A DNA stretch of 64,000 nucleotides from a virus (lineage: Duplodnaviria; Heunggongvirae; Uroviricota; Caudoviricetes): positions 1 through 64,000 of the IMG/VR virus record IMGVR_UViG_3300045971_000195; one strand, given 5' to 3'. The number at the start of each line of letters is the position of its first letter. Position 1 is the stretch's first letter. This document shows positions 1-64,000 of the stretch, one piece after another. The notes beneath the pieces are model-generated. The model did no database searches. It was not told where the DNA came from and saw only the letters and a program-made list of their open reading frames with translations. The translations under genes were made by a program, and so were the position numbers.

Positions 1-54
1 ACTGGCCCGATTTGCTTGTAAGTTTTTGTTGAGAAATATTTCTTTTGTGTCATG

Positions 55-456
55 TTAGTCTTTATATAAGTGTGGTTTTTGCGAAATGCGAAAGTTGATT
101 CGTTCTATAACTATAGCATCATCTTCGGGGGTGGAGTTCCAATCATTATACCAAATTGTATCAAACCCGTCGAATGCTTCAATGCGAGCATAATTAGGAG
201 AGTATCCTCGCCGTACCATTTCAGCAGCGATTGCATTGAATCGCTTTTGCAAAAAAGATAACTTATCGTAGAAGAACGATACGTGACCTTTGTTTAGTGT
301 GAACTTCTTAGGAATACCATTAATGATATCATTAGGCAATCTAGTTCGAAGACTACGTCGTAAGGCAGCAGGCACCATAGTTATTTCGCGGAGTTCCGCA
401 ACTAGGTGCATTCGCCTTAATTGTCTTGGATCTAAATCCGAATTGATTCGAGTCAT
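55..456 (-). CDS. hypothetical protein (133 aa)
   Basis: ORF in track; dense minus-strand packing; no recognisable motif. Confidence 0.4.
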   Translation of the reverse strand: MTRINSDLDPRQLRRMHLVAELREITMVPAALRRSLRTRLPNDIINGIPKKFTLNKGHVSFFYDKLSFLQKRFNAIAAEMVRRGYSPNYARIEAFDGFDTIWYNDWNSTPEDDAIVIERINFRISQKPHLYKD

Positions 457-936
457 CTCTTGCCTTTCGTAAGTTTGATGATACGCAGAATATTTAAAGT
501 GGGGTGAGTGTCAAGACCACATGCTAATTACTATTATAGCAAATCTATTTACTGTTTCCTAGTGGTATCCATCTTTTTTATATCAACATGCACTTCTTTT
601 ATGTCCCCGTGCAGTTCTTTCATTATTTTTAACACCACTGTAAACATGTTGGTCATTTCGATGACTACTTTAATAACCCAACCCCACCAAGTGAGTGCGC
701 TCGCAATAAACACACACCAACTAGCATATAACACCATGTCAGTTCGTGCATTGAATATTGAAAATACTGCCGCTGATCCTACTAAGAAAAACACCGGACT
801 CAGCCTCCCATACCAAAGCCACAGCTTTGTTTGGTGTTTAATCTTCTCTAATTGTTTTAGCACAACTTCTCCTTGGGCTAGCATACACCCTATATAGTAG
901 TTATCGAATTTTAGAGAATAATTAAACTACGTTTTA

Positions 937-1545
937 TTAGCTAGCATTTGGTCGTTTCGCTACTACATGATCAACTAGGCCGTACGCTAGTGACTCTTGT
1001 GCACTCATGAATGTATCACGGTCCATATCGCGCTCGAACTCTGAATAGGTCTTGCCAGCTGTGTTATGCTTAACATATAGTTCGGTCAAGATGGTCTTCA
1101 TCTTCGTGATCTCTTTATATTGGATCTCGATGTCACTTTGCTTGCCGCCTGCCCCACCAGATGGCTGATGAATCATATGACGTGCAAAAGGCAACATATA
1201 CCGCTTTCCGGGTTCACCTGCTTGCGCAAGGAATGACCCCATTGAACAGGCTTGCCCCATGACGTATGTTGCTACATTAGGAGTAATAAACTGCATTGTA
1301 TCATAAATTGCCATACCGGATGTAATAACGCCACCTGGGCTGTTAATATAAAAATTAATGTCTTTTTCGCTATCTTCGCTTTCCAAGTGAAGAAACTGCG
1401 CAACAATGAGATTAGAACTATGATCATCTACTGGTCCATTTAAGAACACAATCCGTTCTTTTAGAAGCCGACTATAGATGTCATAAGCACGTTCGCCTGT
1501 GCTGCTCTTCTCAACTACCATTGGGATTACGCTATTTTGATTCAT
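937..1545 (-). CDS. clpP: ATP-dependent Clp protease proteolytic subunit ClpP
   Basis: 202 aa; ClpP signature regions (…SPGG…; MIHQPSGG; catalytic Ser in GQACSMGS context). Confidence 0.85.
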
Positions 1546-1804
1546 TATTAATTTCCTTTTCTTGTTTATCTAACTCGTGTTGTTTTACCATTCGGTACAA
1601 TTCTTCCATACGCTCTGCAAAAATATTCGGAGCATGTCTTGCAGCTTCTTGCAGTTCCCATTCAGATGGGTAATGACGTAACGCACTGTATGCACGTTGT
1701 CGAATTATTTGTGGAATACGCGGAGTAATCTTTGGATTTGCAATATCTTCCAATAGCTTTTTAGCCCACATAACTGCACGGTAACGTTCGTCCGGTAATG
1801 TCAT
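1532..1804 (-). CDS. hypothetical protein (90 aa)
   Basis: ORF overlapping clpP start by 14 nt, same strand. Confidence 0.4.
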
Positions 1805-2023
1805 TTAACCTCCATAGTATTTTATTACTTCAGCAAAGTGTGTTTCCATAGCTATATTATACGCTAAATCTTGGGCTTGTGCAGGATAACTTGTGCCATC
1901 TTTAATCTTTTTCTTAATCTCTTTAATGTCCTGCTTGATATAGACAAGCGAACTTTGCAGACTAAGCAAAGTAATTCGGTCACCTGTTTCCCAATCTAGG
2001 ATTAAGTCTTTTTCTTTAGCCAT
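1805..2023 (-). CDS. hypothetical protein (72 aa)
   Basis: ORF in track. Confidence 0.35.
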   Translation of the reverse strand: MAKEKDLILDWETGDRITLLSLQSSLVYIKQDIKEIKKKIKDGTSYPAQAQDLAYNIAMETHFAEVIKYYGG

Positions 2024-2474
2024 TGTTTTCTTTCGTTAGTTTACATATTAGCATAAAGTGCTCATACGCTTTCTTCACAGCAGGGTTTGCCATTAGCTTA
2101 TCTGCTTCTTCTTGCATTGCAATAACTCCTGCTCGCGCACAATCGGCAGTTGATGCACCTTGTAATGTGCATAGTTCATCACCAAATTCTTTAGCAAGCT
2201 TCTTCCACGCCTTCTGTTGTCCGGGAGTAATCGGAGTCTTCTGCGGGCGTAGCTCACTTGCATTAGTAATGGCTTTTGCAATGGCATCTTCGGCAAATCG
2301 TCCTGCTGCAACCATAGGAGCATACGCAGGGTCTATATCGTACCGTCGGCTTTGCCCACCTGGATAACTCATCACGAGATGACTGCCTTTGCGGAATGCA
2401 TCCAGAAAGTCTGAATCGTATTCAAGTACTGGAACAAACTTACCTTCAATCTTCTCGTAATACACTTTTTTCAT
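2016..2474 (-). CDS. hypothetical protein (152 aa)
   Basis: ORF in track. Confidence 0.45.
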   Translation of the reverse strand: MKKVYYEKIEGKFVPVLEYDSDFLDAFRKGSHLVMSYPGGQSRRYDIDPAYAPMVAAGRFAEDAIAKAITNASELRPQKTPITPGQQKAWKKLAKEFGDELCTLQGASTADCARAGVIAMQEEADKLMANPAVKKAYEHFMLICKLTKENNG

Positions 2475-2752
2475 TTCGATGAATTCTTTAAAATATACAT
2501 TGTAACTTCAGCGCCGTCAACAATGACAAGATCTATCGGATACTTATTAGTATTGGAAGTCAAGCCGCGCCAGCCAGGTTTAGCTCCTAATTCCATTACT
2601 CCAACCATTATGTTATTAATTTTTTTAACAGTTCCGACGATAAGATTATTATGTTGGGGATACACAACGGCATCCCCAACTTTTAATACTCGTCCAAACT
2701 TGTCTTTATGCTCTGGAAGTACCTTTGGCACTCTTACTTTCTTTGTAGCCAT
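2471..2752 (-). CDS. hypothetical protein (93 aa)
   Basis: ORF in track, 4-nt overlap with neighbour. Confidence 0.4.
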   Translation of the reverse strand: MATKKVRVPKVLPEHKDKFGRVLKVGDAVVYPQHNNLIVGTVKKINNIMVGVMELGAKPGWRGLTSNTNKYPIDLVIVDGAEVTMYILKNSSK

Positions 2753-2758
2753 TTAATG

Positions 2759-4000
2759 TTACTTCCACGCTTTCAAAATCATAACCTCTGCGTTGATACG
2801 TCCGTTCATCACAGTATCGGTAGTTTTAATTGCATCGAACCAAGTTTGCATCCTTCGGCTAGTATTCAATTCTTTAAACTCTTTCATTTGAGTTTCTGGC
2901 TTTCTCAAGGTCTTCTGCACACTTTTCTCAGTGAAGTTATCGATACTAGCACCTTTAACTTGCAACCCTTCGCTAGTCTTTGCAATGTAAATGCCCAACT
3001 TGCGAGTCTTTGTGTTAAACACCACAACGCTTTGCGCACCGATAATCTGTGCCGCTGGAACACTTGTAATTGCATACCGGTCGTCCGACATCTTGAACTT
3101 AATCTTCTTAACAAGTTCTTCTGCAGGCTTAACCTTTTTAGCACGAGGCTTCTTCATCACCTTAGCTTCTGCTGCAATCTGCTCACACGCCTCAAAGATG
3201 CTTGTCAAAAAGTCAAACATCTTGCGAATGTTTTTCTTGCTGTAGTTACTATATCCTTCTGCCAATTGTGGATCACATGTCTTGCTAATTAGCTCGGTAT
3301 ATTCAGCAAGAGGTCGTTCAAAGAAACCTTTGATGAATCTGGCATGTGCTGCTTTTGCACCTTTGCCACGTAGCAAGCTTACTACCTTAAATGCTTTTGG
3401 ATCAAATGCATCCGGATCTTCGATGTATGAATCAATTGCAACATCAATTTCTTCAGTCATAAGTGCTGCGGCATCCTTCATCCGTTCTTGGATATTTGGA
3501 ACTGCAACTACCTTGACTGCCTTAGTTGATGCTGCAACTACTTCGATATCATACTTGCCGGCTTCTACAATTTTTGCAATTTGCTCATACAACCATTGTG
3601 CAGTGTCCTTGCCATTATTCAAACCAGTATGTACGCGAGGCATACCTTTGAGCAAAGATGCTGCAATTGCACCAGTGGTTAAATCAGTGCGCCAGTCTTT
3701 AGTCTTTTTGTAAGCATCGATCTGCTTCTTAGTTGAACCGTTTCGACCCATCCAGTCGATAACTTTCGGTTTCAATTCTTTTACACTACTTTCCAAGCGA
3801 TACCATTTCATCGCCTCGTGAAACAATCGTAGAAACATTGCGCTGTCAAGTTCGGCTGAACCGTCCCACTTCGGGCTAAGGTCTCGCTTTGCATTCTCAC
3901 GATGGACTGCTACTTGTTTAGCAGTTACCCGTATCTGACTCTTTGCTGCTGGCTTTGATGCTTTTTTTACTGCTGGTTTTGATACTGTTTTAGTAACCAT
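2759..4000 (-). CDS. hypothetical lysine-rich protein (413 aa)
   Basis: long ORF; consensus sigma70-type promoter immediately upstream at about 4030-4068. Confidence 0.55.
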   Translation of the reverse strand: MVTKTVSKPAVKKASKPAAKSQIRVTAKQVAVHRENAKRDLSPKWDGSAELDSAMFLRLFHEAMKWYRLESSVKELKPKVIDWMGRNGSTKKQIDAYKKTKDWRTDLTTGAIAASLLKGMPRVHTGLNNGKDTAQWLYEQIAKIVEAGKYDIEVVAASTKAVKVVAVPNIQERMKDAAALMTEEIDVAIDSYIEDPDAFDPKAFKVVSLLRGKGAKAAHARFIKGFFERPLAEYTELISKTCDPQLAEGYSNYSKKNIRKMFDFLTSIFEACEQIAAEAKVMKKPRAKKVKPAEELVKKIKFKMSDDRYAITSVPAAQIIGAQSVVVFNTKTRKLGIYIAKTSEGLQVKGASIDNFTEKSVQKTLRKPETQMKEFKELNTSRRMQTWFDAIKTTDTVMNGRINAEVMILKAWK

Positions 4001-4029
4001 TTAGGCTCCTAGTTAAGTTGCTGTATATG

Positions 4030-4068
4030 TATATTATACAGCCATTGATTGGTTTTGTCAACCGTTAT
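4030..4068 (-). promoter_or_regulatory. sigma70-type promoter TTGACA-N17-TATAAT
   Basis: minus-strand reading CGGTTGACAAAACCAATCAATGGCTGTATAATAT, upstream of 2759..4000. Confidence 0.6.
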
Positions 4069-4579
4069 CTTCTACGACTATCCAACCCAAATTCTTTAAA
4101 TCTGCTCGTATCTCGTCAGTTACGGTACCTTCTTGCACATAGTCAGTTGACTCGCCTTTCCACCCGCCCATTCCGGAACAGTACCAATCAATGTAATCAC
4201 CCTCTTCGAGAATATCTGCAATGATTCCACCTGCATGCCTCCAAGAGCAACTCCATTTTTCATCTTTGAGAATAGGCATTACTTTGAGTTGCATGAAATC
4301 ATTGTTGCAAAGTGCAGCATATAAGTTTTGGGAATATGCCAGGTTTGCTTTGCATTTTGCAACTAGCCAATCTGTGGAACGTAGATCATATTCTAAATTA
4401 TCTTTTTGCCATTCCACAGTATCTTCTTTTGCAATATCATCGTGCCTAACTTGTTCCCACCATGCCAGATATGCGTTTAAGCTGGCAATCTTTTCTGGAT
4501 CGGTTTCGGTCTCAAGTGTCTTTGCTGAATTGTTTGCTTGAAAAGTATGTCGTTCTGGACTTTTGTTTAATTTAGTCAT
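4058..4579 (-). CDS. hypothetical protein (173 aa)
   Basis: ORF in track. Confidence 0.45.
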   Translation of the reverse strand: MTKLNKSPERHTFQANNSAKTLETETDPEKIASLNAYLAWWEQVRHDDIAKEDTVEWQKDNLEYDLRSTDWLVAKCKANLAYSQNLYAALCNNDFMQLKVMPILKDEKWSCSWRHAGGIIADILEEGDYIDWYCSGMGGWKGESTDYVQEGTVTDEIRADLKNLGWIVVEDNG

Positions 4580-4952
4580 TCACAAATAATTCTTTATCAA
4601 ATTGAATTTTACCGAACGGTTCTGGGGCCATAATCTTCCACTCAGTTTGGGCAGCAATACCCCCAATATCTTTTAATAAGAAGATGTGTGTTGGGAAGAG
4701 ATCTTTGATTTTATCAATAATCTCTTCCTTAGTTCTACCTTGCCCTAAGAAGGAATCAGTATCTTCATCGTACCAATACTCAATCTCACCGTGCTGCTCG
4801 ATTTTAACCTGATGAACCATGCTATTAACACTTTTCATTAATTCATTTAACTGTTCTTTTCTTAGCGCATTGTATCCATTCACCATGCCTATACAAAAAT
4901 TTACAATAAAATATACAATAAAAAAGCTAATAACAAAATCAATTAAGTCCAC
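4572..4952 (-). CDS. hypothetical membrane-anchored protein (126 aa)
   Basis: N-terminal hydrophobic helix (ISFFIVYFIVNFCIGMV). Confidence 0.4.
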   Translation of the reverse strand: MDLIDFVISFFIVYFIVNFCIGMVNGYNALRKEQLNELMKSVNSMVHQVKIEQHGEIEYWYDEDTDSFLGQGRTKEEIIDKIKDLFPTHIFLLKDIGGIAAQTEWKIMAPEPFGKIQFDKELFVND

Positions 4953-5770
4953 AATCCACCCCTAACTTTAATTAAACGAATCATCATTTCTTCATCTTCT
5001 TTCTCATATGCTGCTTCGATTTTGTGAAGTGCCTTCATTGCCTTATTGCCTTGCTTTCGTTGTGCAGGAGTCTTATCATTTGCCAACCAGCCGTCATCTT
5101 CCCCTCGACGAGCATCACAATAGGTTGACCAGCCACTTGCATCGTGCGGATCAATTCGTGCAGGGCGAGTTACAGTCCACCAATTGTATAAATCAAGTAT
5201 CTCTTGTGCATTAATTGCTTGGGGAGTCGGCAAGCCGAACTTATTATCAGTTGGATCCAACCATTGTTCGTCAAACTTGAGAGTACGTTGCCAATCAAGA
5301 TTATCTAACCCAGATTGTTTGCAACGCCAAGAGCGCCATCGGAACCAGCCGGTGGCGTAGAATGGTGCTTTGTATTTCTTTCGGCCTTCATCAGTCCATG
5401 CAATGTTCCACCATGCTAGCTCTACTTCAACAAAGTCAACTAGTTCGTTAAACAAACAAGGGAGGAATCGGTTCCCTACATCTTGCCATTGCCCTGGCTT
5501 AATATCACGAGGGTGTGCAGTAAGTGCATGAGTCTTAGTTACCCAGCGATTGTTAATGTAATACTTAACAGAATAAAGCTTATCTGGAATATAAAACACT
5601 ACCTTTTGAAGATAGTCAAGACCTTCGTCCGCCAACCAATATCTTACCGGATGTGCAGCCTCTGCTAATTTATTCCACTTGCTCCATCCTTCCCAAGTTT
5701 CCGCAACTGGCTTTTTAGTTCCGCGAAGCCAATCTGCAAACTTGCTGCATGTCCAGTAATGTGATCTCAT
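4943..5770 (-). CDS. hypothetical protein (275 aa, Trp-rich)
   Basis: ORF in track. Confidence 0.5.
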   Translation of the reverse strand: MRSHYWTCSKFADWLRGTKKPVAETWEGWSKWNKLAEAAHPVRYWLADEGLDYLQKVVFYIPDKLYSVKYYINNRWVTKTHALTAHPRDIKPGQWQDVGNRFLPCLFNELVDFVEVELAWWNIAWTDEGRKKYKAPFYATGWFRWRSWRCKQSGLDNLDWQRTLKFDEQWLDPTDNKFGLPTPQAINAQEILDLYNWWTVTRPARIDPHDASGWSTYCDARRGEDDGWLANDKTPAQRKQGNKAMKALHKIEAAYEKEDEEMMIRLIKVRGGLWT

Positions 5771-6105
5771 TTCTTTCTCGCTTTTCTAAATTCTTCTACA
5801 TCAATAACTGCACTATTTAATACTGCCGCGTAGTTTAACGCTTGCTGTCGAGTCATCATAATAGCAGCATCATACTCAACGTAACCTCTTGTAAGTAATG
5901 TCCAAATTAGCCTCCATCGACTAACATCCCAAAACTTCGTTTTTTGCATAGTGTAGGTAGTTACACTAACTCCGGTGTCTTCTGCCTCCACCCAAATTTG
6001 ATGATCAGAATCTCCACACCCGCATTCGCAAGCTATCTTATATGTCTTTGCGTTACCGTAATCTCGTTGCAGCAAGATGCCTTCTGCAGGTAGTTGCGTG
6101 TTCAT
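5767..6105 (-). CDS. hypothetical protein (112 aa)
   Basis: ORF in track. Confidence 0.4.
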   Translation of the reverse strand: MNTQLPAEGILLQRDYGNAKTYKIACECGCGDSDHQIWVEAEDTGVSVTTYTMQKTKFWDVSRWRLIWTLLTRGYVEYDAAIMMTRQQALNYAAVLNSAVIDVEEFRKARKK

Positions 6106-6329
6106 TGTAGGTTTCGCTTTACATCGCCGCTTTCTTCCAAGAAGCCGAGCAACACCTTTTCTGCCATTTCGGGATCTTCTTCCCGGAGTTCATCAATATC
6201 AATCAGTTCTGCATTTTCTTCAAGTTCACCGCTTTCGAACATAGCAGTGATTTCTGCTATCAATTCTTCGAGTTCTTCTTGTGTGCCTTCAAACGAATCA
6301 AAGCAACCTGGAGCAAATTCTAGTTTCAT
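6102..6329 (-). CDS. hypothetical acidic protein (75 aa)
   Basis: very acidic (E/D-rich) small ORF. Confidence 0.35.
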   Translation of the reverse strand: MKLEFAPGCFDSFEGTQEELEELIAEITAMFESGELEENAELIDIDELREEDPEMAEKVLLGFLEESGDVKRNLQ

Positions 6330-7002
6330 TTCTTTTCCTTAAATTTCGGTATCGTAATTTTGATAAGCAACATCTAATTCTGCTGCATGTTTAGTTGCAC
6401 CGTATCCTGCATCACCTCTTTGGTTGTTGTATTCATCTTTATACGTCGCAACCCAAAGTTTAATATCGTCATCCCACCAGACATCTATGTCATATTTTGG
6501 TGCATGAACCTCTTGTTTCTTTTTAAAGAAATTAATCAGAGTCGTCATCATTGAGCTGATCCATTGCAGTGTTTAGCATACTAACTAACTGCTGACAACC
6601 TACCTTATTCATAGTTAAGGTAGAGTGTCCTACAGCAAATGTTATACGATTATCACTAGTCGGCCCAATTGAATAAACTGTAGTAGGCACTGACTTTGGC
6701 AGCGGTATTTCTGGTATAGGTGGCGTCACCATTTCCGGAAACTTATAAACGTTATCTTTACCTTTAAACCAATCAAACATTGTCTTTTCCTAAAGTTGCG
6801 GGAGAGTGATCTAACAGCATAGTTTCGCCATCTTCGTAGAAGCAGGCATCGGCATCGTCAATTGTGACAAATAAATCCGAATGACACAAGTCATAGTCTT
6901 TAAATTCGCCGTCTTCTAGGTATACGCGAAATGTCCATTTGCCTTCGGCATGATACGGATTTAGCAGGCAACCTCTTACCCCGTTTGCTGTAGTGATAAT
7001 CA

Positions 7003-7548
7003 TCAAAAACTCCCGTGTCTAATTAAGTATAACATATGATGGTAGATTTTAAAAGTATTTTCTGCATCATCTTGAGCATCATGCTTACGACCTTGAAACC
7101 TTAATCCTAATGCTTTCATAGCGGTACTAAGCCCACCACTGTGAACGCCATTATTCTTTGCAATACTTCGGCTAACTACTAAAGTCTTTGCATCAATATG
7201 CCGACGCCCGAACACCCAATCTAGCTTTGCATCGTCACCAAGTTGCTCCTTAACACAATCTGCGTCATCGCCGCCCCACGTAACCGGATTCATAAACTCC
7301 GAATGCCGCCTATGAAACTCTTTTAGTAGAATATATGCGTCATCTAACAGCATGCCTTCCTTGTCTACTTGTGCTTGCGTAATGCCGCAAAGATCTGTAA
7401 TATAAGGTGCAATAGGTTCGCCCGGGTTAACATAAACACGAAGACGTCCGACGATGTCTCCTGTATTAGTATCGCCTGCTACTGCACCAATTTGTACAAT
7501 CTTACCCGAAGGTTGATTAAGTTCTAAGTCTAGTGCTGTAAGTATCAT
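7003..7548 (-). CDS. DEDDh-type 3'-5' exonuclease (DnaQ/RNase T-like)
   Basis: Exo I 'ALDLELN' at N-terminus; Exo III 'HDAQDDAENTFKIY' (H-x4-D) near C-terminus. Confidence 0.7.
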   Translation of the reverse strand: MILTALDLELNQPSGKIVQIGAVAGDTNTGDIVGRLRVYVNPGEPIAPYITDLCGITQAQVDKEGMLLDDAYILLKEFHRRHSEFMNPVTWGGDDADCVKEQLGDDAKLDWVFGRRHIDAKTLVVSRSIAKNNGVHSGGLSTAMKALGLRFQGRKHDAQDDAENTFKIYHHMLYLIRHGSF

Positions 7549-7561
7549 ACAACAAGTATAA

Positions 7562-7600
7562 CACGATACTTACAAAATGTCAAATAGTTGTTTTACCAAA
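7562..7600 (-). promoter_or_regulatory. sigma70-type promoter TTGACA-N17-TATACT
   Basis: minus-strand reading TTTGACATTTTGTAAGTATCGTGTTATACT. Confidence 0.5.
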
Positions 7601-7993
7601 CCGTAAGTAGTATTCAGTAAGTTTCGGCGTTGCTAATGTTGCACGAATAACATATTGATATCCATATCCAATGAGATCTACTGCCCTATGCCATTCCGGC
7701 GGCTTCATTGCGTTTTCCATTACCCACATTCCTTTCTCACTTACTTGCCAATCCCATAACGGTTGGGCGGCATAAAGGTCGGGATCTTCGGCATCTCCAA
7801 CTTTAAATGAATGTACAGTTATTTCTTTTGTTTCGACAACTTTGTTATCTATCATCATAAATTTCTGTAATCGAGCGGGTGGTTGATTGGATCGAATTAT
7901 CCAATTAGTTTCTTCCACCCATTTATCGACTGATGTCGTTGATGGCATCGGAATTCCGTTATAGTCTTTTATTGATCTTATTTGCTGAGCCAT
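7580..7993 (-). CDS. hypothetical protein (137 aa)
   Basis: ORF; sigma70-like promoter upstream at about 7562-7600. Confidence 0.4.
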   Translation of the reverse strand: MAQQIRSIKDYNGIPMPSTTSVDKWVEETNWIIRSNQPPARLQKFMMIDNKVVETKEITVHSFKVGDAEDPDLYAAQPLWDWQVSEKGMWVMENAMKPPEWHRAVDLIGYGYQYVIRATLATPKLTEYYLRFGKTTI

Positions 7994-8172
7994 TTCAATG
8001 CAAACATTATTGCATGTTTTTCATTTGGGAATCTAAAAGTGTATATAGGGGAATCGCTTAACGCATCTTTGTAAGCGAAATCCCAATTAATTTCACCGCA
8101 ATAATCATTGCACCAGTTTATAGCACCACTAACTTGATTAACATCTTGCCCCGCTAACTCAATGTTAGTCAT
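7978..8172 (-). CDS. small protein, member of F-x-L-(R/K)-W paralog family
   Basis: 64 aa; C-terminal 'KHAIMFALKWLSK' resembles the 57.9-61.7 kb array members. Confidence 0.4.
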   Translation of the reverse strand: MTNIELAGQDVNQVSGAINWCNDYCGEINWDFAYKDALSDSPIYTFRFPNEKHAIMFALKWLSK

Positions 8173-8609
8173 GTTGGCTTTACGGACTTCTTCTTAAAAT
8201 AAGTTCGCTTCTTCGAAGGACGCTTTTCGGATAACGGAGTATGTTTAGTTGCATCATGCGACCGATCCATTGCAGCATTAATTTCATCAACTGACGGCTC
8301 AGGATGTTCAAAGTCCATTGCACCTTGCGGTAACGGCATTCCTAACTGCTTAGTAAACCTATTGCTTGCTTGTTGATTTTGTTTTCGAAACAAATTAATG
8401 GGGCCTCGAGCATCTGCACTAATTGTATCGAAACTGCGAACTTCGTAAACTGGATCGATGTGTGTCGGAACTTCGATGATGTAGAGGTCTTCTGCACCGT
8501 AGTTTTCGCCTAGATGTTGAAGATCGATAATCTCAACTACCCTCCCCTCTACTAGGTTCTTTTCACCAAGGTGTATCCACACCTTGTCTTTTATTGTATA
8601 TTGTGTCAT
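8169..8609 (-). CDS. hypothetical protein (146 aa)
   Basis: ORF in track. Confidence 0.4.
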   Translation of the reverse strand: MTQYTIKDKVWIHLGEKNLVEGRVVEIIDLQHLGENYGAEDLYIIEVPTHIDPVYEVRSFDTISADARGPINLFRKQNQQASNRFTKQLGMPLPQGAMDFEHPEPSVDEINAAMDRSHDATKHTPLSEKRPSKKRTYFKKKSVKPT

Positions 8610-8813
8610 ATTAGTTAGCTATCATGAATCGTCATCAACTGATGCTAGTGGTCCTTTACCTTCGAGTAGCTCTTTAACAAATCGAAGAGCTTTACGATTA
8701 GTATCAAACACATATTCGCAATCTTCATCTGAGGTGCGTAGTCCTACTACTACACCGTTTTTTACTTTGCGAACTTCTATTGATTCAAAATCCATGATAT
8801 ACCTTAGTTAATC

Positions 8814-9530
8814 TTACTGTGGAACAGACAGATTGTAGTTGAAGTGGAAGATTCCGATATGTGATATTTCTTTACTCAAGTCGTGATCACACCAGCAGTC
8901 AAATCCTGCGGCCTTTGCTTTTGAGCAGAAGTAAATGTCCTCACCAATTTCAAGATTAAGCTCTGGAACGAACTCTTGCAAGTAATGTGGTTGTGGAACT
9001 TTTTCGTATACTGAGCGATGAACCATCATCATACCGTGAGGTAGAACATCTACCTTTTCCATCGGTGGGCTGTTATCGTCAGTAACTAATTCTGTAAATT
9101 TTCCGGGATTTCCCATCATACCGGTGAATCCCGGATTTGGGAATCGGCGGCGGCGATAGTTCGCACCGACAAGTGGTACCCCGCGTTGCAGCATCTTAAT
9201 AGGTGCATCAATTGGGAATTTCATATCACTATCTACCCACCATGCATAATCAAAATCTGACTTCATAAAGATGTCAGTAAGATTGCGCCGGGCAATTGTG
9301 ATAACACTTCCGATGTTAAATGCACAGTTAATCTTAACCCCGTTTGCGACTAAGTTTGCGCATGCCATTGCTAGGTGTTGTGCAAATTCCGCATTCACCA
9401 TTTCCATCGCTGGAACAAGAATCATTACACTAGGAGTTTTTCCTTGTGGTGCTTGAGCCGGCGCCTTCGGAGCCGCTGCGTTAACAGGATTCTGCCGTAC
9501 GGGAATTTGTAGTTTACCTTTGTTTTTCAT
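8814..9530 (-). CDS. putative glycosyltransferase (GT-A-like)
   Basis: 238 aa; 'WWVDSDMKF' DxD-like motif after Rossmann-like N-terminus. Confidence 0.4.
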   Translation of the reverse strand: MKNKGKLQIPVRQNPVNAAAPKAPAQAPQGKTPSVMILVPAMEMVNAEFAQHLAMACANLVANGVKINCAFNIGSVITIARRNLTDIFMKSDFDYAWWVDSDMKFPIDAPIKMLQRGVPLVGANYRRRRFPNPGFTGMMGNPGKFTELVTDDNSPPMEKVDVLPHGMMMVHRSVYEKVPQPHYLQEFVPELNLEIGEDIYFCSKAKAAGFDCWCDHDLSKEISHIGIFHFNYNLSVPQ

Positions 9531-9919
9531 TATTTTCCTTTTGGAGTTGAATAAGTTTTTGTTGACTGCTTGACAACAATTGTATACCTATATAATCTAA
9601 TTTATCGTTTAAGACAGCATCTAATGCAAAGTTTGAATCTATTGCTACGCTGGTTTCAGTATTTGCTTCAGACATTACATTGTTTGGAGATATTTTATAA
9701 CTGCCTTTGCCTCTCGACAATCATCTTTACTCACTAACAAATCAAAAACATCGTGAGTTGCTAAATGCATGTTAGTTTGTTCTTCTTTTTTCAAAGAAGA
9801 CATATCAAGCGGTGATTTTGTGCCATCGGCATTATTCCGCTCGAGTTTAAGTGTAAAATTTCTACATATAATTTTGTGCATACGATTAGTATATAATACA
9901 TGTGTTAACAAGTCAACCG

Positions 9920-10885
9920 TTATTTGCAAGTCCTAACCATTGCCGCAGTAATACCTGCTAGCTCATTTGCAAATTTGTAATTAACTGGCTGACGGATAGT
10001 ATCTACCTTTATACTGTTGAAGAACTGTGTGCTATGATCATCGTAGTTGTATCTAACCAACTGATTGATCGGCGGCGATGAAGATACTTGTAAATCAAGT
10101 TTATAGCACCTAGTAGCACTATCTCCAGTTGTACTGTGAAAGGTTAGTTCAACTCCTACTGAAGAGGTAAACCCCGAATCAACAATACGTTGTTGAGTAT
10201 CATCGGCAAGTTTATAACCGGTGAGTTTTCCCATATCAAATGTTCCGTTTGAAAACTTAACAATGCTGCTACAAGCATAACATTTTTCAGACGACAGGTA
10301 TGCTACAGTTTGCTCTAACGAAGTTAAATATCCCTTTGACCAAGTAATAGTTATTGGGATATCAAGGTATGTTTCTCTACCGTTATCAATCATCGGAGAT
10401 AATGTTCCGATTTTTACTGTTAGTGCATTGCCCGGATACTCGTTTACTAGATTATTAAGTAATGCATCTCCTGCCTTTCGAGCAGCAATCAGCGATGTGA
10501 CTTGACCGTATATTTGTTGGCTCTGCGAAGCAACCTCTGCTTTTGAGATTCCGCGTCCCAATAATCGATTTGTAATTTTATCGCTAGACACAATCGCCGT
10601 AATTTCCACATGGCCTGGAGTTTCCTTTATAATGGTGTAGCTTTGAATGTATCCGCTACTGTAGTCTAGAATCTCATCCTTAACTAATTTATCGCCACTT
10701 GCTTCCATTTGCGATGCAATCACTACACCGCTTGCTTTTCGGACTGCATCTTTAAATGCAGCTTCGGTGGTTGCTCCTGATCCTTTTACAAAAATTCCGG
10801 GGCTATTTGTAGTATAGTTCGCAGACGGACCACTTGCGCAGCCCGACAGGCATAAACACAAGCCTAACATAGTGCGAGTGAACAT
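9920..10885 (-). CDS. putative lipoprotein (321 aa)
   Basis: signal peptide plus lipobox 'LCLSGC'. Confidence 0.5.
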   Translation of the reverse strand: MFTRTMLGLCLCLSGCASGPSANYTTNSPGIFVKGSGATTEAAFKDAVRKASGVVIASQMEASGDKLVKDEILDYSSGYIQSYTIIKETPGHVEITAIVSSDKITNRLLGRGISKAEVASQSQQIYGQVTSLIAARKAGDALLNNLVNEYPGNALTVKIGTLSPMIDNGRETYLDIPITITWSKGYLTSLEQTVAYLSSEKCYACSSIVKFSNGTFDMGKLTGYKLADDTQQRIVDSGFTSSVGVELTFHSTTGDSATRCYKLDLQVSSSPPINQLVRYNYDDHSTQFFNSIKVDTIRQPVNYKFANELAGITAAMVRTCK

Positions 10886-29682: not shown

Positions 29683-30231
29683 TTAAACGTGATGTCCTTT
29701 AATTTCGCCCTTTAGTGCGTCCTTAATTGCATCCTCCATTAACATTACAATCTGGCCAGTTGCGTCAAAGCCCATATCACGTGCCCGGAACTTTTCTAAT
29801 CCGCTTTGGCCACCGTGTAAGTGACCATGAAAGTGAACAGCACCTCTGTGCATTTGATCCCATTCGGCAATCGGATAGTGAAACATCACAATCTTTGTTC
29901 CGTTATAGTTGATATCCAGGTACTTATGTACTTCGGAAAAACAGTTGTAAAACGACTTGTCGTGCAGTGCCTTCTTATCGTGATTACCTTCAACTAAAAT
30001 CTTAGTACCGTTTAGACGACGCATAATTGCAGTTGCCTTCTGTGCATTGTGAAATGCTACATCACCTAAGATGTAAGTCAAATCCTCCGGCTGCACAATT
30101 TCGTTCCATTCACGGATCATTGCTTCATCCATAAACACAACATCATTCTTAAACCGAGATCGGTTAATTGGACAAAACTTCATAATATTTGCGTGTCCAA
30201 AGTGCAAATCGCTTGTTACATATGTTCTCAT
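29683..30231 (-). CDS. calcineurin-like metallophosphoesterase
   Basis: 'SDLHFGH', 'GDVAF', 'GNHD', 'GHLHGG' motifs. Confidence 0.75.
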   Translation of the reverse strand: MRTYVTSDLHFGHANIMKFCPINRSRFKNDVVFMDEAMIREWNEIVQPEDLTYILGDVAFHNAQKATAIMRRLNGTKILVEGNHDKKALHDKSFYNCFSEVHKYLDINYNGTKIVMFHYPIAEWDQMHRGAVHFHGHLHGGQSGLEKFRARDMGFDATGQIVMLMEDAIKDALKGEIKGHHV

Positions 30232-30249
30232 TTTATTTTTCTTTCTTAA

Positions 30250-30290
30250 TATACATACATTATAACACAGGATTTACCATCTGTCAAGTA
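30250..30290 (-). promoter_or_regulatory. sigma70-type promoter TTGACA-N17-TATAAT
   Basis: minus-strand reading CTTGACAGATGGTAAATCCTGTGTTATAAT, upstream of phosphoesterase/ligase genes. Confidence 0.6.
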
Positions 30291-30412
30291 ATTTATTCGT
30301 TCCCAACAGTTGTCTTACGGCTGTTGTACCGTGCGTTATACGCATTCTCCTATATTAGATTCCCCCGGGTGTGGGCAACTTGGACAAAAACGAATAAAAT
30401 TTGTAAACGAAC

Positions 30413-30904
30413 TTAATCGTTAATCTCTGCAACGTATTTTACTAAATTCATTGCGATTGATTCGTTATTTTTTTTAGTATGTTGTAGTGCATACAATCTT
30501 CCTATTACTTCTGGATTTTTAGAATGCCTAACCCCCATTGCCCAATCTGGGAATTCTCGTTCGTCACGATCAATTGTAACTAGATTGTTAATATCTTTAT
30601 GTTTTGAACTTTTTCTAATACGGGCAAGAACCTCTACTAATATATCTTGTTTGCATTCTAATACTTGCAGAAAAGTTCCGCCACAGTATAACAAAAATCC
30701 TGTTATATCGTTTTCTTTATTGTATTTTCTAGAAGAGACTAACATTTCGTTTAACTCTTCATCAGTCATCAGCTTTGTAGCCGTACTGGTGTAAATGTAT
30801 TGCTTGATTTTCATATCACTTCCAAATATAAACACCCTGCGGTGCTTGAACCCACGGTAGCCCCACTCTTCATGGCCGGTCCTTGCTTTGGTCGACTTTG
30901 GCAA
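30413..30904 (-). CDS. BLUF-domain (blue-light FAD sensor) protein
   Basis: 'YQYIYTSTAT', 'ITGFLLYCGGTFLQVLEC', 'REFPDWAMG' match BLUF core Tyr/Gln/Trp positions. Confidence 0.7.
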   Translation of the reverse strand: MPKSTKARTGHEEWGYRGFKHRRVFIFGSDMKIKQYIYTSTATKLMTDEELNEMLVSSRKYNKENDITGFLLYCGGTFLQVLECKQDILVEVLARIRKSSKHKDINNLVTIDRDEREFPDWAMGVRHSKNPEVIGRLYALQHTKKNNESIAMNLVKYVAEIND

Positions 30905-31415
30905 GTTTTTCGGTGTTCCACTGTAGCTACTACAGGATATTTATACTTGCAGACTCAGTGCGGCAGGCTACGATACCTGCATCTCCTAGCGATTTACCTA
31001 ATAATCTACTTGCACCGCATTACTGATGCCGGAGGGATTCGAACCCATCTTCTCCTAGCGCATTTCCATTATGCTACGCGAGTCCTACGGGTCATGACTT
31101 CCGTAAATGGAGCAGGGTAATTAATCCTACTTACCATATATAAACACACTATCCTCTCTACCCATGTACCTCGGGACGGGCTGTTACCGTGCGAAGTATG
31201 TTTATATATGATATGAGCAAAATTACGAGTAGTGGACACTGCCCCTCTTAGGTCGTTCAAGTATTTTATCTCCACAACAATACAAGACACTTAGGCCGTT
31301 TGCAAGGCTCTCACACCATATGTAAGTACACTACCAAGAGTCCGATTCTTGCTAGGACGCATCAACTTTGTGTTTGCAACCACTAGGTATAACCTCGTCA
31401 TAATATACTTGCATA

Positions 31416-31491
31416 TGGTAGGACCACCGAGACTCGAACTCGGAACTGGCGGATTAAAAGTCCGCTGTGATAACCATTTCACTATGATCCC
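31416..31491 (-). tRNA. tRNA-Lys(TTT)
   Basis: anticodon arm GCGGA-CTTTTAA-TCCGC; T-arm CCGAG-TTCGAGT-CTCGG. Confidence 0.7.
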
Positions 31492-31496
31492 ATATA

Positions 31497-31570
31497 TGGT
31501 CCTCCGCCACAGACTCGAACTGTGTTCTTCCGGTTAAGAGCCGGTTGCTTCACCACTAAAGCTTGCAGAA
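31497..31570 (-). tRNA. tRNA-Lys(CTT)
   Basis: loop CTCTTAA; T-arm CACAG-TTCGAGT-CTGTG. Confidence 0.6.
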
Positions 31571-31691
31571 GGTGTTACGTATTTGTTTGTCTTTTACGTG
31601 CCACCTTAAACCATACATGGGGGTTTAAAGTGACACTATAGTTTAGCTGAACTTCGCTTCATATATAGTACCTCTTTTGTTTATGTGTTAA

Positions 31692-31730
31692 TTATACAGC
31701 GTTTTTGGTACGCTGTCAACCACTATTTTT
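31692..31730 (-). promoter_or_regulatory. sigma70-type promoter TTGACA-N17-TATAAT
   Basis: minus-strand reading GTTGACAGCGTACCAAAAACGCTGTATAAT, upstream of tRNA-Lys pair. Confidence 0.6.
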
Positions 31731-32124
31731 TAGAATTTGCCTTGTAGCTCGAAATCGCTACTCGTGCTAAAGATTGATGAACCCAATTTATTACATCAGG
31801 AATATGTGCAGGCTTTGTAAAGTACCTATCGGCTTTATGCTCAAGGATCCCTTCTTCGATATCTCTTTTTTCACTGTTTCCTGTGATAAGAGCAACTTTG
31901 GTTCCTTCTAACGCAGGGTTTGATCTTATGTAATCTAACACTGCATAACCACCTACATCTGGCATAACAACATCAAGTAAAACAACCATTGGTTTATTTT
32001 CTTTTAATATTGAAATAGCTTCTTCACCACCCGATGCTACTACTATGTGACAAGAATCTTTTAAAACTGTTGTCCATAGTAGGCGCATTTCTTTTCGATC
32101 ATCAACAATCAGCACTGCTGGCAT
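31723..32124 (-). CDS. CheY-like response-regulator receiver domain protein (stand-alone)
   Basis: 'LIVDD', phospho-Asp context 'LLDVVMPD', 'ALITG', conserved K in 'YFTKP'. Confidence 0.7.
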   Translation of the reverse strand: MPAVLIVDDRKEMRLLWTTVLKDSCHIVVASGGEEAISILKENKPMVVLLDVVMPDVGGYAVLDYIRSNPALEGTKVALITGNSEKRDIEEGILEHKADRYFTKPAHIPDVINWVHQSLARVAISSYKANSKK

Positions 32125-32153
32125 AATTAACTCCTAGTGATTGTATTTACTAG

Positions 32154-32654
32154 TTAACCGGAGTTTCCATCCTTGATGCGATACCCGGTAATCATGTCAT
32201 AGTCTTGCCAATTACCTAAATCGAACTGTTCTTTCTCATCGTATGTCCAACCTAGCACCTTCATCATCTTGTGCTTCACGAGTACATTCGGACTACGAAA
32301 GCGATCAGTATCATCAAACCCCATCTTGATTCCGATTTCAGCGACTGCACCGCTACGACATATACCTGCGTAGCAATGTACAATAACATTCATATCGTTG
32401 TCAAGTGCTCGTTGCAGTAATGCCACAAGCTGGCCTGCTTGAACATCACTTATGCGACATTCTTCGTCAAATATAGTATCCGTTTCTTCGATATCTAGGA
32501 ACTCGAATCTATGAGATTCCATAAAGTCATGCTTTGCTTCTGGCCACCAGGAGGTAGCAGTATCCATAATTTGGATAAGCATTGAACGTGGCCCAGGATC
32601 TTTGTGAAACGCCTTATTCATATCGTCGGCTGCTGCGTTTTGAATGAATGGCAT
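32154..32654 (-). CDS. Cys-based protein phosphatase (dual-specificity/PTP-like)
   Basis: CX5R P-loop 'HCYAGICRSG'. Confidence 0.7.
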   Translation of the reverse strand: MPFIQNAAADDMNKAFHKDPGPRSMLIQIMDTATSWWPEAKHDFMESHRFEFLDIEETDTIFDEECRISDVQAGQLVALLQRALDNDMNVIVHCYAGICRSGAVAEIGIKMGFDDTDRFRSPNVLVKHKMMKVLGWTYDEKEQFDLGNWQDYDMITGYRIKDGNSG

Positions 32655-32675
32655 ATCTTTCTCCTAAAATTTAAT

Positions 32676-32714
32676 TATAATATCAGTTTTACCTGATGTC
32701 AACCGTTGGTCTCC
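32676..32714 (-). promoter_or_regulatory. sigma70-type promoter TTGACA-N17-TATAAT
   Basis: minus-strand reading GTTGACATCAGGTAAAACTGATATTATAAT, upstream of phosphatase/CheY genes. Confidence 0.6.
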
Positions 32715-32781
32715 CCGGATGGAATCGAACCACCATTCCTAAGTTCGTAGCCTAGTGTATTATCCATTATACTACGGGGAG
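32707..32781 (-). tRNA. tRNA-Arg(ACG)
   Basis: loop CTACGAA; T-arm GGTGG-TTCGATT-CCATC. Confidence 0.65.
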
Positions 32782-32788
32782 AAAAATT

Positions 32789-32862
32789 TGGTGCGATGTA
32801 AAGGAATCGAACCTTTGTGTCTGTCGAGTCAGAACAGTGCTCTACCATTGAGCTAACAAAGC
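32789..32862 (-). tRNA. tRNA-Val(GAC)-like (two acceptor-stem mismatches)
   Basis: anticodon arm CTGTT-CTGACTC-GACAG; acceptor pairs imperfectly. Confidence 0.45.
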
Positions 32863-32866
32863 AAAT

Positions 32867-32956
32867 TGGCGGAAGATAATGGAATCGAACCATCCGCAGC
32901 TCATCGCCACAGGAACAACTTTCCAAGTTGCTTAGTGCCCAGCACTTCTACCTTCC
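32867..32956 (-). tRNA. tRNA-Ser(GGA), type II
   Basis: 90 nt; loop TTGGAAA. Confidence 0.6.
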
Positions 32957-33396
32957 TATTGTTGTTTTACTGCTTGAAGTGTTTGTTTTAACTTTTCGTC
33001 AGTTTGAATTGTGTTATTCTTGAGTGACTGTATTACAACTTCTTTAGGCTTCTGCAAATCAATCGCTTTTTGTTGTGCTTCGGTAATCTTCGGAGCAGCA
33101 ACAGGTGCCTGTGTAATTATGTTTACCGGTAATGCAGGTAGTTGTGCAACTTGCTTTGTTGGAATCATTACAGATAACAGTACTTGTAATTGACCATTAA
33201 CTGTTTGCAGGTGCATCACTTGCTCTTCTAATCTCTTATTTGTCTCGGACATCTGCTCTTGCAGTGCCTTTTCCTTTGCGTACCGTGCATCTATTGTGAT
33301 TGCTACCGGCACTGCTGATACAACAGCAATAATAACTGCTGCGATACCAAATGTACCTAACTTAGATATTGTTTCGCTTAATTCTTTTATGCTCAT
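32956..33396 (-). CDS. membrane-anchored coiled-coil protein (146 aa)
   Basis: N-terminal TM helix then Q/E-rich coiled coil. Confidence 0.45.
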   Translation of the reverse strand: MSIKELSETISKLGTFGIAAVIIAVVSAVPVAITIDARYAKEKALQEQMSETNKRLEEQVMHLQTVNGQLQVLLSVMIPTKQVAQLPALPVNIITQAPVAAPKITEAQQKAIDLQKPKEVVIQSLKNNTIQTDEKLKQTLQAVKQQ

Positions 33397-33405
33397 ATCA
33401 GTTCC

Positions 33406-33645
33406 TTAGTAATTTGCTATATAACCCCACGCATTATACTGCGAGGCAAAGCAATTAGTACCAACTGGTTGCGGATTTACATGTGCTACAACTTGTTGAG
33501 GAATTTGTTGTCCGTACTGATTAACTGCAAAATATTGGATAACACAAATGTTTCCGAATATTTGTCCGTTTTGCGCTTGCCATAGCATCGATGATGCAGG
33601 TAACGCTAAACATAAAAGAAGTAATATAATAAGTTTCTTGAACAT
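33406..33645 (-). CDS. small secreted protein (about 80 aa; internal start of track ORF 33406..33819)
   Basis: signal peptide 'MFKKLIILLLLCLALPASS'; the longer track ORF would overlap a tRNA-like gene. Confidence 0.4.
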   Translation of the reverse strand: MFKKLIILLLLCLALPASSMLWQAQNGQIFGNICVIQYFAVNQYGQQIPQQVVAHVNPQPVGTNCFASQYNAWGYIANY

Positions 33646-33663
33646 ATTATATTTATACTTAAT

Positions 33664-33788
33664 TGGTGGCGACCCAGGGATTCGAACCCCGACTCCGTCC
33701 TGATAATGGAAGTGTATTTGTAGTGCGGAAAACATCCTTGCCAGGATGCGCTTTTTTACTACGTGTGCTACCGTTACACTAAGTCGCC
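33664..33788 (-). ncRNA. atypical 125-nt tRNA-like RNA (tRNA body with about 50-nt insertion)
   Basis: acceptor GGCGACT/GGTCGCC, D-arm, T-arm CGGGG-TTCGAAT-CCCTG, A73 and encoded CCA; extra GTAGT/ACTAC-closed hairpin. Confidence 0.45.
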
Positions 33789-33862
33789 GAAAAATAACAG
33801 GATCAACTTTTATTTTCATTTACAGTGAAATTTTATTAAGTTTGCTGAACTGATCCTAAAAC
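33789..33862 (-). repeat. composite inverted-terminus repeat element abutting tRNA CCA end
   Basis: AATAACAGGATCAAC…TGCTGAACTGATCCTAAAAC directly followed by tRNA CCA. Confidence 0.6.
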
Positions 33863-33936
33863 TGGTACCTCGTTGGAGAATTGAACTCCCATCAACGGTA
33901 TGTAACACCGCTATTCTACCATTAAACTACCGAGGC
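33863..33936 (-). tRNA. tRNA-Val(TAC)-like
   Basis: anticodon arm GCGGT-GTTACAT-ACCGT; T-loop TTCAATT; CCA encoded. Confidence 0.55.
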
Positions 33937-34071
33937 ATAAAAAGGTTTTTGGGAGCATCTTTCGATGTTGTCTCGAGAAAGGGAGATCTTGTTTCTTTCA
34001 CGTTAAACCCGCGGTGTATTGCTACAGCGCCGCTACTTACGACTCAAACCTAACCGTCTATCCCAAAATGA

Positions 34072-34107
34072 GAACATACTAGCGTAATATAAGTATGTTC
34101 TCATTTT
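34072..34107 (-). terminator. perfect 16-bp hairpin abutting tRNA 3' end
   Basis: AAAATGAGAACATACT/AGTATGTTCTCATTTT with 11-nt loop, A/T runs at both stem ends. Confidence 0.5.
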
Positions 34108-34181
34108 TGGTGCTGAATGCGGGAATCGAACCCACGTAAGCTACGTACCAAGCAGCTAGGTTACCACTACATCAATTCAGC
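34108..34181 (-). tRNA. tRNA-Thr(GGT)
   Basis: loop TTGGTAC; T-arm GTGGG-TTCGATT-CCCGC. Confidence 0.6.
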
Positions 34182-34187
34182 TATTAT

Positions 34188-34265
34188 TGGTGCCCAGGAT
34201 GGGATTCGAACCCACACTGTACGGTTTCTAAAACCGTTGTCTCCTACCAATTGCACTACCTGGGC
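34188..34265 (-). tRNA. tRNA with anticodon TAG but short variable arm
   Basis: perfect anticodon arm ACGGT-TTTAGAA-ACCGT; 78 nt; Leu anticodon without Leu-type long arm. Confidence 0.55.
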
Positions 34266-34459
34266 TTAAATGGATCTTCTTCCGGACTAATTACAGGAGT
34301 ATAATCAGGCGTAGTTGGCTTCACGTCTAACGGAGCCGGTATTGTATCTGCAAATTGATTCTCGAGCGCAATATTCGAGTCTAAGAACTCTTGCCAGAGC
34401 GAATCACTAAATGATTCATACACATCAGGTACTGGGATTGCGTCTGTTGGGAGCTTCAT
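34256..34459 (-). CDS. hypothetical acidic protein (67 aa)
   Basis: ORF; slight overlap with tRNA 5' end. Confidence 0.25.
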   Translation of the reverse strand: MKLPTDAIPVPDVYESFSDSLWQEFLDSNIALENQFADTIPAPLDVKPTTPDYTPVISPEEDPFKPR

Positions 34460-34862
34460 AAAATTATTTAGTATTCAACACTCCGTAGCCGGGATTCTGT
34501 TCTATGCTAACATTAATCTATACCAAGTTCAATCACTACACTTACCTCCAGCACATTACATTAAGGTAGTTAATTCCGCCCGAATTTTTCAAGGTAATGC
34601 AACTAACAAGGAGAGTTGTTAGATCAAACTTAAATATTCTCCCCGGGTTTCAATCCGGATCATTGATGCCACAACCCGCACCTATAAGCAAAAGGTTCCC
34701 AGGTGCTGTTTGTGTTGCACACTATATCACGGTAGTATTAACGAGGATACTGCTACAACCAAAAAGGTCTTAGCCCAACTTTCATCGCAATATTGCTATT
34801 CCTTTGAAGTGCCTCTCCTACTCGCCCTTTGCGTGTGTCCCGAACTTCCTGACTTGCGCCCG

Positions 34863-35441
34863 TTAGCTCGAATGTTGAAATCGTTTAGCATTAGCGATAT
34901 TGTTTCCTAACATACGCTGATGCTTTTGTTCTTTAAGTATGTTAGCTTTTTCTTCGCCCAACATTTCTATATGTGTTCTACCTGCAAGTTTATCTCGGAC
35001 ATTGTCGCCCCATCCTGCTGGCATCGTGCGTCCCTTATACCATCCGTGTGGTATAGCATCGCTCTTGTTTGTTTTAACATTTTCAGTACCGTTAGTGATC
35101 CACATCTTACCAAACTGTGAATTTTTATCACCCGGACCACCGTAGCCTCCTTGCAGACCATCTTCGGGTTCTAAGTTAGCCCAATCTGCTGATTCTACTA
35201 TGTTATTCTTTGCACTAAAATCTAATGCAGTGGCTACACATTCGTCTTTGTCTGTATAGTAGCCTAATATTTCTGTTGTAACATTGTTACCGTGATAGTT
35301 AATGTGATTTAACCATCTTGTGCCCGACCCTTTATACTTGGATGGATCTTTAGTGATCGTTTTTCCAAAGTATTTTAAGCCAGTGTCGTTGTGCGTTTTA
35401 ATGTATAAGTAAGTGGGTTTGAACATACACTTATTTATCAT
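34863..35441 (-). CDS. GIY-YIG homing endonuclease
   Basis: 'TYLYIKTHNDTGLKYFGKT'; C-terminus 'NSQFGKMWITNGTENVKTNKSDAIPHGWYKGR' shared with the 36524 paralog; flanked by direct repeats. Confidence 0.75.
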   Translation of the reverse strand: MINKCMFKPTYLYIKTHNDTGLKYFGKTITKDPSKYKGSGTRWLNHINYHGNNVTTEILGYYTDKDECVATALDFSAKNNIVESADWANLEPEDGLQGGYGGPGDKNSQFGKMWITNGTENVKTNKSDAIPHGWYKGRTMPAGWGDNVRDKLAGRTHIEMLGEEKANILKEQKHQRMLGNNIANAKRFQHSS

Positions 35442-35497
35442 TTCTCAATAAAAACGAACTTCCTCTGTTGCCAGCGTTAGCTCGAATGTTGAAAAAT

Positions 35498-35570
35498 TGG
35501 TGCCTTATGGCAGAATCAAACTGCCGCAATCTGATTACGAAACAGATGTACTGTCACTATACGAAAAAGG
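35498..35570 (-). tRNA. tRNA-Thr(CGT)
   Basis: loop TTCGTAA; T-arm GGCAG-TTTGATT-CTGCC. Confidence 0.5.
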
Positions 35571-35576
35571 CAAATT

Positions 35577-35653
35577 TGGTACCCCTGGTCGGATTCGAAC
35601 CGACATCCAAAAACTTTTAAGGCTGTCCGCACTACCAATTAGCGTACAAGGGC
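35577..35653 (-). tRNA. tRNA, anticodon uncertain (loop CTTAAAA)
   Basis: 5' half nearly identical to tRNA 27932..28008; good T-arm/CCA; weak anticodon stem. Confidence 0.5.
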
Positions 35654-35661
35654 ATTAACTG

Positions 35662-35748
35662 TGGCTGAGGGAGTAGGACTTGAACCTACATACTCTTTAT
35701 GAGCGCTGATTTCAAAGACCAGTGTGGCTACCATTTCACCATCCCCCA
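35662..35748 (-). tRNA. type II tRNA with anticodon TTG (Gln-type anticodon on long-arm body)
   Basis: 87 nt; anticodon arm CTGGT-CTTTGAA-ATCAG; variable-arm hairpin. Confidence 0.5.
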
Positions 35749-35756
35749 ATAATATA

Positions 35757-35848
35757 TGGTACGAGCGGAGAGGATCGAACTCTCTCAAGAAGGCTAATCT
35801 GGCCCTAAAAGTCTTATAAGGACTCTCTGACTTCCAAGTCTCGCTCGC
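35757..35848 (-). tRNA. type II tRNA with anticodon TAT (unusual)
   Basis: 92 nt; anticodon arm GAGTC-CTTATAA-GACTT; T-arm GAGAG-TTCGATC-CTCTC. Confidence 0.45.
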
Positions 35849-35974
35849 ATAACAGGTTCTGCTTTTAAGTGCTGCCACTACACTAACACAGTGACTAACT
35901 CTGTGTCCGGGATTCGAACCCGGCCTCTTCATTTTGGAGATGATTAATTAATTGCTGTAAAGAACCTAATAGTC

Positions 35975-36052
35975 AAAAATAACAGGATCAACTTTTTAGT
36001 TTGAGAATGAATCAAATTTTATTAAGTTTGCTGAACTGATCCTAAAACTGGT
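35975..36052 (-). repeat. composite inverted-terminus repeat element (near-identical to 33789 copy)
   Basis: AATAACAGGATCAAC…TTTGCTGAACTGATCCTAAAACTGG. Confidence 0.6.
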
Positions 36053-36129
36053 GCTTGCTACGGTTCCCCGTACAGTAAGGCTAACTAGACTATGTCGTCC
36101 TTATATGCTACTCTTTACATTAAACAAGC

Positions 36130-36262
36130 GAATAAAACAGGATGCCTTTTTATTGACGGCTTTCAAGGCCGGTGCTCTACCTTAGAGCGTACTACGCATG
36201 GAGCGTGGTGTCGGAATCGAACCAACTGATCATAAATGATCGTTGCTGCAAGCATCCTAAAA
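36130..36262 (-). repeat. composite repeat element (GGATGC/GCATCC variant) enclosing a tRNA 3'-half minihelix
   Basis: AAAACAGGATGCC…GTTGCTGCAAGCATCCTAAAATG; inside, T-arm GTTGG-TTCGATT-CCGAC plus ACCACGC-T-CCA. Confidence 0.5.
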
Positions 36263-36443
36263 TGAATAAGCAGACTGAAATAAGAGTCAAGGGGAATCGA
36301 ACCCATCATTTCCACCATCCAGGCGCTCTCATGCCCGTTTCAGTCAGGCTCTGCTTAACTTGGGGGCGTCTGCCGGGTTTGACCGGCGCCTTCGGTCATA
36401 TACCGACCGATATACTTACTTTATACTAAGCTACCCATAAACT

Positions 36444-36517
36444 TGGTCTCGGTAGAAAGAATCGAACTTTCGCTTCTACGTCCCAAACGTAGGGTGATAC
36501 CATTTCACTACACCGAG
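36444..36517 (-). tRNA. tRNA-Pro(TGG), second copy
   Basis: anticodon arm CTACG-TTTGGGA-CGTAG. Confidence 0.6.
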
Positions 36518-36523
36518 ATAATA

Positions 36524-37186
36524 CTATATGACTCTACCTTTCCGCCATCCTTCGGGAATGGCGGAAGTCTTGTTAACTGATAAACTTTCTTTTCCATCGG
36601 TTATCCACATTTTTCCAAATTGAGAATTAGCAGACCCTTGTTGATGGGCTATTTTTTTATATGTTTCTTTTTTCTTCTCTTGTGAAGCAGGTAATGCTGC
36701 TTGCTCACATCCTTTAGCTCTCGACTTGCGATACAATTCTTCCATCGCTTGATCACCTTTCCAAACCGTTCGAAGTTGCTTAAATGCGGATCGCGAAGCG
36801 TCTTTCCACTTTTTGCAAATTTCTTCACTCCACAGATGCTTATTTGCGTAAAAACCAGCTTTACCTACTTTTGTTCTCTGTGCAGGAGTTAATATTTTGT
36901 TTATATAGTCAAATCCGCCGGTACCGCCTCTTCGCAAATTGTAAACATCATCTCTTGCTAAGAATTCGTCAGTAACAACTTCTTTTTCTCGAGCAAACAT
37001 GTCTTTTGAATTATCAAAAGTTTCTAAAATAGTTTTAGTAAAGTATTCGATACCATATTTGCGTATTGCGTTAGAAATAACTTTACCTGAGCCCATATAT
37101 CCGTCATCTAGTGACTTCGTTTTATGGACTCCCACATAAATCTTACCGTTAACGGTATTTTTAATTTCGTACAAATAGTAATGCAT
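36524..37186 (-). CDS. GIY-YIG homing endonuclease
   Basis: 'YYLYEIKNTVNGKIYVGVH' GIY-YIG; 'NSQFGKMWITDGKESLSVNKTSAIPEGWRKGR' C-terminus. Confidence 0.8.
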   Translation of the reverse strand: MHYYLYEIKNTVNGKIYVGVHKTKSLDDGYMGSGKVISNAIRKYGIEYFTKTILETFDNSKDMFAREKEVVTDEFLARDDVYNLRRGGTGGFDYINKILTPAQRTKVGKAGFYANKHLWSEEICKKWKDASRSAFKQLRTVWKGDQAMEELYRKSRAKGCEQAALPASQEKKKETYKKIAHQQGSANSQFGKMWITDGKESLSVNKTSAIPEGWRKGRVI

Positions 37187-37208
37187 ACTTTATTTATGCG
37201 TAACCTGT

Positions 37209-37290
37209 GGGTAGCTGAGGAATCGAACCCCAACCATTTCTAGTCCTGCTGTGTTCGAAACAGTGGTATGCCCAGCATACATAACTACCC
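37209..37290 (-). tRNA. tRNA-Ser(CGA)-like, CCA not encoded
   Basis: loop TTCGAAC; T-arm TGGGG-TTCGATT-CCTCA. Confidence 0.5.
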
Positions 37291-37298
37291 ATAAACTT

Positions 37299-37373
37299 TG
37301 GCATCCTGTGCGGGAATCGAACCCGCATTACCGACTTGAAAGGCCAGCGTTCTAACCATTAAACTAACAAGAT
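37299..37373 (-). tRNA. tRNA-Glu(TTC)
   Basis: loop CTTTCAA; T-arm GCGGG-TTCGATT-CCCGC. Confidence 0.6.
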
Positions 37374-37405
37374 ATAAATTGGTCTGTGTACTTGCCACAA
37401 TATTT

Positions 37406-37481
37406 TGGTCTCCCATGAAGGACTCGAACCTTCGATTTCCTCGTTCCAAACAAGGAGGCATAGCCGCTAGCCCAATGAGAG
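37406..37481 (-). tRNA. tRNA (anticodon read as TGG, third Pro-like; uncertain)
   Basis: loop TTTGGAA; T-arm GAAGG-TTCGAGT-CCTTC. Confidence 0.5.
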
Positions 37482-37946
37482 TTTAATTTTCCATTGTTTG
37501 ATATAATTTAACACTATATCTTCAATAATATGTTTGTACTTGCTGTGCCAGTAATGATGATGCGTTGGGCACAACGGAATAAGATTAGACGGATCATTGT
37601 TCTTTTTATTATGATCTAAGTGATGTACTACTACAATCTTATCTTCTTCGCATACTACGCATTTCTTTTTATGATACGCAAAGCAAGTTGTTTGATATCG
37701 GTCTTGTTTCCAATTCCCGTGATTTTCGCCTGTCCTAAATAATTTATTAGAACAACTATGAGAACAAGTTCCTTTACTATTTTTGAAATCCTTTATAGGA
37801 TTTCCACATACTAAACAATCCCTTTTATTAACGGGATCAAGATAGCACGAGTTTGTGTGTCGCGTTACGCTATGCGGGAATATAAGTTTCTCACAATGAA
37901 CGCATTTAATTTTAGTTGCGGTGTTTAACATTATGTATTTATACAA
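37467..37946 (-). CDS. HNH homing endonuclease (Zn-finger rich)
   Basis: 'HHLDHNKKNNDPSNLIPLCPTHH'; many CxxC; 3' end overlaps tRNA 5' end. Confidence 0.7.
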   Translation of the reverse strand: MYKYIMLNTATKIKCVHCEKLIFPHSVTRHTNSCYLDPVNKRDCLVCGNPIKDFKNSKGTCSHSCSNKLFRTGENHGNWKQDRYQTTCFAYHKKKCVVCEEDKIVVVHHLDHNKKNNDPSNLIPLCPTHHHYWHSKYKHIIEDIVLNYIKQWKIKLSLG

Positions 37947-37998
37947 ACGGTTCAGTTTGTAGTATTTTTCAAACTGAACCGTTTGTCACAGATAAAAT

Positions 37999-38069
37999 TG
38001 GTGCACCTAAGGAGAATCAAACTCCTCTACTTCTGGCTTCAAATCCAGCTAGTAATATCAATCTAGCGC
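37999..38069 (-). tRNA. tRNA-Gln(TTG)-like
   Basis: loop ATTTGAA; T-arm AGGAG-TTTGATT-CTCCT; acceptor imperfect. Confidence 0.45.
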
Positions 38070-38074
38070 ATAAA

Positions 38075-38150
38075 TGGAGCGGGTAGCCAGTATCGAACTG
38101 AGCTATTCAAGTTTGGAAGACTAGTGTGTATCCGTAAACACCTTACCCGC
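38075..38150 (-). tRNA. tRNA-Gly(TCC)-like
   Basis: acceptor GCGGGTA/TACCCGC; loop CTTCCAA. Confidence 0.55.
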
Positions 38151-38159
38151 ATTAAACTT

Positions 38160-38235
38160 TGGTGCAACCTACAGGGATCGAACCTGTTTCAATGGCTCTT
38201 CAGACCACCGCTATGACCACATCAGCTAAAGTTGC
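38160..38235 (-). tRNA. tRNA-Phe(GAA)
   Basis: anticodon arm GTGGT-CTGAAGA-GCCAT; T-arm ACAGG-TTCGATC-CCTGT. Confidence 0.6.
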
Positions 38236-38241
38236 ATATAT

Positions 38242-38316
38242 TGGGTTGAACTGGGGAATCGAACCCTCCCTAACTGTTTCACAGACAGTTGTGCATCCAT
38301 TACACTAAGAACAACA
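38242..38316 (-). tRNA. tRNA-His(GTG)-like (acceptor mismatches)
   Basis: anticodon arm ACTGT-CTGTGAA-ACAGT. Confidence 0.45.
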
Positions 38317-38321
38317 TTGAT

Positions 38322-38399
38322 TGGCTCCGCACTCAGGAATCGAACCTGATTAAACAGTGATTAACAGTCACGGCCTTGTCCATACTTGGCTTCTGCGGA
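38322..38399 (-). tRNA. tRNA-Asn(GTT)
   Basis: loop CTGTTAA; T-arm TCAGG-TTCGATT-CCTGA. Confidence 0.6.
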
Positions 38400-38407
38400 A
38401 TAAAAAT

Positions 38408-38483
38408 TGGCTGGCAAACCTGGGCTCGAACCAGGGACATTTTGATTAACAGTCAAACGCTCTACCAACTGAGCTATATGCCA
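38408..38483 (-). tRNA. tRNA-Asn(GTT), second copy
   Basis: D-arm GCTCAGTTGGTAGAGC; loop CTGTTAA; T-arm CCTGG-TTCGAGC-CCAGG. Confidence 0.65.
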
Positions 38484-38490
38484 ATATTTG

Positions 38491-38564
38491 TGGTGCCCCA
38501 TGACAGAATCGAACTGCCATTACCTGATTACAAAACAGGTGGTCTACCATTAACCTAATGGGGC
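38491..38564 (-). tRNA. tRNA with apparent 9-nt anticodon loop (TTTTGTAAT)
   Basis: perfect 5-bp stem ACCTG/CAGGT encloses 9 nt; other arms canonical. Confidence 0.45.
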
Positions 38565-38600
38565 GTAATTTTAACTTGTATAAGTAATTATACATTACTG

Positions 38601-38675
38601 TGGTAGCCTGTGCAAGATTTGAACTTGCGGCCAACGCCTTATCAAGACGCTGCTCTACCCCTGAGCTAACAGGCT
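38601..38675 (-). tRNA. tRNA-Ile(GAT)
   Basis: D-arm GCTCAGGGGTAGAGC; loop TTGATAA; T-arm GCAAG-TTCAAAT-CTTGC. Confidence 0.7.
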
Positions 38676-38683
38676 ATACACTT

Positions 38684-38757
38684 TGGTACCCAGAACAAGA
38701 ATCGAACTTGTAATTTCCGCTTATCAGGCGAATATTATAACCATTTAATTACCCGGG
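38684..38757 (-). tRNA. tRNA-Ile(GAT)-like with poorly paired acceptor
   Basis: loop CTGATAA; T-arm ACAAG-TTCGATT-CTTGT; 5' end does not pair cleanly. Confidence 0.4.
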
Positions 38758-38769
38758 CATACTAAAACT

Positions 38770-38844
38770 TGGCGATGCGTGGGAGAATCGAACTCCCGTC
38801 TACGGATAGACAATCCGCGATAATAACCATTATATGAACGCACC
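38770..38844 (-). tRNA. tRNA-Asp(GTC)
   Basis: anticodon arm GCGGA-TTGTCTA-TCCGT; T-arm GGGAG-TTCGATT-CTCCC. Confidence 0.6.
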
Positions 38845-38917
38845 TTAAAATAACAGGATAGCTTTTGTCGCTAGACAACCATAGTTAGCTTTTTGTTTGC
38901 TGTAACTATCCTAAGAC
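38845..38917 (-). repeat. composite inverted-terminus repeat element (GGATAG/CTATCC variant)
   Basis: AATAACAGGATAGC…CTGTAACTATCCTAAGAC followed by tRNA CCA. Confidence 0.55.
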
Positions 38918-38990
38918 TGGTACGGGTAGAAGGAATCGAACCTTCACTAACAGAGTCAAAGTCTGTTGTGCTACCACTACACAACACCCG
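38918..38990 (-). tRNA. tRNA-Gln(TTG)
   Basis: perfect anticodon arm ACAGA-CTTTGAC-TCTGT. Confidence 0.55.
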
Positions 38991-38999
38991 AATAAAAAT

Positions 39000-39074
39000 T
39001 GGCGCCGTAGACGAGAATCGAACTCGCCTAAATCACATCGACAGTGTGGTACTCTCCCAGAGAGTGACTACGGC
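39000..39074 (-). tRNA. tRNA-Asp(GTC)-like, second copy
   Basis: loop CTGTCGA with 4-bp stem; T-arm GCGAG-TTCGATT-CTCGT. Confidence 0.5.
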
Positions 39075-39147
39075 AAATATAACAGGATAGTTTTTACGGT
39101 TTCAATTAAAAGTTGAATGTAATTGGTTGCTGAACCTATCCTAAAAC
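39075..39147 (-). repeat. composite inverted-terminus repeat element (GGATAG/CTATCC variant)
   Basis: ATATAACAGGATAGTTTTT…TGCTGAACCTATCCTAAAAC followed by tRNA CCA. Confidence 0.55.
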
Positions 39148-39222
39148 TGGTGGAGGCCGGGGGTATCGAACCCCACTAGACATGATCATTGCAAGTGAAC
39201 ACCGCAGCCCTCTGCTGCCCCC
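39148..39222 (-). tRNA. unusual tRNA (4-nt D-loop; anticodon loop CAATGAT)
   Basis: T-arm TGGGG-TTCGATA-CCCCC; CCACCA end. Confidence 0.35.
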
Positions 39223-39227
39223 ATAAC

Positions 39228-39303
39228 TGGAATCACGTACGGGAATCGAACCCGCCTGCACAGGATGAAAGCCTGCTGACCTAACCCAGAAGTCCAACGT
39301 GAT
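39228..39303 (-). tRNA. tRNA-Glu(TTC)-like, second copy
   Basis: anticodon arm GCAGG-CTTTCAT-CCTGT. Confidence 0.5.
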
Positions 39304-39310
39304 ATAAAAC

Positions 39311-39385
39311 TGGCATACCCCCTTGGATTCGAACCAAGCCTAACGGTTTTGGAGACCGACGTGCTGCCGCTGACACTAGGGATAC
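39311..39385 (-). tRNA. tRNA-Trp(CCA)
   Basis: loop CTCCAAA; T-arm CTTGG-TTCGAAT-CCAAG. Confidence 0.65.
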
Positions 39386-39444
39386 ATAACTAATTGAAGT
39401 CCTGCTTGACATTGTAGTGCAGGTAACTGTGTCGTCTTCAAACT

Positions 39445-39534
39445 TGGTGGATGCGATAGGAGTTGAACCTATACAGTCTTATTTGTACGCGGGTGGGTTA
39501 CAGCCACTTGAGCTCACCAATGCTCGGCACATCC
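39445..39534 (-). tRNA. type II tRNA with GTA anticodon (Tyr-like)
   Basis: 90 nt; loop CTGTAAC; long variable arm. Confidence 0.55.
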
Positions 39535-39539
39535 ATATA

Positions 39540-39623
39540 TGGTGGACAGTGTTGGATTCGAACCAACGTGCAGTTACGAGCGGATTTACAGTCCGCCACC
39601 TTCGGCCTCTCGGTCAACTGTCC
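39540..39623 (-). tRNA. tRNA-Tyr(GTA)
   Basis: anticodon arm GCGGA-CTGTAAA-TCCGC; D-arm like E. coli tRNA-Tyr. Confidence 0.7.
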
Positions 39624-39884
39624 ATATAATTTAACACACTCTGTTGAATGTGTATGTTAAAGCAGACTAACTAAGCTATGCCCCGTCACTAGATTCAGAG
39701 TCTAGTCGTTCGTTAGTCTGCTTTAACATGTTTGATTTTTCGCTCCACAAGAGGAGTTTCATCCCAAACACCGCCCTTTCGTCCCATGTTTTAAGTGCAG
39801 GACCCGGTCTACGTTACCGTACTATATTACACTAAACTCACTTTACGCTTCACAGCGTTAAAACTATTGATTAATCTTTATTAC

Positions 39885-40247
39885 TTAAATACTTAAATAT
39901 CGAATTGCAGATAATAATGAGTTAACATTATCTTTTGCAAATCCTAACATTAAGTTACAATTATTGCACAATAATCCTCTAACTTTTCCTGTTGTATGAC
40001 AATGATCAACTGCTAGTCCTTTTTCAAGTTCCGACTGATGAGTATTGCAAATTACACAACATCCATTTTGTTTCGCAAACATTGCATTATATTGTTCTAA
40101 TGTTATTCCGTATTTTTTACGGTAATCAAGTTTTCTTTCATAAATTCGTTGTTTTCTCTTTTCCTCTACTATTTTACAAGTAGCGCAACGTATATGATTT
40201 TTACCTGTTTTAACGAACTCTATTCCGCAATCTTTGCATTCTTTCAT
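39885..40247 (-). CDS. HNH homing endonuclease
   Basis: 'DHCHTTGKVRGLLCNNCN' HNH core; multiple CxxC. Confidence 0.75.
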   Translation of the reverse strand: MKECKDCGIEFVKTGKNHIRCATCKIVEEKRKQRIYERKLDYRKKYGITLEQYNAMFAKQNGCCVICNTHQSELEKGLAVDHCHTTGKVRGLLCNNCNLMLGFAKDNVNSLLSAIRYLSI

Positions 40248-40261
40248 ATTAAACTCTGTTA

Positions 40262-40292
40262 AAAGAAAACCCGGAAGTTTTTAATTTCCGGG
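40262..40292 (-). terminator. rho-independent terminator (minus-strand sense)
   Basis: stem CCCGGAA/TTCCGGG with 9-nt loop; minus-strand reading is followed by TTTTCTTTT. Confidence 0.5.
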
Positions 40293-40562
40293 TTCTTAAG
40301 TTTGTTGGATACTGCTTTGTTAAGCTATACCACTTCCCTCTCGAACCCCAATTCTAATCTCACCGCGTGTCCCAATAGTTTCTGTGCTCGCATTATACGA
40401 GCTAAAGCTATTAGAGGCGCAATCATGCCACATCGGAGCCACGGGTTTTTGTAAACCCTGGACTAATGTTTGCAATGATATGAGACTATAATACATTTTA
40501 TGTTTTCCGTTTAACTTTCATTTACATACGCTACCTTATTGCAGCGTATGTGTTTATTATAC

Positions 40563-40600
40563 ATTTATTTAGCTTCGTTGTCAACCCCTGTTTGCGTTAT
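40563..40600 (-). promoter_or_regulatory. sigma70-type promoter TTGACA-N17-TATAAA (tandem copy 1)
   Basis: minus-strand reading GTTGACAACGAAGCTAAATAAATGTATAAA. Confidence 0.5.
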
Positions 40601-40742
40601 TTTGAATCTTTTTACAATTCTTTTACTGCTTACAGGAATCTCTAACTTGTATCTATTGTAGCACCATGCTACTAAGTTGTCAACTCTTTTTGTGTTGTAT
40701 TTTACCTACATCATCAAACAGTGCTATCAACTTATGTGTTTA

Positions 40743-40782
40743 TTATACATTTATTTATCCTCGGTGTCAAGCATATGTTGTA
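40743..40782 (-). promoter_or_regulatory. sigma70-type promoter TTGACA-N17-TATAAT (tandem copy 2)
   Basis: minus-strand reading CTTGACACCGAGGATAAATAAATGTATAAT; about 45 bp duplicated from copy 1. Confidence 0.55.
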
Positions 40783-40788
40783 AAATGG

Positions 40789-41724
40789 CTACAAAATAGA
40801 TCGAAAATAAGCAATTGTTTTTTCTAGCCCTTGATCTAGCGCAATTTTTGGCTCCCAATCAAGTAGTTGCTTTGCTTGTGTAATGTCCGGACGTCGTTGT
40901 TTCGGATCGTCTAGTGGTAACGGCATTTGCAGAATTTTACTATCGCTTCCGGTTAAGTTGATAACTTTTTGGGCTAGTTCGAACATTGTAAACTCACCCG
41001 GATTGCCTAAGTTGATCGGACCTGGCATCCTATCTCCGTCTAATGACATATAACGTTGCATGCCATCTAGCAAGTCGTCAACATAGCAGAAGCTTCTTGT
41101 TTGCTGCCCATCTCCGTATATTGTAATGTCTTTACCTTGTAGTGCTTGAACAATAAAATTACTTACAACACGACCGTCCTGCTTTGCCATCCTTGGACCG
41201 TATGTATTAAAGATACGGATGATTCTAACATCAACATCGTGTACACGATAATAATCCATAAACAATGTTTCGGCTGCGCGTTTCCCTTCATCATAGCAGC
41301 TACGGATGCCAATCGGATTCACATTACCCCAATATGTTTCGGGTTGTGGGTGTACTTGCGGGTCTCCGTAAACTTCGCTGGTGGACGCCTGCAAGATCTT
41401 TGCGCCAGTTCTCTTTGCAAGGCCTAACATGTTATATGCACCGATTACACTTGTTTTCATTGTTTGAATTGGATCCCATTGATAGTAGAATGGGCTTGCT
41501 GGGCAGGCAAGATTATAAATTTCATCTACTTCGACATACAACGGAATGCATATGTCTTGTCGGATAACTTCAAAATTTGGGTTACTTAGCAAATGAGCAA
41601 CATTACTTTTACTGCCTGTAAAGTAGTTATCAACGCATAAGACATGGTGGCCTTGTGCTACTAATCTATCGCATAAGTGACTTCCTAAGAAGCCTGCGCC
41701 ACCTGTTACTAGAATCTTTTTCAT
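40789..41724 (-). CDS. UDP-glucuronate decarboxylase (UDP-xylose synthase)-like SDR
   Basis: '[14 protein letters not shown]' Rossmann; 'YDEGKR' catalytic YxxxK; strong UXS-like similarity. Confidence 0.75.
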
Positions 41725-41727
41725 ATG

Positions 41728-42570
41728 TTAGTTCCAAGGATAGATATCAGTTACAAAGGTAACTGCGTTTGGTACAATCTTGTCTTTGTACTTTTCTAGA
41801 TTATTTTGAACAGTTTCTGGAAAGTAGTCATCAATCTGGACATACTCAAATTTTTCAGTTCCATCAAATCCCAGCAAGCCTACTTTGTTTTCAATCATCC
41901 AATCAACATTTAGTTTATCTAAAATTGCAGGAGTATTTGTTTCTGCATGAGCAAAATTCTTAATCTTATTTGCAGCAAACTCAGTATTACCAAAGTAAGT
42001 AAAATGCCAACCTGCATGCGTAATTGCAATAATTTCAGATGTTGGTTTTTGAGTCCACGGAAATGTATATCCACGTTCAGTTTGTGGATCTGTAAATACT
42101 CGACCGCGTGTAACCATAATATTACAATGCAATTGAGAATTTACCATCAAGTAATTTAATTTAAAGTAGGACATCATAATTCCTAGCTTGTATCTATCGT
42201 AGTCGTTAGGGTCGACTTTAATCATATCAATTGCATCTGGTCGAGGAATTTCATCGCAGTCTGCAACAATAACAATGTCGTCAGGTGCTAAATCAGTTAG
42301 TCCACGTTCAATCGCTTTTCTTTGGAACATTTCGTTTTCCCAAGAATTCGCAGAGTTAGGCATATCGTCTACTAATATGTGCCGAATCTTACTTTCGTAT
42401 TTTTTAAACTTATCCCAATTGTCCTTGAGAAAATAAGGTTTGGGGTTATTTTGGTGTGTTCGATTTGCTTCCGCAATTACGAAAAAATCTACACTGTTCC
42501 AAAGCTCCTCAAGTCTGAGTTCCAAAATATCGAACTCGTTGTAAAATGTAAAACAATCAAAAACTCTCAT
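41728..42570 (-). CDS. glycosyltransferase family 17-like
   Basis: N-terminal 'RVFDCFTFYNEFDILELRLEEL…VDFFVIAEANRTHQNNPKPYF' matches the GT17 hallmark. Confidence 0.7.
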   Translation of the reverse strand: MRVFDCFTFYNEFDILELRLEELWNSVDFFVIAEANRTHQNNPKPYFLKDNWDKFKKYESKIRHILVDDMPNSANSWENEMFQRKAIERGLTDLAPDDIVIVADCDEIPRPDAIDMIKVDPNDYDRYKLGIMMSYFKLNYLMVNSQLHCNIMVTRGRVFTDPQTERGYTFPWTQKPTSEIIAITHAGWHFTYFGNTEFAANKIKNFAHAETNTPAILDKLNVDWMIENKVGLLGFDGTEKFEYVQIDDYFPETVQNNLEKYKDKIVPNAVTFVTDIYPWN

Positions 42571-42676
42571 TCTAATTCCCTGTAATATTGTATCTATTTA
42601 ATATAGCATCTCTTCGCTCAAGAGTAAATTGAGTTTGCTATATAGAATTAAATAGTGTAAACTATACACTTAATGG

Positions 42677-43477
42677 ATGCAACCGATGCGTAATTTTTCG
42701 ACGATGGGAACTTTTGGGGATACAATTTACAGTTTGTGTCTAACCAAAATGTTAGGAGGCGGGAATCTTTATGTTAAGCTAAATGCACTTGATGATTTTT
42801 GCAGAAATGTAATAGGTTGGAAAGATGCAGGCCCTGCAAAGGGAAGATACACACAAAGAGATTTCGAAATGATTGAGCCGTTGCTCAATGCTCAAGACTA
42901 TCTGCACACTGTTGCAGTTTGGAATGGCGAACCTGATTGCGAAGATTACATCGATCATTGGAAAATGCATCTTATTAAAGGTTGGCAAGGCAATCAAACA
43001 GAATGCTACGCACTAACAAAAGGCATGGATATTCATAATATTGATGTTAAAAAGAAAGTGCTTTGGGAACCGTGGCTAACTCCGGTTTCTCCAATTGTAG
43101 TTCCTGGCAAGCCAATTGTAGTAAACAGAACTGTTCGGTATCTCTATGGCGCGCCTAGCGACGAGTGGTACCAATGGATTGAAAACGGACTTGGCGAGTA
43201 TGGCATGTTTGTTGGCTCTCCGCAAGAACACGCAGATTTCGAAGAACTATTTAAGACCAAGATTCATTATCAAAAGACAAATGACTTACTTGAACTTGCG
43301 CAAGTTATTCAAGGATGCGAACAGTTTATAGGTAATCAAAGTGTAGGGCTTAGTATTGCTATTGGATTAGGTAAATCCTATAGATGCGAAGTTCGCAAAG
43401 ATTACGAATCAACACAAACACCACATGGTGGGTACGGCGACACATGGTTCCCACGCATTAACGGGTTTTACTTTTAA
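42677..43477 (+). CDS. GT9-like glycosyltransferase, paralog of 51763..52548
   Basis: 'GTFGDTIYSL…' (SxGD start) and 'GNQSVGLSIAIGLG' donor-binding-like segment. Confidence 0.5.
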   Translation: MQPMRNFSTMGTFGDTIYSLCLTKMLGGGNLYVKLNALDDFCRNVIGWKDAGPAKGRYTQRDFEMIEPLLNAQDYLHTVAVWNGEPDCEDYIDHWKMHLIKGWQGNQTECYALTKGMDIHNIDVKKKVLWEPWLTPVSPIVVPGKPIVVNRTVRYLYGAPSDEWYQWIENGLGEYGMFVGSPQEHADFEELFKTKIHYQKTNDLLELAQVIQGCEQFIGNQSVGLSIAIGLGKSYRCEVRKDYESTQTPHGGYGDTWFPRINGFYF

Positions 43478-43485
43478 AGGATACT

Positions 43486-44184
43486 ATGCATGCACTAGTT
43501 GAGCTACACGATAGCAACTATCAACCGTTGGCAGATTTAACGTGGGAACAAAATAAAGTTCCGTACGCTGAAAAACACGGATACAAAACATTTTGCCGTA
43601 TTGGCGGAATGAAACAAGGGTCAACAATCGGATATCAAAAAATTCATTTTATTCGAGAACTAATGTATGACAATCCTGATATCGAGTGGTTTTGGTGGAC
43701 AGGAACCGATGCAATGATTATGAATTTTAATACACGAATTGAGGATAAAGCACTTGATCCGTATCATTATTATGTATCTGCAGATGTAAACGGTATTAAC
43801 GCAGATAGTTTACTGTTTAGAAATACCTCCGAAGGACGATCGTTTATTGAAGAGGTAATTCGTATTGAGCCAGAAGCATCAAAATTCTGGGATTCGGAGC
43901 AACGCGCAATGGCAACAGTTATGGGACTGCCGCCCGCCACCGGAGACGACAAATGGCCGCCCGGCACAAGAATAAGCGATCAGTGGAAAGACATCTGCAA
44001 GATTATGCCGCAACGGTATATGAATGCGTTTAACTATGAACTGTATCATTACACTGATCACAGAGATAGATTAGGTCAAGATGGCAATTGGCAAGTAGGC
44101 GACTGGTTAATCCATTGGCCTGCAACTTCTCTTGAACACCGAATCCGGTTGGCAAGCTTTTACAAAGAACATATAATTAAATAA
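43486..44184 (+). CDS. GT34-like glycosyltransferase (Mnn10/Gma12 family)
   Basis: 'VPYAEKHGY' and 'IEWFWWTGTDAMI' conserved GT34 blocks. Confidence 0.65.
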   Translation: MHALVELHDSNYQPLADLTWEQNKVPYAEKHGYKTFCRIGGMKQGSTIGYQKIHFIRELMYDNPDIEWFWWTGTDAMIMNFNTRIEDKALDPYHYYVSADVNGINADSLLFRNTSEGRSFIEEVIRIEPEASKFWDSEQRAMATVMGLPPATGDDKWPPGTRISDQWKDICKIMPQRYMNAFNYELYHYTDHRDRLGQDGNWQVGDWLIHWPATSLEHRIRLASFYKEHIIK

Positions 44185-45503
44185 TGAAACATATACTAGA
44201 CCAAATTAGAACATACATTGACGAGAAACATGCAGCCAAGATTTGGACTGCTGGAAAAGACTTTGTCAATTACGCGGGCCCGCATTTTAATGCAGACGAA
44301 ATTGTTTCCGCTGCCGAGACACTACTAAACGAATGGTTAGTAATGGGAAATAAGAGCATTAGATTTGAAACACTATTTCCGAAGCAGTTCGGAAAGCAGT
44401 TCGGTGTATTAACCAACTCCGGGAGCTCTGCTAACTTGCTAATGATGGCTGCACTTACAAGTAAGCGCGGGCACAATCTACCTAAGGGCACTAAAGTATT
44501 AATGCCTATTGCAGGCTTCCCCACAACATTAAACCCTACACTGCAAGTTGGATTTACTCCTGTGTTTGTTGATATCGAAGTCGATACACTAAACATTGAC
44601 TTAGCCCACGCAGAACGTATCCTTGCCGAAAATCCAGATATTGAAGTAATCACATTTGCGCACGTTCTCGGCAATCCTCCTAATATGGATAAGGTTATGG
44701 AACTAGTTAACAAGTATGATTTAATATTGCTTGAAGACTGCTGCGATGGCCTTGGTACAACTTACGATAGCAAACCGTTAGGTTCGTTTGGTGAGTTTGC
44801 AAGTTGTAGTTTCTATCCTGCACACCACATGACAATGGGCGAAGGCGGGTTTGTTGCAGTAAACAATAAAACACAAGAAGACATCGTTCGTGCATTTCGT
44901 GAATGGGGTCGTGGATGCTATTGCGTTGGACCAGAAGCTAATAAGCTAAAGTGTGGAACTTGCAAGTGCAGATTTAGTGAATGGATTCCTGAGATGCCGG
45001 GTGTCATATTTGATCACAAATATGTGTATGACGAAATCGGTTACAATCTAAAACCTATTGAAATTCAAAGTGCAATGGGGCTTGAACAAATTAAGAAACT
45101 TCCAGAGATACATACTCTGCGTCAACGCAATTATAGTTTGCTATTTGCAATCTATGAGAAATACGAACAATTCTTCCACATCCCTCGGCCACAAGATAAG
45201 GCAGATGTTAGTTGGTTTGCATTTCCATTAACAATTCGTAAGGATGCTCCGTTTACACGAATGGAAATTGTAGATTTCTTAGAAGAAAACTTAATACAAA
45301 CTCGCCCGTACTTTGCAGGTAACATCATGTTACAACCTGCTTACAGTCACTTGATGAACCCAGCTGATGCCCGCGATAATTTTCCAGTTGCTACATTCAC
45401 TATGAAGAATACTTTCTTCCACGGATGCAGCCCTGTTATTACTCCCGAGCAAATTGCATACATGGGTGAGAAGATTGATAAATTTATGAGTTCATATCTA
45501 TGA
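44184..45503 (+). CDS. DegT/DnrJ/EryC1-type PLP-dependent sugar aminotransferase/dehydratase
   Basis: 439 aa; aminotransferase class V-like fold region 'SGSSANLLMMAAL'. Confidence 0.65.
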   Translation: MKHILDQIRTYIDEKHAAKIWTAGKDFVNYAGPHFNADEIVSAAETLLNEWLVMGNKSIRFETLFPKQFGKQFGVLTNSGSSANLLMMAALTSKRGHNLPKGTKVLMPIAGFPTTLNPTLQVGFTPVFVDIEVDTLNIDLAHAERILAENPDIEVITFAHVLGNPPNMDKVMELVNKYDLILLEDCCDGLGTTYDSKPLGSFGEFASCSFYPAHHMTMGEGGFVAVNNKTQEDIVRAFREWGRGCYCVGPEANKLKCGTCKCRFSEWIPEMPGVIFDHKYVYDEIGYNLKPIEIQSAMGLEQIKKLPEIHTLRQRNYSLLFAIYEKYEQFFHIPRPQDKADVSWFAFPLTIRKDAPFTRMEIVDFLEENLIQTRPYFAGNIMLQPAYSHLMNPADARDNFPVATFTMKNTFFHGCSPVITPEQIAYMGEKIDKFMSSYL

Positions 45504-46123
45504 TTACTGCACAAGAACTAATTGATTTTGAAACCGAGATAGGTGATCTCTTTAATTCTGCAAAGATAAAAGCCCCTATCCATTTATATGCAAATAACGA
45601 AGAAAATGTTATGCGGGTATTTGAAAAAGTTAATTCTGAAAAAGATTGGGTCTGCTGCACTTGGCGTAATCACTATCAAGCACTTCTTAAGGGTATACCT
45701 AAGGAAGTGCTTAGAGAAAAGATTTTACAAGGTAAGAGCATGGTCATGAACTTACCAGAGTATAAATTTATTTGCTCAAGTATCGTCGGTGGTATTCCAA
45801 GTATTGCTACTGGAATTGCACTTGCTGCTAAGTTAAAAGGTGGTAGCGAACATGTATGGTGTTGGACAGGTGATATGTCTGCAGAGACCGGCGCATGGAC
45901 AGAAGCATACAAGTATGCTGTTGCACAAAATTTACCAATCACATTTATAGTAGAAGATAACGAATTGAGTGTGTTGTCTCCTACTCACGAACTGTGGGGT
46001 AGTAACAAATGGTATCTTCCAGAGCAAGGAGTTAATTGGTATGAAAGTCCCAATTTAATTTATTACAAATACAAAAACGGAAAGTATCCGCATGCGGGTG
46101 CAGGTTTACGGGTACAATTCTAA
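45500..46123 (+). CDS. transketolase-like TPP enzyme, N-terminal subunit
   Basis: 'GGIPSIATGIALAAK…WCWTGDMSAETGAWTEA' TPP-binding-like; paired with downstream C-terminal subunit. Confidence 0.55.
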   Translation: MITAQELIDFETEIGDLFNSAKIKAPIHLYANNEENVMRVFEKVNSEKDWVCCTWRNHYQALLKGIPKEVLREKILQGKSMVMNLPEYKFICSSIVGGIPSIATGIALAAKLKGGSEHVWCWTGDMSAETGAWTEAYKYAVAQNLPITFIVEDNELSVLSPTHELWGSNKWYLPEQGVNWYESPNLIYYKYKNGKYPHAGAGLRVQF

Positions 46124-46665
46124 TGGCAACTACAAAAGATTATAATGATGCACTAAAGGAAGCAATGAACTGGCTTGCTGCTCAAGAGAAGACGATCATT
46201 CTCGGGCAAGCAGTTTGTTATGCAGGTACCGGATGCTATGATAGCCTAACTGAAGTTCCTGCAAATAAGAAGATGGAATTCCCTGTCGCAGAAAACTTTC
46301 AAATTGGTGTTAGCACAGGGCTTGCATTAAATGGATTTATTCCGGTGTCTGTTGTCCCAAGATGGAACTTTTTACTATGTGCTACCGATCAAATTGTTAA
46401 TCACTTAGATAAAATGAAGGCTATGAGTAGTGGAGCATGTACTCCTAATGTTATCATTCGAGTTGCTGTGGGATCAGAAAAGCCTGTTGATCCACAAGAT
46501 CAACATAAAGGCAATTTCGCCCAAGCATTTAGATTAATGTGTAAGAACATAGATATTGTAGAATTGCATTATGTTAATGATATCCTACCTGCATACAAAG
46601 CAGCGTACAATAGAACCGACGGTAAGAGCACCATCTTAGTAGAATTTCCGGACTACGGTAAATGA
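46123..46665 (+). CDS. transketolase-like, C-terminal (pyrimidine-binding) subunit
   Basis: 'EFPVAENFQIGVSTGLALNGFIPV' pyrimidine-binding-domain-like; start overlaps upstream stop. Confidence 0.55.
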   Translation: MATTKDYNDALKEAMNWLAAQEKTIILGQAVCYAGTGCYDSLTEVPANKKMEFPVAENFQIGVSTGLALNGFIPVSVVPRWNFLLCATDQIVNHLDKMKAMSSGACTPNVIIRVAVGSEKPVDPQDQHKGNFAQAFRLMCKNIDIVELHYVNDILPAYKAAYNRTDGKSTILVEFPDYGK

Positions 46666-47465
46666 AGGTTGTCATATTAGGTGCAGGCGGATTTTTAGGA
46701 AGTAACATTCTTAAAAATCTGCTGATTAAAGGATTTGATGTCGTTCCGGTATTAAGACAAGATCTTGATCTTACAAACTTTAACAACGTCTCACGATTTC
46801 TTCATGCAACTAAACCAGACATAGTGATAAACTGTGTCATCCCAGGCGGAAGAAACAAAATTGATAATCTCGATCAAAGTGATTTCGACGAACATTTAAA
46901 AATATTTTTAAATTTTTATAATCTATCACACTATTTTAAAAAATTCTTTAGTATCGGTTCGGGCGCAGAGTTTGATAGGTCCACTGAAATATTTGATGCA
47001 CACGAAACAAATATTCTAACTTGTGATCCTATTGATATATACGGAAAACTCAAGAACACTACTGCACGTATTTCTATGCAGGATCCTAAATTTTATACAT
47101 TAAGAATATTCGGGTGTTTTGATAAAACAGAATCAGCTAATAGGCTGTTTAGTAAAATTCAAAATTCTAACGAAATAACAATTGACGATCGATGTTTTGA
47201 TTTTATTAGTGTTAAAGATTTTTGCACGGTGCTACGCCACTTCATAAATACTGATACGATTTACAGAGATGTTAACTGTGTATATAACGATAAGCGAAAA
47301 CTTAGCGACATCGCTAATCTGTTTATAAAAACACACGATTTACATACTCGAATAATAATCAACACAACACAAAATCTTAGCTATTCAGGTAATGGCGGTA
47401 GATTAGAAATAATGAACTTGCCCCTAGATGGGCTCGTTAAAAGTATCAAGGAATATAATGAGTAA
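46662..47465 (+). CDS. NAD(P)-dependent sugar reductase/epimerase-like SDR
   Basis: 'VVILGAGGFLGSNI' Rossmann motif. Confidence 0.5.
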   Translation: MKVVILGAGGFLGSNILKNLLIKGFDVVPVLRQDLDLTNFNNVSRFLHATKPDIVINCVIPGGRNKIDNLDQSDFDEHLKIFLNFYNLSHYFKKFFSIGSGAEFDRSTEIFDAHETNILTCDPIDIYGKLKNTTARISMQDPKFYTLRIFGCFDKTESANRLFSKIQNSNEITIDDRCFDFISVKDFCTVLRHFINTDTIYRDVNCVYNDKRKLSDIANLFIKTHDLHTRIIINTTQNLSYSGNGGRLEIMNLPLDGLVKSIKEYNE

Positions 47466-48405
47466 GAAAATTGTTTATGTAACTGGCTGTTTAGGGTTTA
47501 TTGGATTTCATGTAACTCAAGCATGTTTAAATAGAGGTTGGTATGTTAAAGGTATCGATAAGATTACATATGCTGCAAATGTGAATTTATTACCAGAACT
47601 AGAAAAGTACGAAAACTTTTCGTTTGAACAAATCGATATAAATGATATGGATACACTTTATGAATGTGACTACATCATTAATACTGCCGCAGAGACACAT
47701 GTAGATAACTCTATTGCATCATCTGATGTATTTGTTAAGAGTAACATTGACGGTGTACATAATTTATTGAAACTTGTAAAACAAAAGTACAAGTTTAAAA
47801 TGCCGACATTACTACACTTTAGCACAGACGAAGTCTACGGAGATATTGTAGACGGCGCCCATACAGAAACTGACTTACTAAAACCAAGTAATCCGTATTC
47901 AGCAACTAAAGCAGCCGCAGATATGTTAGTGTTAGCATGGGCACGAACATATGGACTTCCGTTTGTTATTGTACGTCCTACTAACAATTACGGCATTGGA
48001 CAATATACTGAAAAGTTTATTCCACATACTGTTAAGCACCTTAATTTAGGTAAGGCGGCGCCGTTACATGATATGGGGCTACCTCGTCGTACTTGGTTAC
48101 ATGCAGGTGATACTGCTAATGCTGTACTTAAAATCATCGATTCAGATGTTAAGAACGAGATTTTTAATATTGCAGGTAACTACGAAGAATCAAACATTAT
48201 TGTTGCTAACAAGATTATTACACAAATGCAATTACCCGGCGACTCCATGCAATATTTAGATCTAAGTGTAAAACGCCCGGGGCAAGATGTTCGGTATGCT
48301 ATTAATGATAATAAGTTGCAAGCATTGGGATGGAGAGCAGAAGCAGACTTTGACACAGTGCTTAAAGATGTTGTTAAGTATTACACCAAGAATTTCATTT
48401 GGTAA
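47428..48405 (+). CDS. dTDP-glucose 4,6-dehydratase-like (RmlB family); likely true start about 47458
   Basis: 'IVYVTGCLGFIGFH' Rossmann; 'YSATKAAAD' YxxxK. Confidence 0.7.
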   Translation: MGSLKVSRNIMSKKIVYVTGCLGFIGFHVTQACLNRGWYVKGIDKITYAANVNLLPELEKYENFSFEQIDINDMDTLYECDYIINTAAETHVDNSIASSDVFVKSNIDGVHNLLKLVKQKYKFKMPTLLHFSTDEVYGDIVDGAHTETDLLKPSNPYSATKAAADMLVLAWARTYGLPFVIVRPTNNYGIGQYTEKFIPHTVKHLNLGKAAPLHDMGLPRRTWLHAGDTANAVLKIIDSDVKNEIFNIAGNYEESNIIVANKIITQMQLPGDSMQYLDLSVKRPGQDVRYAINDNKLQALGWRAEADFDTVLKDVVKYYTKNFIW

Positions 48406-48408
48406 CAT

Positions 48409-48936
48409 ATGATTGATGTAACTGAACTTAGTATTCCCGGACTTAAATTAATTAACTTAGCACGACATTCAGACACCCGAGGATGGCTAAATGAAATTTG
48501 GAGAGACTCTTGGAGCGACCAAATTGGACTAAAAGATCCGTTTATCCAGGATATGCTTTCATGGAATGATCAATCTTATACATTAAGGGGCCTGCACGGC
48601 TTATCGGTTGATCAATATAAGCTAGTGTCTGTTGTTAACGGAAGCGTATTTGATGTGGTAGTTGATGCAAGACCTAATAGCCCTGCTTTCAAGTCACATA
48701 TATCAGTTATGCTTTCTGTTAATACGCCGTCAGTATTGTTAGTACCACCCGGATGTTTTCACGGTTACTTAACATTAGAACAAAACACAGCAGTTGCTTA
48801 TAAAGTTAGTCACTACCACTCCGCTGGAATTGATAGGGGAATTAATTGGGCTGATCCCACTTTAAATATCAATTGGCCATTACACGGTAATACTCCTATT
48901 ATTAGTGATAGAGACTTAAATCATCCAAACTTATGA
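48409..48936 (+). CDS. dTDP-4-dehydrorhamnose 3,5-epimerase-like (RmlC cupin)
   Basis: 175 aa; 'FIQDMLSWND…RGLHGL' matches RmlC His/Tyr region. Confidence 0.65.
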   Translation: MIDVTELSIPGLKLINLARHSDTRGWLNEIWRDSWSDQIGLKDPFIQDMLSWNDQSYTLRGLHGLSVDQYKLVSVVNGSVFDVVVDARPNSPAFKSHISVMLSVNTPSVLLVPPGCFHGYLTLEQNTAVAYKVSHYHSAGIDRGINWADPTLNINWPLHGNTPIISDRDLNHPNL

Positions 48937-49676
48937 ATATATTAATCACTGGTGGGAATGGCTATCTTGCCAGACACCTTGCATCTCATTTATCTAAAGC
49001 GCATAATGTATATGCGCCCGGTAGAGATCAGCTTGATTGTATGGATGCAGTTGCCGTAGAAGAATGTTTCAATATCCATAATTTTGATACAGTAATACAT
49101 ACTGCATTAACTGGGAGAGAAGTTTTATTTTCTCAGGAAAGAAAATATTGGGACGATGCTATAACGATGTGGAACAATGTGCGAAATCATAAAACTAAGT
49201 TTAAACAACTTATACATTTTGGTAGTGCATATGATATGTTTGATAATCCTTATGGTCAAGGAAAGAAAGCGATTGCAGAGAGTTGTGAAGTAACTGATAA
49301 CTTTTATAATTTAAGGTTATATGGTAATTTTCACTATACTGAAAAAGATACTCGATTTTTTAAAAAGATGTATAGTGAATCACATTTCGTAATTTCAGAA
49401 AATAAACAATTTGATTATTTTCATCTCGAAGATATATTTCCTATTGTAGATTTTGTAATTAACGAACACCCGGCTATTCGTGCTTTTGATGTTGTTTATA
49501 AAGAGAAGCGTACACTAATATCGCAAGCAATGGAGTTTTGCGAGTTAAACGAAATTAAACCTATATTAGAGGTTCTAAAAGAAGGAACTGATATGATAGG
49601 CAACAGTACTATACTCGATTCGTTTAACTTAAATCTCCAAGGGCTCGCAACAGGATTTACAAAATATAAATTATGA
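48933..49676 (+). CDS. NAD-dependent epimerase/reductase-like protein
   Basis: 'ILITGGNGYLARHL' Rossmann-like. Confidence 0.45.
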   Translation: MNILITGGNGYLARHLASHLSKAHNVYAPGRDQLDCMDAVAVEECFNIHNFDTVIHTALTGREVLFSQERKYWDDAITMWNNVRNHKTKFKQLIHFGSAYDMFDNPYGQGKKAIAESCEVTDNFYNLRLYGNFHYTEKDTRFFKKMYSESHFVISENKQFDYFHLEDIFPIVDFVINEHPAIRAFDVVYKEKRTLISQAMEFCELNEIKPILEVLKEGTDMIGNSTILDSFNLNLQGLATGFTKYKL

Positions 49677-50392
49677 AAATTAGAATTTCGTATCACATAG
49701 TTGCACAATACGGTTGGGAGGAGATTACAACTAACTGTATCAACAAAATGAAAAGATCTGGATTGTGGGATGCTGCAACAGAGATTCATATGATGTGTCA
49801 TTACCAGCCATCATTATTTTCAGAATTCACAAAAACTCTTAGTCCTAACGACGATCGTATTTACTGGCACTTGTTTACAAATAGTGTAGTAAAGAGAGGT
49901 GAAAGTTACACAAATAATAGACTAAAAGATATTTGCGATAACGATACTGAAGATTGGAATGTGTTAAGACTGCATAATAAAAGTTCTAACTATACACATC
50001 ATCCTGATCAAGTGCTTGCTTATAAATGGCGAGACCTTATGGAGTATTGGAATATCGAACGATGGGACCTGTTGTGTTCAAAACTTAATCAAGGATTTGA
50101 TGTAGCAGGTAACGAGTGGATGGACGAGCCGTGGCCACATTTTAGCGGTAATGTTTGGTGGGCAAAGAGTAGCTATATTAGAAAGTTACCAGCATTACCA
50201 TTGCCCCTAGATATTAATACTCCTGCAACAATAGATTTAAAAGGACATCCTCCAAGACACGAAGCAGAAGCATGGATGGGAATTGCATCCCCAAAAGCGT
50301 GGTCAGCACTCCCTGAACTAACTACTTGGGGTCACCCAAAAATAGGCGATGGTTGGGATAATCCTAACATCCCGTTTAACGATAAAGAATAA
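49673..50392 (+). CDS. hypothetical Trp-rich protein (239 aa) within glycan cluster
   Basis: ORF, overlapping stops/starts. Confidence 0.45.
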   Translation: MKIRISYHIVAQYGWEEITTNCINKMKRSGLWDAATEIHMMCHYQPSLFSEFTKTLSPNDDRIYWHLFTNSVVKRGESYTNNRLKDICDNDTEDWNVLRLHNKSSNYTHHPDQVLAYKWRDLMEYWNIERWDLLCSKLNQGFDVAGNEWMDEPWPHFSGNVWWAKSSYIRKLPALPLPLDINTPATIDLKGHPPRHEAEAWMGIASPKAWSALPELTTWGHPKIGDGWDNPNIPFNDKE

Positions 50393-51050
50393 TATGAAAA
50401 TTGGAATGGTACACCTATATACTGCAAACTACAAATCTATGGCAGAAATTACGTTACCGGGAAAAGAACAGTATGCAAAAAGACACGGATACACGTTGTT
50501 TAACAAAGATGACAAGTTTATTCCGAATGTTCACATCGGCACACAAAAATGTTACTATATACTCGAGTTAATGGAACAACATCCCGAAATAGAATGGTTC
50601 TGGCATGCCGGTACAGATTGCCTAATTACAAATCATAATATACCATTAGAAAGTTTGATAGATCCCAATCCAACCATACATTTTATTGTATGTAAGGACG
50701 ATCACGGTATTAATGCTGATGTGTTTTTTATTCGTAATTCTCAAGAAGGTAAAGATTATCTTCAACATTTAACAACGCCACATCCTGCATCAGGTACTGA
50801 GCAAGGACATATGTGGGACGACGAACATAATCCAGTGTGGCGTGCAATTACAACATATCTGCCTCAAGTGTATATGAATGCATATGATTTAAAACACTAT
50901 CCTCATAAACGAGGACTCGACGTATTTGGATCTAGGGGAAATTGGAATGTAGGGGATTTCCTTTTACATGCTGTTTCTGGTGCAGTTGCAGATGCATATC
51001 CCTGGAAACTGAACATTCTTAACGAACATATAAACGAAGTACAAAAATGA
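50349..51050 (+). CDS. GT34-like glycosyltransferase, paralog of 43486..44184 (likely start about 50394)
   Basis: 'YAKRHGY' and 'IEWFWHAGTDCLI'. Confidence 0.65.
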   Translation: MVGIILTSRLTIKNNMKIGMVHLYTANYKSMAEITLPGKEQYAKRHGYTLFNKDDKFIPNVHIGTQKCYYILELMEQHPEIEWFWHAGTDCLITNHNIPLESLIDPNPTIHFIVCKDDHGINADVFFIRNSQEGKDYLQHLTTPHPASGTEQGHMWDDEHNPVWRAITTYLPQVYMNAYDLKHYPHKRGLDVFGSRGNWNVGDFLLHAVSGAVADAYPWKLNILNEHINEVQK

Positions 51051-51766
51051 TAAACGATAATTTAATTAAAACTTGCTCATGCAGCAACAACAGTTCATTC
51101 CTTGCGAGCCGAGAAAATGATATAGACTTGTTAGTCTGCACTCATTGCGGCACCCCACATCAATATCTACCAGGTTGGACTCAAGACAAAGTAATCGAGT
51201 ATTATAAAAATCTGTATCATACAGATGCGCAGCAAGCAATTGGACATCAAGCATACAAGGATAGATATGAGCACGATCTTAAAATTGCAAATATTCGATT
51301 AAATTCATATACACATTTAACTCCAGGAATGATCGGGTTGGACATCGGTAGTTCTAATAGTGCGTTTGTACATGCTGCTCGCGCAAGAGGAATTACTTGT
51401 ATAGGTATTGAACCTGGTAAAGATATCGGAGATGATGCTACTACTATTAGACAGCCTATCCAAGAAGTATCATTACCTATTAGCAGTCAAGACTTTATTA
51501 CCATGCACGACAGTTTAGAACATATGGTAGATATCCGTGCTATTGTTGGAAAGATTCAGTCACTACTAAAAATCGGCGGGAACTTAATTGTTGATATCCC
51601 AGACTACTTTGTACCTGAAGGGTTGCATCACTGGCGCCCTGTTCAACATTTATGGTATTGGAACGAGCAGCAAATGATCAACTTACTAAAAGAATTCGGC
51701 CTTACTACTAATAAAGTAATAAGACCGATTCCTGGAAAGATTGTGTTTTACGCTACGTTAGATTAA
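51047..51766 (+). CDS. SAM-dependent methyltransferase with N-terminal zinc ribbon
   Basis: 'CSCSNN…CTHCGTPH' then 'GLDIGSSNSAF' motif I. Confidence 0.55.
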   Translation: MINDNLIKTCSCSNNSSFLASRENDIDLLVCTHCGTPHQYLPGWTQDKVIEYYKNLYHTDAQQAIGHQAYKDRYEHDLKIANIRLNSYTHLTPGMIGLDIGSSNSAFVHAARARGITCIGIEPGKDIGDDATTIRQPIQEVSLPISSQDFITMHDSLEHMVDIRAIVGKIQSLLKIGGNLIVDIPDYFVPEGLHHWRPVQHLWYWNEQQMINLLKEFGLTTNKVIRPIPGKIVFYATLD

Positions 51767-52548
51767 AAGTATTGAATGTTAATTCTAAAAGGATAGTAAA
51801 TTTCATTATTATCCAGCGTTTCGTTTTTTCTAGTTTCAAACCAACTAGTTTTGCCTAACGCAATAGCAATACCGCAAGGGCTGCTTTGATTACCGATAAA
51901 CAATTCTGATCCTGCTATTACGCGAGTCATTTGCAACATATCTTCTGTTTTGTAGTGTGGCACTGTTACTTTGAACAAATCTTCAAACCACGCATGTTCG
52001 TGATCTAATCCGATATATACACAGCGATTTGCAAGTCCAGAATTAAACCAATTCTGCCAAGTTGGATTTAGCGTCGGAGCTCCATCTAAGTAATGCGTAT
52101 TACGTGCAATTACTATAGGGCGATTCGGAACTTTAATAGGATTTTCACACTCTAGCCACGATTGTTGCTGTAGTTGTTCCTTATATAAGTTTGCATCAAT
52201 TCCTTGACTCGATGCATATTGATTTGCAAAGTTGCGTGGTTTAAGTCCACCTGCTTGATGATGTCTGCATACTTCTTCAAATTCGTTAGTTACTTGCTCA
52301 CCGTTCCATTTTTGGAAACTATGAATGTAGCTTTGCGATTTGATTAATGGTTCTAGGACATTGTAGTCTTTCTCAGTCATTCTACCACTATGTATACCAG
52401 CGCCCGGCCATCCTAGTTTTTCTAGGACCATATTATCCATATTATTCATTTTTAGGTAGAAGTCGCCGCCGCCTAAAATTTTTACAATTACTAGACTAGA
52501 TACAACGTCACCTAATGTACCCGAATGTGTAAACGATCTCTGTGTCAT
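51763..52548 (-). CDS. GT9-like glycosyltransferase, paralog of 42677..43477
   Basis: 'HSGTLGDVVSSLVIVK'; 'GNQSSPCGIAIALGK'. Confidence 0.5.
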   Translation of the reverse strand: MTQRSFTHSGTLGDVVSSLVIVKILGGGDFYLKMNNMDNMVLEKLGWPGAGIHSGRMTEKDYNVLEPLIKSQSYIHSFQKWNGEQVTNEFEEVCRHHQAGGLKPRNFANQYASSQGIDANLYKEQLQQQSWLECENPIKVPNRPIVIARNTHYLDGAPTLNPTWQNWFNSGLANRCVYIGLDHEHAWFEDLFKVTVPHYKTEDMLQMTRVIAGSELFIGNQSSPCGIAIALGKTSWFETRKNETLDNNEIYYPFRINIQYF

Positions 52549-52602
52549 AAATTATTCCTTTATGTATATACTAGCATAACGGAACATAAAGATCAATCTT
52601 TA

Positions 52603-53319
52603 TTATAGTTTTTCTGCTATAAACTCTGCTTCAGGGATTCTAGAATGGGTATCTTTGCTACCTAATACTACTACAATACGGCGTCCTACATCAGTATCGA
52701 GCATCATTACAATACATCCTCCGCTTGCGGCAATGTAGCCAGTCTTGCTTACCATAAAAGTATGTCGCTTGCCAATAATGGGATTGGTGTTATTAAACAC
52801 AAACCATTTTTTGCGTATATTAATTTTAATTTGTGGAGTTTTAGCTGCTTTCTGTATTTCAGAATACGATTGTGCTTCTACAACTAGTTTAACTAAATCT
52901 TCAGCAGTGCTTACATTAAACACACTTAATCCAGTTGCTTCGTGATAACGAGTGTTTAACATCCCTAACTTCAATGCTTTTTCGTTCATTGCCTTTACGC
53001 ACTCGTATTCGCCTTTTGGGTAATTACTGCATAGTGCCCTTGCAGACTCGTTGTCCGACTTTACCAATGCAAGTTGTATTAATTCTGCTCGGGTAAACTT
53101 TGTTACACGTTCATCTAACTTTTGATGTGCATCTAACACAACCATTACAGTCATTAGCTTAGTAATACTTGCGATTGCACGAACTTCTTCTATATTTTCA
53201 CTTTGAATTATAGTGCCAGTCCCGTCTGCTACTAACCAGCTTTTAGCTGTAATAGAAGACCAACCGGCATTTGCTGTTGAGTGTAGCAGCAATAATACTA
53301 GCAGAAATTTTCTGATCAT
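52603..53319 (-). CDS. D-alanyl-D-alanine carboxypeptidase (S11 PBP5/6-like)
   Basis: signal peptide; 'SITKLMT' SxxK; 238 aa. Confidence 0.6.
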   Translation of the reverse strand: MIRKFLLVLLLLHSTANAGWSSITAKSWLVADGTGTIIQSENIEEVRAIASITKLMTVMVVLDAHQKLDERVTKFTRAELIQLALVKSDNESARALCSNYPKGEYECVKAMNEKALKLGMLNTRYHEATGLSVFNVSTAEDLVKLVVEAQSYSEIQKAAKTPQIKINIRKKWFVFNNTNPIIGKRHTFMVSKTGYIAASGGCIVMMLDTDVGRRIVVVLGSKDTHSRIPEAEFIAEKL

Positions 53320-53633
53320 AAATCTGATGCATTTGGAAATATTAGTTGAGCTTGTTCACCTGAGCCTAAAATACAAGCTAACCCTTTTTCGTTATACTGA
53401 ATAATTGTCCAAGATTTATTAGTTCTGTTTACTGTAATAATAAATTTTGTATCTAATTGGATGCCATTCCAGAACGGAACTTCTTGATATTTTTCACCAG
53501 TTACTTCTTCGATGATTTGTTTCAACCCCCCGCATACCACAGGTACTTCTGATCGAAATAATTGAGACTGAGATTGGGCGTGGGCTATAAGGGTGGTTAG
53601 CCCGAATAGGACCGCCACTGCTAATTTACGCAT
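53316..53633 (-). CDS. small secreted protein (105 aa)
   Basis: signal peptide 'MRKLAVAVLFGLTTLIAHAQS'. Confidence 0.45.
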   Translation of the reverse strand: MRKLAVAVLFGLTTLIAHAQSQSQLFRSEVPVVCGGLKQIIEEVTGEKYQEVPFWNGIQLDTKFIITVNRTNKSWTIIQYNEKGLACILGSGEQAQLIFPNASDL

Positions 53634-53658
53634 AGTGGCTCTCCTTTTTTAGTATTTA

Positions 53659-55326
53659 TTAACTTGACGAAGGCAATGTTCCGATTGTCGGCTGGCTAGT
53701 TTTAAAGGCAGGCTTAGGTGCAATCTTCGGAGGCATTGTTTTTATGCCTGCATTCTTTTTAATAGTTGCTAATTCATCGGGCGGCTGAACCGCAGCCTGA
53801 GCAGGTTGTTGAACAGCAGGTTGTGCAGGAACCGATGCTTGTTTTTGTTCAATTTTTTCCCAATCTGCTAATTCTTTAAGTAAACTTCCCATTTCGATAA
53901 TATTACGAACAGCAGATGCTTGCATATAAGATCTATATTTTACTAATAGTTCTTTATGCGACCCCATTTCTTTCTTAACTTTTGTTGTAACAGGAAAGCC
54001 GTATATTTCAATAAAATGCATTTTTTCACTATTACCGCGTTTTACAACTAACTGATAATCGTTTAGTGCTTCTTTTAGAGGTGCTCCAAATGTTAATTCA
54101 CTAAATGCTTTCTTCGATGACGGTGTAAGAATAACCATTTCAACATTTTCTTCGTTGCGGGTTGCATGATGTAAAATACCGTCGTATACTTGTTTAACAA
54201 GCCCAATTTGATCAGTTTTTGCCATCCTAGCTAACGAACGTTCTATTTCATCATATGCTACTGTAAATCCGTTGAAATAATTTTCATCACGGACAGCTTC
54301 AACATCTGCTTTCTTCTCAGCTCGTGTCATTTTTTCTGTACTAGGAGCAGCGAACTTTTTCTGTACAGCAGGACTTAAACTCATGCCAACACTTTGTTGA
54401 AAGAATCCGTTTAGCGCATCAAATGCATATCCGCTAACCTGTCCGAACTGGCCGACTCGCCCTGCTTTAATGCTCAGTAGGTTAAAACTTTGTTTACCCT
54501 GTTCATTTGCAACTGATATTTTTAAATCAACTTTTGTAATTTTTTGTTGTTCTGCGTTACCGCCGTCACTTAACACATCTACTAAATTTTCTGTTGGATC
54601 ATCAGATGCTTTGCTCACAGCTAATTGAACACGTTTTGATGTGTTTACATAATCTACAGCACTAGCAATATGTTGTGTAATGCCTTTTATTGTGTCTGAT
54701 GGAATTTTATAGTCTGCTACAGACTTCTTCCCCATTCCTAAGTAAGCAAAGAATGCTTTCTTATCGATAAATGGAACACTTGCACTAAATGTGATGTTGT
54801 CTTTGCCGGAGTGTGTTTGTACAGTGCCCTTACCTTCTGCTAACCTTTTAGCCATTCCAATTACATCATCTTTACTAACAGGCTGTCCTTGCTTTTCGAA
54901 CTTTGTAGTAACTGCACATCCTAAAACTAATTCTGCAATGTTTCCTAAATTTGGTTTTAACTCGCCTTTTATCTTTTCATCTTTAAAAATTTGATTTAGC
55001 TTAACATTATTATAAATTTCGCCTTCAACTGGATTGCCATCGTCATCTAACCGTTGAACACTAAAAGTAATTGACTGCAACATTTTAGGATCTTTATGTG
55101 CAATAGCAGCTAGAAATTCGTTTGCAACTTTTTGTCCATTTTGTATAATACCATCGAAATTTTCACTATCAATACTAAACGAGTAAACATTATTTTCAGG
55201 CAACCCTTCAATAAACGGTTTCCAATAGTAATCTTTTACCCAGTCGTTTGATGATCCGCTGTACTTCATCAATCCTTCGACAATCGTGCTTTTAAATGGT
55301 GTTAGTAAAAATTCAGTTGCTCTCAT
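53659..55326 (-). CDS. hypothetical protein (555 aa) with Pro/Ala/Gln-rich C-terminal tail
   Basis: long ORF; C-terminal 'QPAVQQPAQAAVQPP'. Confidence 0.55.
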   Translation of the reverse strand: MRATEFLLTPFKSTIVEGLMKYSGSSNDWVKDYYWKPFIEGLPENNVYSFSIDSENFDGIIQNGQKVANEFLAAIAHKDPKMLQSITFSVQRLDDDGNPVEGEIYNNVKLNQIFKDEKIKGELKPNLGNIAELVLGCAVTTKFEKQGQPVSKDDVIGMAKRLAEGKGTVQTHSGKDNITFSASVPFIDKKAFFAYLGMGKKSVADYKIPSDTIKGITQHIASAVDYVNTSKRVQLAVSKASDDPTENLVDVLSDGGNAEQQKITKVDLKISVANEQGKQSFNLLSIKAGRVGQFGQVSGYAFDALNGFFQQSVGMSLSPAVQKKFAAPSTEKMTRAEKKADVEAVRDENYFNGFTVAYDEIERSLARMAKTDQIGLVKQVYDGILHHATRNEENVEMVILTPSSKKAFSELTFGAPLKEALNDYQLVVKRGNSEKMHFIEIYGFPVTTKVKKEMGSHKELLVKYRSYMQASAVRNIIEMGSLLKELADWEKIEQKQASVPAQPAVQQPAQAAVQPPDELATIKKNAGIKTMPPKIAPKPAFKTSQPTIGTLPSSS

Positions 55327-55334
55327 AGTGTTAT

Positions 55335-56006
55335 TTACCCTATTTCAGGAAACAGCACTTCTTCGATAAAATCCTTAACTAACGCTTTACTTAACCCTAA
55401 ACTTTCCATTACACGAGGGCTATGTGGATTTTGCTTCTGATAGTGGCAATAGCGATTCTGTGCCATATGAAAATCAGCACCACTTTGTTGTGTTAACCCT
55501 ACATTAGATAGGTAGTAATCTAAGTTATCGAGTCCTGCTTGAACAAACTGATTTAGCTCATCTACTTTATCTACCGCGCCCACTGCAATCATTGCAGGAC
55601 TAAAGATTGCCGCCGCCCAGTCAGGCAATTCTCGTGGCTTTTTCCAGTTTAATTCTGTTACACGTTGATCAAACCATTGCATCATGTAATGATTTGGGTC
55701 ACCTGCATTACTAAAATCGTGGAATCCGCCACTCATCCTGTTTGGCCCACACACCATATCAAATCCGAATATAGGACTATTATCGTTCGTATGCGGGAAA
55801 ATGCATACATGCATCATCCATAAGTTTTTAGTTTGTCGAGCATCTACAATATCAATGTGTGCTCTACGGTATGCCATACTATAGTACACATGATTAGCCC
55901 AAGGAAACTTGCTAGCCGCAGGCTCAGTTACATGCTCTCCAGTGGATTTGAATCGCTTGATAATTTCTTCAGAGCAAGCAATTGCTTTTTCAAATATAAT
56001 GCTCAT
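55335..56006 (-). CDS. ferredoxin-dependent bilin reductase (PcyA/PebS/PcyX family)
   Basis: 'WKKPRELPDWAAAIFS' and 'QNRYCHYQKQNPHSPRVMESLG' parallel PcyA blocks. Confidence 0.75.
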   Translation of the reverse strand: MSIIFEKAIACSEEIIKRFKSTGEHVTEPAASKFPWANHVYYSMAYRRAHIDIVDARQTKNLWMMHVCIFPHTNDNSPIFGFDMVCGPNRMSGGFHDFSNAGDPNHYMMQWFDQRVTELNWKKPRELPDWAAAIFSPAMIAVGAVDKVDELNQFVQAGLDNLDYYLSNVGLTQQSGADFHMAQNRYCHYQKQNPHSPRVMESLGLSKALVKDFIEEVLFPEIG

Positions 56007-56551
56007 TCTTCAACTGGAAGTGGAAGAGCTGCATCGTATTCCTTCATAATACGGATACCCCAGTCAAACGCAATATTAGCTTCATCAGCCATGCTGTCAT
56101 TTAACTTATTACGGATAGTTACTTTAAGTTTTTCAACATCATCAAAATCAAGATTACGATGTGGGAACGGGAGAAGTTTGCGAATAATTTGGCCACCGTG
56201 CAAATCACCCATGTGCCACACATAAAGATGTGCCATAATTTTATCCGGCTGTCCTACTAGATCTAGTATGTAGCGACAATAATCGATGGTAACTTTATTA
56301 ATTTTCGGAAAGTTGCCATTGCACATTTCTTTTGCGTCGAGATAAAGATTTACAGCACGTTCAACTTCTAAGCAATCAAGTGTTAGCTTTTCGTATCGTG
56401 CGACATTTTCAATTGAATCATAAAACACTGATTTTTGATAAGTGTAATCTGCCCAGACTTCATGAGTCATACGACCCTTAATTGCAGCTCGCATAAAGTT
56501 AGTGCGTTCTGCTTCTGTGTGCTTATCTTTAGTTAAATCTTTTAAACTCAT
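56003..56551 (-). CDS. heme oxygenase
   Basis: 'LKDLTKDKHTEAERTNFMRAAIKGRMT' (proximal His helix) and 'AHLYVWHMGDLHGGQIIRK' match HO-1 blocks. Confidence 0.8.
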   Translation of the reverse strand: MSLKDLTKDKHTEAERTNFMRAAIKGRMTHEVWADYTYQKSVFYDSIENVARYEKLTLDCLEVERAVNLYLDAKEMCNGNFPKINKVTIDYCRYILDLVGQPDKIMAHLYVWHMGDLHGGQIIRKLLPFPHRNLDFDDVEKLKVTIRNKLNDSMADEANIAFDWGIRIMKEYDAALPLPVEE

Positions 56552-56880
56552 TCTGTTTCTACTTTAATTAATAGTGGATGCCCATATTGACGAGCAAGGC
56601 CAGTAGCCTCGACACCCTTCTGCTCTGCGATTTCAAAAGGATAAATTCCTGCAACTGCATAACCATCATTATGAATTTTCATAGTTAAGTCCAGTGCAAT
56701 ACTTTCAGAATGTCGAAACACCTTAATTAACATTGCCACTACAAAATCAACTGGAGTCTTGTCATCGTTATACACAACAACTTTATATTTGCTAGGTTCC
56801 TGAATTTTAATTTTATTAGTAGCGCGGGTTTTAGTAATCGTTTCTGACATTGTAATTCCTATTATGTGTGTATTTAACAA
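56548..56880 (-). CDS. clpS: ClpS-like Clp protease adaptor
   Basis: 'YKVVVYNDDKTPVDFVVAMLIKVF' ClpS core. Confidence 0.7.
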   Translation of the reverse strand: MLNTHIIGITMSETITKTRATNKIKIQEPSKYKVVVYNDDKTPVDFVVAMLIKVFRHSESIALDLTMKIHNDGYAVAGIYPFEIAEQKGVEATGLARQYGHPLLIKVETE

Positions 56881-56904
56881 AGTGGGGGTCTCCCCCCACT
56901 TATT

Positions 56905-57405
56905 TTAAGTAGATTTAATTGAGATCTTTTTAGGTTTCTTTTCTTCGGGGATGTTGCGTATTAAGTTGATAAGCAGTAAGCCATCTCGTATTTCAGCATC
57001 CCCGACTTCCAGAAACCCTTCCAGTCTAAAGAATCTTTCAAAGTTCCGAGCACTTAACCCTCTATGCATGTATTCACCTGTAGGGTGCTCGGTTGCTTTT
57101 GTGCCAGTTACAATCAAATGATTGTTTTGTACAGTTAGCTCAATCTCATCTTTGCGGAAACCCGCGACTGCGATTTGAATCTCGTAATTATCCTCATCAT
57201 GTTTAATGACATTATGTGGAGGGTAGTTATTTTGGATTTGGTTAGCAAATCGTGATTCGAAATCGTTAATGATTTGATCAAAACCTACAAGGGCTCTGTT
57301 TAGAGAGGTGGTATCGAAACGTACTAATTGATTCATAGTTTTCTCCTTTATTAAGCAAGAATCATATTGGGCACCATTGCCCGGTTTTTGTAGAACCCGA
57401 AGCAT
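56905..57405 (-). CDS. Hsp20/alpha-crystallin small heat-shock protein
   Basis: 'YEIQIAVAGFRKDEIELTVQNNHLIVTG' ACD pattern. Confidence 0.7.
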   Translation of the reverse strand: MLRVLQKPGNGAQYDSCLIKEKTMNQLVRFDTTSLNRALVGFDQIINDFESRFANQIQNNYPPHNVIKHDEDNYEIQIAVAGFRKDEIELTVQNNHLIVTGTKATEHPTGEYMHRGLSARNFERFFRLEGFLEVGDAEIRDGLLLINLIRNIPEEKKPKKISIKST

Positions 57406-57418
57406 TCTACTATTTTAT

Positions 57419-57910
57419 TTATCCCTGAAAGATCTCATCTAGCCAAATTTTGCATTCTGGCCATTGTTTGTAAATGTGCGATCTGCCGCCTGCATCACGC
57501 CATTCAATACAGTTACTTGTTCTATCGTCAATCAAAATATCGCCGGGTTTACAGTGTCGATATTTGTCATGGCTAAAAGGCCCAAAAAATACAGGAATTC
57601 CTTCAAAGTGCTTGTGTGCCCACCAAACTTTGTCTTGTGCTGCAAACGGTACAGAATAGTCATGCGGTAGTGCTGATAGGAATGCTAAGTTGTCTGCTTT
57701 ACCGTTTGCTACTTGATCCCGACAGTATTGCACAAGTTCTGTAGCACCGGGTTTTAGATCAAGTTTTGAATAGAATCGATGATCATTCTTTAGTCGAGCC
57801 CAATCGTAGTTAGGAATGCGTTCAACATTGCCCCACTTCATACCTAAGTAATCTTGGGCATGCGTGATCCAATCTGCAACCACATCGTCCATATCTAAGT
57901 AAATATCCAT
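57419..57910 (-). CDS. 5'(3')-deoxyribonucleotidase-like HAD hydrolase
   Basis: 'IYLDMDDVVADW' (DxDx[TV] plus ADW). Confidence 0.55.
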   Translation of the reverse strand: MDIYLDMDDVVADWITHAQDYLGMKWGNVERIPNYDWARLKNDHRFYSKLDLKPGATELVQYCRDQVANGKADNLAFLSALPHDYSVPFAAQDKVWWAHKHFEGIPVFFGPFSHDKYRHCKPGDILIDDRTSNCIEWRDAGGRSHIYKQWPECKIWLDEIFQG

Positions 57911-57917
57911 TTTGTTC

Positions 57918-58187
57918 CTAAGTTGACCATTTCAATATAAACAGTATAACATCTTTTTCGTTACTTAGCAACCAGTTGCTACCCAACCCTTGTATTTTCC
58001 CCCCACAGTGCTTATCTGCCCATTCTTTAATATCAACCCGCGAATAGTGATCTGCCGATTTACATTGTATCCACCCTTGTTCGCATAACATTCGAGTCAT
58101 AATTTCAAAGTCGATTTCTTTTCGGATCTCGTCTGCTAACATATCGGAAAGTTCTTTAGATATTGACTTTGACATTATTAGCTCCAC
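57918..58187 (-). CDS. F-x-L-R-W family small protein (array member 1)
   Basis: 89 aa; C-terminal 'ILFILKWST'. Confidence 0.5.
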   Translation of the reverse strand: MELIMSKSISKELSDMLADEIRKEIDFEIMTRMLCEQGWIQCKSADHYSRVDIKEWADKHCGGKIQGLGSNWLLSNEKDVILFILKWST

Positions 58188-58402
58188 AGCAATGCGAACA
58201 TTGTTTTAGTTGCGTCATCGACATACGAATCGTGTATCTCTGCCTGCCACTGTATCTTTTGATTATCTGGAGTAACTGATACCCACATAGACCAACCTTC
58301 GCCGCGATACATGCCACCTGATTGGCGCTGCGGCGGCCCTACATTTGATGCGAGCCAGTTTGCAATAGAATCTACTTTGCCGGAATTAATTTTTATCTTC
58401 AC
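58178..58402 (-). CDS. F-x-L-R-W family small protein (array member 2)
   Basis: 74 aa; 'ANWLASNVGP…TMFALLWS'. Confidence 0.5.
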   Translation of the reverse strand: MKIKINSGKVDSIANWLASNVGPPQRQSGGMYRGEGWSMWVSVTPDNQKIQWQAEIHDSYVDDATKTMFALLWS

Positions 58403-58686
58403 GTTCTTGCCAATTCTAATAATATTTTGTATTGTTCGTATGCCTTCATTACTGTGGTGTTGTTCTTCCTAACAATAGTGTCTGCTTCTATTTCGTACAA
58501 CGTAGTAGCAAGCTCTGTAAACTTTTGGCCATCCATTGTCATTTCAACAGTTGAACCTCTAAACACCTTTGTCGGATAACTACCCATAACTTCAACATTA
58601 ACAGTATCATACTTAACTTCAAGTCGTTGCGGATAGTAAGTTTGTTGAAAACTTCTATAAACTTCTTCGTTCACGGAGTACTCCAT
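58399..58686 (-). CDS. hypothetical small protein within array (95 aa, family motif not evident)
   Basis: ORF with 4-nt overlap to neighbour. Confidence 0.4.
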   Translation of the reverse strand: MEYSVNEEVYRSFQQTYYPQRLEVKYDTVNVEVMGSYPTKVFRGSTVEMTMDGQKFTELATTLYEIEADTIVRKNNTTVMKAYEQYKILLELART

Positions 58687-58916
58687 CGCAACACGAACAT
58701 TGTAGCATCTTTTGGATTTTTAAAAAAGAATGTTGGGTCCTTTTGAATCCAGCCGCATTTCCAACGGCCTTTGCTATTACTTTTGCCAAAAGTATCTTCG
58801 CACCATTGTCGTTGCTCCGGTACCTTTCCAACATGCAGCAGGCCACCGGTAATCGCTACTTTTATTTTATACTTGCTTCGACGTGTTGTGTGTTTTAGCA
58901 TAATCATACTCCCCAC
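58671..58916 (-). CDS. F-x-L-R-W family small protein (array member 3)
   Basis: 'RQWCEDTFG…ATMFVLRWSTP'. Confidence 0.55.
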   Translation of the reverse strand: MGSMIMLKHTTRRSKYKIKVAITGGLLHVGKVPEQRQWCEDTFGKSNSKGRWKCGWIQKDPTFFFKNPKDATMFVLRWSTP

Positions 58917-59317
58917 CTTAGTAAAAACATTAGATAATCTTTCTCATCGCGGAAATGAATACTTGATTCGTATCTGTGCCACCAACGACTCCAAGCATCT
59001 GGACGTTTATCATGTTTTCCAAATTGTTTTGCACACCATTCATCTACTTCATCATAGAAGGTTGCATCAAACTCTGCTATGTACCATTTAGCACGGCTGA
59101 ATTTGTACTTCTTGTGGAACTTAACAATGTTAGGATCCTGTGTTGTCATTTTTTGCGTGAATATTAATCCTGCAGAAAGCGGCATAGGCTGTACGCCTAT
59201 AATTTGTTGTGCAATCAACGATGGCATCATTTTTGTTATCATCGGCAGTATTACGTTTTTCATTTTTGTTTCAATATAAAAAATGTTAAGTATTTTTCGG
59301 GAATATCTAACTCCCAT
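58904..59317 (-). CDS. F-x-L-R-W family protein (array member 4, 137 aa)
   Basis: 'DEWCAKQFG…YLMFLLRWGV'. Confidence 0.55.
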   Translation of the reverse strand: MGVRYSRKILNIFYIETKMKNVILPMITKMMPSLIAQQIIGVQPMPLSAGLIFTQKMTTQDPNIVKFHKKYKFSRAKWYIAEFDATFYDEVDEWCAKQFGKHDKRPDAWSRWWHRYESSIHFRDEKDYLMFLLRWGV

Positions 59318-59463
59318 TTAATATTAGGAACCGGAACAACTGACATTGCCTCTACTATCTCAAGACACTTTAGTTTATCAATATCGTATTCAACACACAT
59401 CTTGATTAAATTTATTGCTGTCATACACGGCAACGGATCTAAATCTACTATCATTTCCCCCAC
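59260..59463 (-). CDS. possible degenerate array member (67 aa)
   Basis: 'KYLTFFILKQK' C-terminus; overlaps neighbour substantially. Confidence 0.3.
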   Translation of the reverse strand: MGEMIVDLDPLPCMTAINLIKMCVEYDIDKLKCLEIVEAMSVVPVPNIKWELDIPEKYLTFFILKQK

Positions 59464-59723
59464 CTTATTAAAAACATTGTCTTATCGCTTGCTTTAACAA
59501 AATACATCCATCCTGGATATCCATTTCCCCTATACCATGTATCTGTTGCGAACGTTTGCTCACACCACTTGCTCATTGCTAAAATCTCTGCATCGTAATA
59601 ATTGATTAGAGATGCACGATGTGGCATAACTACCCGATTCACTCCGTAATCTACAACAAGCGAATCTTTTGGGATTACTTTTATCTTCCGTTTCTTCTTG
59701 GGCTTTTTCATTTGCCGGCCCAT
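59451..59723 (-). CDS. F-x-L-R-W family small protein (array member 5)
   Basis: 'SKWCEQTFA…KTMFLIRWGK'. Confidence 0.55.
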   Translation of the reverse strand: MGRQMKKPKKKRKIKVIPKDSLVVDYGVNRVVMPHRASLINYYDAEILAMSKWCEQTFATDTWYRGNGYPGWMYFVKASDKTMFLIRWGK

Positions 59724-59920
59724 CGTAGTAGAAACATCAAATGATCCTTTTCGCTATAAAAATAAATTCTTCCGATCCTAACAAACCATCTTCCTGCACT
59801 TACTGGACCTAAATTGTCCGTTAGCCAAGTTACTAACTCTTTTGGTACACCCACTGACTGGTTTAATTCTACAATATGGTATTCGTGATTTACTTTAATT
59901 TCCATTATTATTTCCCCCAC
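59708..59920 (-). CDS. F-x-L-R-W family small protein (array member 6)
   Basis: 'VTWLTDNLGP…HLMFLLRWAGK'. Confidence 0.55.
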   Translation of the reverse strand: MGEIIMEIKVNHEYHIVELNQSVGVPKELVTWLTDNLGPVSAGRWFVRIGRIYFYSEKDHLMFLLRWAGK

Positions 59921-60162
59921 CTTAATAAAAAGAGTGTTAAATCTTGCTTGTCTCTAAATCGTATTTCACCCCACATTATATCATCTTTCCACCGTGGACG
60001 AGATGTATCAACTACTAATCCTGGAGCTCCGTATATTTCCTTGCACCATGTCCGCATGTCGTCCCGTTTCGCGTTCTCTGCCCTTAGTGCAGCGCCCCAA
60101 GCATTAAAGGCAGCTACCCAATAACCGAATTCAGTAAATTCTTGATATACATGAAATTTCAC
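59908..60162 (-). CDS. F-x-L-R-W family small protein (array member 7)
   Basis: 'RTWCKEIYG…LTLFLLRWGK'. Confidence 0.55.
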   Translation of the reverse strand: MKFHVYQEFTEFGYWVAAFNAWGAALRAENAKRDDMRTWCKEIYGAPGLVVDTSRPRWKDDIMWGEIRFRDKQDLTLFLLRWGK

Positions 60163-60386
60163 AAGTGTCCAAACTTTAAAGCAAACACAAGGGCGGGACG
60201 TTCGTTTTCAAACTGAAAGATTGTCCCGCCACCTTGCAGCCATTGCACATAGTATCTGTCAAAATCGCTTGCTTCGCTTATATTTGTACTGCACCAATTA
60301 AACATTGCATCAGTACTATCTTTAACTTTCACTTTATGGCGGAAATTAGGATTAGACATGCCGCCCTCGCTATGATATCTTTTCAT
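60159..60386 (-). CDS. F-x-L-R-W family small protein (array member 8)
   Basis: 'FNWCSTNIS…ALVFALKFGHL'. Confidence 0.5.
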   Translation of the reverse strand: MKRYHSEGGMSNPNFRHKVKVKDSTDAMFNWCSTNISEASDFDRYYVQWLQGGGTIFQFENERPALVFALKFGHL

Positions 60387-60628
60387 CGCTTTATAATATA
60401 ATTGCTATACTGTAATATAAACATACTTGCATGCTTTTCAGTGTAAAATGAAAATACTGTGTGTCTTATTGTAAAGTCAAACGTATCGTTTTCATACCTC
60501 TCTGATATTCCCCCGGGGTTGAAACTAAAATCAAAGTCCACTCCTTGTACCATTCCTTGCTTTCGCAAAGACTGAACAATATCAGTTACTTCATTAGCTT
60601 TCTTCTTCCATAGCTTAACTTCGATCAT
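60383..60628 (-). CDS. F-x-L-R-W family small protein (array member 9, divergent)
   Basis: 'KHASMFILQYSN'. Confidence 0.45.
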   Translation of the reverse strand: MIEVKLWKKKANEVTDIVQSLRKQGMVQGVDFDFSFNPGGISERYENDTFDFTIRHTVFSFYTEKHASMFILQYSNYIIKR

Positions 60629-60839
60629 CTACATGTAATTCTCTTAAATTAGGATGACTGCCCCATCGTAGTAAAAACAGTGCTACATCTTTTTCTTCTG
60701 CAAAGTAGAACCCGTTATGACCTGCATCCCATCGTTTACCGATATTACCAAACTGGTCTCGTGCCCATTCGAAGTATTCGTTCTCCAACGGAGCAATACT
60801 CGTATCTCTAATAAAAAATTTAAAATCCATTAAACTCAC
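60615..60839 (-). CDS. F-x-L-R-W family small protein (array member 10)
   Basis: 'FEWARDQFG…VALFLLRWGSHP'. Confidence 0.55.
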   Translation of the reverse strand: MSLMDFKFFIRDTSIAPLENEYFEWARDQFGNIGKRWDAGHNGFYFAEEKDVALFLLRWGSHPNLRELHVDDRS

Positions 60840-61068
60840 TCCACCTTAATACAAACATCGACAAGTGCTTTGCTTCTTTAAACGCATAGGTTGTATTTCC
60901 AAACATACTATGCATAACCCAAATCTTGCCGTCCATACCTTCCCAAGTTTTTGGAGTTGCATAAGACCAACCGCCTAATCCAATATTTTCATGACACCAT
61001 TTTTCCATTGCTGGATGCTGATGATAGCGTTCTTTGCCAAATGTAATCCAGCTTGCTGTATTGTTCAT
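60820..61068 (-). CDS. F-x-L-R-W family small protein (array member 11)
   Basis: 'EKWCHENIG…LSMFVLRWSEF'. Confidence 0.55.
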   Translation of the reverse strand: MNNTASWITFGKERYHQHPAMEKWCHENIGLGGWSYATPKTWEGMDGKIWVMHSMFGNTTYAFKEAKHLSMFVLRWSEFNGF

Positions 61069-61460
61069 GAATATTTCAATGCTATTAACACAGCATCCTT
61101 ATCATTGTTAGTTCCTACAAACACCTGGTCACCTCCACTAAACTCATTAAAGTGAAAGCATCCGTCCCAGCGATTCTTTTCGCCTCTTGCAAAGTGATAC
61201 ACTGTGCAATTATCTAAGTCTCGTCGAGGGTACATATACTGTTGAAAGTCTTTATTAGGTACCCAACCATGCGGTTCGTTGTGATCAAATATTTTGGTAG
61301 ACACAGGAAGTATATACTTAAAGTTCATAAACATATTTTCAATTGTATTAGCACGGCGAACAATATTTTCTTCTTGCCACTTACGCCAATCTCGTTCTTG
61401 CTTTGATAAGCCAGTTCGCCATGTAAGCCACTTGTCTTTTATGTACGCTTTCATGCCCAC
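61065..61460 (-). CDS. F-x-L-R-W-related protein (array member 12, 131 aa, divergent)
   Basis: 'DKDAVLIALKYS' C-terminus. Confidence 0.45.
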   Translation of the reverse strand: MGMKAYIKDKWLTWRTGLSKQERDWRKWQEENIVRRANTIENMFMNFKYILPVSTKIFDHNEPHGWVPNKDFQQYMYPRRDLDNCTVYHFARGEKNRWDGCFHFNEFSGGDQVFVGTNNDKDAVLIALKYS

Positions 61461-61729
61461 CTCAATATAAACATAGTACGATCTGCTTCATTTCGAAACC
61501 AAAATCGTTGGTCATTCATATACCAACGTTGACATCCTTCGTCCCAACAGCTTGCAGGTTCTCCAAATATTTTAGTTGTCCACTTCTCCATCTCTTGCCA
61601 GTTCGCAAACACTGGCCTTACAACAAAATACTTTGCACCGTGCAACCGCTTTTCTTCTATATACATTTTCGATTCCGGAATGTAAGGGCAATATATCGAA
61701 GCATGCAATGTTGTTAGTACCCTGACCAT
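61451..61729 (-). CDS. F-x-L-R-W family small protein (array member 13)
   Basis: 'EKWTTKIFG…RTMFILRWA'. Confidence 0.55.
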   Translation of the reverse strand: MVRVLTTLHASIYCPYIPESKMYIEEKRLHGAKYFVVRPVFANWQEMEKWTTKIFGEPASCWDEGCQRWYMNDQRFWFRNEADRTMFILRWA

Positions 61730-62028
61730 GCTAGTGCCAACATAGAATAAAGTTTTTCATGAACATCAAACTTATTAGCATCCACTGGCCAATTGGTACT
61801 CGGATGTTCATACCAAAGTTCTTTAGATTGATTTCGAATCCAATAGCCTGCTTGCGACGATACTAATACAGTATACCACATTGAACCATCTACTACTGCT
61901 TTATCAATCATTGTAATCTTTCTAGTTAGTATATTCCGCGCATGTACATAGTACATGCTCTTTCCAGTATGCCGTGCGGAATATACTATAGGCATCTCGC
62001 TGTTTTCTATCGACACAACTTCTTTCAT
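61714..62028 (-). CDS. hypothetical protein (104 aa)
   Basis: ORF overlapping array start. Confidence 0.4.
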   Translation of the reverse strand: MKEVVSIENSEMPIVYSARHTGKSMYYVHARNILTRKITMIDKAVVDGSMWYTVLVSSQAGYWIRNQSKELWYEHPSTNWPVDANKFDVHEKLYSMLALAWSGY

Positions 62029-62861
62029 ACTTCAAAGTAGAATGCAGGGTCGAAGATCGTTGCTTGAAACTCATGTCCTGCATAACCACGAGGGTTACTC
62101 ATCACATGCGTATCGCCAATCATGTAATCAACTGGATCATGCATGTGTCCGTGAACCCATGCTTGAATCTGCGGATGATCCATAATGAACTCGGTTAAAT
62201 TACTATGATAACCAAAATTCATATGGAAGTCCCGACCGTCTTGATAATGCGGAGCAATACTCAACGGGCTAGGTGCATGATGACTAATAACAACAACCTT
62301 ATCGTTTTCGTGACAGTCCAAAAACAACTTTAACGATTCTACAGTCTCTTTGAATACACCTGCAACATAAGCAGGAGTGAACTTGTTTGTATAGTATGAG
62401 TCACCGTAAGGCAACTGAATCTTAATACTATCGCCGTGCTTGATTGAAGAGAAATCGTACATACTTTGCTCAACAACTTGCATAGTCAGCGGATCACGCT
62501 TGTTCATATCAGTCCAGAACGTTCCCCCGAAGAAATGCACATCCTCGATCTGCATACTTTCTGCTTCGAGGATACGGACGTTATCGGGCATTTCACGCTT
62601 TAAGCGTGCCGGAGTATCTTGGTAACTATTGCTGTAATGTTCATGATTACCCAAAACGTAAATTACCTGTTCGTACTTAATGAATTCTTCGTTGATAAAA
62701 CGACGATACCGATCTGCAAGGAACGTGTCCTTTTTAGTATTATCTGCAAGACGTAAGTGCCCTGCTTCCATAATATCACCCGCAGCGATAAGGACATCTC
62801 CGCCAGGAAGAATCAGATCTTCAAAATTCAAATGCACATCGGAAATCAAATTAATTTTCAT
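62025..62861 (-). CDS. calcineurin-like metallophosphoesterase (278 aa)
   Basis: 'ISDVHLN', 'GDIME', 'GNHEHY', 'GHMHD' motifs; consensus promoter immediately upstream. Confidence 0.7.
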   Translation of the reverse strand: MKINLISDVHLNFEDLILPGGDVLIAAGDIMEAGHLRLADNTKKDTFLADRYRRFINEEFIKYEQVIYVLGNHEHYSNSYQDTPARLKREMPDNVRILEAESMQIEDVHFFGGTFWTDMNKRDPLTMQVVEQSMYDFSSIKHGDSIKIQLPYGDSYYTNKFTPAYVAGVFKETVESLKLFLDCHENDKVVVISHHAPSPLSIAPHYQDGRDFHMNFGYHSNLTEFIMDHPQIQAWVHGHMHDPVDYMIGDTHVMSNPRGYAGHEFQATIFDPAFYFEV

Positions 62862-62885
62862 GGCTATCCTTAAAAATATTACTCT

Positions 62886-62922
62886 CTTAATACAATTATA
62901 ACAGGTATTACCTAATCTGTCA
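62886..62922 (-). promoter_or_regulatory. sigma70-type promoter TTGACA-N17-TATAAT
   Basis: minus-strand reading CTTGACAGATTAGGTAATACCTGTTATAAT. Confidence 0.65.
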
Positions 62923-63430
62923 AGTCTAATCTGTAGTTAGAAGCGAGCAAAGCTCACTTGAGATGTCGCTTATCGCTCATCTCTTTTATAGAGAGAAGAT
63001 ATATTATCCAGATTCTGGAGTCAGATTTTGCCCTTTTTACGGGCAAAAAAAATGAAATTATCCGAGTTCCTTTCATCGGTAGCATGTGGCGTGTATAGAG
63101 GCGGTCATCCGGTACCTCGAGCCATGATCTTATATATGACGGCGGACTGTACATGCAAGCTACCACATATACAGCCGTGGGAGTACTACTCCCTCATTTA
63201 GCCTTTGGTGAAACATATTCAAACAGCAAAATCGGTTGTACGTAGGCGTATCCGATCATCATCCTTGCGGGTAGTTGCTAAGTACTTTTTTTGACCAAAA
63301 AGAATTTACTGTCCCCGTGACCCTAGGTCCGGTTATCATAGGCACACGGAATAAGCCTGTGCAAGCATCATGTCATAGTTGTTTATTATATAACAAATCT
63401 TAAAGTACATGTTTGGTTAAATACATATAT

Positions 63431-64000
63431 TATGCTCAAACCAAAAACACAAGACGCAATTTCAGCCAGCTTAGAAAAACTTAAAACAGACGGAAACTAT
63501 CGTGTGTTCACAGATATCCTAAGAGAACGTGGAAAGTTCCCTAACGCAATTTACTATGGACGTTACAATATTAAACACATTACTAATTGGTGTTCAAACG
63601 ACTACTTAGGTATGGGACAACACAAAGTAGTGCTCGATGCTATGCATACCGCTTTGGATCATGCCGGTGCCGGCGCCGGGGGGACACGCAACATTTCCGG
63701 AACAACTCACTATCATGTTGCACTAGAAAGCGAACTTGCGAAATTACACGATAAAACATGTGCTTTGACCTTTACAAGTGGCTATGTTGCTAACCAGTCA
63801 ACTCTGTCGGTTTTAGGTCTTTTATTGCCTAATGTCCACTATATTTCAGACGAAAACAATCATAATTCGATGATTGTAGGCATTAGATCTAGTAAAGCAC
63901 CTAGAACAGTGTGGCGTCACAATGATCTCAAACATTTAAAAGAAATCCTAGAAAGCTTAGACCCCGCTTGCCAACCCATAATTGCAATGGAGGGAGTGTA
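63431..64000 (+). CDS. hemA: 5-aminolevulinate synthase (ALAS/HemA-type), 5' partial (runs off window)
   Basis: hand translation: '…WCSNDYLGMGQH…GAGAGGTRNISGTTHYH…FTSGYVANQ…DENNHNSMI' close to ALAS consensus; not in ORF track because no stop in window. Confidence 0.8.

Follow-up and report, generated by a model that had tools for sequence, protein, structure and literature searches.

Gene content and setting of the locus

The stretch of DNA analysed here, 64,000 nt in length and hereafter called the window, carries on its minus strand a region in which genes for a putative blue-light sensor of the BLUF type, a CheY-like receiver and a Cys-based phosphatase lie close together. The features of this region, in the order in which they would be transcribed, are the following:

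32674..32702, minus strand: perfect sigma70-type promoter (TTGACA-N17-TATAAT), ahead of the phosphatase-receiver operon
32154..32654, minus strand: Cys-based phosphatase, 166 aa, probably of the DSP/PTP fold and encoded by one of the backbone genes of the phage lineage (HCYAGICRSG, AF2, Foldseek)
31723..32124, minus strand: orphan single-domain CheY-like receiver, 133 aa (PF00072, active-site residues)
31691..31719, minus strand: perfect sigma70-type promoter (TTGACA-N17-TATAAT), ahead of the two tRNA-Lys genes, the spacer and the BLUF gene
31416..31571, minus strand: two tRNA-Lys genes with UUU and CUU anticodons (ARAGORN, Rfam tRNA), conserved in the relative L113
30905..31415, minus strand: non-coding spacer with degenerate tRNA-like elements, containing no credible ORF and only low-score pseudo-tRNAs (ARAGORN)
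30815..30904, minus strand: upstream part of a 163-aa ORF, outside the BLUF domain, probably an untranslated leader
30413..30814, minus strand: putative short BLUF photoreceptor CDS, 133 aa, with the BLUF core at residues 3-95 and two C-terminal helices
30259..30287, minus strand: perfect sigma70-type promoter (TTGACA-N17-TATAAT), downstream of BLUF and ahead of the metallophosphoesterase
29683..30231, minus strand: metallophosphoesterase, a backbone gene (Pfam Metallophos; phrog_547, E 1.7e-49), present in 51 loci
28526..29440, minus strand: Rnl1-type RNA ligase for RNA repair, likewise a backbone gene (PF09511, E 9.5e-19; phrog_562), present in 27 related loci

BLUF, receiver and phosphatase lie on one strand within 2.3 kb, with about 900 nt between BLUF and the receiver, and the stretch that they occupy contains three perfect TTGACA-N17-TATAAT sites. 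The preliminary description of this DNA had placed each of the three genes behind its own consensus promoter, but only the phosphatase has one directly ahead. The receiver starts 29 nt after the phosphatase with nothing but an RBS in between, so that both form one operon and share the phosphatase promoter. The promoter at 31719..31691 sits after the receiver, and is followed by the two tRNA-Lys genes, the tRNA-like spacer of about 500 nt and, finally, BLUF, which has no promoter of its own. Since the nearest strong promoter is 877 nt away, with processed RNAs in between, the expression level of BLUF is uncertain. The spacer is probably co-transcribed with the tRNA-Lys genes and BLUF; no Rfam family was found in its approximately 510 nt, and its predicted fold is no better than that of shuffled sequences (z -0.95).

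The phage origin proposed in the preliminary description is borne out by the rest of the window, which contains 44 tRNAs (ARAGORN), homing endonucleases and 14 perfect sigma70-type promoters (0.02 being expected by chance), together with PHROG matches to an Rnl1/gp63-like ligase, a phosphoesterase and a Ro-like protein. Its relatives at the protein level are Kyanoviridae and T4-like phages, as well as many IMG/VR contigs, and a megablast search of positions 30000..33000 against phages returned no match. The window, which comes from a metagenome, is probably part of the early arm of a large uncultured tailed phage, an accessory arm rich in tRNAs. Light-linked genes occur elsewhere in it, namely a DenV-like pyrimidine-dimer glycosylase at 55..456 and a heme oxygenase with a bilin reductase (HO/FDBR). 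A cyanobacterial host, as the HO/FDBR pair and the similarity to the Kyanoviridae phage BUCT-ZZ01 could indicate, was not adopted: the only phage match of the bilin reductase is Pelagibacter phage Mosig, and the flagellin homologue encoded at 15487..16308 does not fit such a host. The canonical -35/-10 promoters, together with the same flagellin homologue, argue against a Bacteroidota host.

A short BLUF protein with an intact residue set

The ORF at 30413..30904 matches the Pfam BLUF profile (PF04940) with an E-value of 8.6e-24 and 83.9 bits, against a curated cut-off of 25 bits, over profile positions 3-92 of 92. The assignment made in the preliminary description holds as far as the domain is concerned, but not for the 163-aa extent. 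The domain begins only at residue 35 of that ORF, and the ATG at 30814, with a Shine-Dalgarno-like GGAAG just ahead, places the conserved Tyr at position 8, in line with the aligned homologues, which begin 2-7 residues ahead of it. Judging by the sequence, the first 30 residues are almost certainly not translated, and the true CDS is probably 30413..30814, encoding 133 aa (the JGI gene call is 140 aa). The neighbouring genes have stronger RBSs.

Residues Y8, N32, Q50, W91 and M93 are invariant in an alignment of 26 sequences, so the flavin-contacting Tyr and Gln and the semiconserved Trp had been rightly pointed out before. The first three are at identical positions in TePixD, in a gap-free alignment, and all five are at the same positions as Tyr8, Asn32, Gln50, Trp91 and Met93 of PixD, whose roles have been described (PMC5899715). 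W91 and M93 sit in the FPDWAMG motif, which means that the signal-relay residues of strand beta5 (PixD Met93 and the semiconserved Trp91) are present. Sequence matches in the PDB are BlsA, TePixD, bPAC, PixD and AppA. The AF2 model (pLDDT 86) has a beta-alpha-beta-beta-alpha-beta-beta core followed by two helices, and its best Foldseek matches are PixD (2hfo) and TePixD (1x0p), with an E-value of 3e-11 and a TM of 0.75; the probability is 1.0 for PixD, TePixD, AppA, BlsA and BlrB, a set that includes the three structures (AppA, BlrB and PixD) with which comparison had been suggested. All this characterizes the product of 30413..30814 as a genuine, intact-looking candidate for a short BLUF photoreceptor, as far as sequence and model can tell.

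Short BLUFs such as PixD/Slr1694, TePixD/Tll0078, BlrB and BlsA consist, like the protein described here, of a single domain plus two C-terminal helices, with no effector, in about 133-150 aa, and signal by light-dependent protein-protein binding (PMC5899715). Unlike these cellular proteins, the window BLUF is phage-encoded, and its identity to the solved structures is just 23-27%. Those window ORFs that were searched against Pfam include no PATAN-type PixE and nothing resembling the partners BluR, PpsR or Fur.

The receiver and the phosphatase

The receiver matches PF00072 with an E-value of 2.6e-20 and 73.1 bits (cut-off, 30.2 bits) and has D8, D9, D51, T81 and K104, along with Y101, the equivalent of CheY Y106. 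Both the identification as a single-domain receiver with its paired Asp and its T/K positions and the Asp set in particular have therefore stood up to alignment, and Pfam finds no other domain in the 133-aa protein. Its best PDB matches are CheY, DivK and Spo0F. Like these and CpdR it consists of one domain, with the complete Asp-Asp-Asp-Thr-Lys set plus an aromatic switch residue, and it differs from them in being phage-encoded and in having no cognate kinase in the scanned window ORFs: no HisKA, HATPase or Hpt domain was detected among the approximately 45 that the scan covered. No close homologue beyond itself came up in a word-indexed protein search and none in phage genomes by tblastn, no bacterial homologue exceeds 33% identity, and no equivalog-level assignment was obtained. 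The divergent receiver cREC, from the RNA/NAD systems of jumbo phages (PMC7824862), was considered as well and rejected, as PF20274 scores only 15.8 bits, below its cut-off of 27, compared with 73 bits for the classical receiver profile.

The phosphatase contains HCYAGICRSG, an HCX5R(S/T) catalytic loop in which H93, C94, G97, C99, R100, S101 and G102 are invariant among 28 aligned family members. On its own it falls under the Pfam cut-offs (DSPc, 22.5 vs 33.5 bits; Tc-R-P, 23 vs 27), but many of its homologues carry precomputed PF00782/PF22785 matches. The AF2 model (pLDDT 92) looks DSP-like, and the best Foldseek matches are VH1 and DUSP phosphatases, and also Tk-PTP, with a probability of 1.0 and a TM of only 0.35-0.5. 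The CX5R phosphatase of the preliminary description is, in consequence, well founded. D54, E56 and D59 are conserved and are candidate general acids, and a profile alignment to a DUSP sets an acidic segment opposite the D-loop. The protein shares with VH1-like DSPs (PF00782, PF22785) the HCxxGxxRS P-loop and, probably, the fold, while it is very divergent from them and has a different setting, since its gene neighbourhood is one of RNA repair. In relatives it adjoins a metallophosphoesterase, an Rnl1-type RNA ligase and a Ro/TROVE-like protein, with an AAA_33 kinase coming after it in 28 loci. This suggests that the phosphatase belongs with these RNA-repair genes rather than with signalling, and that its substrate may be nucleic acid or another non-protein molecule, a reading that comes from gene neighbourhood, the nearest structural matches being protein phosphatases.

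BLUF genes in viruses

How common are such genes in viruses? A tblastn search of 50,697 phage genomes with the BLUF protein (E<=1e-3 and E<=10) gave nothing significant, the best weak match being to cyanophages (E=6), within a 533-aa hypothetical protein. No BLUF was found in the BFVD set of viral structures or, with three pattern sets, in 2.9 million IMG/VR contigs, and a word-indexed protein search returned essentially the query alone. The protein is recorded on one contig only. Among 1.84 billion cluster representatives the closest protein is at most 48% identical; all matches in a metagenome scan are at 44% identity or less, and those in a genome scan, at about 40% or less, are scattered over Verrucomicrobiota, Bacteroidota and Proteobacteria, so that no donor or host can be named from them. 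A PHROG family of unknown function, phrog_19899, matches BLUF as well. The one close counterpart lies on another phage-like contig (L001): it is 47% identical, is the reciprocal best match and carries the same residues in the alignment. That contig has small genes in common with the viral lineage of the window, whereas its BLUF gene stands in a different context, with neither receiver nor phosphatase. These two are the only phage-type BLUF sequences known.

In the literature searched (8 million papers) no characterised phage photoreceptor was found, and a phage-borne BLUF photoreceptor gene must be regarded as very rare in viruses. The nearest precedent comes from rainwater, where BLUF (PF04940) was annotated on large viral scaffolds (Rahlff et al. 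2023, PMC10564846). As here, these are putative large phage genomes from sun-exposed environments that also carry a UV-damage repair gene (UvdE there, the DenV-like glycosylase here). That report gives BLUF a single sentence and, from k-mers, points to Flavobacteriaceae as the host, while the phage of the window has canonical -35/-10 promoters and a flagellin homologue.

Does such an isolated gene encode a working sensor? BLUF might be a photochemically dead relic, a repurposed fold (as in TEX47-like or in Tyr/Trp-substituted variants) or a recent passenger with no role in infection. It is a near-singleton that lacks its own promoter and has a modest RBS, it lies in a slot that turns over fast (see below), Pfam also gives a weak TEX47 match, and naturally substituted BLUF variants exist, as described in 10.1101/2025.05.05.652191. 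Even so, all the residues of the photocycle and of signal transfer are intact, the full-length ORF includes the two C-terminal helices and yields a confident model, and codon usage is inside the phage range (CAI-like value of 0.77 vs a mean of 0.74; GC3 within about 1 sd). Furthermore, the 47%-identical orthologue with the same residues in a second phage of the lineage argues that BLUF has been retained over considerable divergence. We therefore hold a dead or idle BLUF to be unlikely. As for recent transfer, GC3 and codon usage are uninformative, since BLUF and receiver are both somewhat AT-rich yet deviate by no more than about 1-1.6 sd.

Comparison with related loci

The nearest relatives of this region, two contigs (L113 and L114), share the phosphatase, the promoter, the tRNA-Lys pair and the spacer at 81-88% nucleotide identity, but they lack BLUF, and where the receiver would be they have a 91-aa ORF unrelated to it. 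The homology runs through the promoter at 31691..31719, which has a homologous counterpart in L113, and through the spacer (86-88% identity to L113 over 31418..31315 and 31140..30940), and stops near 30940, short of BLUF. More widely, the phosphatase has 1785 homologous proteins and is found on 188 IMG/VR contigs; neither a receiver nor BLUF was found in 80 phosphatase-bearing viral loci, and across relatives 26 ORF families, unrelated to one another, occupy the slot that follows the phosphatase. On its downstream side this variable slot is bounded by the metallophosphoesterase, the gene that comes after the phosphatase in relatives.

The same flanks bear on the question of whether this is phage DNA at all. 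Genes for BLUF proteins and receivers are typical of bacteria, this BLUF is found on a single contig, and the contig of the window was not among the IMG/VR contigs scanned, so that the region could be conceived as bacterial DNA, or as an assembly chimera in which a bacterial BLUF and receiver were put into a phage contig. This is highly improbable. The upstream flank (phosphatase, promoter, tRNA-Lys pair and spacer) and the downstream flank (metallophosphoesterase and RNA ligase) both belong to the phage lineage, and an independent Logan contig (L112) carries the stretch from phosphatase through receiver and promoter to the tRNA genes with 100% identity over 2574 nt. Besides, no bacterial homologue exceeds the identities given above (48% for BLUF, 33% for the receiver), and the closest relative of BLUF is itself on a phage-like contig.

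The preliminary description had gone further and combined the three genes, with flagellin, into one photosensory and signalling cluster, suggestive of light-dependent reprogramming of host behaviour. In such a cluster BLUF would sense light and control the receiver, the phosphatase would reset the signal and host motility would be reprogrammed. Such an arrangement has some appeal: the genes lie together on one strand, phosphatase and receiver share a transcript, the window also encodes a flagellin homologue, and PixD-PixE sets a precedent, PixD being a short BLUF whose binding partner contains a receiver (PMC5899715). The comparative data speak otherwise, with the phosphatase occurring in so many viral contigs and proteins without receiver or BLUF, the closest relative lacking BLUF and having another ORF in place of the receiver, and the BLUF gene of L001 having neither neighbour. 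Even at the nearest cellular BLUF genes, a receiver is a neighbour at only 3 of 62 loci. In addition, PixE is a 43-kDa PATAN-type regulator (PMC5899715; 10.1101/2021.06.11.447907), whereas the window receiver is a 133-aa single domain whose adjacency to BLUF is not conserved. The flagellin gene lies about 15 kb off; both it and the SPFH homologue at 17702..18682 are real, but at about 13-15 kb from the BLUF region, with many genes and tRNAs in between, they are no part of a cluster. No Cys-based PTP is known to cleave the acyl-phosphate on Asp, which also counts against a resetting role. A single light-signalling unit is thus quite unlikely, and BLUF, receiver and phosphatase are probably neighbours in a hypervariable slot and not a co-inherited cassette.

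Nonetheless, BLUF and receiver could lie so close in this single phage because they are functionally paired, which comparative data would miss, both being near-singletons. In that case BLUF and receiver might be a light-dissociable pair, a minimal counterpart of PixD-PixE, from which, in the light or in the dark, a decoy receiver would be released into the host phosphorelay or motility system, so that a lytic phage would sense daylight and blue light would gate host behaviour or infection timing. To this, too, we give only a small chance, while light-dependent reprogramming of the host in a general sense is plausible.

A putative phage-encoded light sensor as an accessory gene

The reading that we prefer, with a probability of roughly 0.6, is that of a phage with a genuine short BLUF as a lineage-specific accessory gene, next to a receiver that is a separate acquisition and a phosphatase that is a backbone gene. 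Beyond the BLUF fold, the photocycle residue set, the phage context and the absence from the closest relatives, all of which were observed, the steps that we infer are as follows. Host RNA polymerase would start at the 31719 promoter and read through the tRNA-Lys genes into BLUF, whose product would take FAD from the host. Blue light would then switch the hydrogen bonds between Tyr8, the flavin and Gln50, a change that would be relayed by way of Met93, strand beta5 and the C-terminal helices. As in PixD, BlsA, BlrB or BluF, the protein may then bind or release a partner, and this switching would make some aspect of infection or of host physiology light-dependent. The separately acquired receiver, co-transcribed with the phosphatase, would most likely be phosphorylated by host histidine kinases or acetyl phosphate, and may act as a phosphorelay sink or decoy. 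A known defence system involving BLUF, receiver or phosphatase was looked for with PADLOC, and there were no matches.

Photosynthesis and pigment genes are known from phages, and the window itself has its heme oxygenase and bilin reductase. A phage with an apparently photoactive BLUF, as sequence and model predict, is genuinely unusual, and a light sensor of its own, if true, would let the virus perceive light directly and not via the state of the host. The negative result matters too, since the picture of sensor, regulator and phosphatase probably arises from chance adjacency in a fast-turnover slot. Small, soluble-looking and with all its photocycle residues, the predicted protein is directly testable by expression and spectroscopy and, if active, would be a compact new optogenetic part.

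A short BLUF protein carried by a phage

The preliminary description had combined a BLUF blue-light sensor, a stand-alone receiver and a CX5R phosphatase into a light-signalling cluster with a promoter for each gene; the domain identities have mostly stood, and the reading as a cluster has largely not. The genes in question are the following:

30413..30904, minus strand: BLUF ORF as first reported (163 aa, TTG start)
31723..32124, minus strand: receiver ORF (133 aa; Pfam Response_reg, E 2.6e-20, 73.1 bits against a cut-off of 30.2)
32154..32654, minus strand: phosphatase ORF (166 aa; HCYAGICRSG)

The BLUF ORF is present as described and matches the Pfam BLUF family (E 8.6e-24, 83.9 bits against a cut-off of 25). 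Because this match starts at residue 35, GGAAG lies just upstream of an ATG at 30814, and the 133-aa product from that ATG has the conserved Tyr at residue 8, its position in homologues, the first 30 codons of the longer ORF are best read as leader sequence. In a gap-free phmmer alignment to TePixD, Y8, N32, Q50, W91 and M93 of the phage protein occupy the PixD positions that make up the flavin hydrogen-bond network and the beta5 relay (PMC5899715), and none of the five varies when 26 homologues are aligned. Comparing a predicted structure with known BLUF structures, as had been proposed, bore out the fold: the AF2 model (pLDDT 86, pTM 0.79) has a BLUF core and two C-terminal helices, and its closest PDB structures are PixD, TePixD, AppA, BlsA and BlrB (E down to 3e-11, TM ~0.75). 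Every computational criterion marks the protein as a canonical short BLUF.

HMMER, run exhaustively over 1.84 billion cluster representatives, returned 8906 BLUF proteins, none above 48% identity to the query. The best full-length and reciprocal best match (P0003, 47% identity) is encoded on L001, a 5.5-kb JGI contig with a run of small same-strand ORFs, a GIY-YIG/NUMOD3 endonuclease, an L12-like gene (4880..5266; ribosomal L7/L12 C-terminal domain, PF00542, E 1e-8) and, as in the window, a perfect consensus promoter. Since two further small genes are common to L001 and the window, and several to L001 and phosphatase-bearing viral contigs, L001 belongs to the same viral lineage. Its BLUF gene stands in a different gene context from that in the window, and neither a receiver nor a phosphatase is found near it on the contig. 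The other close matches whose context was checked, P0006 and P0020, are cellular; the genome scan gave close matches in scattered phyla, and a receiver-domain ORF lies within the flanks of 3 of 62 close BLUF loci. Non-exhaustive viral scans found no BLUF in INPHARED (tblastn), in BFVD (fold search) or in IMG/VR (three pattern scans), and phrog_19899, a PHROGs family of unknown function, matches BLUF (E 3.3e-14). Two large viral scaffolds from rain have been reported to carry both a BLUF domain (PF04940) and UvdE (PMC10564846), and no phrase such as "phage-encoded photoreceptor" was found in the literature searched.

The best-supported reading is that the gene for an apparently photoactive short BLUF is an accessory one, specific to this lineage and situated at a hypervariable slot within the tRNA arm. 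The protein would act through light-dependent partner binding, as other short BLUF proteins do, and differs from them in its unusual carrier, a phage. It stands as a real, rare and easily testable candidate for a phage-borne photoreceptor.

Gene neighbourhood of the phosphatase and the receiver

The phosphatase family comprises 1785 homologues, with 188 IMG/VR contigs at 53-71% identity. Eighty phosphatase loci were fetched, each side extended by as much as 8 kb where the contig allowed, and none (0/80) has a receiver or BLUF gene nearby. The phosphatase in them adjoins the same metallophosphoesterase, Rnl1-type ligase and TROVE-like gene as in the window. The distance between phosphatase and phosphoesterase is 36-2143 nt in relatives sharing the window's gene order and 1923 nt in the window, where receiver, tRNA-Lys pair, spacer and BLUF lie in between. 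Directly after the phosphatase, 26 unrelated ORF families occur across 78 loci, the commonest being an AAA_33 P-loop kinase (28/78), and this phage is the only one with a receiver there. In the nearest relatives (L113/L114, phosphatase 81% identical), an unrelated 91-aa ORF sits exactly in the receiver position; homology picks up again at the promoter, takes in the tRNA-Lys pair at 87% and a portion of the spacer at 88%, and stops near 30940, just upstream of BLUF. An assembly artefact at the phosphatase-receiver junction is ruled out, because a Logan contig assembled from a different run reproduces 2574 nt across it with 100% identity. The receiver was acquired independently, and the phosphatase is a backbone gene of the phage lineage.

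The receiver has the Asp triad (D8, D9, D51) with T81 and K104, and resembles CheY, DivK and Spo0F; like CheY, it also has an aromatic residue, Y101, at the Tyr106 position. It is of the classical type: the profile for cREC (PF20274), a domain known from jumbo-phage RNA/NAD systems, gives 15.8 bits where 27 are required. No NCBIfam equivalog was found for it, and PADLOC gave no matches for the BLUF protein, the receiver or the phosphatase. No kinase turned up in the window ORFs scanned, so that the receiver would depend on host kinases.

The phosphatase has sub-threshold DSP/PTP matches alone in Pfam (DSPc, 22.5 bits against 33.5). H93, C94, G97, C99, R100, S101 and G102 are invariant across 28 family members. 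The structural model (pLDDT 92) resembles VH1 and phosphatases of the DUSP type; the match probability is 1.0, the TM just 0.35-0.5. Judging by its gene neighbourhood, it more likely belongs to an RNA healing-and-sealing set than to signalling.

Promoters and transcription units

The window holds 14 perfect TTGACA-N17-TATAAT sites (4033 to 62923, all minus; 0.02 expected by chance), which points to a host with the canonical sigma70 -35/-10 consensus. Three fall in the stretch of interest:

32702..32674, minus strand: perfect promoter upstream of the phosphatase
31719..31691, minus strand: perfect promoter just after the receiver, preceding two tRNA-Lys genes, the spacer and BLUF
30287..30259, minus strand: perfect promoter downstream of BLUF and upstream of the metallophosphoesterase

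Of the three genes, just the phosphatase stands directly behind one, and the initial description of a promoter for each gene is wrong. The receiver begins 29 nt from the phosphatase stop codon with an RBS only, so that both form one operon under a single promoter, and BLUF, preceded by promoter, tRNA-Lys pair and spacer, is at best the distal gene of the tRNA unit.

The ~510-nt spacer (30905..31415, minus strand) contains no ORF and includes segments conserved at 86-88% in L113. It holds tRNA-like pieces, among them a GGTTCGAATCC T-loop and a hairpin in which C-G to T-A is an apparently compensatory change; ARAGORN gave low-score pseudo-tRNAs only, and no Rfam family matched. These elements may be unclassified small stable RNAs.

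Phage background and accompanying genes

All genes from 1 to ~41.7 kb are on the minus strand, including 44 tRNA genes (12374..39623) for nearly all amino acids; ORFs for HNH and GIY-YIG endonucleases are interspersed, for example (HNH/GIY-YIG):

12557..12946
14631..15086
34863..35441
36524..37186
37467..37946

The window also encodes a T4 Rnl1/gp63-like ligase, a phage phosphoesterase and a Ro/TROVE-like "RNA-binding protein"; its protein-level relatives (43-48% identity) are Synechococcus phage BUCT-ZZ01 (Kyanoviridae), KVP40-like and other T4-like phages, and many of its genes recur on IMG/VR contigs, some 141-367 kb long. As these lines agree, the window is phage DNA. No nucleotide-level match to 30000..33000 was found among 50,697 phage records.

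A UV-damage repair gene, a DenV-like (T4) pyrimidine-dimer DNA glycosylase (PF03013, 55..456, minus), parallels, together with BLUF, the BLUF and UvdE pairing on the rain scaffolds (PMC10564846). A heme oxygenase (56003..56551, minus) overlaps a PcyA/PcyX-like ferredoxin-dependent bilin reductase (55335..56006, minus), whose sole match among the 50,697 phages is Pelagibacter phage Mosig (40% identity); the two form a second light- or pigment-linked module. These three genes fit a phage of sunlit water, which makes a light sensor plausible.

The Ro60/TROVE-like protein (22936..24354, minus; phrog_850) has counterparts of up to 80% identity on related viral contigs, where its gene travels with the phosphatase, metallophosphoesterase, RNA ligase and often the AAA_33 kinase, which is absent from the window. 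ClpP protease (E 1e-76), a ClpS-like adaptor (phrog_27368) and an Hsp20 homologue (937..1545 and 56548..57405, minus) constitute a phage-borne proteostasis set, and a hemerythrin-domain protein lies at 22235..22669 (minus). The flagellin homologue (15487..16308, minus) is short (273 aa), with N- and C-terminal flagellin domains only; copies 55-59% identical occur on four IMG/VR contigs, among them one of 104 kb and one of 318 kb, and just three weak matches (~30% identity) among phage records, on unannotated ones. Upstream of the SPFH/Band-7 gene (17702..18682, minus) lies an overlapping small membrane-like ORF (18669..18935). In a strand-switch block (40789..52548), most genes from 42677 onward are on the plus strand and GC falls to 35%; reading of translations gave NAD-dependent epimerase/dehydratase-like genes and other likely nucleotide-sugar/polysaccharide genes, and a D-Ala-D-Ala carboxypeptidase (Peptidase_S11, 52603..53319) follows the block.

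Follow-up and report, generated by a model that had tools for sequence, protein, structure and literature searches.

A glycan-biosynthesis island in an uncultured jumbo T4-like phage that appears to encode a carbon-branched 3,6-dideoxy sugar

Which sugars would be made by the genes at positions 40789-52548 of the window (the whole 64,000-nucleotide stretch of phage DNA analyzed here), and to what would they be attached? The island holds about 16 tightly packed genes, with open reading frame (ORF) positions exactly as in an earlier note made from the sequence, and independent gene calling on a pair of Logan contigs and one 76-kb JGI contig gave the same genes. About ten genes run on the plus strand (42677-51766), and the rest of the window is minus-strand; GC skew and AT skew flip sign over 42-52 kb, in agreement with the strand switch and with the earlier description of a block lying mostly opposite to its surroundings. 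The carrier is an uncultured giant/jumbo T4-like phage with 44 tRNA genes in the window, and its lifestyle appears lytic. The island sits amid tRNA and auxiliary genes, outside any structural module; a secreted D-Ala-D-Ala endopeptidase gene adjoins it. From the encoded enzyme families, it appears to specify three sugars, joined as a small glycan: xylose, one resembling rhamnose, and a rare 3,6-dideoxy sugar with a carbon branch. The features were as follows.

40789..41724, minus strand: UDP-glucuronate decarboxylase (UXS; phmmer, 2.8e-121; Pfam Epimerase/GDP_Man_Dehyd)
41728..42570, minus strand: GT17-family glycosyltransferase (PF04724, 3e-26), on the same strand as UXS and 3 nt apart
42571..42676, no strand: divergent intergenic region (106 nt) with inverted GCTATAT..TAAATAG copies before both flanking genes
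42677..43477, plus strand: GT9a, compact GT9-like GT-B glycosyltransferase, 266 aa (called start, 42686)
43486..44184, plus strand: GT34a, GT34-family glycosyltransferase (PF05637, 1.4e-21)
44184..45503, plus strand: RfbH/E1-type PMP-dependent NDP-4-keto-6-deoxyhexose 3-dehydrase (NCBIfam NF011936; PDB match)
45500..46123, plus strand: E1-alpha-like thiamine-diphosphate subunit, 207 aa (PF00676, 1.3e-12)
46123..46665, plus strand: E1-beta-like pyrimidine-binding subunit, 180 aa (PF02779, 2.4e-06)
46662..47465, plus strand: SDR1, RmlD-like SDR (Pfam Epimerase and RmlD_sub_bind; YGKLK catalytic motif)
47428..48405, plus strand: RmlB-like NDP-glucose 4,6-dehydratase (TIGR01181, 9e-86)
48409..48936, plus strand: RmlC-like 3,5- (or 5-) epimerase (PF00908, 3.2e-48)
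48933..49676, plus strand: SDR2, second RmlD-like SDR (Pfam Epimerase and RmlD_sub_bind; YGQGK motif)
49673..50392, plus strand: DUF8361 protein with a GT-A-like fold
50349..51050, plus strand: GT34b, GT34-family glycosyltransferase (PF05637, 8.3e-19; called start, 50406)
51047..51766, plus strand: SAM-dependent class-I methyltransferase (PF13489, 3.6e-13; N-terminal Cys4 zinc-ribbon-like segment)
51763..52548, minus strand: GT9b, GT9-like paralog (39% identity to GT9a; E value, 7e-61), converging on the methyltransferase gene

The plus-strand copy of GCTATAT..TAAATAG occurs once in the window, and no strong sigma70 match was found in 42571..42676; the inverted copies are a possible shared promoter or operator.

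The product of 44184..45503 had been read as a DegT-type aminotransferase, an identity that was rejected. It reached the equivalog cut-off of the RfbH model NF011936 (428.4 bits; cut-off, 423) and matched the Yersinia E1 structure 3bcx at 5e-92. Its SFYPAHH segment lines up with E1 at the wild-type His, which stands where aminotransferases have the Schiff-base Lys (structure 3bb8, with Lys, is of a mutant), and the Fe-S cysteines of E1 (Cys187-X57-Cys245-X-Cys247-X12-Cys260) are kept, invariant across 11 phage RfbH orthologs. With His for Lys and these cysteines in place, the enzyme is therefore predicted to remove the C-3 hydroxyl, not to add an amine, which would make its product 3,6-dideoxy. 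Of the branched amino-deoxysugar proposed in the earlier note, the amino part thus fell away, and the branched part drew support from linkage of the 3-dehydrase gene to thiamine enzymes.

In the window, that thiamine enzyme is a minimal two-gene pair, the E1-beta start codon overlapping the alpha stop. The alpha-like subunit matched PF00676 (E1_dh) only at profile positions 6-164 of 300 and scored 73 bits against the pyruvate dehydrogenase (PDH) E1 alpha model (cut-off, 394); its GDM...EDN metal/diphosphate motif is conserved, reading GDM, not GDG. The beta-like subunit matched PF02779 (Transket_pyr) at positions 4-166 of 174, had no Transketolase_C domain in Pfam, scored 46.8 bits against the PDH E1 beta model (cut-off, 321), and retains the cofactor-activating Glu in FPVAENF (aligned to human E1 beta). 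Metagenome homologs of the alpha-like subunit numbered 1,915, with 77-88% identity among the 120 matches listed, and PHROG 34187 is a fused form of the pair. A split transketolase had been proposed: the two-gene thiamine pair stands, and its relationship is to E1 alpha/beta, not to transketolase proper.

Loci were counted if their RfbH ortholog was at least 69% identical and their sequence extended 2 kb or more beyond that gene. A thiamine enzyme lay 0-2.8 kb from RfbH in 26/26 such loci, which include the window, its near-identical Logan copy and several near-duplicates (about 17 are distinct). Three architectures, non-homologous or highly divergent, occupy the same place: a mini-E1 pair, a mini-transketolase pair, or a YerE/acetolactate-synthase (ALS)-like enzyme. 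An SDR adjoins the thiamine enzyme in relatives; the SDR1 ortholog follows it directly in six relatives of the E1 or ALS type, and four relatives with the ALS-type enzyme also have an HpcH aldolase gene. Among cellular mini-E1 pairs (80 genomes), neighbors within 8 kb included an extended SDR at 51 loci, a DegT-family gene at 22, and an RmlC-like gene at 20.

By sequence, the closest families to the pair are PDH E1 alpha and beta, and the pair might serve central metabolism (pyruvate/acetoin- or transketolase-type, for precursor supply) while the RfbH product is reduced to unbranched abequose, paratose, or ascarylose. Cyanomyoviruses supply precedents, since S-SM2 and P-TIM68 carry the fused homolog amid heptose-pathway genes without RfbH, and others such as RB11-B have RfbH with GT17, RmlC, and SDRs without a thiamine enzyme; the window's RmlC and two SDRs would also be enough for an ascarylose-like product. 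We nevertheless consider this reading unlikely, given the truncated domains, the scores far under the PDH cut-offs, and the lack of any E2 or E3 partner for the pair. The 26/26 pattern, with three architectures at one place, would otherwise be hard to explain, so the thiamine enzyme is best tied to the RfbH product, and the linkage supports a yersiniose-type C-4 branched sugar. Ordinary PDH was rejected on the same scores and truncation, on adjacency to the 3-dehydrase, and on replacement of the pair by YerE/ALS-like or mini-transketolase enzymes in relatives. The earlier note had allowed that the pair might align with ordinary PDH E1 unrelated to sugar pathways; the alignment is indeed E1-like, but neither ordinary nor remote from sugar genes. 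Its suggestion that the pair adds a two-carbon side chain gained support from the replacement pattern and the cellular contexts, and installation of such a branch is the most likely role.

In yersiniose synthesis, the single-chain YerE puts the two-carbon unit of pyruvate on CDP-4-keto-3,6-dideoxyglucose, and YerF then reduces it. For longer branches, the keto acid is made by an aldolase (PMC9306805), and an actinomycete E1 alpha/beta pair, AviB1/AviB2 (= Pau11/Pau12), has been proposed for the same C-4 branching (PMC4753412). The conserved core of the island would proceed similarly. The RmlB-like dehydratase would convert NDP-glucose to NDP-4-keto-6-deoxyglucose; the RfbH/E1-type enzyme (PMP plus Fe-S), supplied with electrons by a reductase of the host or one encoded elsewhere in the phage, would strip the C-3 hydroxyl to give NDP-4-keto-3,6-dideoxyglucose; the mini-E1 pair would decarboxylate pyruvate and place the acetyl unit at C-4; and SDR1, for which we propose the role of side-chain (or C-4) ketoreductase, as for YerF/Pau7, would reduce the branch to a yersiniose-like 4-C-(1-hydroxyethyl)-3,6-dideoxyhexose.

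Two further branches are predicted. UXS, which matches the human UXS1 structures 4gll/2b69 over its full length and has orthologs (76-85% identity) adjoining GT17 or GT9-like genes in three relatives, would convert host UDP-glucuronate to UDP-xylose. The RmlC-like enzyme and SDR2, a paralog of SDR1 proposed as 4-ketoreductase, would yield a 6-deoxyhexose or 3,6-dideoxyhexose of L configuration, similar to rhamnose or ascarylose. The RmlC-like protein scored 137 bits against TIGR01221 (cut-off, 156), with an ortholog in only one close relative. The RmlB-like protein scored 288 bits against TIGR01181, under the cut-off of 365; every one of its top PDB matches is a dTDP-glucose 4,6-dehydratase (5e-64), and almost every relative that carries RfbH and has enough flanking sequence also has an ortholog (62-74% identity), the exception being one cut off 2.2 kb downstream of RfbH. 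Enterobacterial RfbH is CDP-specific; the nucleotide carrier is thus ambiguous, RfbH pointing to CDP and the dehydratase looking dTDP-type. No nucleotidyltransferase, UDP-glucose dehydrogenase, E3-type reductase, or ferredoxin was found in the window, so precursors and electrons would come from elsewhere. Family assignments agreed with the earlier calls of a deoxysugar glycan island with a UXS-like decarboxylase, RmlB-like and RmlC-like enzymes, two more SDRs, and a methyltransferase.

Transfer of these sugars, in pairings that we infer, would fall to GT9a, GT9b, GT34a, GT34b, GT17, and the DUF8361 protein, left unassigned in the earlier note and probably a sixth glycosyltransferase, of GT-A fold. 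GT17 scored 92.8 bits against PF04724 (cut-off, 26; profile positions 74-282 of 348) and contains DCDE; its relatives occur in 7 of 50,697 GenBank phage records, mostly cyanomyoviruses. GT34a and GT34b (33% identical) scored 77.8 and 68.7 bits against PF05637 (cut-off, 23). GT34a aligns with the Arabidopsis xyloglucan xylosyltransferases XXT1/2/5 over EWxWWMDSDA but reads EWFWWTGTDA, the first Asp of DxD being Gly, and GT34b likewise has GTD for DxD. The GT17 and twin GT34 assignments were sound. The two GT9-like enzymes are paralogs as claimed, and their GT9 likeness held for fold only: neither had a Pfam, NCBIfam, or PDB sequence match, and the best structural matches of GT9a were the LPS heptosyltransferases WaaC and WaaF. 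The GT9-like fold includes TibC, a protein-glycosylating enzyme, and the compact domain is also present in giant viruses. GT9a is the island's most conserved transferase (60-84% across many phages), immediately followed by GT34a in related loci; neither had a relative among the GenBank phage records. Orthologs of GT9b (51-60% identity) and of the methyltransferase (45-58%) adjoin each other in two relatives.

The methyltransferase would cap the glycan. No membrane segments were found in any island protein, and the whole pathway would be cytoplasmic. We lean slightly toward a self-contained soluble enzyme set that makes as many as three activated sugars and links them in a short glycan bearing methyl groups, with virion protein as the best guess for acceptor. 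Taken alone, the idea that the phage glycosylates its own virion proteins, as chloroviruses and mycobacteriophages do, is given a little under even confidence, because the island lies outside the structural module and the classical acceptor of GT9 enzymes is the LPS core.

Placing the same sugars on the host envelope is possible but on balance doubtful. Soluble transferases resembling WaaC and WaaF, the nearest structures to GT9a, could rebuild the LPS/LOS core from the cytoplasmic side of the inner membrane, or could place the sugars on a lipid carrier of the host for export by host flippases, and the altered surface of the infected cell could block superinfection, keep progeny off debris, or evade grazers. 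The neighboring endopeptidase gene fits such a role, the comparable islands in large cyanomyoviruses are generally taken to modify the cell surface (PMC12801897), and bacterial O-antigens contain yersiniose-type sugars (PMC4753412). However, no priming phosphoglycosyltransferase, flippase, polymerase, or ligase was found in the window or in the Pfam-annotated neighborhoods of relatives, the apparently lytic, T4-like lifestyle argues against it, and the breadth of GT9a conservation would require a common acceptor in many hosts.

DNA is a highly improbable acceptor. T4 DNA is glucosylated by GT-B enzymes, and this phage is T4-like with every island enzyme cytoplasmic, so that a glycan on hydroxymethyl-pyrimidines might guard the phage DNA against nucleases of the host, much as happens in T-even phages and relatives. 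Yet no hydroxymethylase or base-modification gene was found in the scanned ORFs of the 64-kb window (all those of at least 120 aa bar about ten), five or six transferases and three sugar branches far exceed known DNA glycosylation systems, and to our knowledge GT17 and GT34 have no DNA-modifying members.

Carbon-branched deoxysugar chemistry of this kind had been described in bacterial O-antigens and antibiotics; a literature search turned up no report of it in viruses. The island follows the chemistry order of Yersinia pseudotuberculosis yersiniose A (DdhB, E1/RfbH plus E3, YerE, YerF) and the erwiniose/caryophyllose scheme: 4,6-dehydration, PMP/Fe-S 3-deoxygenation, thiamine C-4 branching, then ketoreduction. 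Related phages carry the YerE-like ALS-type enzyme, some with the HpcH aldolase of the long-branch scheme (PMC9306805). It differs from yersiniose A in its two-subunit mini-E1, its seemingly dTDP-type rather than CDP-type dehydratase, its phage carrier, and the lack of a nearby E3 reductase, cytidylyltransferase, or Wzx/Wzy O-antigen machinery in the window. AviB1/AviB2 (avilamycin) and Pau11/Pau12 (paulomycin), likened here by description, not alignment, also form a two-gene PDH-E1-like pair in a deoxysugar cluster, with proposed C-4 acetyl attachment (PMC4753412); the phage subunits, however, span about half of the E1_dh profile without Transketolase_C, and the acceptor sugar would be 3,6-dideoxy rather than 2,6-dideoxy or a pentose.

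The island belongs with the glycan islands already described in large T4-like phages from aquatic habitats. Cyanomyovirus glycan ("LPS"/cell-wall) islands (P-SSM2, S-SM2, P-TIM68, S-SCSM1, S-B05, RB11-B) likewise hold SDRs, RmlC, methyltransferases, and many small soluble glycosyltransferases near tRNA genes, with GT17 adjoining an RfbH-type gene in RB11-B and a fused mini-E1 in S-SM2 and P-TIM68. The earlier view that such a cluster was not obviously described thus holds in part: comparable islands exist, at protein identities of only 25-40%, but RfbH and a thiamine enzyme occur together in no sequenced phage of the GenBank collection (50,697 records). Chlorovirus and mycobacteriophage glycans contain xylose, rhamnose, and methylated sugars and are made without host membrane machinery; Freeman et al. 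(2023) reportedly treat mycobacteriophage virion glycosylation. Their enzymes are not orthologous to those of the island, which lies outside a structural module and for which a virion acceptor is a guess; in both groups, as here, the glycosyltransferases and methyltransferases (PBCV-1 A064R and A111/114R in chloroviruses) are virus-encoded and cytoplasmic.

The glycan island (40789-52548) is packed with 16 open reading frames (ORFs), neighbours overlapping or standing a few bases apart. Ten ORFs occupy the plus strand (42677-51766), with UXS and GT17 diverging from them and GT9b converging (all three minus), and the sign of the GC and AT skews reverses across 42-52 kb, which bears out the earlier note's statement that the island lies mostly on the strand opposite to the rest of the window. 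The gene families agree with those named in the earlier note, apart from three corrections.

Features of the window discussed here (coordinates, strand, content).
937-1545, 22936-24354 and 56905-57405, minus: phage-encoded ClpP protease, Ro60-like RNA-binding protein and HSP20 chaperone, respectively
12374-39623, minus: tRNA arrays of 44 genes (most anticodon families), with HNH/zinc-ribbon endonuclease-like ORFs between them
40789-41724, minus: UXS, a UDP-glucuronate decarboxylase
41728-42570, minus: GT17 glycosyltransferase
42677-43477, plus: GT9a, a GT9-like glycosyltransferase
43486-44184, plus: GT34a glycosyltransferase
44184-45503, plus: RfbH, a sugar 3-dehydrase-like protein
45500-46123, plus: mini-E1 thiamine enzyme, alpha subunit
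46123-46665, plus: mini-E1 thiamine enzyme, beta subunit
50349-51050, plus: GT34b glycosyltransferase
51047-51766, plus: methyltransferase
51763-52548, minus: GT9b, a GT9-like glycosyltransferase
55335-56551, minus: heme oxygenase (PF01126) and PcyA/PcyX-like ferredoxin-dependent bilin reductase, also in the related contig L088 (14539-15724)

The window belongs to a large uncultured phage. Its T4-type markers comprised an RNA ligase, the Ro60-like RNA-binding protein, endonuclease VII and a Gp23-like fragment; every one of the 44 tRNA genes was on the minus strand. Window DNA was also found on two Logan contigs and a 76-kb JGI contig. Syntenic relatives were contigs of 248-352 kb on which the island again adjoins hemO, bilin reductase and HSP20, and in the 352-kb relative the heme oxygenase-bilin reductase cassette directly follows the island. 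That cassette is already known in uncultured aquatic phages (PMC11480375). Bacterial contamination or misassembly was excluded by a gene order repeated on independent contigs and by synteny with the 248-352 kb phage contigs sharing the hemO-bilin reductase-HSP20 flank. The data did not support a recent horizontal transfer of the entire island into the phage: its GC content is that of the rest of the window and its core is kept across the clade, the sporadic part being only RmlC-SDR2-DUF8361. Neither megablast of the island nor blastn of the flanking region (53600-61500) matched any GenBank phage; among sequenced phages this one has no near kin. The "moraphage" jumbo lineage, described recently, stands apart from it as a non-T4 group.

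Three consensus sigma70 promoters (TTGACA-17-TATAAT; two matching at 12/12 positions, one at 11/12) were located at 40556-40770 (minus strand), in the 540-nt gap separating UXS and endonuclease VII. The -10 hexamers of both perfect promoters lie within an exact 22-nt direct repeat (copies at 40550 and 40736). They are probably early promoters firing towards the tRNA region. Their form hints that the host uses canonical sigma70; like the affinities to cyanophage genes, this is only a hint of host identity. Counting T4 late promoters (TATAAATA) gave no usable signal for the timing of island expression. A 163-aa ORF (30413-30904, minus) carries a BLUF blue-light FAD sensor domain (PF04940, 8.6e-24) and, in a phage that encodes bilin synthesis, may be a phage-borne light sensor. 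Directly downstream of the island, a PbpG-like D-Ala-D-Ala endopeptidase and a 105-aa ORF (52603-53633, minus) have hydrophobic N-termini that are signal-peptide-like by inspection.

RfbH (439 aa) had been called a DegT-type aminotransferase. It scored 428.4 bits against the NCBIfam equivalog NF011936 (RfbH, CDP-6-deoxy-L-threo-D-glycero-4-hexulose 3-dehydrase; cut-off, 423), the best aminotransferase model being PseC (153 bits), and matched the Yersinia E1 dehydrase structure 3bcx at 5e-92. Its SFYPAHH motif, invariant in 11 aligned phage orthologs, aligns to the catalytic His of wild-type E1, where the engineered aminotransferase-like mutant 3bb8 has Lys. The E1 dehydrase binds its [2Fe-2S] cluster through an unusual motif, C-X57-C-X1-C-X7-C; RfbH has Cys187-X57-Cys245-X1-Cys247-X12-Cys260, all invariant in the 11 phage orthologs, with the last spacer longer by 5 residues. 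The catalytic His and the RfbH threshold rule out the aminotransferase reading. The score, the His and the Fe-S cysteines instead indicate an RfbH/E1-type 3-dehydrase, so the pathway would deoxygenate C-3 and introduce no amine, and the amino-deoxysugar first proposed was dropped. No ferredoxin- or FNR-like ORF that could be a dedicated E3 (AscD/DdhD) reductase partner was found within the window; such a partner is not obligatory, as SpnQ-type 3-dehydrases run on general cellular reductases.

The start of the mini-E1 alpha gene lies inside the stop codon of RfbH, and the adjacent alpha and beta genes overlap by one base. The alpha subunit (207 aa) matched PF00676 with 47.8 bits (gathering cut-off, 22), spanning positions 6-164 of the 300 in the E1_dh profile, and the beta subunit (180 aa) matched PF02779 with 27.7 bits (gathering cut-off, 27), consisting of the pyrimidine-binding domain alone, without Transketolase_C. 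Scores against pyruvate dehydrogenase (PDH) E1 models were 73 bits for alpha (cut-off, 394) and 47 bits for beta (cut-off, 321). What had been described as a split transketolase is therefore a two-gene thiamine pair, as claimed, of minimal E1 alpha/beta-like type (PF00676, PF02779) rather than a transketolase proper. The diphosphate/metal motif of alpha is GDM...EDN (reference, GDG...NN), with D125 invariant and N154 nearly so; the third Gly of GDG is Met in the jumbo-phage orthologs, and both cyanophage homologs in the same alignment have GDG. The cofactor-activating Glu of beta is present in FPVAENF. Alpha had 1,915 metagenome homologs; identity was 77-88% among the 120 matches listed, several of them on 248-352 kb contigs. 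A fused form (PHROG 34187) occurs in cyanophages S-SM2 and P-TIM68, inside heptose/"LPS" islands.

Related loci were compared as 80 IMG/VR loci fetched by a GT9a profile plus four long contigs from exact-protein look-ups; E-values in these loci are relative to candidate sets, and several loci are near-duplicates. Wherever the GT9a ortholog was at least 45% identical, a core recurred of GT9a, GT34a, RfbH (69-84% identity to the window), a thiamine enzyme, an SDR and an RmlB-like dehydratase (62-74%). The thiamine enzyme lay 0-2.8 kb from the RfbH ortholog in 26 of 26 loci having at least 2 kb beyond RfbH (about 17 distinct loci after removal of near-duplicates, the window itself and L001, a Logan contig nearly identical to it, counting among the 26). 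Its architecture was one of three. The window, L011, L088 and L089 have the mini-E1 pair; L015, L018, L019 and L029 have a mini transketolase/DXS-like pair (202 and 159 aa); and the remaining loci of the 26 have a single acetolactate synthase (ALS)-like chain of 576-592 aa that scored far under ALS cut-offs. The ALS-type enzyme was joined in L005, L006, L008 and L014 by an HpcH/HpaI aldolase, an AroB-related cyclase and a FabG-like reductase, a set that suggests a longer or unusual keto acid as branch donor.

ALS/YerE-type enzyme with the aldolase/cyclase/reductase set in two related loci.
L005, 12850-15359, and L006, 6358-8885: AroB-related sugar-phosphate cyclase, TIGR04425, 395 bits (cut-off, 400)

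In yersiniose synthesis, the ALS-like thiamine enzyme YerE places the two-carbon unit of pyruvate on CDP-4-keto-3,6-dideoxyglucose, YerF reduces the branch, and longer branches are built from aldolase-made keto acids (PMC9306805). RfbH and the thiamine enzyme of the phage loci mirror this arrangement of YerE beside 4-keto-3,6-dideoxy chemistry. An actinomycete E1 alpha/beta pair, AviB1/AviB2 (Pau11/Pau12), has been proposed for the same branching step (PMC4753412); its genes also sit in a deoxysugar cluster, and the window pair, alike in gene layout, adjoins the predicted maker of the 4-keto acceptor. The strongest argument that the window pair would branch the RfbH product is that different thiamine enzyme types stand in for each other at one and the same place next to RfbH.

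When 185,579 species genomes were scanned, 80 loci with an alpha subunit 37-53% identical were recovered, 76 of them with beta alongside; among the hosts were SAR11, CPR bacteria, DPANN archaea, Chloroflexota, Verrucomicrobiota and Prochlorococcus. Within 8 kb of these 80 genes were extended SDRs (51 loci), DegT-family proteins (22) and RmlC-like proteins (20), rates that by rough estimate are far above those of a random 16-kb locus. Because cellular mini-E1 pairs have such neighbours, the pair is not an ordinary PDH E1 unrelated to sugar pathways, the outcome that the earlier note had set against its own reading. The cellular pairs (L090-L169) measure about 200 and 180 aa and lie mostly among nucleotide-sugar genes. 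On these data, streamlined genomes seem to harbour in mini-E1 a family of enzymes that is so far uncharacterised.

Other parts of the island point to further sugars. UXS, proposed earlier as a UXS-like decarboxylase, matched human UXS1 at 2.8e-121 over residues 2-309 (about 60% identity by inspection; next family, GalE, 9e-39). It is coupled to GT17 in the window, and its orthologs adjoin GT17 or GT9-like genes in L033, L036 and L042. The methyltransferase and GT9b form another pair, also seen in L030 and L042. RmlC and SDR2 were sporadic in relatives (both in L028), as was DUF8361 (L021); RmlB, RmlC and SDR2 could yield an L-rhamnose-like sugar or, with RfbH, an ascarylose-like 3,6-dideoxy-L-hexose.

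Family assignments of the glycosyltransferases agreed with the earlier note for GT17 (PF04724, 92.8 bits; cut-off, 26) and for GT34a and GT34b (PF05637, 77.8 and 68.7 bits; cut-off, 23; best stretch only about 75 of 238 profile positions). Both GT34 proteins have GTD where the plant xyloglucan xylosyltransferases XXT1/2/5 have DSD, and so do not match the DxD metal/nucleotide motif. GT9a and GT9b are paralogs (39% identity), as claimed, and the GT9 assignment held for fold and not for sequence family: neither matched PF01075 at E <= 0.01 or any other sequence family, while the predicted GT9a model (pLDDT, 92.9) has a GT-B fold with GT9 structures closest. Sequence and profile searches of the PDB returned nothing for GT9a or GT17, and PHROGs nothing for GT9a, GT9b, GT17, GT34a, GT34b or DUF8361. 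The compact GT9-like family comprised 2,348 cluster representatives without a Pfam model, some fused to GT2, GT4, GT9 or DUF5672 domains. Uncultured tailed phages, Klosneuvirus and Pithovirus have structural relatives; GenBank phage records encode no relative.

None of the 16 island proteins has a typical 19-residue hydrophobic segment (membrane helix), and no priming phosphoglycosyltransferase, flippase/transporter, polymerase or ligase was found in the window or in Pfam-annotated neighbourhoods of relatives. The island thus differs from Wzx/Wzy- or ABC-dependent O-antigen and capsule clusters, which carry membrane machinery. Searches of the window also found no sugar-1-phosphate nucleotidyltransferase, UDP-glucose dehydrogenase, ferredoxin or E3-type reductase; relatives L005, L011 and L088 carry an NTP_transferase-HAD fusion. 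The nucleotidyltransferase, UDP-glucose dehydrogenase and reductase must be supplied by the host or encoded elsewhere in the genome of about 250-350 kb.

An entirely soluble pathway would be compatible with phage proteins, with the LPS core (built at the inner membrane face) or with DNA as acceptor. We tentatively favour virion proteins because GT9a is highly conserved in the clade, because proteins are the substrates of TibC-type GT9 enzymes, and because giant viruses and mycobacteriophages offer precedents. Large T4-like cyanomyoviruses have long islands of sugar-nucleotide enzymes with up to 13 glycosyltransferases, whose role is usually guessed as host-surface or DNA modification (PMC12801897); here we consider the host envelope a somewhat unlikely acceptor and DNA a highly improbable one. 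The full proposal built on virion proteins is that phages of a globally abundant, still uncultured T4-like clade (250-350 kb) decorate their own virions with a glycan containing a C-branched eight-carbon 3,6-dideoxy sugar, and that this sugar is the product of a minimal heterodimeric thiamine carboligase (387 aa for both subunits) not characterised before. Taken whole, it is rather doubtful. If true, it would be a tailed-phage counterpart of giant-virus self-glycosylation, and would give a function to the large orphan mini-E1 family and a new compact GT9-like transferase family.

C-branched 3,6-dideoxy sugars are rare and immunodominant, and occur in bacterial O-antigens and in antibiotics. 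A viral route to one would take virus-encoded glycobiology well beyond simple glucosylation. Core island genes were present on hundreds of metagenome contigs, so the decorated target, whatever its nature, is ecologically common. Three interchangeable thiamine enzymes by one conserved dehydrase amount to a natural swap experiment, which points to a role for the mini-E1 family, unannotated though widespread in streamlined bacteria and archaea. The compact GT9-like family and DUF8361 gain a testable context, and the island enzymes could serve as biocatalysts for tertiary-alcohol formation.

We infer all island functions from sequence, fold and gene linkage. The glycan had been described as not obviously known; comparable cyanomyovirus islands are known, and that part held only partly. 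In the literature searched we found no report linking phages to yersiniose-type sugars or to RfbH with thiamine branching. In an uncultured 642-kb phage (LR756502.1, 445108-450872), genes of RfbH type (38% identity) and GT17 (28%) lie about 4 kb apart, which extends the RfbH-GT17 association beyond T4-like phages. Unlike the window, RB11-B, S-B05, S-B43 and S-H68 have GT17 beside an RfbH-type gene (40% identity) without a thiamine enzyme, and S-SM2 and P-TIM68 have the fused mini-E1 without RfbH. Overall the window holds a novel form of a known type of phage island, with a proposed chemistry that is specific and can be tested, and with two orphan enzyme families tied to it.

Follow-up and report, generated by a model that had tools for sequence, protein, structure and literature searches.

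The 64,000-nucleotide stretch of DNA analyzed here (hereafter, the window) very likely carries a set of tetrapyrrole auxiliary metabolic genes in the genome of a large jumbo myophage, probably from freshwater, and the set matches the 'broken cassette' layout of Wegner et al. 2024 (PMC11480375). As in that layout, a heme oxygenase gene (hemO) and a ferredoxin-dependent bilin reductase (FDBR) gene are adjacent, and a 5-aminolevulinate synthase (ALAS) gene, valaS, lies a few kilobases away on the same phage contig. The combination of hemO, pcyA/X, and valaS was first noted in large freshwater phages by Chen et al. 2020 (bioRxiv 10.1101/2020.02.13.942896), and its occurrence in aquatic phages, including the broken cassette, was described by Wegner et al. 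2024 (PMC11480375). The window is a new example of this published combination; it confirms an auxiliary metabolic gene class (phage heme oxygenase, bilin reductase, and ALAS) and adds one genome to it. An earlier note on this DNA had called the joining of the heme oxygenase and reductase with ALAS unusual. It is indeed the rarer state, since ALAS is found in 11 of 80 related loci, but it had already been published in 2020 and 2024. What is new beyond those papers is a freshwater jumbo-phage clade that is sister to PcyX, a conserved gene module, a variable residue at the Asp55 position of PcyX, and an XacN1-type phage as the carrier.

This analysis established the identities of the genes, the catalytic residues and fold, the layout of the operon, and the conservation seen in related phages; we infer what the enzymes do, which bilin isomer is formed, where the electrons come from, and how the phage benefits, which may be through heme supply, iron release and/or the bilin itself. 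The profile scores of the heme oxygenase, FDBR, ALAS, and hemerythrin-like protein are all far above chance. The features that bear on the argument are as follows.

937..1545, minus strand: ClpP protease subunit, a possible ClpS partner 55 kb away (PF00574, 257 bits)
22235..22627, minus strand: hemerythrin-like protein, 130 aa by the public gene call, which uses an internal ATG (PF01814)
55335..56006, minus strand: PcyX-lineage ferredoxin-dependent bilin reductase, 223 aa (PF05996)
56003..56551, minus strand: hemO, compact heme oxygenase, 182 aa (PF01126)
56548..56850, minus strand: clpS, N-degron adaptor of ClpAP, 100 aa with the ATG at 56850 as start (PF02617)
56905..57405, minus strand: hsp20, small heat-shock protein gene that opens the conserved module (PF00011)
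62895..62923, minus strand: putative promoter by sequence match, sigma-70 consensus TTGACA-17-TATAAT with an extended -10 TG
63432..64000, plus strand: valaS, codons 1–189 of 403, the rest lying past the window end (TIGR01821)

In the pathway that we propose, vAlaS, transcribed divergently from the plus strand, would feed the host heme pathway free of heme feedback. A co-directional gene string on the minus strand ends in hsp20 followed by translationally coupled clpS-hemO-FDBR. HemO would open heme to give biliverdin IX-alpha, iron, and CO, and the PcyX-like reductase, using host ferredoxin, would then carry out a four-electron reduction of biliverdin to phycoerythrobilin (PEB). Making heme (vAlaS) and destroying heme (HemO) in one cell is unexplained to the published authors too, and the purpose of heme-to-bilin breakdown in phages of non-photosynthetic hosts has been called 'enigmatic' (PMC11480375).

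Heme oxygenase and bilin reductase

The earlier note had read two minus-strand open reading frames as an HO-1-type heme oxygenase (56003..56551) and a bilin reductase of the PcyA/PebS type (55335..56006). Both frames are present with the peptide blocks quoted for them, and the first reading held on a score of 54.6 bits against PF01126 (cutoff 23) and on solved-structure matches, the best of which are HO-2 and HO-1; none of the NCBIfam models matched hemO. More specifically, H11 (in KDKHTEAE) aligns to the proximal heme-ligand His of HO-2, and GDLHGGQ in the distal helix aligns to GDLSGGQ of HO-1 and HO-2. The proximal His and the distal Gly-rich motif are kept across phage HemOs, with the active CB_2 vHemO reading GYMYGGQ. 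HemO is 30% identical to the 175-aa CB_2 vHemO and 34%–41% identical to the Grosse Fuchskuhle phage HemOs. CB_2 vHemO yields biliverdin IX-alpha (PMC11480375), and by analogy with this active and similarly short enzyme, HemO would be expected to convert heme to the same product.

The second reading became more specific, as the protein belongs to the PcyA/PcyX branch of the FDBR family and is PcyX-like within it. It scores 66.4 bits against PF05996 (cutoff 31), and among solved structures it scores 173 bits to PcyX (5OWG) and 54 to PcyA, while PebS gave no match in this search at E≤1. The AlphaFold model of the reductase (pLDDT 91.6) has 5OWG as its top Foldseek match (TM 0.88, normalised to the target), and all 46 matches at E≤0.001 are FDBR or RCCR. 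Profile score and predicted structure together identify an FDBR for which the model gives the alpha/beta/alpha sandwich fold. Residues D52, H66, and D83 align with the catalytic Asp55, His69, and Asp86 of PcyX. Core identity over 148 columns is 43%–45% to PcyX, 26%–30% to PcyA, and 19% to PebS, and identity to the PcyA* enzymes of CB_2 and Bradyrhizobium is 32%–35%. A PebS, PebA, or PebB identity was rejected on profile scores, structure matches, and core identity.

The position of the reductase among PcyA, PebS, and PcyX, which had been left to phylogeny, was examined in a neighbour-joining tree of 148 columns only. The reductase falls inside PcyX sensu lato (99% bootstrap), but the characterised marine PcyX clade, which includes GROS_542/546/794, excludes it (92% bootstrap), and it groups in a sister freshwater clade with 54%–65% support. 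The PcyA* enzymes of CB_2 and Bradyrhizobium form a separate clade (90% bootstrap). The freshwater branch holds 1,543 homologs, many on contigs of 190–370 kb; the PcyX lineage is thus shown to have a very large freshwater jumbo-phage branch, and the window reductase belongs to this large and apparently freshwater clade, sister to marine PcyX.

The best match in both sequence and fold is therefore PcyX of uncultured marine phages (5OWG, PcyX_EBK42635), which has a homolog in Pelagibacter phage Mosig. The two share the three catalytic residues, a gene that lies downstream of a short hemO and overlaps it, and an effectively phage-restricted distribution. However, identity is only 40%–45%, the clades are sisters, the habitat here is apparently freshwater, and the neighbours are hsp20 and clpS, whereas those in Mosig are 2OG-Fe(II) oxygenases and ferrochelatase. 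With PcyA of cyanobacteria and cyanophages and PcyA* of Bradyrhizobium ORS278 and CB_2, the reductase shares the fold, the His/Asp pair, and probably the four-electron chemistry on biliverdin. It differs from them in an identity of only 26%–35%, in Asp at the PcyA Glu76 position, in a score below the cutoff of the PcyA equivalog NF002760 of NCBIfam (84.3 bits against 206), and in its separate clade.

Because the reductase keeps the PcyX-specific Asp55 equivalent, we predict that its product is PEB, formed via 15,16-dihydrobiliverdin. Asp at this position is the criterion used for a PEB product in the published work, where marine PcyX yields PEB (PMC11480375). The position varies in the freshwater clade (D, E, S, N, Q, or C; Asp in the window), and in relatives that carry the hsp20-clpS-hemO-FDBR module it is mostly Glu, which is the PcyA state, or Ser. 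Among natural relatives, the FDBRs of the viral contigs L009 and L007 are of the Glu and the Ser type. The isomer prediction thus depends on one residue, at a position that is highly variable in the nearest relatives, and since the residue that separates PEB-makers from phycocyanobilin (PCB)-makers is not fixed in this branch, predicting products by homology is unsafe.

It is possible, although we favor PEB, that the reductase is functionally a PcyA converting biliverdin to PCB, or forms some other bilin. This is suggested by the CB_2 FDBR, the sole freshwater phage FDBR tested so far, which is a PcyA making PCB (PMC11480375), and by the exclusion of the window reductase from the characterised PcyX clade. 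The Glu or Ser of the module-bearing relatives points the same way, and the predicted structure is about as close to PcyA as to PcyX (query-normalised TM 0.83 versus 0.72). However, the CB_2 enzyme is a Glu-type PcyA* of another clade and the window reductase is Asp-type, its score to PcyX exceeds that to PcyA, the PcyA equivalog cutoff is not reached, and the PcyA* enzymes stand apart in the tree and in identity.

The hsp20-clpS-hemO-FDBR module

The heme oxygenase and reductase genes had been described as an operon, and they overlap by 4 bases, but the unit is larger: clpS, hemO, and the FDBR gene are translationally coupled and hsp20 precedes them. Both ends of hemO overlap a neighbour by 4 bases (ATGA), the start with the clpS stop and the stop with the FDBR start. 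ClpS scores 89 bits against PF02617 (cutoff 23) and falls below the cutoffs of the NCBIfam equivalogs; Hsp20 scores 65.4 bits against PF00011, above its cutoff. The N-degron pocket of E. coli ClpS (N34, D35, D36, T38, and H66) is present as NDD..T..H in the window and in all 34 module copies, six of which have N in place of D36. Among the 80 related loci, clpS lies immediately upstream of hemO in 34 (median gap 7 bp) and in 33 hsp20 precedes clpS with a spacer that stays at ~45 bp; hemO and the FDBR gene overlap by ~20 bp. Order and spacing of all four genes are constant across 33 of the 70 assessable loci. In the window, the hsp20-clpS spacer contains a G+C-rich hairpin (56880..56901). We found no description of this four-gene linkage in the literature, and the text and supplements of Wegner et al. 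2024 make no mention of ClpS, Hsp20, or DUF454, whereas the hemO-FDBR pair of the window ends such a module. The linkage is a new lead on why phages of non-photosynthetic hosts make bilins.

The promoter-like sequence at 62895..62923 is the sole 12/12 match in 12 kb and lies 34 bp upstream of a metallophosphoesterase gene (62025..62861). From this gene to position 52603 all genes are co-directional with short or negative gaps, and the candidate promoter stands at the head of this minus-strand string, which closes with hsp20-clpS-hemO-FDBR. A 555-aa gene just past the FDBR gene matches only PHROG 3560 (unknown function), with no match in Pfam or the PDB; support for its IMG name, 'dihydroneopterin aldolase', was not found. 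It is conserved downstream of the FDBR gene in 4 of the 80 related loci.

Conservation of the module invites the bolder proposal that hsp20 and clpS-hemO-FDBR form one unit coupling N-degron proteolysis to heme breakdown, which we consider unlikely. The phage ClpS would steer ClpAP, in which host ClpA pairs with a ClpP from either the host or the phage, toward hemoproteins or glutamyl-tRNA reductase (GluTR) of the host. The heme set free in this way would be broken down by HemO and the FDBR with release of its iron, and vAlaS would serve as a feedback-insensitive ALA bypass. The proposal draws on the constant order and spacing of the four genes, the coupling of three of them, the intact pocket of every ClpS copy, and the ClpP encoded by the phage itself, which may be associated with the module. 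Precedent exists in plants, where ClpS1 and ClpF bind the GluTR N-terminus and lead it to proteolysis, and bacterial GluTR turnover has been stated to be analogous (PMC6597238); a link between ClpS and bilin reductases was not found in the papers searched, and such a unit would be new. However, its support is gene adjacency only, and many jumbo phages and cyanophages without hemO or FDBR also have ClpS and Hsp20. Moreover, the classic Asp-type PcyX loci mostly lack the module (present in 3 of 33), and in the flank examined ALAS is missing from most loci that have it.

We likewise regard as improbable the wider scheme in which a clpS-hemO-FDBR device links N-degron proteolysis to heme cleavage, vAlaS takes over ALA synthesis from the host, and the clade makes several bilins. 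If true, the ClpS device would be an undescribed viral takeover of tetrapyrrole flux at the level of protein stability, and the differing residues (D/E/S/N/Q/C) at the position that determines the product would imply several different bilins within the clade.

Light-sensing genes and the hemerythrin-like protein

A bilin could also serve the infected cell as a light-sensing chromophore, in which case the purpose would be a photoreceptor and not iron salvage; we give this little credence. The bilin made by CB_2 PcyA yields a functional phytochrome when assembled in vitro, and proposed partners include bilin-binding globins (PMC11480375). Also encoded in the window are a BLUF blue-light sensor domain and a response-regulator receiver, which suggests that light signalling matters to this phage. 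However, BLUF binds flavin and not bilin, the gene lies 25 kb from the bilin genes, and BLUF linkage is absent from all 80 related loci. In addition, GAF, PHY, and phycobiliprotein-like genes were not seen in precomputed annotations covering most of the window and 8.9 kb beyond it, and no genes for ferredoxin or bilin-binding proteins were found in the 73 kb examined.

The hemerythrin-like protein at 22235..22669 had been listed together with the heme and bilin enzymes. Its domain assignment probably stands, as the open reading frame scores 29.4 bits against PF01814 (cutoff 25.3) and HxxxE, HxxxH, and HxxxxD motifs are visible by eye in the translation, although all NCBIfam scores are below cutoff. 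Its membership in the system does not stand, because the gene lies 33 kb off and none of the 80 related loci has a hemerythrin homolog within 10 kb of the FDBR gene.

The 5-aminolevulinate synthase gene and its phage

The earlier note had placed an ALAS-type open reading frame on the plus strand at the window edge. The open reading frame is there, but its stated start at 63431 is out of frame and the ATG is at 63432. The 189-residue fragment scores 242 bits on TIGR01821 against 117 for BioF, and the complete 403-aa vAlaS, read from an assembled contig of the Logan collection (L002, positions 8219–9430, minus strand), scores 535.8 bits (cutoff 338.55). The full-length scores on the sister models are below their own cutoffs, 304 for Kbl (cutoff 460) and 300 for BioF (cutoff 426), so that a BioF, Kbl, or SPT identity was rejected and the gene encodes a true ALAS. 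The five best solved-structure matches are all ALAS, the best being bacterial ALAS 7x98 and 2bwn. Compared with Rhodobacter capsulatus HemA/AlaS (2BWN; RcA numbering), vAlaS aligns over its full length at 407 bits, has the PLP-binding lysine (K250, RcA K248) in GTLAKGFG, and keeps the equivalents of Arg21, Asn54, Thr83, Asn85, His142, Asp214, and His217 for glycine and succinyl-CoA binding. It differs in being phage-encoded, in having a DUF454 membrane protein gene that overlaps it downstream, and in lacking both heme-regulatory residues: Lys stands at the His342 position, and a C-terminal equivalent of Cys400 is missing. This state is reported to be typical of viral AlaS (PMC11480375), and vAlaS should therefore escape end-product inhibition. 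Over the 112 N-terminal residues available for CB_2 vAlaS, which is experimentally active and complements an ALA auxotroph (PMC11480375), 91 are identical (~81%).

The valaS start lies 6.9 kb from the hemO start on the same contig. Junctions are identical in independent assemblies, namely the 76-kb JGI contig and two Logan runs: contig L002 is 100% identical to window positions 52025–64000, the sequence across the ALAS junction is the same in the JGI contig and in the assembly of run SRR35489142, and run SRR35489129 gives independent coverage of the hemO-FDBR region only. Outside the window, the genes past ALAS encode rIIB, an HNH endonuclease, and an exonuclease, and the ALAS gene sits within the phage genome and not at a host junction. 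The suspicion that ALAS, or all of these genes together, came from host sequence linked to the phage by an assembly error or at the border of a prophage could draw on the place of ALAS at the window edge, on the opposite strand and past a 570-bp non-coding gap, but it was rejected as effectively refuted by the identical assemblies and the phage genes beyond ALAS, and it also conflicts with a G+C content that matches the phage, with 81%–85% identical ALAS genes in the same divergent position in related viral contigs (L007, L009, L010, and L041), and with the occurrence of this FDBR type in only 5 of 185,579 species genomes, all on MAG contigs. A tblastn search of the phage collection with ALAS returned only BioF/Kbl-like matches of at most 37% identity or bacterial contamination, and none of the deposited phages in that collection has a true ALAS. 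A Polynucleobacter-1 RNA adjoins valaS; as it is absent from seven related loci at the gathering threshold, we treat it as incidental and not as a regulatory element.

The mention of alphaproteobacteria that had accompanied the ALAS identification is not a host call, since rIIB of this contig is nearest to that of jumbo phages of Xanthomonas, Ralstonia, Stenotrophomonas, and Pseudomonas. This comparison suggests that the phage resembles XacN1/Xoo-sp13-type jumbo phages and not pelagiphages, whereas the marine contigs of Wegner et al. 2024 are pelagiphage-like. The hosts of this XacN1/Xoo-sp13-related phage type probably use the C5 pathway, and finding the genes in such a phage places them in a scenario that would make the viral Shemin enzyme a true bypass. 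The habitat is probably freshwater. The five MAG contigs that carry this FDBR type come from five unrelated phyla and are uninformative on the host. Megablast of 11 kb against 50,697 GenBank phages gave no match, and the phage thus has no close cultured relative. With a G+C content of ~40% and a large-phage background, the window resembles the three freshwater entries of Wegner et al. 2024 (CB_2 and two Grosse Fuchskuhle UViGs). The contig encodes rIIB, T4 RNA ligase 1, and 44 tRNA genes, and this tRNA-rich phage also carries a GOLLD RNA.

Heme oxygenase, bilin reductase and ALAS genes

Tetrapyrrole genes and adjoining elements

56905..57405 (-), hsp20
56548..56850 (-), clpS
56003..56551 (-), hemO, heme oxygenase
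55335..56006 (-), FDBR, ferredoxin-dependent bilin reductase
63221-63367 (-), Polynucleobacter-1 RNA, full length (RF01718, 87.5 bits vs 37)
63432..64000 (+), valaS, 5-aminolevulinate synthase (ALAS), cut by the window end
L002:7804-8232 (-), DUF454 (YbaN-like) membrane-protein gene, just past the window end and overlapping the valaS 3' end

The hemO and FDBR ORFs lie on the minus strand where the earlier note had placed them, with the quoted peptide blocks present, and their identification as heme oxygenase and bilin reductase is borne out by Pfam scores above cutoff (Heme_oxygenase, 54.6 bits vs 23; Fe_bilin_red, 66.4 bits vs 31). The two genes overlap by four bases (ATGA). The source sequence also exists as a 76-kb JGI/IMG contig, in whose IMG annotation ALAS and the heme oxygenase are named and the reductase is a 'hypothetical protein'.

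The edge ORF on the plus strand had been correctly recognized as ALAS-type, but its proposed start, 63431, is out of frame by one base; translation starts with the ATG at 63432. Its 189 residues score 242 bits with TIGR01821 (ALAS) versus 117 with BioF. An exact-protein look-up yielded the Logan contig L002, which is 100% identical to window positions 52025-64000 and 8.9 kb longer, and the extension proposed earlier thereby gave a complete ALAS of 403 aa. At full length TIGR01821 reaches 535.8 bits (cutoff 338.55) and five of the top five solved-structure matches are ALAS; Kbl and BioF, the identities that had been named as possible refutations, score 304 and 300 bits, each below its own cutoff. 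Aligned with R. capsulatus AlaS, the protein retains the PLP lysine (K250) and the residues that bind substrates, has Lys in place of His342 and lacks an equivalent of Cys400. A feedback-blind state through loss of His342 and Cys400 has been reported for viral AlaS (Wegner et al. 2024, PMC11480375). On L002, ALAS is followed 3' by the overlapping DUF454 gene, a 3'-5' exonuclease-like gene, rIIB, an HNH endonuclease gene and others; because these are phage genes, ALAS is embedded in phage DNA, and the chance that misassembly joined it to the phage is negligible.

Of 80 related loci, 23 contain a DUF454 homolog. Four loci with no detectable hemO (L062, L064, L065 and L066) instead have DUF454 overlapping the FDBR start (in L064, DUF454 at 9588-10004 and FDBR at 9992-10669). 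As it overlaps valaS or FDBR in several loci, DUF454 shows a recurrent linkage to phage tetrapyrrole genes; an Avibacterium DUF454 gene is reported to be induced by iron starvation (PMC7970244). The Polynucleobacter-1 RNA lies within the 570-bp divergent gap between a metallophosphoesterase gene and valaS, on the strand opposite to valaS and with 65 bp between its 5' end and the valaS start codon, and was not found in the seven related loci searched.

The combination of heme oxygenase, reductase and ALAS, which the earlier note had judged more unusual, is real but already published. Chen et al. 2020 (bioRxiv 10.1101/2020.02.13.942896) listed ho1, pcyX-like and ALAS genes in large freshwater phages. 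For the freshwater phage CB_2, vAlaS complements an E. coli ALA auxotroph, vHemO forms biliverdin IX-alpha and PcyA/X forms PCB (Wegner et al. 2024, PMC11480375). The 69 contigs of that study are almost all marine (31-38% G+C), and its three freshwater entries (179-527 kb, 37.5-41.7% G+C) all carry broken cassettes, with hemO and pcyA/X together and valaS nearby. The window has 39.8% G+C, and its vAlaS equals that of CB_2 at 91 of 112 N-terminal residues, the readable part of the published alignment. Because the gene set is published and both G+C and vAlaS resemble those of freshwater phages, the window is a further member of the known phage hemO / pcyA-X / valaS class.

Reductase lineage and the hsp20-clpS-hemO-FDBR module

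Among solved structures, the reductase scored 173 bits to PcyX_EBK42635 (5OWG) versus about 54 bits to cyanobacterial PcyA, and PebS gave no match; with the NCBIfam PcyA equivalog it reached 84 bits, below the cutoff of 206. A confident AlphaFold model (24 homologs in the alignment, pLDDT 91.6, pTM 0.90) retrieved 5OWG as the best Foldseek match, followed by PcyA structures, and 46 of 46 significant matches were FDBR or RCCR folds, in agreement with the Fe_bilin_red score. A neighbour-joining tree of 148 core columns, for which Supplementary Data 6 of Wegner et al. 2024 (PMC11480375) provided the references, supplied the phylogenetic placement suggested earlier: PcyX sensu lato, with 99% bootstrap. 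The window reductase is excluded from the clade that unites Mosig with the characterised marine PcyX (92%) and is separate from the PcyA* group of Bradyrhizobium and phage CB_2 (90%). The clade in which it falls, at 54-65% support, contains two Grosse Fuchskuhle lake phage sequences.

Residues D52, H66 and D83 are the equivalents of PcyX Asp55, His69 and Asp86. PCB formation by CB_2 PcyA has been ascribed to a missing Asp55 (Wegner et al. 2024, PMC11480375); as the window reductase has the equivalent residue, this criterion, which concerns a single residue, predicts phycoerythrobilin (PEB). PCB as the product instead is rather unlikely, and our confidence in PEB specifically is lower than that in the gene identities and pathway.

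A database search returned 1,543 reductase homologs, the best 120 of which are all at least 52% identical and closer than marine PcyX, many on contigs of 190-370 kb. When 80 related IMG/VR loci were searched with the window proteins, hemO stood directly upstream of FDBR in 68, overlapping it by about 20 bp, while ClpS homologs were found at a fixed offset in 34 and HSP20 homologs in 33; the hsp20-clpS pair was present in 33 of the 70 loci whose sequence extends 1.5 kb or more upstream. The median gap is 45 bp from hsp20 to clpS and 7 bp from clpS to hemO, the latter often being an ATGA overlap as in the window. The N-degron pocket residues are kept in all 34 ClpS copies. The terms ClpS, Hsp20 and DUF454 are absent from Wegner et al. 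2024 (PMC11480375) and its supplements, Chen et al. 2020 (bioRxiv 10.1101/2020.02.13.942896) mention Hsp20 in another context only, and no paper combining ClpS with 'bilin reductase' was found; the module is undescribed in these two studies and in the literature searched.

Close relatives (loci L007-L086) carry D, E, S, N, Q or C where PcyX has Asp55. The module accompanies Glu in 21/28, Ser in 6/6, Cys, Asn or Gln in 3/3 and Asp in 3/33, and the window, with Asp and the module, is a minority combination. This variation and its strong correlation with the module suggest that bilin products or roles may differ among phage lineages; the freshwater PcyX-like clade, large and diverse at this position, adds to the known class. 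Within the flanks examined, up to 10 kb, 11 of the 80 loci contain ALAS, arranged in one of two ways. Seven have it directly upstream of FDBR (53-57% identity), and the search threshold revealed no heme oxygenase homolog in them; they probably belong to the marine cassette type. The other four share the arrangement of the window, with a divergent ALAS (81-85% identity) 2.5-9 kb away.

Gene order and the proposed pathway

A perfect match to the sigma-70 consensus occurs just once in 12 kb, at 62923-62895 (-), and the metallophosphoesterase gene lies 34 bp downstream of it. The string from this promoter candidate is co-directional and tightly packed, comprising about a dozen small ORFs, a 5'-nucleotidase gene and hsp20; a G+C-rich hairpin (56880-56901) follows hsp20, and then clpS-hemO-FDBR and further genes. 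On the other strand, valaS is divergent from this string. Because promoter-like counts overall do not exceed the shuffled expectation, transcription of the minus-strand string as an operon from the predicted 62923 promoter is a model that we infer.

Further genes of the minus-strand string

57918-61729 (-), tandem array of at least nine small ORFs (64-137 aa), common C-terminal motif approximately MF(L/I/V)LRW(G/S/A)
53659-55326 (-), 555-aa protein with a Pro/Ala/Gln-rich tail, 8 bp downstream of FDBR
53316-53633, small signal-peptide protein, following the 555-aa protein gene
52603-53319, secreted D-Ala-D-Ala carboxypeptidase, following the signal-peptide protein gene

The tandem ORFs are a paralogous family; two members examined had no Pfam or PHROG match. 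The N-terminal stretch of one ORF, 58904-59317, matches the first ~60 residues of the T4 Gp23 major capsid protein (37 bits). The 555-aa protein has no Pfam or PDB match and PHROG 3560 (unknown function) as its sole match, and no support was found for its IMG name, 'dihydroneopterin aldolase'.

We consider the gene identities and a pathway running from vAlaS through HemO to the reductase very probable. More specifically, vAlaS would feed ALA, made without feedback inhibition, into the heme pathway of the host, HemO would open heme to biliverdin, iron and CO, and the PcyX-like enzyme would reduce biliverdin with host ferredoxin, probably to PEB. Why a phage makes and destroys heme was left unresolved in published work (Wegner et al. 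2024, PMC11480375). ClpS-directed proteolysis of hemoproteins or GluTR might be coupled to heme disposal, as clpS is linked to hemO-FDBR in related loci and plant ClpS1 binds GluTR and induces its degradation (PMC6597238), but the evidence being gene adjacency, we consider this improbable. That the bilin serves light sensing is improbable too, since a bilin-binding protein was looked for in 73 kb and none was found.

Relatives, host and other features of the phage

No DNA match to the region exists among GenBank phages, and among cultured phages only Pelagibacter phage Mosig has a homologous reductase (40% identity), where its neighbours are instead 2OG-Fe(II) oxygenases and ferrochelatase. 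The rIIB is closest to those of jumbo myophages of Xanthomonas (Xoo-sp13 56%, XacN1 51%), Ralstonia, Stenotrophomonas and Pseudomonas. ClpS recurs in jumbo phages of this kind, the very large tRNA complement is typical of XacN1-like jumbo phages, and the Polynucleobacter-1 RNA motif is listed as 'Burkholderiales, fresh water/estuary'. From the rIIB kin, the tRNA, GOLLD and Polynucleobacter-1 content and the encoded proteins, we infer that this is a jumbo phage of fresh water whose host is a beta- or gammaproteobacterium. Scanning 185,579 species, each represented by one genome, gave no host clue; because this FDBR type appeared in only five MAG contigs, from unrelated phyla, the lineage is effectively phage-restricted.

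Other features of the window

55-456, Endonuclease V, adjoining the ClpP gene
937-1545 (-), ClpP protease subunit (PF00574, 257 bits); this genome also encodes the ClpS adaptor
12374-39623 (-), 44 tRNA genes (ARAGORN) for all 20 amino acids, two being tRNA-Glu(UUC)
15487-16308 (-), flagellin-like protein (Flagellin_N 79.6 bits, Flagellin_C 54.5 bits)
17702-18682, Band_7/SPFH protein, near the flagellin-like gene
22235..22669, hemerythrin-like ORF
22936-24354 (-), DUF2828/DUF7788 protein (163 bits), flanking the tRNA/GOLLD region
26051-26479 (-), GOLLD RNA, full length (RF02032, 196.6 bits vs gathering score 150)
28526-29440 (-), T4 RNA ligase 1 homolog, on the other flank
30413-30769 (-), BLUF blue-light sensor domain protein (71 bits)
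31723-32124 (-), stand-alone response-regulator receiver (73 bits)
32154-32654 (-), dual-specificity phosphatase, weak match
40789-51766, 14 sugar-nucleotide/glycosyltransferase genes, ~9 kb (42677-51766) on (+), opposite to the remaining window

The hemerythrin-like protein of the earlier note passes the Pfam Hemerythrin cutoff (29.4 vs 25.3) but misses every NCBIfam cutoff. The BLUF, receiver and phosphatase-like proteins may form a light and signalling set of the phage; their genes show no linkage to FDBR in related loci. Rfam adds about three tRNA-like matches (28140-28211, 35501-35571 and 39448-39534), and the GOLLD RNA sits amid tRNA genes in a 4-kb stretch (24354-28526) almost without protein genes. 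A PTPS/QueD gene lies just outside the window start, near ClpP and Endonuclease V. Finally, the sugar block encodes dTDP-sugar epimerases and an isomerase, a DegT aminotransferase, E1-dehydrogenase-like subunits, GT17, GT34 and a methyltransferase.

Follow-up and report, generated by a model that had tools for sequence, protein, structure and literature searches.

Layout and membership of the gene array

What is the role of a tandem array of small, overlapping, paralogous genes in the genome of an uncultured T4-like cyanophage, the source of the 64,000 nt stretch of DNA analyzed here (the window)? According to the ORF list of the window, a chain of 16 consecutive minus-strand ORFs (m01 to m16) extends without a break from 57918 to 62028. 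The initial annotation had placed about 13 ORFs within 57918-61729; 15 lie there and the 16th at 61714..62028, and 12 are confident members of one family. Its central proposal, a tandem array of paralogs with a common C-terminal scaffold, is borne out by the match of these 12 ORFs to a single profile, which was built from 8 clear members and searched against the 836 six-frame ORFs of the window. Array members outside the training set were recovered (m10, 6.5e-6; m11, 2.9e-4; m02, 5.5e-4; m01, 1e-3), and the next match below the family had E = 2.4. After local iteration, all 13 members gave values between 7.5e-8 (m11) and 3e-22, with the next match at E = 0.17. The thirteenth is a solitary gene at 7978..8172 (minus strand, 64 aa, ending MFALKWLSK; six-frame ORF 7981..8193), found untrained at 2.5e-7 and already proposed as an outlier. 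A second proposed outlier, 18989..19288, matched neither the 8-member nor the iterated profile and is not supported. By these profiles the family comprises at least 12 array genes and one outlier, and possibly 15 of the 16 array ORFs belong to it.

All array genes are on the minus strand. At the upstream end, m16 (61714..62028, 104 aa) is doubtful, with only its C-terminal helix HEKLYSMLALAWSGY being family-like, and its ortholog in the related locus L001 shares 30% identity. It is followed by m15 (61451..61729, 92 aa; HMM 3.9e-20), a confident member ending RTMFILRWA, and by m14 (61065..61454, 129 aa), also doubtful, where the C-terminal helix NDKDAVLIALKYS alone aligns. A match of m14 to Pfam ISN1 (E 8.9e-4) was below threshold. 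The confident member m13 (60820..61068, 82 aa; 9.6e-22) has a long alpha1-beta2 loop and typifies an abundant subfamily (SWITFGKDRYHQH...) with many orthologs among metagenome proteins, while m12 (60615..60830, 71 aa; 2.2e-13), equally confident, carries a 12-residue tail past LRWGS and has an ortholog of 61% identity in L002. Then come the divergent m11 (60383..60628, 81 aa; ASMFILQYSNYIIKR), m10 (60159..60386, 75 aa; ALVFALKFGHL) and three confident members: m09 (59908..60162, 84 aa, GTG start; 9.8e-19; orthologs P0101 and P0114), m08 (59708..59905, 65 aa; 3.4e-14) and m07 (59451..59711, 86 aa; 1.8e-15), the basic N-terminal tail of which (KKPKKKRKIKVIPK) is kept in orthologs (75% and 56% identity). 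In the doubtful m06 (59260..59454, 64 aa), C-terminal PEKYLTFFILKQK alone aligns, and the gene is 78% identical to its counterpart in L002 (pN 0.10, pS 0.56). Like m14 and m16, it gave no significant match to the family profile, all three keeping just the C-terminal helix motif of 11-14 residues.

The strongest member is m05 (58904..59263, 119 aa; 2.9e-29), in which a leader (residues 4-35) precedes the family domain (about 55 to 119). Next to the confident m04 (58671..58907, 78 aa, or 76 aa in the JGI call; 4.2e-17) lies an unrelated small gene inside the array, m03 (58399..58686, 95 aa); profile searches ruled it out as a member, and it is kept in L002 (42% identity). The divergent m02 (58178..58402, 74 aa, GTG start; TKTMFALLWS) scored 5.5e-4 and then 1e-4, outside the training set both times, and the last member, m01 (57918..58187), is 89 aa long from the GTG at 58187 or 74 aa from the ATG at 58142.

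Operon setting

The array sits between a metallophosphoesterase gene and the genes for NT5C, HSP20 and ClpS. The metallophosphoesterase gene (62025..62861, minus; Pfam PF00149, E 3.1e-9) would be the first cistron. A 4 nt overlap joins its stop to the start of m16, and the gene is syntenic with the array in the relatives L001, L002 and L004. Downstream, a gene for an NT5C-type 5'-nucleotidase (57419..57910, minus; PF06941, E 5e-7) begins 7 nt past m01, and is followed by one for an HSP20 small heat-shock protein (56905..57405, minus; Pfam HSP20 on the identical locus L004), which is probably the last cistron. A GC-rich hairpin, AAGTGGGGGTCTCCCCCCACTT (56880..56901), between HSP20 and ClpS is a candidate terminator; its T-run is better on the plus strand, and we infer a function on the minus strand.

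A sigma-70-type consensus (62895..62923, minus; TTGACA, 17 nt, TG-n-TATAAT; 12/12 matches) lies 34 nt upstream of the metallophosphoesterase start and is proposed as a candidate promoter of the whole operon, in a region where the total of promoter-like sites is not above shuffled expectation. One long operon would thus run from the promoter (62923..62895) through the metallophosphoesterase gene and the 16 small genes to NT5C and HSP20. The gene for rIIB is found a few kb further upstream, and heme oxygenase and bilin reductase genes downstream. The early-region setting presumed at the outset agrees with this promoter and with rIIB, and the operon is probably transcribed early, judging from the single consensus match.

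The C-terminal domain

The family domain spans about 60 aa and is always at the C-terminus. The alignment shows no variation at W19 and F56 and very little at F47, L58 and W60, at pairwise identities of 20-33%, a pattern beyond low complexity or chance. Structure prediction was run on m15 and m05, and the AF2 model of m15 is confident (pLDDT 89.5, pTM 0.74) with a predicted beta-alpha-beta-beta-alpha fold. Searches of Pfam, NCBIfam, PHROGs and the PDB, the last by both sequence and fold, returned no match to the domain, in line with the first impression that the motif is not a named one. Generic two-layer alpha/beta sandwiches (secretin N-domains, KH-like, ACT-like) share 0-15% identity with it; since this is a common small fold, such matches are no evidence of shared ancestry or function. 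No catalytic signature was found in the family proteins. Most conserved positions hold aromatic or hydrophobic residues, fitting a structural core. Variation falls in the alpha1-beta2 loop (about 6-25 residues) and in the N-terminal leaders.

Codon usage and translational coupling

With gene starts taken from two independent gene callers, 10 junctions are 4 nt overlaps of the ATGA/GTGA type, 4 are overlaps of 11-16 nt and 2 are small gaps. The translational coupling first suggested by such overlaps is consistent with this layout and now has codon-level evidence. The Arg of L-R-W is encoded by AGG in 74% of 413 cases; among the remaining 2,824 Arg codons of these ORFs the share is 8%. AGG usage is 70% if another ORF begins within the next 12 nt and 17% if not (Fisher p = 6e-14), the commonest spacing from R-W to the next start is 2 nt (291/413), and 432 of 509 proteins stop one residue past the Trp. 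The commonest 8-mer, AGGTGGTC, is complementary, counting one G-U pair, to the 16S 3' end, GAUCACCU. Since the AGG enrichment is found mainly in genes followed about 2 nt later by another start, AGG-TGG doubles as a Shine-Dalgarno site. This dual use of the R-W codons, as documented by the codon statistics, is a new feature; the C-terminal motif is therefore partly constrained at the nucleotide level, and protein conservation there overstates structural constraint.

The AGG-TGG of each gene would serve as the Shine-Dalgarno sequence of the next cistron, with the start codon usually 2 nt on, so that each cassette would pass the ribosome to the next. Such a hand-over would explain why the copies are co-oriented, tightly packed and end just past the Trp. 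At the m04/m03 junction, the ATG of m03 lies inside the R-W codons of m04 (CGATGG). No coupled gene follows m01, which ends ILKWST with the Lys codon AAA rather than AGG.

N-terminal leaders resemble core phage proteins

A second new feature, established here by sequence comparison, lies in the leaders of many members, which are assembled from the best-conserved motifs of core phage proteins, namely the gp23 Gol region (in m05), the active site of NrdA, motifs of PolB and a Walker A segment. The leader of m05 matches Pfam Gp23 (positions 3-59 of 376, E 3.4e-9) and Syn9 gp23 (residues 84-115, E 1.7e-5), and is a homolog of the most conserved segment of T4-type major capsid proteins (GVQPM/Gol region), presumably residues 93-122 of T4 gp23. 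A further 39 leaders in relatives align around GVQPM, and V-Q-x-M matches the domain core in conservation among 36 diverged members. Of 156 leaders, 43 match Syn9 gp23 (0 in shuffles) and about 20 the NrdA active-site motif (0-4 in shuffles). The Gol region of T4 gp23 is an activator of the Lit protease. The segment is described as the one that defines Gol function and binds EF-Tu (PMC3014915). In m05 it stands apart from the capsid protein, joined to an unrelated small domain behind an early-type promoter, and is a putative EF-Tu binder. The AF2 model of this leader is of low confidence (pLDDT 54-72) and so says nothing on how it is presented.

Other similarities are weaker. YCPYIP in the m15 leader resembles YCPYVP near the gp23 C-terminus (E 0.07-0.15), and the m01 leader weakly resembles the spine-helix region of gp23 (Pfam Gp23 positions 170-197, E 0.0043) and a PHROG major head protein (E 0.0064). 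A recognizable core-protein leader is absent from most members, including at least 8 of the 12 in the window. Leaders are modular and often swapped, being alignable in 24 of 239 ortholog pairs, and in these 24 leader pN is 0.25 against a pS of 0.63.

Fractured cyanophage-like genes, along with insertion hot spots of inteins or homing endonucleases, were described by Dassa et al. 2009, including the gp41 helicase (fractured at position 356 of P-SSM2 gp41); broken PolB genes appear there as a background citation only (PMC2677866). The NrdA active-site Cys motif is common to those genes and the leaders, and the gp41 helicase and phage terminase of that study may correspond to the Walker A type leader, for which terminase and helicase are not separable as source. 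The family differs in having no Hint or endonuclease domain, and its leaders in being short intact motifs, not halves of split enzymes.

Distribution, age and selection

The family is found only in viral and metagenome sequences among the data searched. A metagenome protein search gave 303 matches, all unnamed, and metagenomes hold 2,539 representative clusters at 50% identity; in the 150 of these that were listed, proteins are 56-172 aa long with the domain C-terminal, P0176 being the single exception. The JGI source name of P0002 is 'predicted phage tail protein'. In 70 IMG/VR loci there are 528 copies, all co-oriented, with 1-22 per locus, and syntenic arrays occur in the relatives L001, L002 and L004. 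A second sample yielded an identical contig. A search of 185,579 species genomes by one peptide pattern gave no family match, tblastn against 50,697 phage records found nothing matching the domain and, for the leader, genuine capsid genes only, and no cultured-phage homolog of the family was found.

The genes had been described as rapidly diversifying, which the comparison with relatives does not support. Every paralog can be paired with orthologs of its own in other phages (57-83% identity), and array genes compared with their L002 orthologs give pN of 0.09-0.30 against saturated pS (0.56-0.96). The pN values of the flanking genes are 0.25 (metallophosphoesterase), 0.33 (HSP20) and 0.26 (ClpS), and conservation of the array genes equals or exceeds that of the flanking enzyme genes. 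The diversity among paralogs is therefore old: by these substitution estimates the paralogs are ancient and their orthologs are under strong purifying selection. Relatives differ in the set of members that their arrays hold.

Alternative explanations

Several other explanations can be weighed against these results. It is unlikely that the genes are selfish cassettes, mobile or self-amplifying, that use recombination at conserved 3' ends to spread in and among T4-like genomes and would persist as suppliers of ribosome-binding sites to their neighbors while their proteins give the phage little or nothing; the leaders would then be scars of double-strand-break repair at homing-endonuclease or intein hot spots. 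The gain, loss and shuffling of members in close relatives with syntenic flanks, the range in copy number, the swapped leaders and an HNH gene about 7 kb upstream in L004 would all fit, as would the sources of the leaders, since inteins and homing endonucleases classically insert at the NrdA active site, PolB motifs and a P-loop, most often in NrdA just N-terminal of the thiyl-radical Cys (PMC2677866). However, orthologs are kept across deep divergence with strong purifying selection on both domain and leader, Pfam searches found neither nuclease nor Hint nor recombinase motifs, repeats and flanking elements were not seen, and the fragments run across the known insertion point (NLC-x-EI-x-LP) rather than stopping at it. 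It is rather improbable that the domain is chiefly a stable carrier presenting peptides copied from core phage proteins, with a leader such as the Gol region competing with the real protein for EF-Tu or a host immune sensor. The conservation of the m05 leader segment and of V-Q-x-M speaks for this, an early promoter would put the mimic in the cell ahead of late capsid synthesis, and host sensors are documented for the major capsid protein, DNA polymerase and helicase/RecA-type ATPases, with Lit and CapRel reading short capsid-protein motifs (PMC13581612). Yet ribonucleotide reductase is not among the sensed proteins in that source, motifs of 8-12 residues are probably too short to imitate fold-level epitopes, a Gol-like peptide might just as well set off a Lit-type system, and binding of EF-Tu or a sensor by the leader is putative; since most members have no core-protein leader, mimicry cannot account for the family as a whole.

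A role as virion or assembly proteins, such as minor capsid or scaffold-associated components, is very improbable. The capsid-protein matches of m05 and, weakly, m01 in Pfam and PHROGs, together with the source name of P0002, would favor it, but the m05 match covers a small part of the Gp23 profile and is confined to the leader, outside the common domain, and most members have none; no assignment of the family to a known structural virion family was seen. The sigma-70-type promoter, rIIB and auxiliary metabolic genes adjoin the array, structural modules are far off, and the tblastn results divide in the same way between leader and domain. That the motif reflects chance or composition, or that the ORFs are unreal, is refuted: although short ORFs are common in AT-rich DNA and three ORFs match through the short helix only, the gap between untrained members (down to 2.5e-7) and the next match, hundreds of orthologs in independent samples, the second-sample contig, pN far below pS and the confident fold prediction all stand against it.

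Comparison with known systems and proposed function

T4-type hyperplastic regions and the SPO1 host-takeover module consist of small co-oriented ORFs with a strong host-type promoter in an early region near rII; their gene content varies between relatives, and their products presumably lack enzymatic activity and target host proteins. The array would share with them its packing, promoter type, rII vicinity, variable content and presumed non-enzymatic products. It differs in being made of at least 12 paralogs of a single domain, where those regions hold mostly unrelated ORFs, and in being chained by overlaps with a ribosome-binding site inside a conserved protein motif. Anti-defense clusters, such as anti-CRISPR loci, are likewise small, clustered, variable, probably early and without known domains, but hold unrelated families and often a regulator gene; PDB sequence and fold searches found no similarity of the family to solved anti-defense proteins.

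The reading we favor, with a probability of about 0.45, is an early operon of small, non-enzymatic binding modules with ribosome hand-over at AGG-TGG. The lack of a catalytic signature, the conservation of a hydrophobic core and the variable loop and leaders point to binding modules, and the absence of catalytic residues together with the genomic setting suggests that they are directed at the host. We infer early timing and a binding function on these grounds, and some leaders would display a peptide copied from a core phage protein, as in m05 with the gp23 Gol region. Each module would have its own target and be deployed early to re-programme or disarm the host, making a role of the family in host takeover or anti-defense plausible.

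Gene organization and neighborhood of the array

Sixteen ORFs of 64–129 aa (m16 to m01, numbered in the direction of transcription) form an unbroken chain on the minus strand, at 57918..62028 in the ORF listing of the window. With the gene starts picked by two independent gene callers, ten of the junctions are 4-nt overlaps, four are overlaps of 11–16 nt and two are small gaps. A metallophosphoesterase gene (62025..62861; Pfam PF00149) lies upstream of the array, and on its 3' side are found, in order, genes for NT5C (57419..57910; Pfam match), HSP20, ClpS (56548..56850), heme oxygenase (56003..56551) and a ferredoxin-dependent bilin reductase (55335..56006; Pfam, E 3.8e-18), the last three being directly downstream of the predicted operon (see later). 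The cyanophage-type auxiliary genes at 55335..56880 point to a cyanobacterial host, and the presence of heme oxygenase and bilin reductase together with rIIB and a T4-type RNA ligase indicates a T4-like genome of the cyanophage type.

A contig from a second sample (L004) is 100% identical to the window over 51451..64000 and extends 7.7 kb beyond it, where it carries genes for an aminotransferase, a DUF454 protein, an Rv2179c-like exonuclease, rIIB, a 729-aa protein, an HNH endonuclease and an AAA protein. The HNH endonuclease gene (2387..2836 of that contig) lies about 5.3–5.8 kb past the window end and about 7 kb upstream of the array, flanked by an unnamed 384-aa gene (with the AAA-protein gene before it) and by the 729-aa gene that precedes rIIB. 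The genome is distant from cultured phages, and megablast with the region yielded no match among 50,697 phage records. A 555-aa ORF (53659..55326) has no Pfam domain; its best protein match is from Synechococcus phage ACG-2014f (26% identity over half its length), and hypothetical proteins of this phage are its sole cultured-phage relatives.

Elsewhere in the window, a block of sugar-nucleotide/glycan genes (42677..51766 on the plus strand and 40789..42570 on the minus strand) includes a DegT/DnrJ aminotransferase (44184..45503) and NAD-dependent epimerases/dehydratases (47428..48405 and 40789..41724). It may serve to modify a surface or DNA sugar, and a similar block adjoins the array in two related loci, L001 and L002. 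A 472-aa protein (22936..24354) combines DUF7788 (E 9e-48) and DUF2828, and these two domains are again paired near the array of L001, a 353-kb contig. Genes for the T4-type RNA ligase 1 (28526..29440; Pfam, E 9.5e-19) and an SPFH/Band 7 protein (17702..18682; E 7.9e-9) sit within a long minus-strand block of small genes.

Family membership and predicted fold

A profile of the eight clearest members, run against the full set of 836 six-frame ORFs in the window, matched four array members that had been left out of it, namely m10 (E 6.5e-6), m11 (2.9e-4), m02 (5.5e-4) and m01 (1e-3), and also the solitary ORF at 7978..8172 (7981..8193 in the six-frame set) at 2.5e-7, the next match having an E-value of 2.4. 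Once the profile had been iterated locally with two related loci, each of the 13 members (12 in the array plus the solitary ORF) matched at 7.5e-8 to 3e-22, and the next match was at 0.17. The held-out matches confirm that the tandem array of paralogs described in the initial annotation is real, with small corrections to its membership: m03 is unrelated by profile comparison, while for m06, m14 and m16 the comparison aligns the terminal helix alone (11–14 residues) and is not significant. Of two outliers proposed elsewhere in the window, the ORF at 7978..8172 belongs to the family and that at 18989..19288 is without profile support. Pairwise identity among members is 20–33%; within the shared C-terminal domain of about 60 aa, two positions are invariant (W19 and F56) and three almost invariant (F47, L58 and W60). 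Structure prediction with AlphaFold2, as had been proposed, gave a confident fold of the form beta(4-6), alpha(13-24), beta(38-41), beta(44-47), alpha(50-60) (pLDDT 89.5, pTM 0.74).

Several individual genes have features of their own. The non-family gene m03 (58399..58686) has a counterpart with 42% identity at the corresponding place in L002, where it directly follows the m05 ortholog. A sub-threshold Pfam match of m14 (61065..61454) to the IMP-specific 5'-nucleotidase ISN1 (E 8.9e-4, residues 22–120) may represent another captured fragment, or chance. The strongly basic N-terminal tail of m07 (59451..59711), MKKPKKKRKIKVIPKDSLVVDYG..., is kept in its orthologs P0080 and P0087 and in those of L001 and L002, and hints at nucleic-acid binding by this protein. 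Two metagenome proteins, P0220 and P0276, contain two tandem copies of the domain in one polypeptide, so neighboring cassettes can fuse.

The domain matched no model in Pfam-A, NCBIfam or PHROGs, and a PDB sequence search gave chance matches only, in agreement with the initial failure to recognize a named domain. Precomputed Pfam annotation is empty ('-') for almost all of the 120 homologs listed, and the best BFVD matches (up to 43% identity) are entitled 'Uncharacterized protein [uncultured Caudovirales phage]', so the family is present in UniProt but unnamed. The searches revealed no resemblance, in sequence or in fold, to any characterized anti-defense protein of solved structure. No array protein gave a Pfam match at E ≤ 0.1 to HNH, GIY-YIG, LAGLIDADG, Vsr-like or Hint domains, and the fold search returned no nuclease above background. 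Searches by tblastn with m15 and the abundant m13-type homolog P0079 against the 50,697 phage records found nothing at this sensitivity, and a literature search found no description of the family.

Distribution

A word-indexed protein search recovered 303 homologs, all hypothetical, and a profile search run exhaustively over 1.84 billion representatives gave 2,539 matches (clusters at 50% identity) at E ≤ 1e-3, and 121 at E ≤ 1e-10. Among the matches listed, 149 of 150 are proteins of 56–172 aa with the domain at the C-terminal end. The exception is P0176, a protein of 1,176 aa with seven partial matches, which was excluded from the family because only helix alpha1 (WC..NFG) aligns, inside repeats. 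It is an SF2 helicase with seven C-terminal repeats (read as helicase-associated), the first helix of which, EIQNWCNQNFG, resembles alpha1 of the family, probably by convergence.

L001 and L002 carry at least 10 and at least 11 family members, respectively, and share the gene order metallophosphoesterase – array – (HSP20) – ClpS. A scan of IMG/VR with the m05 subfamily found 70 loci on contigs of up to 374 kb, with 528 domain copies (1–22 per locus), every one of them co-oriented with the query. At the loci of a different, more distant lineage (L012–L069), many of the arrays lie between an upstream UvsW-like and a downstream gp41-like helicase gene and are without the metallophosphoesterase and ClpS flanks; several of these contigs are 260–374 kb long and hence represent jumbo phages. 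A single peptide pattern of the m05 subfamily found no relative among 185,579 prokaryotic species (one genome each). This is a large, unnamed family, known from viral and metagenome sequence only and lacking any relative of solved structure, with up to 22 copies per locus.

A protein motif with a second role as predicted ribosome-binding site

Upstream of most starts in the window is the sequence ...TTAAGGTGGGG..., which represents the codons for L-R-W-G. An x-W close to the C-terminus is present in 509 of 562 family ORFs, 432 of which stop exactly one residue past the Trp. The Arg before the Trp is encoded by AGG in 74% of 413 cases, whereas it makes up 8% of the remaining 2,824 Arg codons of these ORFs, and the commonest 8-mer is AGGTGGTC. 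AGG is used in 70% of genes with the next ORF within 12 nt and in 17% of those without (Fisher p = 6e-14), and the gap between TGG and the next start is usually 2 nt (291/413 cases). In the two window members without a coupled downstream gene, m01 and the solitary ORF, Lys takes the place of Arg. The sequence AGGUGGUC is complementary to the 16S 3' end, GAUCACCU, with one G-U pair. From these sequence patterns we conclude that the conserved R-W codons also provide the following cistron with its Shine-Dalgarno site, which explains why the genes share one orientation, why they are so closely packed, and why the position at the C-terminus is fixed. The translational coupling originally proposed from the overlaps is borne out by the ten junctions of 4 nt and by AGG-TGG being enriched specifically where a gene follows; as in a coupled operon, start/stop overlaps occur together with a predicted ribosome-binding site inside the upstream gene.

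An extended sigma-70 consensus without mismatches (TTGACA, 17 nt, TG-n-TATAAT; 12/12 matches) precedes the start of the metallophosphoesterase gene by 34 nt (62923..62895), with no comparable site in the array interior, and a GC-rich hairpin (56880..56901) follows the HSP20 gene. This arrangement suggests one operon of about 6 kb transcribed by the host RNA polymerase, and on that prediction the operon would be early. The gene for rIIB is located upstream.

Evolution of the array genes

Each paralog in the window has its own orthologs, those in L002 showing identities of 83% (m05), 78% (m06), 75% (m07), 61% (m12) and 57% (m15). By the Nei-Gojobori method, synonymous differences from L002 are saturated (pS 0.56–0.96), while pN is 0.09 for m05, 0.10 for m06, 0.115 for m07, 0.25 for m12 and 0.30 for m15; the flanking genes give pN values of 0.25 (metallophosphoesterase), 0.33 (HSP20) and 0.26 (ClpS). 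Low pN with saturated pS, and orthologs for each paralog, indicate that the genes are real and constrained and that the paralogs are old. These values contradict the earlier description of the array as rapidly diversifying, and what does change quickly is the member content of each array.

Leaders related to core phage proteins

The part of a family protein that precedes the shared domain, here termed the leader, has recognizable relatives in some members. Residues 4–35 of m05 match Pfam PF07068 (Gp23, the T4-type major capsid protein) at profile positions 3–59 only (E 3.4e-9), and align to residues 84–115 of gp23 of phage Syn9 (E 1.7e-5). The weak match of m01 covers profile positions 170–197 only (E 0.0043). 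Neither is taken as an HK97-type capsid protein, since these are partial matches to a profile of 376 positions in proteins of 119 and 89 aa; gp23-type capsid proteins have about 450–520 aa. At least nine further homologs among the matches listed have the same Pfam Gp23 match as m05, and tblastn alignments of the relative P0011 cover at most 54% of the query, wholly inside the leader. Within the window only m05 has a solid gp23-type leader, the matches of m01 and m15 being weak. In 36 diverged members of the m05 subfamily, the sequence P-x-L-I-A-Q-x-I-x-G-V-Q-P-M is conserved as strongly as the domain core, and between m05 and L002 the Gp23 fragment has a pN of 0.17 and a pS of 0.75. The AlphaFold2 model of m05 has low confidence in the leader (pLDDT 54–72) compared with the adjoining domain (87–93). 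By homology the m05 leader is a Gol-type segment, that is, the most conserved N-terminal segment of gp23 around GVQPM, which we take to correspond to T4 residues 93–122. Gol function is ascribed to this segment, reported to be the best conserved of gp23, which binds domains II–III of EF-Tu and activates cleavage by the Lit protease (PMC3014915).

After the domain was trimmed from 279 family proteins, the 156 leaders of at least 15 aa were compared with the Syn9 proteome. Matches to gp23 were found for 43, of which 39 fall at residues 78–126 and four, including that of m15, at the C-terminal DAGLFYCPYVPL. About 20 leaders match residues 462–475 of NrdA, the catalytic Cys/Glu motif MSNLCQEITLPTDP, and further ones match PolB motif A (SFDLNSLYPHLI) and motif B (KIQLNSAYG); five sets of shuffled controls gave no gp23 matches and 0–4 NrdA matches. 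One family protein has a sub-threshold Pfam match to DNA_pol_B_2 (E 8e-4). Eleven matches to a Syn9 2OG-oxygenase ORF share the same NLCKEI string and were judged coincidental. A leader of Walker A type pointed toward DnaB-type helicases in tblastn (E 0.07–1), and its profile ranked terminase first (E 0.03) and gp41 second (E 0.06) in Syn9, so that it appears to resemble both terminase and the gp41 helicase. Some leaders string together more than one motif; by our reading, that of P0201 has an ExoI-like motif, a Walker A, PolB motif B and the reductase motif. To our knowledge, leaders built from the most conserved capsid, reductase, polymerase and P-loop motifs have no prior description.

Possible functions

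Overall, pN is 0.25 and pS 0.63 for leaders in the 24 alignable ortholog pairs, which indicates that leaders are translated and constrained; that they can be aligned in only 24 of 239 pairs indicates that they are often exchanged. Both observations bear on what the leaders are. They could be recombination scars from homing hot spots, and the NrdA motif does span the most frequent intein insertion point of reductases (PMC2677866), but constraint on the peptides favors a function, as would be expected if leaders were functional mimics of core phage proteins. Among host defenses, receptors of the STAND type reportedly detect capsid protein, DNA polymerase and helicase/RecA-type ATPases, and short motifs of the capsid protein are recognized by Lit and CapRel (PMC13581612). 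Against mimicry as the general role of the family, leaders are frequently replaced and most members are without leaders of this kind. A display system is conceivable, if improbable, in which a stable, early-made carrier of 60 residues would present copies of the least mutable core-protein peptides of the phage (the Gol region of gp23, the NrdA active-site loop, PolB motifs and the P-loop), so pre-occupying host factors or sensors; the copies would occupy EF-Tu or short-motif immune sensors before the real proteins appear.

The organization itself is well supported, namely a coupled and probably early operon of an unnamed domain family whose C-terminal motif has two uses. Given the genomic context and the lack of catalytic features, the proteins are most likely non-enzymatic binding modules that would act on host or phage targets early in infection. 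For organization and binding function taken together, we put the probability at roughly 45%.

The R-W motif is a clear example of dual coding, with a conserved protein motif serving as the ribosome-binding site of the following cistron, and offers a simple mechanical reason for tandem arrays to form and persist. With a family model, several hundred genes listed as 'hypothetical' in the genomes of aquatic T4-like and jumbo phages would receive a name. The leaders are unusual and bear on two questions, namely by what means phages escape sensors directed at their core proteome and in what way phage genes are shaped by recombination at homing hot spots, and a display system, if true, would amount to a modular decoy strategy against bacterial pattern recognition.
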